Origin: an uncultured archaeon
GTDB taxonomy: Archaea > Asgardarchaeota > Thorarchaeia > Thorarchaeales > Thorarchaeaceae
DNA: 32,000 bases
Reading direction: 5' to 3'
Assembly: GCA_964648855.1 (NCBI GenBank)
Contig: CAZYLT010000007.1
Location: 60,001-92,000 of the forward strand
Shown piece by piece: positions 1 to 32,000 of this stretch. Numbering within the stretch: the first letter of the stretch is position 1; each line of letters begins with the position of its first letter. Both the position numbers and the translations under genes were made by a program. The notes under the pieces were generated by a model. It searched no databases, was not told where the DNA came from, and was given only the letters and a program-made list of their open reading frames with translations.

Positions 1-795
1 ACAGGAACACATGCCTTAAAGGGAGTGAACCTGGAGATTTATGAAAACGAGTTTACTGCAATATTGGGCCAGAATGGATCTGGCAAAACAACTTTAGTCA
101 AGCACTTCAATGGGCTGCTTGAACCCGGAGAAGGAGCGGTATATTTACGGGGAACCGATACTCAGGACATCCCAACGTATGAATTGGTTACTGATGTTGG
201 CTACGTGTTCCAAAACCCTGACCAACAGCTATTTTCAAGTAAAGTTTCCGATGAGCTCGAGTTCGGGCTGAAAAACATAGGAATGAAGAAGGACGATAGA
301 AAGAAACGAGTTCAAGAAGTCGCTCGTAGAATGGATATAGAAAACTTGCTGGATGAGCGCCCCTATTCATTGAGTAAGGGTGACCGACAGAGAGTTGTAA
401 TCACATCTATTCTGGCGCTAGACCCGGCCGTGATAATCGTTGACGAGCCCACAACTGGACAGGATCCCCGTCGACGCAGAGAGATTATGGATCTTATGAG
501 GGAATTGCATAAAGAAGGCAAAACGATAGTTGTCATAACGCACGACATGTCATTGGCTGCAGAATATGCAGAGCGATGTGTAATAATGCATGATGGCAAA
601 ATATTGCTAGATGGCACTCCTGAGGAGGTATTCATCCAAGTGGATCAACTAGAGATTACTCACCTTGCCCCCCCTGTAATGACGCAGCTATTCATGCGAT
701 TGAGCCAGAAGTTTGAGGTTCCCCCAGATATTCTCACAATCGACAAAGCAGCGAGTCTTTTGGAAGAAATCCTGAAAGAAGGAGGTCAACAATAG
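1..795 (+). CDS. ecfA: ECF transporter ATP-binding subunit (EcfA/CbiO family), 5'-truncated by the window edge
   Basis: Walker A GQNGSGKTT, Q-loop VFQNPDQQLF, signature LSKGDRQR, Walker B IIVDEPTTGQD, H-loop ITHDM. The frame is open back to base 1 (TGTHALKGVNL). Confidence 0.93.
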   Translation, partial: TGTHALKGVNLEIYENEFTAILGQNGSGKTTLVKHFNGLLEPGEGAVYLRGTDTQDIPTYELVTDVGYVFQNPDQQLFSSKVSDELEFGLKNIGMKKDDRKKRVQEVARRMDIENLLDERPYSLSKGDRQRVVITSILALDPAVIIVDEPTTGQDPRRRREIMDLMRELHKEGKTIVVITHDMSLAAEYAERCVIMHDGKILLDGTPEEVFIQVDQLEITHLAPPVMTQLFMRLSQKFEVPPDILTIDKAASLLEEILKEGGQQ

Positions 796-1722
796 ATGGC
801 AATGGAATATGTACCTGGTGATAGCATTCTTCATAGAATGGATCCTCGGACGAAGATCTTCATCTTCTTGTGTCTGGTAATACTAACAGTGGTTGTCTTC
901 GACCCGATAGTCTTTTTCATCATTCTCCTAATGACATTGGGAATGTATCGTATTGCTGGTATTCCTCGAGATAAACTGATGCTTGTTCTGAAGGCATCCC
1001 TGCCCGCAATGATTCTCTTTATTGTGGTCAATTACCTAACAGTACCCCCTGTGCCAGGCGATTATGTCTACTTCTATCTTATTCCATTCACGGAATTTGG
1101 CCCGGTGACGCTCCGGACAACATTGATAGGCATTTCAAGCGGTGAACGTTTTATCTTCTTCATCATTGTGACTCGACTGATTACTCTAGTCACCCCTGTT
1201 TCAGACTTATTGATTGCATTAGTGCGGCTACGGTTTCCGGTTGAGGTGGCCGTTTCGCTTGGAATTGCCTTTGCATCTGTTCCTCTGATGATCAACCAAT
1301 TCCGTACTGTGATTGAAGCGCAAAAATCAAGGGGTGCGAAATTTGATATTAGAAACCCCATTACAAAGATGAGGGCGTACGTTCCAGTTATTGTGCCTAG
1401 TATCTATCTAACGGTGCTCAGAGGTATTGATATCTCGAGAACCATTGAGTCTCGAGCATTCACCTTCGATCCTGCTAACCGAACCTTCAGGCAAGAGATC
1501 TCGTTCAAGGCCTTGGATTATGGTGTGCTTGCTCTAGCAGTCTTAACGACTCTGGGAATCGTTATACTGAGTGTGGTATATGGATGGTTCAACTACCAAT
1601 TCCTATACTACATCCTTCGACCAAACCTCATTCAGTGGATTATCGACATAGTGAATTGGATTATCGGCTGGCTGATTGCTCTTTTCAATCAGCTGCTCTC
1701 CTTCCTGGGAATTGGCGCATAA
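796..1722 (+). CDS. ecfT: ECF transporter transmembrane component T (EcfT/CbiQ)
   Basis: N-terminal YVPGDSILHRMDPRTK, several TM segments, two X-Arg-X coupling motifs (AQKSRG, IESRAF). GGAGGT SD at 781-786. Confidence 0.92.
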   Translation: MAMEYVPGDSILHRMDPRTKIFIFLCLVILTVVVFDPIVFFIILLMTLGMYRIAGIPRDKLMLVLKASLPAMILFIVVNYLTVPPVPGDYVYFYLIPFTEFGPVTLRTTLIGISSGERFIFFIIVTRLITLVTPVSDLLIALVRLRFPVEVAVSLGIAFASVPLMINQFRTVIEAQKSRGAKFDIRNPITKMRAYVPVIVPSIYLTVLRGIDISRTIESRAFTFDPANRTFRQEISFKALDYGVLALAVLTTLGIVILSVVYGWFNYQFLYYILRPNLIQWIIDIVNWIIGWLIALFNQLLSFLGIGA

Positions 1723-1771
1723 GGCCTTGGTGGGTCACCGGCGCCGCAATCTTCAGAGGATGGTATAGAAA

Positions 1772-2452
1772 ATGGGACCTGAATTAAGGATTGGAGTTAT
1801 TCGCGTCGTTACTACAGACGATTGGGGCTTCCTCAGAACACATGCTCGATTAATCTCCGACTTCATCCGAGACCCCAATTTGCGGTTGACGACTGATAGA
1901 ATTAACGGATTTCCGAATGGCATTCCGAATGAGGAAGAAGAAGCTCGTGCAATCCCTTACGTAATCGAAACTGCTAATCGAATGCTCAAAAAGGAGGACT
2001 TGGATGCTCTATTCGTGAGCTGTGCAGCAGACCCGGGAGTATCTGAGCTCCAAGACGAGCTTCAGATACCAGTTGTTGGAGCTGGACGGACCTCTGCCTG
2101 TGTAGCTAGATCGCTGGGATTTCCAATCGGTATCCTCGGAATAGACGAGAATGTACCCGGTGTGGTCGCTGATGCATTGGGCCGAACGACTTGGAGTTAC
2201 CGAAAGCCCGAAGATGTTGAAACAACACTTGATATCAATAAATCATTGGACAAGTATATCGACTTGGCACATAGATTAGTTGATGAAGATGACGCTAAAG
2301 TGATCCTCTTAGCGTGTACGGGTCTATCTACCGCACGGCTCGCTCCCAGAATCCAGAATGAAATACATATCCCGGTTGTGGACCCAGTTCTTTCATCTGG
2401 GCTAGTTACCTACTATGCAGCACGAGGAAATCAGATTGAGAAAGGAGAATGA
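1772..2452 (+). CDS. Asp/Glu/hydantoin racemase family protein
   Basis: Two catalytic-type Cys motifs (VSCAADPG, LACTGLS) and IPVVDPV near the C-terminus. Confidence 0.88.
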   Translation: MGPELRIGVIRVVTTDDWGFLRTHARLISDFIRDPNLRLTTDRINGFPNGIPNEEEEARAIPYVIETANRMLKKEDLDALFVSCAADPGVSELQDELQIPVVGAGRTSACVARSLGFPIGILGIDENVPGVVADALGRTTWSYRKPEDVETTLDINKSLDKYIDLAHRLVDEDDAKVILLACTGLSTARLAPRIQNEIHIPVVDPVLSSGLVTYYAARGNQIEKGE

Positions 2453-2458
2453 AGTATC

Positions 2459-3391
2459 ATGTCATGTATGAAACAAATTATCGAAATTATGGACCTTATA
2501 GACCACCCGGAAATAGATGGTGAAGCAGTCAAGAACTTCTTGATTCCGTTTGGAGTGGATAATATAGACATAGTCAGACTCAAGGGTGATAAGGGAAAAA
2601 CCGATGTTGTGAAGGTTCTCATTCCCGGAAAAAAGGGCAAGCATAATGGCGGGGATGCCCCCACACTTGGTATTGTAGGACAATTGGGTGGTATTGGAGC
2701 TCGACCAGAGGTGCTTGGTTTGGTTTCCGATGCAGATGGAGCCATTGTTGCCTTGGCTGATGCGATGAAGCTGGCGACATCCGCCAATCGAGGTGACTTA
2801 CTAAAGGGAGATGTTTTGATTACGACCCATGTTGCACCAGATGCACCTACGTTGCCTCATGATCCTGTGCCTTTCATGATATCCCCCGTTCCCATCATGG
2901 ACGTATTGAGAGAGCTTGTTGATGACAGGATGGATGCTATACTCTCTGTTGATGCGACGAAAGGAAACCGCGTTATCAAGACTGAAGGATTTGCAATAAC
3001 TCCTACTGTGAAAGATGGTTGGATTCTGAAGGTAAGTGATGACCTTATCAACATCTACGAGCGTGTGATGGGCAGAGCGGCTGCTGTTGCCCCGATAACA
3101 ATGCAGGATATTACCCCTTACGGAAATGACGTCTATCATATCAACTCAATAATGCAGCCTTGGGTTATGTCTTCAGCCCCCCTTGTCGGAGTTGCAACTA
3201 CAGCCAATGTACCAGTTCCTGGCAGTGGTGGTGGAGCTAACTATGTCAGCGGATTGGAAAGCGCAGCACGATTTTGTGTTGAAGTAGCACGAGATTATAC
3301 CAGTGGCGATTGCAAATTCTATAGGAAGGATGAACTCGATATTCTCTTGGATAGATACGGAGAGATGGCTTCAAAGCTCCGGAGAATGTAA
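2459..3391 (+). CDS. DUF1177 family protein
   Basis: Family motifs APTLGIVGQLGGIGARPE, GLVSDADGA, PHDPVPFM, DATKGNR, QDITPYGNDVYHINSIMQP; adjacent to AroM. Confidence 0.88.
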   Translation: MSCMKQIIEIMDLIDHPEIDGEAVKNFLIPFGVDNIDIVRLKGDKGKTDVVKVLIPGKKGKHNGGDAPTLGIVGQLGGIGARPEVLGLVSDADGAIVALADAMKLATSANRGDLLKGDVLITTHVAPDAPTLPHDPVPFMISPVPIMDVLRELVDDRMDAILSVDATKGNRVIKTEGFAITPTVKDGWILKVSDDLINIYERVMGRAAAVAPITMQDITPYGNDVYHINSIMQPWVMSSAPLVGVATTANVPVPGSGGGANYVSGLESAARFCVEVARDYTSGDCKFYRKDELDILLDRYGEMASKLRRM

Positions 3392-3415
3392 TCAATAGAA
3401 ATGGAGGGTGAGTGA

Positions 3416-4084
3416 ATGAGAAGGGTCGCAATGATAACCATTGGGCAGTCTCCACGAACTGACGTAATGACGGATGTAGAACCGATTCTTGGACCCAATA
3501 TTGAAACTCTCCACTGTGGGGCACTTGACGACCTCTCGTTGGAGGAAATAAAGGCTCTAGAGCCCTCTCCAGGAGAGGAGCTTCTGGTCACTCGATTGAG
3601 AGATGGGACAGAAGTAAAACTGGGACACTCAAAAATAGTTGACAAGATGAATCAATGTATTGAAAAGATAGAGCCAGAAGTTGACTCCATCGCTATTCTC
3701 TGCACTGGAGAGTTTCCCGAGCTCCAATCAGAGAAGATTATGCTGAAACCATCGGAATTGATGACGCGCATATTGGAGAGCATTCTGCAATCAGGGAGGC
3801 TGGGCGTTTTGATACCGAATGCTGCACAGAAAGAAGTCGTGATTAAGAAATGGAAACGAAACAACCTCGAAGTATGTGTACAAGCTCTCTCGCCTTATCA
3901 AGAGCAAGATAAGGACGAAATTGAGAAAATTGCAGAATGGTTCAAAAACAAAGATGTAGACCTGGTTGCGCTTGATTGTATCGGGTATAGTGACGAGCTG
4001 AGCGCTTTCATGAAGAGAGAGGTCGGCGTGCCTACTCTTCTGTCACGTACTATTCTTGCTAGAGTTATTAGAGAGCTCCTTTGA
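3416..4084 (+). CDS. aroM: AroM family protein
   Basis: TIGQSPRTDV, LLVTRLRDG, ILCTGEFP, ALSPY, LDCIGY motifs. GGAGGGTGA SD upstream. Confidence 0.88.
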   Translation: MRRVAMITIGQSPRTDVMTDVEPILGPNIETLHCGALDDLSLEEIKALEPSPGEELLVTRLRDGTEVKLGHSKIVDKMNQCIEKIEPEVDSIAILCTGEFPELQSEKIMLKPSELMTRILESILQSGRLGVLIPNAAQKEVVIKKWKRNNLEVCVQALSPYQEQDKDEIEKIAEWFKNKDVDLVALDCIGYSDELSAFMKREVGVPTLLSRTILARVIRELL

Positions 4085-4132
4085 GTGATTGCCCATTTGA
4101 GCTCTCTATCATGACGAAATATCTAGGGCCGT

Positions 4133-5380
4133 TTATGACAAGTAGTCGAGGATTACGCCAGTGTAGACCTTCGTTGCCTGCACTACGTCATCAGCTTTGA
4201 CTTTTTCATCGATTCCATGGATTCCCTCGATTATCGCTGGGCCGTAATGCACAGTATCAATCCCTCGATTCCTGAAATGCCTTGCATCACTTGAAGCCCA
4301 TTGCGTGAATATTCGAGGCTCTCTGCCAAGAACCCTCTCAACATTCTCCATTGTCGAGGTGACTATGGGGGCATCAGGTGCTGTGTAATTGGGATCAATT
4401 GCCGTGCCAATATCTAGCACTGCATCATCACCAAAGTCCTCCAAGATTCCTTCCATACGTTCAGATGCTTTGCTGACATCAAAACCGATGGGCAATCGCA
4501 TGTCAAATTCGAGTTCACACCTGTCAGGAACAATATTCACCTTATTGCCTCCTCTTATTATGCCGATGTTCAATGTGGGTGAACTGAGGATTACGCCAAC
4601 CCCTTCTTCACCAATCAGATCCTCAATGAGAGGCTTTGATTCCTCAATGACCTTTTTGATGTCCTTTGGAGCCTTAACGTCGACCTTCGTTATATCGAAC
4701 ATTTTTTCCATTACCTTGCAAGCTTTTCGAATGGCACTGTCGCCTTTGTACGGTGAAAGGCTGCCGTGAATTGGAGTGCCCTTCACTACTACCATTCCCC
4801 AATAGGCTCCTTTCTGCCCGATGTCAATCAAAGGCAGGTCAGTAGGTTCTGCAATAACGCATGCGGTCGGGTCAATCAACTTTTCATCGAGAATCCATCC
4901 TGTTCCTAATTCTCCCATCGTTTCTTCATCCGGAACAAGAGTAAGTGTTACTGTGCCTTCCAATTCGTCTTCATAGTCAACAAGAAGTCTCATGGCACTG
5001 ATAATACCCGTATCTCCTCCCTTCATGTCGCTTGCGCCGCGACCAAGAAGGAAACCGTCCTTCACCTCGCCACTGAACGGTGGGAAGCTCCAATCATCTT
5101 TGTCTCCGACGGGCACTACGTCCAGATGCCCGTTTAGAACAAGCCGTTTTTCCTTGCCCGCCCCAAGTTTGCAAATAATGTTGATTTTACCAGACTCAGG
5201 CTCATGGGTTTCACAATCCAGTCCATAGTCTGAAAGGTATTCAACAACGAAACCTGCAATTTCCGTCATATCTCCCGGTGGGTTCTCACTGGGAAATCTG
5301 ATTAAATCTCCAGCCAATTCAAGAATCTCATCATGTTCTTCATCTATTTTCTTCCAGATTTTATCCTTCGATGTACTCAT
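4133..5380 (-). CDS. M20 family metallo-amidohydrolase (ArgE/DapE-like)
   Basis: NGHLDVVP, GRGASDMKGG, PDEE, IAEP and C-terminal IHGIDE metal-ligand motifs. Confidence 0.92.
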   Translation of the reverse strand: MSTSKDKIWKKIDEEHDEILELAGDLIRFPSENPPGDMTEIAGFVVEYLSDYGLDCETHEPESGKINIICKLGAGKEKRLVLNGHLDVVPVGDKDDWSFPPFSGEVKDGFLLGRGASDMKGGDTGIISAMRLLVDYEDELEGTVTLTLVPDEETMGELGTGWILDEKLIDPTACVIAEPTDLPLIDIGQKGAYWGMVVVKGTPIHGSLSPYKGDSAIRKACKVMEKMFDITKVDVKAPKDIKKVIEESKPLIEDLIGEEGVGVILSSPTLNIGIIRGGNKVNIVPDRCELEFDMRLPIGFDVSKASERMEGILEDFGDDAVLDIGTAIDPNYTAPDAPIVTSTMENVERVLGREPRIFTQWASSDARHFRNRGIDTVHYGPAIIEGIHGIDEKVKADDVVQATKVYTGVILDYLS

Positions 5381-5637
5381 TTCACATCTCTCATTCTGAG
5401 CTGAGTTGCAGTTAATACTAAGCTCCCGTAGTCAATAAAGCCTACTATGTAACGATGTGAAGGATTATGGCGGACAACCACATCCAGAATTGCCATTATT
5501 TGAATGAGAATTGTGTGGTTTTCGTTCATCCTCACGATTCCGACAGCCTTAAGACATGGATGGCTGATGTTGCATAAATTAACCAAACACATTGGGAGCT
5601 GTGCTATCGAACAGATTTCTCCCATGGAGGAAATGAA

Positions 5638-6804
5638 ATGGCTAGAAAAGTTGCAGTAGTGGCCGCGGGCCACGCCAAATTCGGAAAACGCTTCGATGCA
5701 ACAATGAGAGAACTCTGTGCAGAGGCCTATAGACCTATCTATGAGGACGGCATAACGCAAGATCGGATTGACGCATCTGTCCTGTCTTATGCTGCTTCTC
5801 AGTTTACTGGACAGGGTGCTGGGTCTGCATTGATTGCTGACTATCTTGGAATAGATGACAAACCTCACCTCAGAGTCGAGTCTGCTTGTACAACAGGAAC
5901 CGCCTCTCTGAGAGCGGCATGGGGAATGGTTGCAGCAGGACTCTACGATGTTATGCTTGTGGTTGGAGTCGAACAGATGAACAGAGTTTCATCAGCAACC
6001 GCAACCGAATATATGTCGCAAGCAGGCGATATGAGATGGGAGTATCCATATGGCATATCATTCCCGGCCTTTTACGCTCTGATGGCATCACGATATATGC
6101 ATGAATACGACTTGCCACACGAAGTCTTGTCTATGATTGCTGTGAAGTCGCACCATTATGGTGCGCAGAATCCAAAGGCTCATCTGCCACGTGAAGTTTC
6201 ACTGGAAGAGGCACATAATTCAGTTCCAATCGCAAGACCACTGAATCTCTATGATTGTAGCCTTATCTCTGACGGTGCCGCAGCATGCGTTATTGCTGCT
6301 GAGGATAGAGTCAAGGAGTTCACAAATGAACCCATGTGGATCAAAGGAATCGGTGCAGGTGCATCAGCAATGATGGTCCAGGATCGAGACTCGCTTACTT
6401 CAATACCTGGCGCAGTTAGGGCTGGCAAAGCCGCGTATGAGATGGCAGGGGTTGGACCAGAAGATATCGACATGGCGCAGGTACATGATTGCTTCACCAT
6501 CGCTGAATTGATTGCTTACGAAGACCTTGGGTTTGCTGAGCCGGGTAAGGGTCGTGAACTCATTGAGAACAAAGAGGTTTATCATGACGGAAAGATTCCC
6601 GTCAACTGTGATGGTGGATTGAAGAGCAAAGGTCATCCGCTAGGTGCAACAGGGGTCTCTATGACTTATGAGATTCTGAAGCAGATGAGAGGAGAAGCAG
6701 AGGAACAATCGAGACAGATTGATGATGTTCAATTAGGTCTCGCCCACAATGTTGGCCAATCTGGGCAATTCGTGAACGTCTTTATCTTTGAGAGGGGATG
6801 GTAA
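5638..6804 (+). CDS. Thiolase domain protein, archaeal SCP2-type (acetyl-CoA C-acyltransferase)
   Basis: VESACTTG, SDGAAA, QVHDCF, KGHPLGATG, AHNVG motifs. GGAGG SD at 5626-5630. Confidence 0.93.
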   Translation: MARKVAVVAAGHAKFGKRFDATMRELCAEAYRPIYEDGITQDRIDASVLSYAASQFTGQGAGSALIADYLGIDDKPHLRVESACTTGTASLRAAWGMVAAGLYDVMLVVGVEQMNRVSSATATEYMSQAGDMRWEYPYGISFPAFYALMASRYMHEYDLPHEVLSMIAVKSHHYGAQNPKAHLPREVSLEEAHNSVPIARPLNLYDCSLISDGAAACVIAAEDRVKEFTNEPMWIKGIGAGASAMMVQDRDSLTSIPGAVRAGKAAYEMAGVGPEDIDMAQVHDCFTIAELIAYEDLGFAEPGKGRELIENKEVYHDGKIPVNCDGGLKSKGHPLGATGVSMTYEILKQMRGEAEEQSRQIDDVQLGLAHNVGQSGQFVNVFIFERGW

Positions 6805-6806
6805 AT

Positions 6807-7223
6807 ATGGCAGAAGAAAAAGAACTCTATCTCGGATATGCGACAGACAAAGCAGTGACTCCGTTCCTGCAGAAATTCTTAGAAGCTCTAGATGAAGAGC
6901 GGCTAATGAAAAGCGTCTGTCCCGAATGTGGAGCTGAATATCTCCCACCGAGAGAACATTGCCAGAAGGACCTGAGTACATGTGAACTCGAGGAATTCAC
7001 CGAGCGAGAGGCAAAACTAAGATCATATGTTATCGTAGATTTTGCTCCTGAGAGCTTGGCGTCGAAGGCTCCATATGTCGTAGGAATCGGTGAGTTTCCA
7101 TCCGGGTGTCGACTGACGGCTCATATTACGAACCTCATGTCGCAGCCCGAAGTGGGCATGGATTTGAAACTCGCGTTCGAAACGGTTGATAAGCACAAAA
7201 TAACCTACAAATGGCTTGTGTAG
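6807..7223 (+). CDS. DUF35 Zn-ribbon/OB-fold acyl-CoA-binding protein (thiolase partner)
   Basis: CPECG..YLPPREHCQKD ribbon, APYVVGIGEF and EVGMDLKLAF OB-fold motifs; directly after the thiolase. Alternative start at 6798. Confidence 0.9.
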   Translation: MAEEKELYLGYATDKAVTPFLQKFLEALDEERLMKSVCPECGAEYLPPREHCQKDLSTCELEEFTEREAKLRSYVIVDFAPESLASKAPYVVGIGEFPSGCRLTAHITNLMSQPEVGMDLKLAFETVDKHKITYKWLV

Positions 7224-7230
7224 AACCACA

Positions 7231-7261
7231 AGGGGGATTTTCCCCCTCCAATTTTCTTTTT
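7231..7261 (+). terminator. Hairpin plus T-tract terminator between convergent genes
   Basis: AGGGGGA-TTT-TCCCCCT (7231-7247) followed by CCAATTTTCTTTTT. Confidence 0.65.
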
Positions 7262-7598
7262 ATGACCCTCGGACACTAGACTCGAGAACGCCAGCCCATT
7301 TCGTAAGTAGCGCGACTGCGTTCAGAGTCTGCAGATAGAGCTTGGAGGCCGCGATTTGGTCACAGCTATCTAATTGTTCTAGTGCCCCATCAATAATCTC
7401 GGCAGCGTCAAGAATTCTGCGTCTTCCTTCATTTCTACGGTAATCTGAGAAAATCAAATAATCAGGCTCTTCTTTTTTCCAGGCTTTCTCAAAGAGATGC
7501 TCTTCTCGAATTGCAGTCTTCAATTCATACGAACTGATGAGCGAATTCTTCATTACTTGCAATGATTTTCTCAGAGCATCAGTTCTCAGATTCCGCAT
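7260..7598 (-). CDS. Hypothetical helical protein (about 112 aa)
   Basis: Fills the gap between convergent and divergent neighbours; ATG at 7598 preceded by GTGAGG SD; protein-like composition. Confidence 0.7.
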   Translation of the reverse strand: MRNLRTDALRKSLQVMKNSLISSYELKTAIREEHLFEKAWKKEEPDYLIFSDYRRNEGRRRILDAAEIIDGALEQLDSCDQIAASKLYLQTLNAVALLTKWAGVLESSVRGS

Positions 7599-7767
7599 TA
7601 TCCTCACATCGTTGCGCTGTTTCTGCAAAATTGGACAGCATACTCCCAAATAAGGTTAGAGGGCGACACTCTGCTTTTGTTTAGACCTATTATTTCGCTT
7701 ATCTTCTGCTATGACAATGCACTTGAGAACGCTTATTTAGAGGAAACCACTACTCGATGTCAGTTAA

Positions 7768-8568
7768 ATGGAGGAGAATAAATTGTCAGAGAATGAAGTC
7801 CTCTACAGTGTCGATGGTGCAATAGCCACAGTCACCATTAACCGACCCAAGAAATACAATGCCCTCAATACCTTTGTTGTGCAAGAATTGACAAAAGCCA
7901 TGAAAAAGGCGGAAGATGATGACACGGTCAGAGTAGTCATCCTTACTGGTACAGGAGAAAAAGCATTTGCCGCTGGAGCTGATATCAATGAATTTCGGGA
8001 TAAGGATTCGAAGACAGTACGACCCTTGGCTGAAGCAGGTCAGAATCTTTGCACCGAAATAGAATCCATGACAAAGCCTGTGATTGCTTGTGTGAATGGC
8101 TTCGCTTTGGGAGGCGGTTGTGAGATTGCCATGGCTTGCGACATCCGGTATGCTTCAACCAATGCTCGTTTTGGACAGCCCGAGATTAATCTCGGCATTA
8201 TCCCCGGGTTCGGTGGGACTGTGAGGTTACCGAGACTCGTAGGTCTTGGAAAGGCTAAAGAACTGGTGTTTAGTGGAGAGCAGATAATTGCTGAAGAGGC
8301 AAAACGTTTGGGTCTAGTAAATGAAGTATTTGAATCAGTAGACAAACTAAGAGAAGAAACAACTGATTTTGCCCAAGACCTGGCCGAGAAGCCTGGGGTG
8401 GCAATCAAGCTAGCTAAGAAGTCCTTGAATGCTGCATGGATTCTGCCTGTTGCTAAGAATCTTGAATTGGAAGTTGACCTCTTCACTGAAGTCTTCGATA
8501 CTGAAGACAAAGATGAAGGCGTGGATGCATTTCTATCGAAGCGTGAACCAGATTTTTCACACAAATAG
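7768..8568 (+). CDS. Enoyl-CoA hydratase/isomerase (crotonase family)
   Basis: INRPKKYNAL, FAAGADI, GFALGGGCE, FGQPEINLGIIPGFGGT; both catalytic Glu present. Confidence 0.95.
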   Translation: MEENKLSENEVLYSVDGAIATVTINRPKKYNALNTFVVQELTKAMKKAEDDDTVRVVILTGTGEKAFAAGADINEFRDKDSKTVRPLAEAGQNLCTEIESMTKPVIACVNGFALGGGCEIAMACDIRYASTNARFGQPEINLGIIPGFGGTVRLPRLVGLGKAKELVFSGEQIIAEEAKRLGLVNEVFESVDKLREETTDFAQDLAEKPGVAIKLAKKSLNAAWILPVAKNLELEVDLFTEVFDTEDKDEGVDAFLSKREPDFSHK

Positions 8569-8589
8569 ACTGTTGCTACCAAATTCGCT

Positions 8590-8614
8590 GAGTGGGCTAT
8601 ACAAATGCCCACTT
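8590..8614. terminator. Hairpin between convergent genes
   Basis: AGTGGGC-TATACAAAT-GCCCACT 7-bp stem in a 74-bp convergent gap. Confidence 0.45.
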
Positions 8615-8642
8615 ACTCCCTCTAGGTGGAATTGCTGAAATT

Positions 8643-9572
8643 CTACTGAATTGAAATTTTTCCCTCGCGAAGACTAAGAATATTCCTCTCTTCCATATCC
8701 TCCATGTGCTTTTTTATCATAAACTCCTCAAAAATCCGATAGGCATTGCTTGGAAACCTAGGATAAATAAGAGGTTCATTTGTCAGTTTTCGGATTGTAT
8801 CCTTTCCCTGCCTAATGTGGCGGAGGATTCGATTTTCTCTCTTGTCAAATTCCTCCAGATATGCATTCAATCTCTTGTCTAATTGCCTTGTGACCGGCTC
8901 AAGAAGATGACTGCTAATTCCGGTCTTCGGTTCTAATTCGATGATCTTCTCGATAGATTTCTTGAAATCTCTGACGTTACTGACCGCATTGCCATACCAC
9001 GGTCCAAATGATGTCAAATCTATATCAACAAGCAGCATCAAGTCATAGCCACCAATTCCAATTACCGTGTGATCAATTGTATGCCCAGGCGTGTGAATGG
9101 GTATAAGTTCAATATGACCACAGTCAATCGGTTTTCGGTCTTCAAGAAATCCCGTGACTTGATAGTTTGAACGTACGTGAGGCAAAAATGAACTAAGGAG
9201 CTTACTCCATTCTGGAAAGAATTCGTGACCTTTTATTCCATAGTAGTCGACCATTCCCTCAAATGTCGCAATTCCGTCTTCCGCGTGTGGATGACAAATG
9301 ACCTCGCAACTAGATATTTGTCGTATTTGTTCGGCGTGACCTTTATGATCTATATGGAAGTGAGTTAGAACGATTTGGTCGATATCCTGAAGTGAATGGC
9401 CAATTTTCTTCAAGGCATATTCCGTGTGGTCAATATGCGTACCCGCATCTATCAGGGTTAGCAACTCGTCATCAATGAGCATTGAGTTTGCCTGAGGAAA
9501 ACGTGACGCATTCTTTCCACGAAGAAGATAGACATTCTCTGTTATCTCAGAATAAATCGGATAATCCTGCAA
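8643..9572 (-). CDS. Metallo-beta-lactamase fold hydrolase
   Basis: LIDAG, THFHIDH (HxHxDH), HTPGHT, DIDLTSFGPWYG, SSH motifs; TTG start. Confidence 0.9.
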   Translation of the reverse strand: MQDYPIYSEITENVYLLRGKNASRFPQANSMLIDDELLTLIDAGTHIDHTEYALKKIGHSLQDIDQIVLTHFHIDHKGHAEQIRQISSCEVICHPHAEDGIATFEGMVDYYGIKGHEFFPEWSKLLSSFLPHVRSNYQVTGFLEDRKPIDCGHIELIPIHTPGHTIDHTVIGIGGYDLMLLVDIDLTSFGPWYGNAVSNVRDFKKSIEKIIELEPKTGISSHLLEPVTRQLDKRLNAYLEEFDKRENRILRHIRQGKDTIRKLTNEPLIYPRFPSNAYRIFEEFMIKKHMEDMEERNILSLREGKISIQ

Positions 9573-9691
9573 TCTGTTTACTCCTGGTAGGTCAATCGAA
9601 ACTGCATATCCTGGTTCTCTGAATTGCTTAATTAATGTGGATATTGCTCGAAGGACTCAACTCACATATCTGGTATCATATGTTGACTTAC

Positions 9692-10549
9692 CTAATCATT
9701 CTCAAACCAATTAGCTGCTAAAATGCCTTCCTTATCAATCTCGAAGCCCAAGGATTTGTAGAGGTTAACAGCCTCTTTGTTATCTTGATGAACACGCAAA
9801 CTACATCGATTGCATCCAAGTTCAATCATTCGATTCAAGGCGTAGTTTGCTATTTCTCTTCCGAGCCCCTTTCCTCTGTGACTGGGCGCTACCGCAATGG
9901 AGTTCAAAACCTGTCCATCTATACCTAGCGCAACAATACCCACTGTCTGAGCCCCACTCATCACCAGATAGCTTCCTCGCTTATCGAACCACCCGTTTAG
10001 CGTTTCTTGGGGAACACTCATCATATGCTTCATGATTTTAGCTGCTGTTTTGTCTCCGGTTCCTTGGTAGTATTTGTGTTGAAGGCGAAGCAACTTTCTT
10101 CTTGTTTCTTCGCTGTTTGCTAGAACAAACTCAAGTCTTGTTTCCTCAGGATAAGATTCCATGAGTTCAGTTTTCATCAAAAAATAACGGTCCACGATTT
10201 CGAAGCCTTCTTCCTGCAAGACCACCAAGTTAGAATCTTCTTTTGCGGAATCAGAGTGATAAACTAGATAGCGTAAATCTACCTTCGCAGCTAGGTCCTT
10301 TACGGGACTTACTGCCTGTTGGATTCTCTCTTTCGGTAAGTCATCGTGAGCAAGGAATAGTCTTCCAAGATGTGTTCCCGCGGGTTCCAGCATATAAGCC
10401 GGTTCAGTGACTGAAGATATGACAAATACTGGGATGTTGTTTCCAATGATCCAATATTCCTTTTCTTGCTTCTCAAGCTCTTCGGCTCTGTCAATCACTT
10501 CTTTCCGAAGTGATTCGAAGGATGGATCTCCTTTTTGATGGAATTTCAC
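9692..10549 (-). CDS. GNAT family N-acetyltransferase (C-terminal GNAT domain, degenerate N-terminal domain)
   Basis: IAVAPSHRGKGLG acetyl-CoA motif A and LRVHQDNKEAVNLYKSLGF motif B. Confidence 0.88.
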   Translation of the reverse strand: MKFHQKGDPSFESLRKEVIDRAEELEKQEKEYWIIGNNIPVFVISSVTEPAYMLEPAGTHLGRLFLAHDDLPKERIQQAVSPVKDLAAKVDLRYLVYHSDSAKEDSNLVVLQEEGFEIVDRYFLMKTELMESYPEETRLEFVLANSEETRRKLLRLQHKYYQGTGDKTAAKIMKHMMSVPQETLNGWFDKRGSYLVMSGAQTVGIVALGIDGQVLNSIAVAPSHRGKGLGREIANYALNRMIELGCNRCSLRVHQDNKEAVNLYKSLGFEIDKEGILAANWFEND

Positions 10550-10736
10550 CCGTCAACCTCATACTAGAGTATTTTTGTTCGGTCTTGTATTTTCTGGTTT
10601 TCTCTCTGTTTGAAACTAGCAAAAAAGCTAGCATAAATATGCGAATCAACCACATTATCGTTCCTCATCGTGGAAAAACAGATTATTCATATTGTGCAAT
10701 GAACACTATTTCTGCTAGCAAACTAGGTGGCATATC

Positions 10737-12194
10737 ATGACAGACCGGGTCTTTGCAGTATTTGACATAGGTACAACGGGTGCACGTTCAGTGCTATTGA
10801 ATGAAGAAGGAAAGGAACTGAGCAAGGCTTACGAGGAATATCCCGTAAAGCCGCGAGATATTGGAACGCACGAGCAGCTATCTGAAACCTTTTGGAGGAC
10901 TGCATGCAACACAATGCAGAGGGCATTAACTGGCTACGATGCTGGGGCAGATGCTGTATTTGCAGTTATTGTCACAACAACCCGGGATTGCATCACTCCG
11001 GTGGATGAGAAGGGAGCCCCCCTCGCGCCTACAGTGACATGGGTTGATAACCGGTCAAGCAAGAGAGCCAAGGAGCTAGCGGAGGATATTGGACCGCGGA
11101 AAAGCGTAAACAAAATAATGTGGTTCATGGATGAGCGTCCAAAATTATACGAAACAGCTAACAAATTCATTCATCTTGACGCATATATCAACTATCGACT
11201 CTGTGAGAGGATGGTGAGTGAACCTGCGAATGCCCGTTTTGGCCCTGTTGATCATGACACCTTAGAATGGTCCGAAGAATTGCTTGAAATAACAGATATC
11301 GATAGAGATAAGCTAGTTGATATTGTTGAGCCCGGAACTACGCTAGGTCAAATAACTGATGGAGCATCGAAAGCGACGGGGCTTAGGTCAGGAACCACTG
11401 TCATAATGGGAAGTGGCGACCAGCAATGTTCCGCCCTGGGAACTGGAACAATCGAGACTGGAATTGTCAAGGCTACGACAGGTACTGGTACTTTCGTCAT
11501 AACCCATACCGATGAATGCCTCGAAGACCCTTATGTGATGTTTTCAAATCCAGCGGCGATTCCTGGGAAATGGATTCTGGAGGGAGTGACTCCTGGAACG
11601 GGCTTGGCATTCAAATGGTATCGCGACCAATACTGCCAGCAGGAAGCTCAAGTTGCTGCACAGTCAGAAGCAAACACCTACGAGATTATTGAAGCCTCAG
11701 CTTCGGAGGTGCCCGCCGGAAGCGACGGTCTCGTCATATTTCCATTCATGGCTTACAAGAAAGGAATATTCTACAACCTGGGATTCGAGCATACGAAAGC
11801 TCACGTAGCTAGAGCCATAATGGAGGCAAACGGGTACAGCATTCAAATGTATCTTGAGATGATGGAGGGAATGCTTGACTTAGAATTTGACCAGCTCCGA
11901 ATTGATGGTGGTGGTGCTAACTCCCCACTGTGGCGCCAAATCCAGGCTGATTGTACAAACAGAACTGTTGTTCTCCCACGGGTATCGGATTCGACTGCCG
12001 TTGGAGCAGCAATCCTGGGAGCAGTTGGAACCGGTGTCTTTGGCACATTTGAGGAAGCCGTGGACAATATGTATCATGTTGAAGAACGGAGAGTACCAAT
12101 TCCAGAAAATGTTGAAGTATACCAGCAGCAATATACTGTTTTCAACAAGCTGTTGATTGCTGAAATGGCTGCAATCCTCGAGGCTACAACCTAG
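10737..12194 (+). CDS. FGGY family kinase, glycerol-kinase-like
   Basis: FDIGTTGARS, TTRD, TWVDNR, GSGDQQ, KATTGTGTF, LRIDGGGA, WRQIQAD, AVGAAILG motifs. Confidence 0.92.
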   Translation: MTDRVFAVFDIGTTGARSVLLNEEGKELSKAYEEYPVKPRDIGTHEQLSETFWRTACNTMQRALTGYDAGADAVFAVIVTTTRDCITPVDEKGAPLAPTVTWVDNRSSKRAKELAEDIGPRKSVNKIMWFMDERPKLYETANKFIHLDAYINYRLCERMVSEPANARFGPVDHDTLEWSEELLEITDIDRDKLVDIVEPGTTLGQITDGASKATGLRSGTTVIMGSGDQQCSALGTGTIETGIVKATTGTGTFVITHTDECLEDPYVMFSNPAAIPGKWILEGVTPGTGLAFKWYRDQYCQQEAQVAAQSEANTYEIIEASASEVPAGSDGLVIFPFMAYKKGIFYNLGFEHTKAHVARAIMEANGYSIQMYLEMMEGMLDLEFDQLRIDGGGANSPLWRQIQADCTNRTVVLPRVSDSTAVGAAILGAVGTGVFGTFEEAVDNMYHVEERRVPIPENVEVYQQQYTVFNKLLIAEMAAILEATT

Positions 12195-12261
12195 TATATC
12201 TTATGTGAAAACAAGTGAACAGTTTATCTTGAGATATACGTGAGTTACATTCCACAGGCTG

Positions 12262-12504
12262 CTACTCTTCGCTTCGCTGTTCCCAGATTCTCCCGAAGAA
12301 CACCAAACCCAATACTAGCTCTGATCCGCTGAGATTATCCGCAAGCCACTCAATAGATTCACTAATTGTGTCTTCATAATCATAAGCTTTCTGAGCATTC
12401 TTTACCAGATTTTCAAATTTATGATCGGGAATTCCAAGTGCGTCAGTCAGTTTCTCGACATCATGGTCAATTATTGTTAGCGTGCCTAGGTCATAGTTTG
12501 GCAT
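12262..12504 (-). CDS. Small acidic hypothetical protein (80 aa)
   Basis: Clean ORF in the gap with GGGTGA SD upstream and a helical acidic sequence. Confidence 0.7.
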   Translation of the reverse strand: MPNYDLGTLTIIDHDVEKLTDALGIPDHKFENLVKNAQKAYDYEDTISESIEWLADNLSGSELVLGLVFFGRIWEQRSEE

Positions 12505-12752
12505 TCAAAGTTCACCCACAGAGTATTCTCCTAAGACTTATACGCTTGAGAATGATGCCCCTTTTTAATTGAATTTATGATAGGGGTTGCTCAACTGTCA
12601 TCCTTGCTCCAATTATATTGAAACGCACATAGTATTGCATATTCTTTATTCGACCGTTCCGAAACACTAGTATTATGAGTCTGGTTTCTCTGCTAAGATT
12701 AATACTGGGGTACATTCAGTCGTATCCTCTAATCTAAGGAGTCTGCTAGGAT

Positions 12753-14405
12753 TTGAGTGAATTTGATGTAATCGTCATTGGCGGAGGAAGTACGGGAACT
12801 GCAGTGGCGCGTGACTGTGCAATGAGAGGCTTTCAAACGCTGCTACTGGAACGTGGTGATATTGCTTCCGCTACAGTTGGTACCTGCGCAGGGATGATAT
12901 CATCCGGTCTCAAGTACATGGATGAACCCGAGATTGTCGATATATGTAGCGATGAGGTGGTTCACCTTAATAGAATAGCACGACACCTCATAATGAAAAA
13001 TCCCATTCTTACTCCAATGCTGAAGATGAGCGATCTTTCAACTGGAGGTAATTTCGCAGAAGAATACTCAAAGCGAGCAGAAAAACGAGATGTTCCTCCA
13101 GTCCTGTTTCTGACGCCCGAAGACTCTATGAAAATCGAACCGAAGCTAAATCCCCAGATTATCGCCAGCATGTATTTCGAGGAGTTTTTCATCGACCCAT
13201 TCCGGTTCTGTCTTCTACAGGCCATTGATGCGGCTCGAAACGGAGCAGAAATTCGAACATATTGTGAAGTGACAGATATACTGAGGGATGAAGATTCGGT
13301 AACTGGTGTTGAATTCTTTGATGGACTCGAAGGAAAGGTCAAAACCGCGAAGGCAAAAATAATAGTCAATGCTGCAGGTCCCTGGGTGCCCAGTATTGCC
13401 GGATTTGCCAATGCCAATGCGGAGATTCGTCCCAATAAGGGTGCACATGTTATCTTCGATAGACGAATCGTCAATGTTGGTATAATTGCTCGCGCAGTCG
13501 ATGGGCGGATGATCTATCTCTTCCCACACGAAAACACAACTCTGCTGGGAACTACTGCGTTGGATTCTTGGGAGGACCCAGACATCCTGGTTGCATCGCA
13601 GGATGAGATTGAATATCTGATGAAGAGCATGGAATGGGTTATACCCTCCATAAGAGAGGCTAGAATAATTAGGACCATGGAAGGGGTACGACCACTTGTT
13701 GCCGATTGGAAGAAGCCAGAGGGCGAAGTCACAAGAGGATATGAGATTATCAACCATGCTGAGGAGGGCGTAGAGGGTCTGATTAGTTTCACTGGCGGCA
13801 AGCTGGTGATGTGTCGACATATGGCTGAAGCCGCCACAGACATTGTCGCAGAAAAATTCGGGACTGCTGTTGAATGCAAAACACACCTTCAGCCCTTACC
13901 TGGAAACGAGGATGATATTGACATTCTGTCCTTGTCAAAGAAGTACAAGGTCTCTCAACACGCATTAGAAAGAATGAGGGCCAGAAGAGGTACCGAAATG
14001 CAGAATGTGTTGAACCTGCTGGATGAGAATCCATCATGGAGAACTACGATTTGCACATGCGAACCTGTCATTGAAGCAGAAGTAAGGTATGCGATTCAAG
14101 AGGAGTTTCCGCAGACTCTGGATGATTTACGTCGTCGATTGCGACTTGGCACAGGCCCTTGCCAAGCCACTTTTTGTACGTATAAAGCTGCAGCAATAAT
14201 GGCTGATGAACTAGACCTGTCTGGAACACAATTCCAACTCGAGATTCTGGATTATCTTGCAGAACGATGGAAAGGTAAGAGACCTCCTCTTCGGGATGTC
14301 AGCATCTCTCAAGAGGAAGTTCTGCAGGGCACTTATGCTTGCGTTGCGAACCTCGATCATGAAGAGATTGACTATAGAAAGAAACCTTGGGAGGAGGTGC
14401 GCTGA
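12753..14405 (+). CDS. glpA: Anaerobic glycerol-3-phosphate dehydrogenase subunit A-like flavoprotein
   Basis: IGGGSTG FAD motif, IDPFR, VNAAGPW, KGAH, LLGTT, GVRPL, GGKL, and a C-terminal BFD-like [2Fe-2S] motif CTCE...RLGTGPCQATFC. TTG start with AAGGAG SD. Confidence 0.88.
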   Translation: MSEFDVIVIGGGSTGTAVARDCAMRGFQTLLLERGDIASATVGTCAGMISSGLKYMDEPEIVDICSDEVVHLNRIARHLIMKNPILTPMLKMSDLSTGGNFAEEYSKRAEKRDVPPVLFLTPEDSMKIEPKLNPQIIASMYFEEFFIDPFRFCLLQAIDAARNGAEIRTYCEVTDILRDEDSVTGVEFFDGLEGKVKTAKAKIIVNAAGPWVPSIAGFANANAEIRPNKGAHVIFDRRIVNVGIIARAVDGRMIYLFPHENTTLLGTTALDSWEDPDILVASQDEIEYLMKSMEWVIPSIREARIIRTMEGVRPLVADWKKPEGEVTRGYEIINHAEEGVEGLISFTGGKLVMCRHMAEAATDIVAEKFGTAVECKTHLQPLPGNEDDIDILSLSKKYKVSQHALERMRARRGTEMQNVLNLLDENPSWRTTICTCEPVIEAEVRYAIQEEFPQTLDDLRRRLRLGTGPCQATFCTYKAAAIMADELDLSGTQFQLEILDYLAERWKGKRPPLRDVSISQEEVLQGTYACVANLDHEEIDYRKKPWEEVR

Positions 14406-15764
14406 TTGAGAATGGACTCTGATGTTCTCATCATTGGGGGTGGAATGGCGGGCCTGATTGCTGGAACGAAGGCAGCTCAAGAAGGCGCCTCAGTGACAAT
14501 CGTTAGAAAAGGAGAGGGCGCCACATCGGATTCATCGGGCGCGATTGATATTCTTGGCTACTTGCCCGGTGCTACAATTCCATTTCTGTCTTCATTCGAA
14601 GCATTGAATGCTGTAACTCGATTGATGCCTTTCCACCCGTATACAGTCCTTAGTAGACATAGAGGTGGTCCTGCATCATCCGAACATCTAATTGAGAATA
14701 TGAGCCAATCTGTTGGATTCCTGAAGAATCTACTTGAAGCTTCTGAGATTCGATTAGTCGGTGGGTTGGAAGAGAACTTAGCGCTTCTGACGGTACTCGG
14801 AACAACAAAACCCTCCGCCTTGGTTCAAGACACAATGGTATCTGACCACCACACGGATGACACTTCTGTCATTCTCTTTGCAGGCATCAAAGGTCTTCAG
14901 GATTTCAATTCCCGTGCTGCAGCGCGAACATACTTAAGCCATCAAATGGCGAGCGAAAGCGGCACACAGAGGGCTGCACAGATTGACCTTGATATTTCCC
15001 CCTTTGGCAAACCGTACAATATTGCAATGATGGATGCAGCAAGATACATGGAAACAGATGAAGGTCTTGAGGTTCTCAAAGAAGCACTCTCAACAGAGGT
15101 AGGTAAAATCGGAGCAACGCATGTTGCTATAGCTCCAATATTGGGTATTCACAAGACTCGAGAGATACGAGATGCTCTTGAGAAAGAAACAGGGGCATCC
15201 GTGTTCGAACTGTTATCATTTCCACCTTCAGTACCAGGCTATAGACTGTCTCGTTCTCTTGAAATTGCCTTCAGGAAGGCTGGTGGAACATTGTTGGTTG
15301 GGCATGAGGCTTTTGATTATGAGAGAAATGGTGTCATTTCATCAGTAACTGCCAGAAGTCCTCGAAGAACTCTAGAATTGACTGCAAAGACATTCATCTT
15401 GGCAACTGGAAAATTCATAGGTGGTGGAATTCACGGGGGTGAACGTGGATTACACGAGAGTCTGTTTGGACTCCCAGTAGTAGATGCAGACCGGAATCTG
15501 TTAGTCAAGGAAAAACCTGTGCATTTGACAAATATCAGTGCTATCTCTCCAGAAGGACATACCCTCTTTGCTGCGGGAGTCCCATATGACCATATGCTCC
15601 GCCCCCTAGATTCCAGCGGTATCATATTTGCAGAGAATCTCTTTTGCGCTGGTGGAGTATTATCGGGACATAATTATCCTCTAGAAAAGAGCGGTCTGGG
15701 AGTGGCTCTCCTATCAGGTCATGCAGCTGGTAGAATTGCCGCAGAATATGTGGAGGAGGCATGA
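14406..15764 (+). CDS. glpB: Anaerobic glycerol-3-phosphate dehydrogenase subunit B-like protein
   Basis: IGGGMAG, SSGAIDILG, GTTKPS, FPPSVPGYRL, LATGKFIGGG, EKSGLGVAL motifs. Alternative ATG at 14412. Confidence 0.9.
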   Translation: MRMDSDVLIIGGGMAGLIAGTKAAQEGASVTIVRKGEGATSDSSGAIDILGYLPGATIPFLSSFEALNAVTRLMPFHPYTVLSRHRGGPASSEHLIENMSQSVGFLKNLLEASEIRLVGGLEENLALLTVLGTTKPSALVQDTMVSDHHTDDTSVILFAGIKGLQDFNSRAAARTYLSHQMASESGTQRAAQIDLDISPFGKPYNIAMMDAARYMETDEGLEVLKEALSTEVGKIGATHVAIAPILGIHKTREIRDALEKETGASVFELLSFPPSVPGYRLSRSLEIAFRKAGGTLLVGHEAFDYERNGVISSVTARSPRRTLELTAKTFILATGKFIGGGIHGGERGLHESLFGLPVVDADRNLLVKEKPVHLTNISAISPEGHTLFAAGVPYDHMLRPLDSSGIIFAENLFCAGGVLSGHNYPLEKSGLGVALLSGHAAGRIAAEYVEEA

Positions 15765-17008
15765 AAATGAGTGAAGAAGAATCATATGAATTCGTGAAGA
15801 ACACGTTGAAAGAAGAGGGTATACAGCCCTATGAGCCCTCCGAATTGGAGACTATCCATAGTATCGAACAGTGCATCAACTGTGGCTTGTGCATCAATCA
15901 TTGCCCTGTTGTTTCAGCGGTGGGAGTTGATCGCTTTGCTGGTCCGCGTAGCATAGCCGTAGAATTCAGCAGGACTCCTCCTGAATTTTGGTCTACTGGT
16001 GACCATGTGTATCTTTGTACCGGTTGTGGGACTTGTCGTGAGGTCTGCCCAAACAATGTGGATATTCCGGAAATTGTCAATGTCATTCGCGCACGTATTT
16101 TCACTCAGAGGCCGGATTTGGTTCCGAAGGCGTTGCATGCTCAGAATGCAATAATTCACGAGTACAACCTAGCGTTTGAACCCTGGGAAGATATTGAGGA
16201 TAAGAACGCAAGTCGGGATATGCGATTGGAGCGTCTAAATCTCCCTTATTACAAAGAACGCATCAAACAAGATGCCAAGGTTCTATTCTATCCCGGTTGT
16301 CAAGCGGAAGAGAGAGCACAAGAGGTACGGGAGGCTGGAAAGATCATTTTGGAGCATTTTGGTATCGATTATACTCTCTTGGATGAATTGAGCTGTTGTG
16401 GAATGCCTTCAAGGCTCATTGGCGATCATGAGAAGGCGGAAGACCTTGCCCGATCATTGAAGGAAAAGATTGACGCATTGGGCGTGGAGGCGATTGTGAC
16501 GACCTGTGCTGGTTGTACGTCGAATCTTACGAGTGTCGCGCACGTCTATGGATGGCAACTGCCGACCTATCATATGCTTGAGTATTTGGTAGAAGAAATC
16601 GGAATAGACCGGATTTCTGAGGCGGTAAATCAGCAGGAAAAACCAGAAGAGACTGTTGTCACGGTACACGACCCATGTCACCTCATACGGCACACATCTA
16701 GGAGAGTTATGGACTACGCACTGGACATTCTCAAAATAATGAATGGTGTTGAGGTTGACGAAGAGAGCGCGCATGATTCATGCTGTGGAGGTGGCGGCTT
16801 AGTAGCCAGACACTCGCCTGACGTGTCCAAGAAAGTCGTGGACGCGAACGTCTTTGCAATCTCAAAGACTGAGGGAAAGAGAGTTGTCACTCCTTGCCCC
16901 TTGTGTACTGCTCAGATTGAGGATAATCTATTCAGAAGTGGAATTGACATTGATGTCGAAGACCTCAGTGTATTCATCGCCAGAAGGCTTTCTCGAAAGG
17001 AGGACTAA
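15761..17008 (+). CDS. glpC: GlpC-like Fe-S protein (2x[4Fe-4S] plus two CCG domains)
   Basis: CINCGLCINHCP, CTGCGTCREVCP, YPGC..SCCG..CAGC, HDPC..CCGGGG..CPLC; ATGA overlap with glpB. Confidence 0.85.
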   Translation: MKMSEEESYEFVKNTLKEEGIQPYEPSELETIHSIEQCINCGLCINHCPVVSAVGVDRFAGPRSIAVEFSRTPPEFWSTGDHVYLCTGCGTCREVCPNNVDIPEIVNVIRARIFTQRPDLVPKALHAQNAIIHEYNLAFEPWEDIEDKNASRDMRLERLNLPYYKERIKQDAKVLFYPGCQAEERAQEVREAGKIILEHFGIDYTLLDELSCCGMPSRLIGDHEKAEDLARSLKEKIDALGVEAIVTTCAGCTSNLTSVAHVYGWQLPTYHMLEYLVEEIGIDRISEAVNQQEKPEETVVTVHDPCHLIRHTSRRVMDYALDILKIMNGVEVDEESAHDSCCGGGGLVARHSPDVSKKVVDANVFAISKTEGKRVVTPCPLCTAQIEDNLFRSGIDIDVEDLSVFIARRLSRKED

Positions 17009-17014
17009 GCTACC

Positions 17015-18442
17015 ATGCTCGATAGAAAGAAGAGAAACAAGCTCAGTGATTCGTTGGAAGAAGTTGTCGGTTCTGAACATGTCACCAAACAAGAAACAGA
17101 CGGGATTCTCAATGCCCATGACGCTTTTCCATTAAGCGCTGCCAAAATTAGAGCAGGGGAAAGGCTTCCCATTGCGGATGTTATCGTATTTCCTAAATCT
17201 GCTGATGAAGTATCAGAGATTCTTAGGATTTGTAATCGAATGATGATTCCTGTCATTCCTGTTGGCGGAGGGGCAGGAAGCTGTGGAGGGACTCTACCGA
17301 TTTATGGTGGCGTACAAGTTGATATGAAACGAATGAACAAGATTCATGGGATTGACCATGAGTCAATGCTCGTTAGAGCAGAGGCTGGGGTTGTGGGTAT
17401 TGACTTGGAGGAATATGTGAACAAGGCAGGATACATAACTGGACACACACCTACATCACTCCGCGCATCAAATGTTGGTGGCTTCATTGGCACGCGCTCA
17501 GGAGGTTCGATGTCTTCTCTTTATGGTAAGATTGAGGACCTCTGTCTTGGACTCCAGGTAGTCTTGCCTGATGGCAGTATCGTGGATTTAAAGGCTGTTC
17601 CAAGACATTCGGTGGGTCCCGATTTGAAACAGTTGTTCATTGGCTCAGAAGGCACTTTGGGAATAATCACTGAAGCCACTCTACGCCTCTTTCCTATGCC
17701 TGAAGAACGTAGATTCAGAAGCATATCGTTTCCAGATGTTCACACTGGTCTTCAAACCATTCGGCAAATTTTCCGGAACGGAATCAAGCCATCGGTTGTA
17801 CGTCTTTATGACCCAGAAGATACAGCATTGTCAATCAGTGTGCATTTTGATGTCCCCGAAGGTAACTGTATGCTATTACTGGCATTTGATGGGACGCGCG
17901 AGCAGGTAAACGTTGATGAAATGATGTGCGCCAATATTTGTCTGGCAAATGGAGGAACCGACTATGGTGCAGCTCCTGCGAGACGATGGTGGCAGCATCG
18001 ATATGATATGTACTATCCTACGAAATTCACGACAGCTGGATATGCGATTGGTGATACCATAGACATTGTTGCCACTTATGATAAACTGGAGAACGTCTAT
18101 CATGCCATGAAAGAAGCGATGGAGGCGCACGATGCCATTGTTATGTCACATTTCTCGCATATGTATCAGAATGGTGGTTCAATCTATATGATTTTCTTCA
18201 GTTCTCAACCGGATGCCGAGTCTGGCTGGGAAACTTATCAGAAAATATGGGGGGACGCAATTTCCGCTTGCTTGAAAGAGGGAGGTACTATGAGTCACCA
18301 GCATGGGGTAGGTCTTGTGAGGAGCACGTATACAGAGGATGAGCTTGGTTCAGCATTCCAAACGTTGAAGGCGATAAAACAAGTGATTGATCCGAACGGA
18401 ATCATGAATCCTGGAAAGCTTGGTCTGGGAGGCGAGCAGTGA
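17015..18442 (+). CDS. FAD-binding oxidoreductase, alkyl-dihydroxyacetone-phosphate synthase (AGPS)-like (VAO/PCMH family)
   Basis: PVGGGAGSCGG, GHTPTSLRASNVGG..TRSGG..S.LYGKIEDL, PRHSVGPD..LFIGSEGTLGIITEA, RLYD, SHQHGVG, DPNGIMNPGKL. Confidence 0.82.
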   Translation: MLDRKKRNKLSDSLEEVVGSEHVTKQETDGILNAHDAFPLSAAKIRAGERLPIADVIVFPKSADEVSEILRICNRMMIPVIPVGGGAGSCGGTLPIYGGVQVDMKRMNKIHGIDHESMLVRAEAGVVGIDLEEYVNKAGYITGHTPTSLRASNVGGFIGTRSGGSMSSLYGKIEDLCLGLQVVLPDGSIVDLKAVPRHSVGPDLKQLFIGSEGTLGIITEATLRLFPMPEERRFRSISFPDVHTGLQTIRQIFRNGIKPSVVRLYDPEDTALSISVHFDVPEGNCMLLLAFDGTREQVNVDEMMCANICLANGGTDYGAAPARRWWQHRYDMYYPTKFTTAGYAIGDTIDIVATYDKLENVYHAMKEAMEAHDAIVMSHFSHMYQNGGSIYMIFFSSQPDAESGWETYQKIWGDAISACLKEGGTMSHQHGVGLVRSTYTEDELGSAFQTLKAIKQVIDPNGIMNPGKLGLGGEQ

Positions 18443-19560
18443 TGGACCCGGAGGAAATCGCAGAGCAAGTACGGCTGTGCGCTGGTTGTCCAAAGATGTG
18501 CCGTCATAGGTGTCCTACCTTCTTTGCATGGCGTTCCGACTCACCTACACCCCATGGAAGGGCGCTTCTTGTGCACTACGAGAATACAGAAACGAGAGAT
18601 ATAGATGGACGAGGAGCTGAAGTTCTCTATCAGTGTCTGCAATGTAGCCAATGTCTCACGTGGTGTCTTCCCGGTGTTGACATAGCGAAGATAGTTGAAA
18701 CCATCAGAAGGTCGCTAGTTTCTAGGAACCTTCAACCCGAGGGGTTGAACTCATTGCGGGATTCAATAGATCGTCATCATAATCCGTTCTCAGAACCTCA
18801 TGACGAGAGGAACAAATGGTTGGGACTTACGCCGCATGGAACAACGGACATCATCTATTTCGCCGGCTGCACATCATCATATAGAGAGAAGGAGATTGCA
18901 GAATCAACCATCTCTCTTTTGCAGCACTTGGGACACTCGGTTCAAGTTGCCCCAGACGAATGGTGTTGCGGTTCGCCTCTGCTAAGAACCGGGTTCCAAG
19001 AAACCTCAAAACAAATAGCGGAACACAATGCTGAATTGCTGAATTCACTGGACGCTGACGAGATTCTCGTGACTTGTCCTGGTTGCTTTAAGACCCTCAC
19101 AAAGGACTATTCCGATTTTGGCATCGAACTGAATAAACCGGTCATTCACTTGAGTGAATTCTTGGAGCGTCAAGAGGAGTCGCTTCCGAGAATGGACTTT
19201 GAAGACGAGATAACCTATCATGACCCTTGTCATCTGGGTCGTCATTCAGAGATATATGACGCGCCCCGGAATGTTATAGAAACTGTTACTGGTAAGAAAA
19301 TTGTAGAAATGGGTCAATCCCGAGAAGATGCCATGTGCTGTGGCAATGGGGCGGGATTGAGGACCCTGTACCCCGATTATGCTCATAAGATTGGAAGCGA
19401 ACGTATTCACCAAGCCAAAGATACGGGTGCTGGAATATTAGTTAGCACCTGCCCATTCTGTAAGAATATGTTGAATGCAGAGGCTGATGGAGATTTGGAG
19501 GTCTTGGATTTATCAGAGCTTGTTGAAATCGCCCGTAGCCGTGAACTTAAGAGTGAGTAA
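18439..19560 (+). CDS. CCG-domain Fe-S oxidoreductase (GlcF/GlpC/HdrD-like)
   Basis: CAGCPKMCRHRCP, CLQCSQCLTWC, FAGC..WCCG..CPGC, YHDPCHLGR..CCG..CPFC; overlaps the upstream stop codon. Confidence 0.9.
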   Translation: MMDPEEIAEQVRLCAGCPKMCRHRCPTFFAWRSDSPTPHGRALLVHYENTETRDIDGRGAEVLYQCLQCSQCLTWCLPGVDIAKIVETIRRSLVSRNLQPEGLNSLRDSIDRHHNPFSEPHDERNKWLGLTPHGTTDIIYFAGCTSSYREKEIAESTISLLQHLGHSVQVAPDEWCCGSPLLRTGFQETSKQIAEHNAELLNSLDADEILVTCPGCFKTLTKDYSDFGIELNKPVIHLSEFLERQEESLPRMDFEDEITYHDPCHLGRHSEIYDAPRNVIETVTGKKIVEMGQSREDAMCCGNGAGLRTLYPDYAHKIGSERIHQAKDTGAGILVSTCPFCKNMLNAEADGDLEVLDLSELVEIARSRELKSE

Positions 19561-19586
19561 ACTGAAAGAATCCTGCAAAGTGGTAT

Positions 19587-20711
19587 ATGGATATGAATCC
19601 TGAAGCAATTCTCAAACTGAAAGTTCGGCTTCTTACGCAGGGCGCCACTTTGCCGGAGGGATATGGTAGCGTCCGCAAGGGGGGTGCTGGGCCTGTTGGT
19701 GCCAGATATTTCATATTACCAAATGGAAAACCCTGTGGCATTCCAATACGAAAAGGAGAAACAGCAGAGCAATTTGGTTCTGCTTCTCTGGAACCTCTGA
19801 ATGAAGATGGATTGTGGTTGTATGATTCAGAAATTGAGCTACAGGAAGTGGGGAAACCCTCATTCTATGACCTTGAAGTGAATGAAGGAATTCCATATTG
19901 GAAAATTGCATTACTACATGGCAGCTCATGCTTAGCAACGACCGTGTATCAAGAATGCCGCTATTGGTCCCAAGGAACACAATGCAAATTTTGCACAATC
20001 CCCACATCACTCCAGATGGAATCTACGATCTTGGAAAAAGAACCAACACAGGTTGCAGAAGTTGTTATTGCAGGAGAGAAAGAGGGTCTGATTGAACATG
20101 TCCTCTTAACGACAGGGACCCCCGAGGGCTCCGATGCTGGTGGAAAGCGAATGGCTGCCATCTCTAGAGAAATTCGGAAAGTTTCGAATCTTCCGATTGC
20201 TGTTCAGCTAGAGCCTCCACATGATATTTCAATACTCGATGAATTATCCGATGCAGGGGTCAACTCAGTTGGCATACATCTTGAAACCGCGGATGATGAT
20301 ATTCGCAAGAGGGTTTGTCCTGGAAAGTATGACTATGCTAGTGTAGAAGAATATGAACGAATTTGGGAGAAGGCAGTAGAAATATTTGGCAGAGGTGAAG
20401 TCAGTACTTTCCTTCTTCATGGACTAGGAGAACGAACGGACGAAACGCTGAGGTATATTCGCCATTTGGCCGAGATAGGTGTGACCACGATAGTTGCACC
20501 AATACGACCTGCTCCCGGGAGTCAGATGCCTAGTTTTATCCCCTCTTACATTGGAGAACTTGGCGCTTCAATTGCATTCTATAAAATCACCGGTAAGATT
20601 CTTCTGGAAAACAATCTGAATCCAAACAGAGTAAGTGCCGGTTGTTCCAAGTGTGGGGCTTGTACACCTATTCAAGAAGCCTATGACTGGGCTGAGTCAG
20701 TCATGCTATAG
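19587..20711 (+). CDS. Radical SAM protein, MSMEG_0568/NitD-like
   Basis: RKGGAGP, KIALLHG..LATTV, CRYWSQGTQCKFC (CX8CX2C), LLTTGTP, GIHLE and C-terminal AGCSKCGAC. Confidence 0.85.
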   Translation: MDMNPEAILKLKVRLLTQGATLPEGYGSVRKGGAGPVGARYFILPNGKPCGIPIRKGETAEQFGSASLEPLNEDGLWLYDSEIELQEVGKPSFYDLEVNEGIPYWKIALLHGSSCLATTVYQECRYWSQGTQCKFCTIPTSLQMESTILEKEPTQVAEVVIAGEKEGLIEHVLLTTGTPEGSDAGGKRMAAISREIRKVSNLPIAVQLEPPHDISILDELSDAGVNSVGIHLETADDDIRKRVCPGKYDYASVEEYERIWEKAVEIFGRGEVSTFLLHGLGERTDETLRYIRHLAEIGVTTIVAPIRPAPGSQMPSFIPSYIGELGASIAFYKITGKILLENNLNPNRVSAGCSKCGACTPIQEAYDWAESVML

Positions 20712-20774
20712 AATTACTCAAGGCAATTATCCAGAGATTTATGAGTATCATCTCTAAATTCTTATGTGAATCTA

Positions 20775-21260
20775 ATGTCTGAATTTCCTATTGAAAAAAT
20801 CCGCATTGTCGAATTTGATGAAGATGCTGCAGAGGAGATTTCAGACCTCATGAAAGAAGTCTGGTCCAGAGCAAAGGAGTACCCCAAAAGCTGGCGAAAG
20901 AAAAGAATGTATAGTCCCGAACAAATCAAAAAGGACATGCAACAGGGCTACCACTATTGTGGAGCAAGACTCAAGGGCGAGATTGTCGGAGTGTATAAAG
21001 CGAAGATTACAGAGAAAGGTCTGTTTGGTGAACATCAGACTGTTCATCCACGATGTCGCGGGACTGGATTGGCTTCAGCCATGTATGAGCAATTTGCAGA
21101 ATATGCTAGAGAGCATGGATGTGAACGCAACTACTGCAATATTCTTGTTGGGCAAGATGTCGGAGAGTGGCTCATGGAGAAATATGGTTTCGAACGCTGG
21201 GGAGAACCCTATGAGCAAGAAGAGGGCATGCTTGTTCAACTGTATGAGCGAAAACTCTGA
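20775..21260 (+). CDS. GNAT family N-acetyltransferase
   Basis: TVHPRCRGTGLA motif A and MEKYGF motif B. Confidence 0.85.
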   Translation: MSEFPIEKIRIVEFDEDAAEEISDLMKEVWSRAKEYPKSWRKKRMYSPEQIKKDMQQGYHYCGARLKGEIVGVYKAKITEKGLFGEHQTVHPRCRGTGLASAMYEQFAEYAREHGCERNYCNILVGQDVGEWLMEKYGFERWGEPYEQEEGMLVQLYERKL

Positions 21261-21357
21261 CGGGAATCCGACCTCATACACGTTACCAATCTCATCGGAA
21301 AAACTATTAGTATAGGTCCCGCGCGTTGGGTTCTCTAGAGAGAATCGAGGTATCCTC

Positions 21358-23022
21358 ATGGAAGTCTATCCAATTCTTGTTGATGGTGATGAAATCGATA
21401 CAGGTCAATATGCAGTTTTTCCTGACATGGATAGAATTGTTCAGGATCCGGGGTTAGCAATTGCGCTTCAAATGAGAGAGGCAACAGCAGTTCAGCGTCT
21501 TCTTTTCAAACGGGCACCTCGGCTCATTCCTGAAAGCAACGCACAAATGAGATACTTGCGTGACTACAGACGACATCACGGAGTTCCGGATTATTCTAAT
21601 GATGAACTAGATGACGTGGTCTATGCAAAGGTGTCCATAGCTAGAGAATCAGATATCAATGCCGCTCTTGAAGCAGGTGTACGCGACCACAATGCCCTCT
21701 TCAATCCGCTTAGAGAGGAGGGCATGGGTGTTACGCTCGATGAGCGCGTTGATGTTCTATACGAGGCTGGTCTGGCTGTAAAGGACCGATATCAAGACGT
21801 CTGTGATGTTTCAGTTAAAGAGGGGGTTCCTATTGGAACGTTCAATTGGACATGGGATATGTTCACAGAGTACCTGGAACGGGAAACCTTCGAGATCTGG
21901 GGTCAGAGTCTTGATGTCATTGAAAAACCCGGGCGGGACGGAGGTCGGAATCTCCGTTTTCGTGAACCTTATGGCATAGCTTGCCTTTTCACGCCATACA
22001 ATTCCCCGCTTGCTTTGGGAATTCTTAGTATAACCTCATCCATACTCGCAGGAAATGCCACCATTCTGAAACCTCCGAGCAAGGTTCCACTAAGCACAAT
22101 CCTACTTGGTCGGATATTCACGGAGAAGTTCCTGGAAATGGATCTTCCCAAATCCATGATCCAAGTACTAACGGGCGGTGGCAAGAAGCTCATGAATAGA
22201 TTCATGAAGGACCCGCGAGTTGGGACGATTGTGTGGTATGGAGATAGCGACACAGGCATTGAACTTTGGTCCAAGGCGGTTTCGCGAAGAATTCAGATGG
22301 CACCCGAACTAGCTGGGAGTGACGCCTCTCTGGTTTGGGGGCGAGATGCTGATTTGGATTTTGCTGCAAAGATGATTGTTAAGGGAAGGTATCTCGGTAG
22401 TGGGCAAGCCTGTATGGCGGTCAAGCGATTATTTGTTCAGGATGTCCTCCATGACGATTTGGTTAATCTTATTGTGGAAGAAGCCGAGAAGCTAAAGGTT
22501 GGGCGTCCATCGGATCCTGAAGTTACCTTGCCACCAATTGGAGTGACTGCTCTGTACCTCTTGATTGACCAGATGAAAGACGCGGTTGCAAAGGGAGCCA
22601 AAATAGAAACCGGAGGATATCGTATGGACTATCTTGGCAATCGTGACCCTGCAGGTCTATTCTATAAGCCCACCGTATTAACTAATATCTCTCAGGACAT
22701 GCGCATGGTTAGAGAAGAAGTCTTTGCCCCTGCGTTGCCAGTGATGAGTGTTTCAAGCGTAGATGAAGCTATAGCAATTGCGAACTCTTCTCGTTTTGGC
22801 CTTCGGGCTTCGATTTTTACAGATAATCCAAAGATAAGAACGAAATGGTCCAAAGAAATCAAAGCTGCTGGGGTGAGTATTGGGCAAGACCACCTCTATT
22901 TTGATCCTCACATGCCCCATCTCGGAGGCTACAAGGATTCTGGTATTATCGGAGCAAAGTATTTCCAAGAGATGCTAACACGTATGAAATATATTCATAC
23001 TGGTCCAGATATTGAAATTTGA
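21358..23022 (+). CDS. Aldehyde dehydrogenase family protein (divergent, with N-terminal insertion)
   Basis: REPYG..PYNSP, LAGNATILKP, ELAGSDA, GQACMA (catalytic Cys), REEVFAP, FGLRASIFT, GGYKDSG. Confidence 0.9.
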   Translation: MEVYPILVDGDEIDTGQYAVFPDMDRIVQDPGLAIALQMREATAVQRLLFKRAPRLIPESNAQMRYLRDYRRHHGVPDYSNDELDDVVYAKVSIARESDINAALEAGVRDHNALFNPLREEGMGVTLDERVDVLYEAGLAVKDRYQDVCDVSVKEGVPIGTFNWTWDMFTEYLERETFEIWGQSLDVIEKPGRDGGRNLRFREPYGIACLFTPYNSPLALGILSITSSILAGNATILKPPSKVPLSTILLGRIFTEKFLEMDLPKSMIQVLTGGGKKLMNRFMKDPRVGTIVWYGDSDTGIELWSKAVSRRIQMAPELAGSDASLVWGRDADLDFAAKMIVKGRYLGSGQACMAVKRLFVQDVLHDDLVNLIVEEAEKLKVGRPSDPEVTLPPIGVTALYLLIDQMKDAVAKGAKIETGGYRMDYLGNRDPAGLFYKPTVLTNISQDMRMVREEVFAPALPVMSVSSVDEAIAIANSSRFGLRASIFTDNPKIRTKWSKEIKAAGVSIGQDHLYFDPHMPHLGGYKDSGIIGAKYFQEMLTRMKYIHTGPDIEI

Positions 23023-24370
23023 CAGTAAGGAGCGAATCACGCTGTCCTTGAATCAAGATGAAATTACTCGATTATCGAGGGCTCGAGCAGTTGACATCCT
23101 AGGAAGACATACAGAATCCAAAACATCATTACGTCACACACTTAGATTGTATCTCCAAAAGTCTCGTGATGACCCTGCCATCAAGAGTCAGGTTCAGTAT
23201 TTGGCTATCAATGCTATCCGATACAAAAACACAATTGACTATCTCCTGGTACGAGGCGATCCTGCCCTTTCATTCAGTAAATTGGATGTCGAGGACCAAA
23301 ACCGCTTGAGATTAGCACTGTTTGAGAGTCGATGGTTAAACGAACCTCTTATGACACTAGGGTCGCACTATCTAAAATGGAGAACGAAACTTCGTTCTGT
23401 TTTGCAGACAGCAGCGGAAATCGATCTAAATCAATCGGTCGAATCACTGTCAAGGATTGAGAAACTTAGCGTCCTCTATTCACATCCGACATTCATCATT
23501 GAAACCCTGTTGGAATACATGAATAAAGACGAAGTAATCGAACTAATGAAGGAGAACCAGACTCCGCCATTGACTTATGTTAGGCCAAACAAACTATCTG
23601 AACCCGGCCTTGAACCAATTTCTCGTTTAAGCGCCAAAGGCATTTCCCTAGTACCAGATGATATTCAAGATGTCTACATTCTTAGAGAGGGTCTCGCCGA
23701 TTTGGTTCAAACTAAGGAATTCAAAGAGGGTGCTGTTCTGATACACGATAAAGCAAGCATAATAGCTGTTGATGTTTTTGACCCTCAATCTGAACAAATC
23801 GTTTGGGATGCATGTGCCGCACCTGGGATGAAGACGCAGTACATATGTGAGAAAATGCTGAACAAAGGGAAGCTAATTGCCAGCGACATTAATCGCAATC
23901 GTCTCAAAGGTAGCATGAAACGACTGAGGTCATGGGGTTGTTCTTCTGCTCACTGGCTGCTAGCAGATGCAATAGAATGCCCAATAATTGGCGCAGACAA
24001 GATTCTGATTGATGCACCTTGTACTTCAACAGGAATGCTTCAAAGCCACCCGTCTTATAAGTGGAGGTTGAACAAGGACTGGTTGTTTTCGCTGATGACA
24101 ATCCAGAGCAAATTACTTGAGTCGGTAATCAGTTCCTACTCGGCTTACCCAGAAACCGAAATTGTGTATTCAACTTGTTCAATACTACCTCATGAAGGCG
24201 AGAGTCAAATCGACTCGGCTCTAGAGAGATTTGATATTGAGTTACGGGAGATAGATGGTATTTCTGGGCAAGGCTATTCTGGATTCAACTGCTCTAAGAA
24301 AGTCAAAAGATTTTTCCCCCATACCCATAGAACGAATGGGTTCTTCTTGGCGAAATTTAGGATTATCTAG
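23012..24370 (+). CDS. RsmB/NOP2 family RNA m5C methyltransferase with NusB-like N-terminal domain
   Basis: YSHP, DACAAPGMKT, DAPCTSTG (motif IV Cys), YSTCS (motif VI Cys), RFFPH..GFFLAK. Confidence 0.92.
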   Translation: MKFDSKERITLSLNQDEITRLSRARAVDILGRHTESKTSLRHTLRLYLQKSRDDPAIKSQVQYLAINAIRYKNTIDYLLVRGDPALSFSKLDVEDQNRLRLALFESRWLNEPLMTLGSHYLKWRTKLRSVLQTAAEIDLNQSVESLSRIEKLSVLYSHPTFIIETLLEYMNKDEVIELMKENQTPPLTYVRPNKLSEPGLEPISRLSAKGISLVPDDIQDVYILREGLADLVQTKEFKEGAVLIHDKASIIAVDVFDPQSEQIVWDACAAPGMKTQYICEKMLNKGKLIASDINRNRLKGSMKRLRSWGCSSAHWLLADAIECPIIGADKILIDAPCTSTGMLQSHPSYKWRLNKDWLFSLMTIQSKLLESVISSYSAYPETEIVYSTCSILPHEGESQIDSALERFDIELREIDGISGQGYSGFNCSKKVKRFFPHTHRTNGFFLAKFRII

Positions 24371-25218
24371 CTTGCTTTCGCTGCAACAGATTCCATGACC
24401 CGTCGAGCAAACTCTCGATCATCTTTGTAACTAAATGGAATTTGCAGGAATTGCTTTCTCGCTCTGACAATGGATTGTTTATCATCTTGAATTGCAATGC
24501 GGAAGATGAGTTTTGTCCACTCAAAGCAAGGGTGGTATTGGAATGCTTCTCGGTTTTTCTCAGCGATGTCTTTGAGATAGGAAAGCCCCTCTTTTGGTTT
24601 TCCTAACATAAGATCTGCAAGTGCACCCATGCAGGCAAATACAACTGCACTCTTGGCTATTCCCGAATCAATGAATTTCTGTGTGCTCTCCTTGTACTCT
24701 TTTGCCTTCTTTTTATAGAGGGCATCTCCGTGGCTAATTATGATACCCTTGCTTTCATCCTTGTCTGGTCTCTTTAGGGCAACCCCGCCTAGTATACTAG
24801 CCTTCAGTTCAGCCTGCATGTCAGCCAATGCACTAGTTTCCTCACTAGTTTTCGCAGCCTCTAATATTTCATTTCCTGAGGTTTTAAGTCGCTTCTTTAC
24901 AGCATCCGAAACCGAGTTAGCACCCTCATTAATGTCCGTTTCGTAGATGTTCCTGGCCTTTGTGAAGAATGAATATGCTTTGCCAATCAAATTGAAAGAG
25001 ATTGCCAGATCAATCGCCTTTGTTAAGGAATTAACTGCATTGTCATATTCACCCAATGTCAAAAAATGTCCAGCTGCTTCTGATAGCCAAGGAAATGCAT
25101 CTGCGCTTTCAGTTTCAATCCCTTCATTTCCGTGCTTAAGGGCTTTGTATGCGTCAACGCATATTATAGAGAGATCCTCATCTCGACACTTTTCAGCCAC
25201 TTCTTTAACTGAAAGCAT
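24367..25218 (-). CDS. Helical-repeat (TPR/SNAP-like) hypothetical protein
   Basis: About 283 aa and all-helical, with the TPR-like unit EAAGHFLTLGEYDNAVNSLTKAIDL. Start placed at ATG 25218, although the ORF extends to 25335. Confidence 0.7.
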   Translation of the reverse strand: MLSVKEVAEKCRDEDLSIICVDAYKALKHGNEGIETESADAFPWLSEAAGHFLTLGEYDNAVNSLTKAIDLAISFNLIGKAYSFFTKARNIYETDINEGANSVSDAVKKRLKTSGNEILEAAKTSEETSALADMQAELKASILGGVALKRPDKDESKGIIISHGDALYKKKAKEYKESTQKFIDSGIAKSAVVFACMGALADLMLGKPKEGLSYLKDIAEKNREAFQYHPCFEWTKLIFRIAIQDDKQSIVRARKQFLQIPFSYKDDREFARRVMESVAAKAS

Positions 25219-25428
25219 CTGCCCACGGATCTTGCAGCCGTACCCCTTGGCTGTTCTATCGAGATTATCACAGCGGTCGCTTGTACCTTTTTCCGAAATT
25301 TTATGCCACCTCGTTAATGCATGGCAAAGATGCAAATCATACTCAGTACTTATCCTAAAAAACCAATTCTTGTTGTATCGACATGCTTAAGGGTATACTA
25401 AATTCGAGGGGTAACCCGGGATTTAGGA

Positions 25429-25821
25429 TTGGACGAAGACGAACATGAGCTCGAAATGATTCGCCGAAAAAAGATGGCGAAACTCATGCGAGAAGAAAAG
25501 AAGATGCAACAAGAAAAGGAACGAGAAGAAAAAGCTAGAGATGAACGGAAAAAGATTCTAGAGAAATTTCTTGCTGATGACGCCAAGGCATATCTGGATG
25601 CTCTTAGAAAATCTAATGAATCCATAGCGAAACGGATTGAAGATATCATAATCTATCTCATTGTCTATCGGGGAATCAGGCAGAGATTCGGTCAATTGGA
25701 AGTCCGGTATATTGAAAGGCAAATCAAGGGCGAAGAACCCAAGATACGAGTCCATCGAAATGGAGAAACTTCTGATTTCGGTGCATATGTGCGTGAGGCA
25801 ATCAAGAAGGACTCGGACTAG
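25429..25821 (+). CDS. PDCD5-like double-stranded DNA-binding protein
   Basis: ELEMIRRKKMAKL, ERKKILEKFLADDAKAYL, IAKRIEDIIIYL match the PDCD5/MTH1615 pattern; TTG start. Confidence 0.8.
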   Translation: MDEDEHELEMIRRKKMAKLMREEKKMQQEKEREEKARDERKKILEKFLADDAKAYLDALRKSNESIAKRIEDIIIYLIVYRGIRQRFGQLEVRYIERQIKGEEPKIRVHRNGETSDFGAYVREAIKKDSD

Positions 25822-25830
25822 AAAGTTCTA

Positions 25831-26730
25831 CTACGAGAGATTCAGTGCTCGTGTCTTCCATTCTCGAATTTGGTATTGAAGATTTTCGGCATCTTCTCCA
25901 CCTTTTTCCCAATCATTGGCGGCCCTTCTCATTTGGAAAATGATTGCTCCTCCTCTTGCTAGTTTCTGTTCAAGAATGTCTACTGCCTTGCCCAATGCAT
26001 CGCTTATGGCTTCAGGGCCATGCAATCTCGCTATGACTTCCTCTAGGGAGTTGAAGATATCCTCTGGTTGTGAAGCCCTCCATTCTTCAAGAGGGATGTT
26101 CGCCTTTCTGTATTTCTCACCTGGAATGACAGTATTACTGCTTTCCATCTCAATTTCTCCTTCCGCCTCAAGTTCGTCTAGTATCTTAGTCACTTCTGCG
26201 GATTCTAAGAGAAACATAGAAGAAAGGTCAGTTACCTTGGCTGAACGTGTACTCAACACATAGTTGAGAACTCTGTACTTTGGATCACCTACTTCCTCGA
26301 GTATCTCTCTCAAGTGTTTGATTGCATCTTCTTGGTTTTGGACTACTCCTGTTGCAGCTTGAGAGAGTTTCTTGAGATCCTTTTTCAGAGCTGAGGTCTT
26401 AGCCTTGTAGAAATCATATTCCTCTTGCGATACATGGCTTGTCGAGATTGGCTCGTTCTTAGGCAATGTCTGACTCTTTTCCACTTTCATTGCCCTCATT
26501 TCCTTCCCTATTGAATCAAGAGCATCCTTTGTACGAGATAGCTCATTTTTCAGCATCTGTATTTCAGATTCCTTCTCTCCCATCAACTGTTCCAATTCGG
26601 TGGCCCGATTGCTAGCCTCGTTTGCCCTGCGTTGTGCTCCACCTAACTGGGCCTGCAATGATTCTATCTTCTGATTTAGTGCTGCAACCTGCATTGCTCG
26701 ATTTCGGTTTGCATCGGAATTGTCTGACAT
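25831..26730 (-). CDS. Coiled-coil + winged-helix + helical-bundle hypothetical protein
   Basis: N-terminal heptad repeats, central DPKYRVLNYV...VTKILDELEAEGEIEM wHTH pattern; start at ATG 26730. Confidence 0.75.
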   Translation of the reverse strand: MSDNSDANRNRAMQVAALNQKIESLQAQLGGAQRRANEASNRATELEQLMGEKESEIQMLKNELSRTKDALDSIGKEMRAMKVEKSQTLPKNEPISTSHVSQEEYDFYKAKTSALKKDLKKLSQAATGVVQNQEDAIKHLREILEEVGDPKYRVLNYVLSTRSAKVTDLSSMFLLESAEVTKILDELEAEGEIEMESSNTVIPGEKYRKANIPLEEWRASQPEDIFNSLEEVIARLHGPEAISDALGKAVDILEQKLARGGAIIFQMRRAANDWEKGGEDAENLQYQIREWKTRALNLS

Positions 26731-26806
26731 TTTCAGTACAGTCACATACGGATACAATTATAGTGCTTTTGTTGACAAATACCAACCAAACTGGAGTGGC
26801 TACGAA

Positions 26807-27559
26807 ATGAAGCTATTTGACGCACATACACACCTGGATATGAGACATTTTCGTAATGACCGTGATGTGGTCATAAAAAGGGCGAGAGATGCAGGGTTGG
26901 TGGGCATGGTAAATAGCTCCATTGGACCCGGGTCATTCCGAAGAACACTGGGGCTGGTGAATAAATATGATGGGTTTGTCTTTCACTCACCAGGTTGTCA
27001 GGTTTCAAAACTAACCGATGATGAGGCACTAGAAATTACTGACATGAGTAGAAAGTATTCGAATGATATAGTAGCCATTGGGGAGGTCGGGTTAGACTAT
27101 TACTGGGTAAAGGACGAGGCCGGAAGGAAGGCTCAAGAACCTCGTTTCATAAAATTCATGGATTTGGCTATGGATTTGAATTTGCCAATAGTTGTACATT
27201 CACGGAATGCAGAACTCGAAGCTAGCATTTTACTTGAGAAACACTTTGCTGGTGATGTTCTCATGCATTGTTTCGATGGTAAATCCTCTGTTGCAGAGAA
27301 AGTCAATGATAATGGGTGGTCTATCACACTTCCTGCCAATTTTGACAAGCATCAGAATCGAAGTGCGGCTGCGAAGCTGGTTTCTTTGGACCAAATTATG
27401 CTCGAAACTGATGGTCCATATTTATCCCCTGTTGAAGGTCGAAATGAACCCAAGAACGTAATATATGGTTGCAATGCCCTTGCAGGGATCCTAGAACTCG
27501 ATCCTGAACTGGTGGCAGAAACGACAACCAGCAATGCACTAAGATTCTACAATATATAG
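26807..27559 (+). CDS. tatD: TatD family deoxyribonuclease
   Basis: DAHTHLD, AIGEVGLDYY, PIVVHSRNA, MHCF, MLETDGPYLSP, RNEP motifs; GGAGTGG SD. Confidence 0.95.
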   Translation: MKLFDAHTHLDMRHFRNDRDVVIKRARDAGLVGMVNSSIGPGSFRRTLGLVNKYDGFVFHSPGCQVSKLTDDEALEITDMSRKYSNDIVAIGEVGLDYYWVKDEAGRKAQEPRFIKFMDLAMDLNLPIVVHSRNAELEASILLEKHFAGDVLMHCFDGKSSVAEKVNDNGWSITLPANFDKHQNRSAAAKLVSLDQIMLETDGPYLSPVEGRNEPKNVIYGCNALAGILELDPELVAETTTSNALRFYNI

Positions 27560-27613
27560 CAAACCGATAGTGCCAAATGCCTTGACACGCTTGTAGGAGT
27601 GGAATAGACATCC

Positions 27614-28405
27614 ATGTACACGAGGAACTTCATTGACCTGGACCCTGATTCATTAAGAAATCCGATTGCAGTGGTGGGATTTCCAGGTATTGGAAGCGTA
27701 GGGAAAATTGCAGTTGAAACGCTCGCGAGTGTTCTAAATGCACAACGGGTTATGGAATTCTTTTCAAAAGAATCACCATCGAGGATTCTAGTTAAAAATG
27801 GAATATCGCATTTGCCACGCTCAGAGATGTACTTCTACGACGCAGCTCCTGATGAATCCTCCGACCTAATTATGCTCACTGCTGATGCTCAACCAAGTTC
27901 AGATGAGGCTGTCTATGAATACGCTGACTACATAGCTAAGGAATTCAATCGACTCGGAGTACATTCTGTCTATGCTCTAGCAGCATACGAAATGGAGTAC
28001 GACAAATTCTTCAGCCACTATCCTGCACCTCCTCGGATCTTTGTATCTGCAAGTTCAGAAAGCTTGAGAGATCAGATATGCAAACTGAGTGGGTTAGTGG
28101 CAATAGAAAAGGGAGTAATCACAGGTGCAAATGGTGTCGTTCCAGCTTACGCGTCGACGATTTATAATATGGATGGGGTATGCTTGCTTGGGGAAACCCT
28201 CGGGATGATTCGAGTCGATTACCGTGCAGCTCAGAAACTACTGGAGAAATTTGTTCAAAGCATTGGGCTTAGGGCTAATTTCGAAATTTTGGATGGGCCA
28301 GCTTCAAAAGTCATAGAAATCATAGAGTGGGCAGATAAAGAGATTCAACAGGGTGCAGATGAAATGGGCGAAGACGAAACACCCCCGGACAGGTACATTG
28401 GATAA
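27614..28405 (+). CDS. PAC2 family proteasome assembly chaperone
   Basis: VGFPGIGSVGKIA, LTADAQP, ITGANG, CLLGET, DYRAA and C-terminal RYIG. Confidence 0.88.
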   Translation: MYTRNFIDLDPDSLRNPIAVVGFPGIGSVGKIAVETLASVLNAQRVMEFFSKESPSRILVKNGISHLPRSEMYFYDAAPDESSDLIMLTADAQPSSDEAVYEYADYIAKEFNRLGVHSVYALAAYEMEYDKFFSHYPAPPRIFVSASSESLRDQICKLSGLVAIEKGVITGANGVVPAYASTIYNMDGVCLLGETLGMIRVDYRAAQKLLEKFVQSIGLRANFEILDGPASKVIEIIEWADKEIQQGADEMGEDETPPDRYIG

Positions 28406-28597
28406 TTATTCCACCATTTCGGGGCTCAGAATGTCTGTGATGGATGCTTTTGAATCCAGATTGATATAGAAATAGTGACCTTCATGAACAACTTTTACCA
28501 TGAAAGGAAATCTCTTAGCTTCCTCCAGTATTCCTTCAGGTACCTTCAGAACCGTTTTCTTTTTGCAAACTGGACAATCTGCATATCTCTCTAGCAT
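28406..28597 (-). CDS. Small putative Zn-binding protein (CxxC...HxxH)
   Basis: 63 aa, CPVC...FPF..VVHEGHYFYINLD; GGAAGAGA purine tract upstream. Confidence 0.72.
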   Translation of the reverse strand: MLERYADCPVCKKKTVLKVPEGILEEAKRFPFMVKVVHEGHYFYINLDSKASITDILSPEMVE

Positions 28598-28623
28598 GTT
28601 AAATCTCTTCCTTTCCAGCTATC

Positions 28624-29034
28624 TCACAACTTCTCTATTTTCGAATCTGGACCAACAATCAGTTGCGAGTTCCACATATCCGGATTCTGCATCGCGTCAG
28701 TGAAAATCTCAATCAACTCTTCAGAACTCTTCGCAGCTATGAAATCCCTATCTGTTCCGACAATGCGGATGTTTTCATATACTGCTGCCTCTATAAGAAA
28801 TCGAAAGATTTTGGAATCGTTTGTTGCCTCCAAAATGAGGAATTTCGAAAAGTCTCTGAATTCCTCGTTTGGACCCCTTAGAGAACCATCCAGAACCGTT
28901 ATTCTCCCCTTTTCTTTCGTTTGTTTGAGCAGATACGCTCTAAGGATTCTGTTGCCAACCTTTCTTCGAATATCAATGAATTCCTCAACTCCTCCATCCG
29001 GTAATCTGAGTTTCCATACTGGTTGTTTACTCAT
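28624..29034 (-). CDS. Hypothetical protein (136 aa, alpha/beta)
   Basis: Clean ORF co-oriented with the Zn-binding gene; no family recognised. Confidence 0.7.
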   Translation of the reverse strand: MSKQPVWKLRLPDGGVEEFIDIRRKVGNRILRAYLLKQTKEKGRITVLDGSLRGPNEEFRDFSKFLILEATNDSKIFRFLIEAAVYENIRIVGTDRDFIAAKSSEELIEIFTDAMQNPDMWNSQLIVGPDSKIEKL

Positions 29035-29043
29035 TGGGGCACC

Positions 29044-29078
29044 AAATATTCAGTACGAATATTTCAAATATAGTATTT
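29044..29078. promoter_or_regulatory. Candidate operator palindromes in divergent promoter region
   Basis: AAATATTC-AGTAC-GAATATTT (29044-29064) and AAATA-TAG-TATTT (29066-29078). Confidence 0.4.
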
Positions 29079-29172
29079 ATTTCGCTGTATATACATTGGA
29101 GACTGCTCAGAATATCTTTATTTGCTATGAGGCATATCCTACAATCAGCAATAATCAGCGGAGCCTAAATTC

Positions 29173-29892
29173 ATGCTTCAGACCGTCGATATGATAATCA
29201 GAGAAGTTCACGTGGGACTATGGTTCCTCGTTGTTGGATATTACTTCTTTGTCTTCATCTTTCTCCTATTTTTCAGATGGAGAAAAAGCCGTAATCCATT
29301 CCAACTTGCAATGGCTATCTTCTTCTTGCTATTGGCTCTTGGAAGAGCATTCTACTTTGTTGGGGATTTCTATGCAGATCCAACGTCGTTGTACGGAAGT
29401 TTACCCTCTCTTGGTCTTGAGCCATTTTTCGCAGATGCCTCTGGCTGGTTGGCTATAGGTGCGTTCTTTCAATGGATGGCATTGGCAATGCTATCTGCAA
29501 CAGCTGGATTCATGATAATAGGCAAAAGATGGGCCGAGATAGCTTTTGCTGCACCCGCTATAATTATTGGATTGTTGCTCGGACTTGCTCCTCTTGATTC
29601 AACCACAAGATGGATTCTTTCTGGTGGCGCTGGTGCAATTTATGCCCTATTCATCCCGCTCTTGTTCTGGTATTTGGCTTACCAATCGGGTGGCATGCTC
29701 CGGAAATCAAACTTTCTGCTTGGACTGGGTTTCATGATTCTGTTTGCTGGAAGAGTCATCCACGCAGCCAGACATTGGCTGGCGGATGTGATTTTCGTTA
29801 CCTATACAATTCCTGGAGTCTTAGCGCCCGGACTAATTGTAATTGGACTGATTCTTATTGCAACTGGTAATGAATGGGGTCAAGTGCAATAG
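29173..29892 (+). CDS. Stand-alone integral membrane protein with about 7 TM helices
   Basis: Seven hydrophobic segments and no soluble domain; alternative start at 29191. Confidence 0.85.
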   Translation: MLQTVDMIIREVHVGLWFLVVGYYFFVFIFLLFFRWRKSRNPFQLAMAIFFLLLALGRAFYFVGDFYADPTSLYGSLPSLGLEPFFADASGWLAIGAFFQWMALAMLSATAGFMIIGKRWAEIAFAAPAIIIGLLLGLAPLDSTTRWILSGGAGAIYALFIPLLFWYLAYQSGGMLRKSNFLLGLGFMILFAGRVIHAARHWLADVIFVTYTIPGVLAPGLIVIGLILIATGNEWGQVQ

Positions 29893-29949
29893 TATCTGAA
29901 AATCAGATTATCAAAATCGTGATGTAGGCTCTCCATCAAATCATTTGGT

Positions 29950-30573
29950 CTATTCAGCGTATTCGCCAATTTCCTTCCATTCGAGCATATCCATATCCTC
30001 AAGTGTATGGAGAGATTTCTGTACCTCTTTCATAGGCATACCTAGCTGGTCAGCGATGTCTCTTGATGTCAGTTTGCCCTTGCACATCTCTGCAACATCG
30101 AATACTTCTTGGGTCATCTGTCCAAGTCTAACCAACATTGGAGAAACCTTGCCTTTCAGGACCGGAACAATAATCCTCATCTCTGAGGCTTTTCCTTTTT
30201 TGGTAATTTCATCGATGACCGTAATGAATTGCTCAAAGGGCTCTAGATTTCCGTCCCAATCATTGAGCAAATCCTTGTACTTCTTCACAAATGCATTATT
30301 GACGTCTGCCAATACCGCCATTGCAGCGTTCTGGTCGTCGGTCTTATCTACTGTTGCCGCCACTATTACGTTGCTTCTCAATGACATACAGATATCAAAT
30401 GCGCCAAAATCTATGACATGAACTCTGTTTCCAGAGCTTAACTCTTGCCCAAAAGATATCAAAGCGGTCAGGAAACCACTGACCAGATTCGGGTCCATCT
30501 CGGCTTGCCCGTATTTTTTGTCAAGAACACAAAGTCCGCTGTCTGCAACTAGTACATAGATGGCTTGAATCAA
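29950..30573 (-). CDS. Longin-domain protein with C-terminal winged helix
   Basis: IQAIYVLVADSGLCVL..DPNLVSGFLTALISFGQEL..F.KKY..WDG..PF.F is a longin pattern; CKGKLTSRDIADQLGMPMKEVQKSLHTLEDMDMLEW is a wHTH pattern. TTG start. Confidence 0.8.
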   Translation of the reverse strand: MIQAIYVLVADSGLCVLDKKYGQAEMDPNLVSGFLTALISFGQELSSGNRVHVIDFGAFDICMSLRSNVIVAATVDKTDDQNAAMAVLADVNNAFVKKYKDLLNDWDGNLEPFEQFITVIDEITKKGKASEMRIIVPVLKGKVSPMLVRLGQMTQEVFDVAEMCKGKLTSRDIADQLGMPMKEVQKSLHTLEDMDMLEWKEIGEYAE

Positions 30574-30705
30574 TATCGGGCTACTCCTTGTAAACTTGCT
30601 ATCTTATCCTTCTTAGCTATATATCACTTCTCGTGGCTTATTGGTATGGTTAAATACAAGTTCTTTATGTGTTCGAACGAGTTATACTCAACAAAGGTGG
30701 GTTGT

Positions 30706-31401
30706 TTGGATACTGCAAAGGATGCCAGGATTCTGGTTCTCGAAGACGCTTTACACCGATTGAATGAAATCGTTTCCAAGCGTAAGCTAAAACTGCATTT
30801 GGACTACTCGGCACTAGATGCCTTGCTTTCGAAGGCTGGAAGCCTTCTCTATGAAGTGAAGTATTCTTACATTGATTCTCACGCTCTTGCTCAGGCTATG
30901 CCCACAGTTAAAATCGTGGAATTGACGGACCGATTTCAGACTCTTGTAGGGACTGCGATCGCTTCAGGTTACGTCCCCAAAACAAAGAACCAGGAACTGG
31001 CTTTGGCTGAATACAAATATGCTCTGCGGATAATAAACGGGTTTCCAGACCGATTAGAACGGTACGATGAAGAACCAGCTCGCGCTGTGGACATACTAGC
31101 TGTGAAGATTACTAAGAAACAATCAGTTGAAGAGTCTGAAAACCTCCAAGCATGCAGGTGTACTGATGGGTCGAGGATTTGGATGATTGTTACAAATTTG
31201 AAAAACGTCGCTCCAGAAATGAAGCTATGTTGTGCAGTCTTACCTCCTGTGGAAATAATGGGCATCATGAGTGAAGCGATGTTTTTGGGCATGAATGAAT
31301 TAGGTGAAGCTGTACCTCTCGGAATGATTGAAGATGCTCCCTCACCTGTGCTTGACCAAGCCAGATCTCAAGTTAAAGAAATCATCAAGAGGATGATGTA
31401 A
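30706..31401 (+). CDS. Archaeal tRNA/RNA-binding protein with C-terminal EMAP/Trbp OB-fold
   Basis: N-terminal DTAKDARILV, VKYSYI, and C-terminal IVTNL..AVLPP..MGIMSEAMFLG; TTG at 30706 with AAGGTGG SD. Confidence 0.8.
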   Translation: MDTAKDARILVLEDALHRLNEIVSKRKLKLHLDYSALDALLSKAGSLLYEVKYSYIDSHALAQAMPTVKIVELTDRFQTLVGTAIASGYVPKTKNQELALAEYKYALRIINGFPDRLERYDEEPARAVDILAVKITKKQSVEESENLQACRCTDGSRIWMIVTNLKNVAPEMKLCCAVLPPVEIMGIMSEAMFLGMNELGEAVPLGMIEDAPSPVLDQARSQVKEIIKRMM

Positions 31402-31740
31402 TTGGATCTAAACACGATTCAAACCATGAAAGCAGAATTTGAAGAATCCAGGGGCTGGAATAAGTTCCCAGCGTCACTTGTATTCACTCATCTAGTTGAA
31501 GAACTGGGTGAAATTTCTCGTCATATCACGTTTGAGGAAGGATACAAAGTGGCAGGTCTTGGACATGAAGAGCCCAACAGAAGCCATCTAAAACGCGAGT
31601 TTGCTCAGGTTTTCTCACTCTTCATACAGCTTGCCAATCATTATGACATTGACTTGGAACAATGTGTGCTGGAAGAATTAGAAATCATGAGAAAGAGATT
31701 TCCCGAGGATGATTGGAAGGAATATATGAATAGCCGTTAG
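31402..31740 (+). CDS. MazG-like nucleotide pyrophosphohydrolase
   Basis: HLVEELGEI..REFAQV..LANHYDIDLE motif. Confidence 0.85.
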   Translation: MDLNTIQTMKAEFEESRGWNKFPASLVFTHLVEELGEISRHITFEEGYKVAGLGHEEPNRSHLKREFAQVFSLFIQLANHYDIDLEQCVLEELEIMRKRFPEDDWKEYMNSR

Positions 31741-31741
31741 C

Positions 31742-32000
31742 CTATTCCATTTTACGGCGCGCTTCAAGTGCCTTCTTTGCCATGTCTTCAAGGTCCTTCG
31801 TGGCAGCCAATAGCCCTAGGGCCTTATTATGCACGACTTTGATATTCTTCTCCTTTGCCCATTGAGCTAGACCTGTGACAAGGGGACCAAGTGCCGTTCT
31901 TGCCGCCTCTACAGTGCCCACAGCCTTCCCCATTAGCTCAATGCTATGTGTCTTTTCTTTTCCTGCCTCAGCTACTCTTAGCCACACTAGGCCGTGAATC
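31742..32000 (-). CDS. Hypothetical protein, C-terminal part (5'-truncated by the window edge)
   Basis: The frame stays open to the window end (IHGLVWLRVAE...); helical sequence. Confidence 0.65.
   Translation of the reverse strand, partial: IHGLVWLRVAEAGKEKTHSIELMGKAVGTVEAARTALGPLVTGLAQWAKEKNIKVVHNKALGLLAATKDLEDMAKKALEARRKME

Follow-up and report, generated by a model that had tools for sequence, protein, structure and literature searches.

A sugar-type FGGY kinase, an anaerobic glycerol-3-phosphate dehydrogenase and an AGPS-type flavoprotein share an operon in an Asgard archaeon

The animal ether-lipid enzyme AGPS carries a specific N-terminal domain that governs entry to its fatty-chain channel. 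AGPS releases DHAP from acyl-DHAP by hydrolysis if an alcohol is lacking, and it also swaps alcohols on alkyl-DHAP. Relatives of AGPS occur in prokaryotes (class A below), and in the literature we found no substrate test for any prokaryotic class A member. Here, we describe a Thorarchaeota operon in which such a relative is encoded together with a sugar-type kinase and an anaerobic glycerol-3-phosphate (G3P) dehydrogenase, within a module that recurs across Asgard archaea and many bacteria. The window (the whole stretch of DNA analyzed) comprises 32,000 nucleotides. Gene order and spacings are as given in the initial annotation, with open reading frames and gaps matching exactly, and domain content was checked using Pfam and NCBIfam profiles. 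From the kinase gene through the aldehyde dehydrogenase (ALDH) gene, every gene described below lies on the + strand.

The flavoprotein, a VAO-family protein of 475 aa (17015..18442, 6 bp after the GlpC-like gene), resembles AGPS more than any other family with a solved structure, and its description as AGPS-like was borne out by sequence, profile, fold and key residues. PDB sequence matches reached 216 bits (2uuu) and 207 bits (4bby) for AGPS versus 160 bits for D-lactate dehydrogenase (D-LDH), and a profile of the clade scored AGPS at 388 bits versus 285 for D-LDH. Foldseek with the AlphaFold2 model (pLDDT 89.6) placed AGPS first (TMq 0.89, TMt 0.75–0.79) and mLDHD next. Residue mapping located Arg263 (RLYD), Tyr391 and the loop His428-Gln429-His430, so that the AGPS arginine, tyrosine and two of three loop histidines (SHQHG) are kept; SHQH is found in 120 of the 120 closest homologues. 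Arg447 of Dictyostelium AGPS is a threonine here, and both sequence mapping and the Foldseek comparison show that the AGPS N-terminal domain is missing. Class A proteins form one clade (SH-aLRT support 100%) with the motifs R-L-Y/S-D, SHxYxxGxxxY and either [H/D/E]-H-H-G or H-Q-H-G, cleanly separated from class B (GlcD/D-LDH), which carries ExxD, GHxGDGNxH and GEHG.

It is highly improbable that the flavoprotein is one half of a GlcD/GlcF pair, an ordinary 2-hydroxy-acid dehydrogenase of the D-lactate/glycolate type whose genes just happen to sit next to glpABC. Although GlcD is its top NCBIfam model (235 bits, below the cut-off of 568), the model covers a fold of D-LDH size (TMt 0.88) and the genome holds seven further FAD-oxidase/CCG pairs, motif comparison indicates that the metal site of these dehydrogenases is missing, with GHxGDGNxH/GEHG replaced by SHMYQNGGSIY/SHQHG. 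AGPS also outscores D-LDH in sequence, profile and fold, and an adjoining G3P dehydrogenase or kinase gene is a feature of class A only (39 of 53 loci, versus 0 of 25 class B loci).

The flavoprotein gene is overlapped by 4 bp by that of CCG2, an HdrD/GlcF-like iron-sulfur partner (18439..19560; Pfam CCG) with invariant cysteines in N-terminal CX2CX3CX3C and CX2CX2CX3C motifs and two intact CCG motifs. In all 18 Asgard loci from ten other families the flavoprotein gene has the CCG gene next to it, and all eight FAD-oxidase paralogues of this genome have an adjoining CCG gene. Natural flavoprotein-Fer4-CCG fusions exist (P0158, P0282), as do tandem forms of ~900–990 aa with a second FAD_binding_4 domain, and one bacterial operon contains an ETF gene. 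The predicted flavoprotein:CCG2 complex scored 0.93 (best of three controls, 0.00), passing a mark that 58 of 80 solved complexes reach, as against 2 of 110 mismatched pairs, although such a pass may reflect memory if a similar complex has already been solved. Prediction runs agreed in at least 99% of contacts, partner pLDDT was at least 91, and Fe-S cysteines 14–21 of CCG2 are predicted to turn toward the FAD domain. A two-subunit dehydrogenase, not an alkyl transferase, is what the obligatory partner, the fusions, the predicted complex and the lack of the N-terminal domain together suggest. Alternatively, the role of the CCG partner could be limited to keeping the flavin in its oxidised state under anoxic conditions. 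Most aerobic class A proteins lack a partner, which would suit a non-redox enzyme as well, and the conserved Tyr, Arg and His could equally fit AGPS-like C1-O exchange or cleavage.

The FGGY-family kinase (10737..12194; Pfam FGGY_N/FGGY_C) is a core member of the module. It had been labelled glycerol-kinase-like, yet it is no GlpK orthologue: it scored 169.2 bits against the NCBIfam GlpK model (cut-off 590), and its best models are LsrK (242.6 bits), XylB (225.8) and GntK (217), all below cut-off. The best PDB match is LsrK (5ya0, 181 bits, versus 135 for GlpK), and the GlpK motif NQRET reads TTRDC. Kinase orthologues (36–44% identity) adjoin the flavoprotein/CCG pair in 13 of the 18 Asgard loci, and over 301 genomes the kinase and the flavoprotein show parallel patterns of presence at family level. 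The conserved core is thus the FGGY kinase, the AGPS-type flavoprotein and the CCG iron-sulfur subunit.

The gene set originally proposed was wider, and only part of it stood. The flavoprotein is tied to a kinase and a G3P dehydrogenase-type enzyme in Asgard archaea and in no fewer than six bacterial phyla, and co-location of kinase, GlpABC, flavoprotein and CCG, which recur in distant lineages, exceeds chance. The same is not true of the radical SAM protein (19587..20711, 26 bp after CCG2; near the MSMEG_0568/NitD family, TIGR04043 289.3 bits, cut-off 303.7), the ALDH (21358..23022; Pfam Aldedh 279 bits), the thiolase, DUF35 and crotonase genes (5638–8568) or a GNAT acetyltransferase (20766..21260; Pfam Acetyltransf_1), which lies between the radical SAM and ALDH genes and was absent from the earlier description. 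At the 18 loci from other Asgard families, the 9 kb around the flavoprotein gene yielded no homologue of any of these; they are Thorarchaeota-specific neighbours, probably outside the module. Radical SAM orthologues occur in 93 of 151 Asgard genomes; outside family f1 they lie far from the flavoprotein gene, hundreds of kb off (in one genome, 678 kb versus 1373 kb) or on other contigs. The ALDH has an N-terminal extension of ~85 aa and retains the catalytic Cys (GSGQAC) and Glu (PELAG); its top NCBIfam match is lactaldehyde dehydrogenase (241 bits, cut-off 650). Its gene overlaps the housekeeping rRNA methyltransferase gene rsmB by 11 bp, so close packing at this locus alone is no proof of shared function.

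Between the kinase and the flavoprotein lies glpABC. GlpA, the flavoprotein subunit of anaerobic G3P dehydrogenase (12753..14405; DAO, DAO_C and a BFD-like [2Fe-2S] domain, Fer2_BFD), scored 417 bits against TIGR03377, below the equivalog cut-off of 552.8, and is the sole GlpA/GlpD-type gene found in the genome. GlpB (14406..15764, gap 0) exceeded its cut-off (TIGR03378, 193.2 versus 174.15 bits). The GlpC-like subunit (15761..17008, overlapping glpB by 4 bp; Pfam CCG, Fer4_8) has a 4Fe-4S dicluster domain and two CCG domains, reached 133 bits against NF008369 (cut-off 278) and has TfrB as top NCBIfam match. GlpABC accompanies the module in Asgard families f1, f7, f13, f15 and f19, a DAO-BFD, Pyr_redox_2 and DUF1667 set does so in f2, f20 and one Bacillota genome, and 34 of 53 bacterial class A loci, against 0 of 25 in class B, have a GlpD-like gene no more than 5 kb away. 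The core therefore stands repeatedly beside a G3P dehydrogenase of three non-orthologous types.

Our preferred reading, to which we give a probability of roughly 0.55, is that the six-gene module (the kinase, GlpABC and the flavin/iron-sulfur enzyme with its two subunits) carries out a redox step on a glycerol-phosphate/DHAP-type compound rather than ether-lipid chemistry. The kinase would phosphorylate a small glycerol-type polyol, and GlpABC, judged by its family, would convert the G3P-type product to a DHAP-type ketone. The flavoprotein may hold the DHAP-type moiety via Arg263, Tyr391 and His428/His430, residues common to AGPS, and act at the carbon adjoining the keto group. Wiring through the N-terminal [4Fe-4S] domain of CCG2, as the partner, fusions and predicted complex suggest, would make this a net oxidation or reduction. 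Against this reading count the sub-cut-off score of Thorarchaeota GlpA and its Ser/Lys substitutions.

The link to three G3P dehydrogenase types, together with an active site of the kind with which AGPS holds a DHAP moiety and an Fe-S partner suited to a dehydrogenase, would also fit a second-enantiomer enzyme: GlpABC would take sn-glycerol-3-phosphate, and the AGPS-type:CCG pair would oxidise sn-glycerol-1-phosphate (G1P), the backbone of archaeal lipids, to DHAP or D-glyceraldehyde-3-phosphate. Glycerol phosphates could come from two GDPD phosphodiesterases encoded in this genome, and both stereoisomers from glycerophosphodiesters would then be usable. We regard this as improbable, since the genome has a probable G1P dehydrogenase that uses NAD(P) (Fe-ADH_2 family, 337-aa frame) and could already convert G1P and DHAP into each other, and since the proposal leaves unexplained both a dedicated non-GlpK kinase and bacterial sugar-operon relatives with class II aldolases.

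Those closest bacterial relatives (38–39% identity) lie in operons combining IolB-like, FGGY, flavoprotein, CCG and class II aldolase genes. Other class A relatives accompany sugar ABC transporters, SDR and Fe-ADH genes, aldolases and isomerases, and fusions to PfkB kinases and HAD phosphatases exist. The sugar-type kinase, sugar-type operons, PfkB/HAD fusions and D-LDH-sized fold lacking the AGPS N-terminal domain make a small soluble substrate look probable. The same operons, the XylB/LsrK-like kinase, a separate GlpK-like FGGY kinase elsewhere in the genome (383 bits) and the sub-equivalog GlpA also favour an erythritol-type C4–C5 polyol pathway modelled on Brucella EryA/EryB, in which the kinase would yield a polyol phosphate, GlpA would be EryB-like and the flavoprotein would oxidise or isomerise alpha to the ketose-phosphate keto group. 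This too seems a poor prospect: GlpABC is the only G3P dehydrogenase-type enzyme found in a genome with GDPD genes and so probably must serve G3P, and the Asgard module has no conserved transporter, isomerase or aldolase alongside it.

A DAGK-type lipid kinase (NF008882, 361 bits, cut-off 302) accompanies the class A gene in Actinomycetota (20 of 53 bacterial class A loci), and DAGK_cat kinases replace or join the FGGY kinase there and in Pseudomonas. This coupling and the co-regulation of the P. aeruginosa operon with a phospholipase C (PMC8151288) point to lipid-derived substrates in bacteria. Both count toward O2-independent ether (or ester) processing of a 1-O-substituted glycerol, a refined form of the idea in the initial annotation, with the AGPS-type enzyme breaking the C1-O bond, which we hold to be unlikely for the module. 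The route would run from alkylglycerol through the kinase to alkyl-G3P and through GlpABC to 1-O-alkyl-DHAP, the substrate of the flavoprotein; the bond might then conceivably be broken by AGPS-like substitution by water or by dehydrogenation to a hemiacetal, with electrons leaving via CCG2. The retained AGPS catalytic residues, the absent D-LDH metal triad and the hydrolysis and alcohol swapping known for AGPS favour it, as does the order kinase, G3P dehydrogenase-type, AGPS-type required for a 1-substituted DHAP.

Thorarchaeota GlpA is also altered at two G3P-site motifs (MISSGLKY and GGKLVMCR), which, with the kinase, had been taken as independent active-site changes. That argument is weak, because the GlpD-like proteins encoded next to bacterial AGPS-type genes have the canonical HGGLRY/GGKLTTYR motifs, and the Ser/Lys variant is an Asgard lineage trait, missing in one family. 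Additionally, the absent N-terminal domain, the Fe-S partner and the non-conserved Arg447 speak against ether processing, three unrelated G3P dehydrogenase types would each need to accept a bulky 1-substituent, and the nearest bacterial relatives sit in soluble sugar-phosphate operons. No FGGY kinase is known to us to use a lipid as substrate, the 2-OH is not free in archaeal diether lipids, and the Asgard loci show no conserved association of the module with a lipase, alcohol dehydrogenase or beta-oxidation gene. The reverse, biosynthetic direction is unlikely here, since a search of this 94.6%-complete genome turned up no acyltransferase of the PlsC/GNPAT or PlsY type.

The module of the preferred reading has a bacterial counterpart in P. 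aeruginosa PA3026–PA3023, which is already published. Compared with AGPS itself, the flavoprotein shares the arginine, tyrosine and two histidines and differs in its Fe-S partner and in the lack of the N-terminal domain. While AGPS performs a redox-neutral acyl/alkyl exchange, the module flavoprotein would perform net redox chemistry.

The genes considered here lie in a window (C7:60001–92000) of a 3.1 Mb genome that is 94.6% complete, and the closest homologues of the window's proteins are Thorarchaeota-named proteins. An FGGY kinase gene (10737–12194) lies upstream of glpABC. The glpA gene (12753–14405) is followed by glpB (14406–15764; gap 0 bp), a glpC-like gene (15761–17008; −4 bp), the gene for an FAD-linked oxidase, hereafter the flavoprotein (17015–18442, + strand; +6 bp), and the gene for its CCG-type iron-sulfur partner, CCG2 (18439–19560, + strand; −4 bp). 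Directly after the CCG gene, at a distance of +26 bp, comes a radical SAM gene (19587–20711), and a GNAT gene (20766–21260) separates the latter from a downstream ALDH gene (21358–23022). These coordinates and spacings from our ORF list are identical to those of the initial annotation, and the domain content of the ORFs agrees with their annotation (Pfam and NCBIfam). Two details were missing from the earlier description: the GNAT gene and an 11-bp overlap between the 3' end of the ALDH gene and rsmB (23012–24370). Since rsmB encodes a housekeeping rRNA methyltransferase, tight packing in this genome is no evidence of a shared function.

The ALDH carries an N-terminal extension of ~85 aa, retains its catalytic Cys and Glu, and best matches the model for methanogen-type lactaldehyde dehydrogenase at a score well under the cut-off. 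The radical SAM protein scores 289.3 bits for the MSMEG_0568/NitD family (cut-off 303.7). A radical SAM gene followed by a GNAT gene is what we take to be the order of the bacterial Nit1C cluster; the GNAT protein has no match to the GNAT family of that cluster at E≤0.001, and no nitrilase was found within the window. The 558-bp gap between the kinase gene and glpA holds an antisense ORF of 80 aa (12262–12504, − strand) that lacks a Pfam match and is conserved (61% identity) at the equivalent position of a related Thorarchaeota-like contig (L001 5282–5518). Elsewhere in the window, positions 1–5380 contain ECF-type ABC/CbiQ transporter genes and then Asp/Glu racemase, DUF1177 and AroM genes, with a converging M20 peptidase gene, and ORFs of 322 aa (24367–25335, − strand), 239 aa (29173–29892, + strand) and 158 aa (29945–30421, + strand) have no Pfam match at E≤0.001.

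Synteny within Thorarchaeota covers the entire region and its housekeeping flanks (L001), and at this level it says nothing on function. The flavoprotein is present in 163 of 301 Asgard genomes, and for gene neighborhoods we sampled 18 Asgard loci from ten families other than the Thorarchaeota family, f1. A CCG gene adjoins the flavoprotein gene at all 18 loci, and a kinase orthologue (36–44% identity) is adjacent at 13 of them; in family f12 the kinase orthologue is found 8–14 kb off on the same contig. Presence of the kinase and of the flavoprotein runs parallel by family (66/76 for each in f1, 0/28 for each in f5 and 4/5 for each in f7). GlpABC lies beside the core of kinase, flavoprotein and CCG2 in f7, f13, f15 and f19, while in f2 and f20 a DAO-BFD, Pyr_redox_2 and DUF1667 set stands in for it (L132 4664–7860; L138 4517–7891). 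This set is presumably the Thermococcus-type glycerol-3-phosphate dehydrogenase. Thus, the kinase, GlpABC, flavoprotein and CCG protein, which had been proposed to form one system, recur together in other Asgard families. The radical SAM and ALDH proteins, counted in the same system along with thiolase/DUF35 and crotonase, do not: no homologue of radical SAM, GNAT, ALDH, thiolase, DUF35 or crotonase lies within 9 kb at any of the 18 loci. Radical SAM, GNAT, ALDH, thiolase and crotonase were ruled out as system members on synteny. Of 151 Asgard genomes sampled, 93 have an orthologue of the radical SAM gene, which outside f1 lies elsewhere in the genome; in genome G038 it is far from the flavoprotein gene (1.37 Mb against 0.68 Mb).

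An alignment of 98 homologues, from 80 bacterial/archaeal loci and the 18 Asgard loci, splits into two motif classes with no intermediates. Class A is marked by R-L-[Y/S]-D, SHxYxxGxxxY and [H/D/E]-H-H-G, the last being H-Q-H-G in Thorarchaeota and f12. Class B carries ExxD, GHxGDGNxH and GEHG, the GlcD/D-lactate dehydrogenase (D-LDH) motifs including the metal ligands; GEHG is found at 25 of 25 class B loci and the other two motifs at nearly all. Where class B has GHxGDGNxH, GEHG and ExxD, the flavoprotein reads SHMYQNGGSIY, SHQHG and RLYD, and it reaches only 235 bits against the GlcD model TIGR00387 (cut-off 568). In a tree rooted on eight class B sequences and built without eukaryotic AGPS, class A groups together as one clade (SH-aLRT support 100%). 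The flavoprotein falls in this clade, apart from the GlcD/D-lactate dehydrogenases. Among the 150 best representative clusters at 50% identity, 142 have the class A loop motif. Judged by sequence, the flavoprotein is not a GlcD/D-LDH and is a member of a large prokaryotic clade that shares the AGPS active-site signature. That it is an ordinary 2-hydroxy-acid dehydrogenase is accordingly very improbable, this explanation being largely excluded by the motif and synteny data.

Several comparisons bear out the proposal that the flavoprotein is AGPS-like. Its best PDB sequence matches are AGPS from Dictyostelium (2uuu, 216 bits) and guinea pig (4bby, 207 bits), with mitochondrial D-lactate dehydrogenase next at 160 bits, and a profile built from its relatives in prokaryotes gives 388 bits for AGPS vs 285 for D-LDH. 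The VAO-type fold domains PF01565 (134 bits) and PF02913 (148 bits) were both found. AGPS also ranks first in a Foldseek search with an AlphaFold2 model of the flavoprotein (pLDDT 89.6; TMq 0.89 to 5ae3/4bby). Normalized to the target, TMt is 0.75–0.79 for AGPS and 0.88 for D-LDH; the protein therefore matches a simple D-LDH-type enzyme in size, because it has neither the N-terminal domain of AGPS (~125–175 residues) nor an internal insertion seen there. The alignment to AGPS begins at residue ~127 of the Dictyostelium enzyme (Dd) and ~178 of the guinea-pig enzyme (Cp), with only ~40 flavoprotein residues preceding it. Arg263 and Tyr391 are invariant (alignment A3). The active-site loop reads SHQHG in the flavoprotein, in 120 of 120 closest homologues (Thorarchaeota family) and in f12; the remaining Asgard families have SHHHG, as do most class A proteins of bacteria. 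One candidate eukaryotic AGPS among the homologues, P0229 (643 aa), was ruled out as such at 190 bits to 2uuu.

In CCG2, two 4Fe-4S-type and two CCG motifs are present with every cysteine intact. An adjacent CCG gene appears to be this organism's standard wiring of such flavoproteins, as it accompanies 8 of 8 FAD-oxidase paralogues in the genome; the seven further FAD-linked oxidase/CCG pairs lie at C2:181971, C9:79228, C3:116591, C26:8990, C14:28623, C1:224561 and C8:47473 (contig:position), which brings the GlcD/GlcF-like pairs to eight. The predicted flavoprotein:CCG2 complex scored 0.93, and the best control 0.00; of solved complexes, 58 of 80 attained this mark, compared with 2 of 110 mismatched pairs. 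Runs agreed in at least 99% of contacts with a partner pLDDT of at least 91, and the predicted interface sets CCG2 residues 9–62, including Cys14–Cys21, against the FAD domain. The prediction supports binding of the two proteins, although a score of this kind may reflect training on a similar complex, should one already have a solved structure. Taken with natural fusions, the predicted complex is most simply read as a path by which electrons would move from flavin to Fe-S. An obligatory Fe-S partner points to net redox rather than to the redox-neutral acyl/alkyl exchange that AGPS performs via a flavin N5 adduct.

The best-supported reading, to which we assign a probability of about 0.55, is that of a six-gene module in which a two-subunit, AGPS-type flavin/Fe-S dehydrogenase acts downstream of the kinase and GlpABC. 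The kinase and GlpABC would supply a DHAP-type phosphate ester, the candidate substrate, to the flavoprotein:CCG2 enzyme. The kinase itself had been described as glycerol-kinase-like, a label that its scores do not sustain. This FGGY member reaches 169 bits against the GlpK model TIGR01311 (cut-off 590), LsrK and XylB score higher, its nearest models are LsrK/XylB/GntK, and it has TTRDC where GlpK has NQRET. This placement agrees with a published phylogeny in which most Loki/Thor 'glpK' genes group with bacterial carbohydrate kinases (PMC6737245).

A second FGGY kinase elsewhere in the genome is GlpK-like, at 383 bits; at C1:388120–390980 its gene and that of a LarA-type protein (lactate racemase family) are convergent neighbors, and a P-type ATPase gene adjoins, a context that gives no functional clue. 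Besides glpA, no other G3PDH-type gene was found in this genome. GlpB scores above its equivalog cut-off, and GlpA (417 bits, cut-off 553) and GlpC (133 bits, cut-off 278) fall under theirs. GlpA contains MISSGLKY and GGKLVMCR vs canonical xxHxGxRY and GGKLTTYR, which we take to be the G3P-site motifs; in the (L)xHxGxRY motif the changes are His to Ser and Arg to Lys, the Lys keeping the charge. The initial annotation took the changes in GlpA to be consistent with a substituted glycerol, an argument that is weak given the distribution of the variant: it is common to f1, f7, f13 and f19, and neither f15 nor any bacterial GlpD-like partner of a class A gene has it. As a general rule, a 'substituted-glycerol' adaptation of the G3PDH was ruled out, the bacterial partners being canonical.

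The association with glycerol-phosphate genes extends to bacteria, spanning Actinomycetota, Myxococcota, Binatota, Bacteroidota, Pseudomonadota and one Bacillota genome. Within 5 kb, a GlpD-like gene lies at 34 of 53 bacterial class A loci, an FGGY kinase gene at 12 of the 53, a DAGK-type lipid kinase gene at 20 and a CCG gene at 7, whereas class B loci have a G3PDH or kinase neighbor in 0 of 25 cases and a CCG gene in 7 of 25; these counts are not independent, as many of the bacterial loci are related. In the Bacillota genome a flavoprotein-Fer4-CCG fusion is followed by the DAO-BFD/Pyr_redox_2/DUF1667 set (L145 9697–14113). Class A proteins fused to a HAD phosphatase occur beside FGGY and GlpD genes, and those fused to a PfkB kinase in a sugar operon. 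The M. tuberculosis glpD1-Rv2251-Rv2252 arrangement presumably belongs to the class A clade. Tandem class A proteins of ~900–990 aa with a second FAD_binding_4 domain were also seen (P0121–P0130 and ~40 more representatives), a form that recalls a GlcD-GlcE fusion.

The bacterial proteins nearest to the Thorarchaeota group (38–39% identity, grouped at 95% SH-aLRT) are encoded in operons with genes for an IolB/KduI-like isomerase, an XylB-like FGGY kinase, the flavoprotein, a CCG protein and a class II aldolase (L010–L012, from Thermoguttaceae, Clostridia and an unclassified bacterium; loop N[D/E]HHG), one of which also contains an ETF gene. This conserved operon looks like an undescribed sugar-phosphate pathway. 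For the module as a whole, an erythritol-type polyol pathway is an explanation to which we give low odds.

A refined proposal of ether or ester cleavage by the AGPS-type flavoprotein is somewhat better placed, though still unlikely. In its favor, Actinomycetota pair the class A gene with a diacylglycerol-kinase-family lipid kinase, and in P. aeruginosa the PA3026–PA3023 genes, which belong to the GliR (PA3027) regulon, are activated together with phospholipase C (PMC8151288). The regulation of this bacterial operon is thus already described, and a deletion mutant was without phenotype both on glycerol and in Biolog plates (PMC8151288). In chemical terms, the flavoprotein and its Fe-S partner might break, or in reverse make, the C1–O bond of a 1-O-substituted DHAP without oxygen, which we regard as doubtful; its substrate would come from the kinase and GlpABC acting on alkylglycerols or other glyceryl ethers or glycosides. 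If this were true, Asgard archaea and many bacteria would share an anaerobic recycling of ether-lipid backbones that uses the same chemistry as eukaryotic ether-lipid synthesis.

The reverse direction, also raised in the initial annotation as a way of making ethers, is opposed by the lipid genes. Neither PF01553 (PlsC/GNPAT-type acyltransferase; positive control in 10 genomes) nor PF02660 (PlsY-type acyltransferase) was found in this 94.6%-complete genome, which counts against ether-lipid synthesis via acyl-DHAP. A search for PF03015 (FAR 'Sterile') gave no match in the genome, but its control was silent as well. Genes for two phosphodiesterases of the GDPD type are present, as is one for a likely G1P dehydrogenase. 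That the flavoprotein would itself serve as a dehydrogenase for sn-glycerol-1-phosphate is, in our estimate, a long shot. According to a 2025 preprint, Archaea have no plasmalogen pathway and AGPS carries too little phylogenetic signal. Apart from Myxococcus AGPS, for which genetic evidence is cited in a preprint, we found no biochemical characterization of a prokaryotic class A member in the literature.

The AGPS-type flavoproteins make up a large, well-defined clade that is still without an assigned reaction and is present in over half of the Asgard genomes surveyed. That a kinase and one of three G3P dehydrogenase types constantly accompany it points to an unrecognized step of glycerol-phosphate/DHAP or glycerolipid-backbone metabolism. 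Solving the reaction would mend the routine mis-annotation of archaeal genes as 'alkyldihydroxyacetonephosphate synthase' (JGI labels these genes as AGPS, and KEGG likewise according to a pathway figure, PMC8151288), would inform claims on ether or 'mixed' lipids in Asgard archaea, and could reveal the function of the protein from which the eukaryotic ether-lipid enzyme descends. Because the module is present in cultured bacteria, it is directly testable.

Compared with AGPS, the flavoprotein has the same VAO-type FAD_binding_4 and FAD-oxidase_C fold, the same Arg (Dd R352/Cp R419, here Arg263) and catalytic Tyr (Y508/Y578, here Tyr391), and the first and third His of the HHH loop (Cp His615–617), with Gln in place of the middle one. 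In contrast, the second catalytic Arg, Dd R447, is a Thr (YPTKF) in a column that is not conserved in the clade; R352, Y508 and R447 of the Dictyostelium enzyme are all reported to be important for catalysis (PMC3509576). AGPS spans 584–658 aa and the archaeal protein 475 aa, which lacks both the N-terminal domain and the internal insertion; in AGPS, a specific extra domain and a gating helix control the fatty-chain channel (PMC3509576). AGPS further works with GNPAT, which supplies acyl-DHAP, and FAR, which supplies fatty alcohol, whereas no GNPAT-type gene was found here and the archaeal flavoprotein has an obligatory CCG iron-sulfur partner.

Of the module's other parts, GlpABC resembles the E. 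coli type in its full GlpA, GlpB and GlpC domain sets (DAO/BFD, FAD_binding_2 and Fer4 plus CCG) arranged in an operon. PA3026–PA3023 of P. aeruginosa comprises an FAD-linked oxidoreductase assigned as AGPS, a GlpD homologue, an FGGY kinase and a YegS-type lipid kinase, the same triad as beside bacterial class A genes, with PA3026 likened by published annotation; it is an aerobic form that has a GlpD-type dehydrogenase and an additional lipid kinase and is without a CCG partner. The GlcDEF/D-lactate dehydrogenase systems with a GlcF/HdrD-like CCG subunit share the two-subunit build of VAO flavoprotein and 4Fe-4S/CCG protein, and the likeness extends to the tandem or double flavoprotein forms and fusions of class A and to the predicted docking of the CCG2 Fe-S domain on the FAD domain. 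Unlike those systems, the flavoprotein is missing the substrate and metal motifs of 2-hydroxy-acid dehydrogenases and is surrounded by a kinase and a G3PDH instead of lactate or glycolate genes. What we rate as new is this combination, in which an active site of the AGPS type is housed in a two-subunit redox enzyme built like GlcD/GlcF and set within glycerol-phosphate metabolism.
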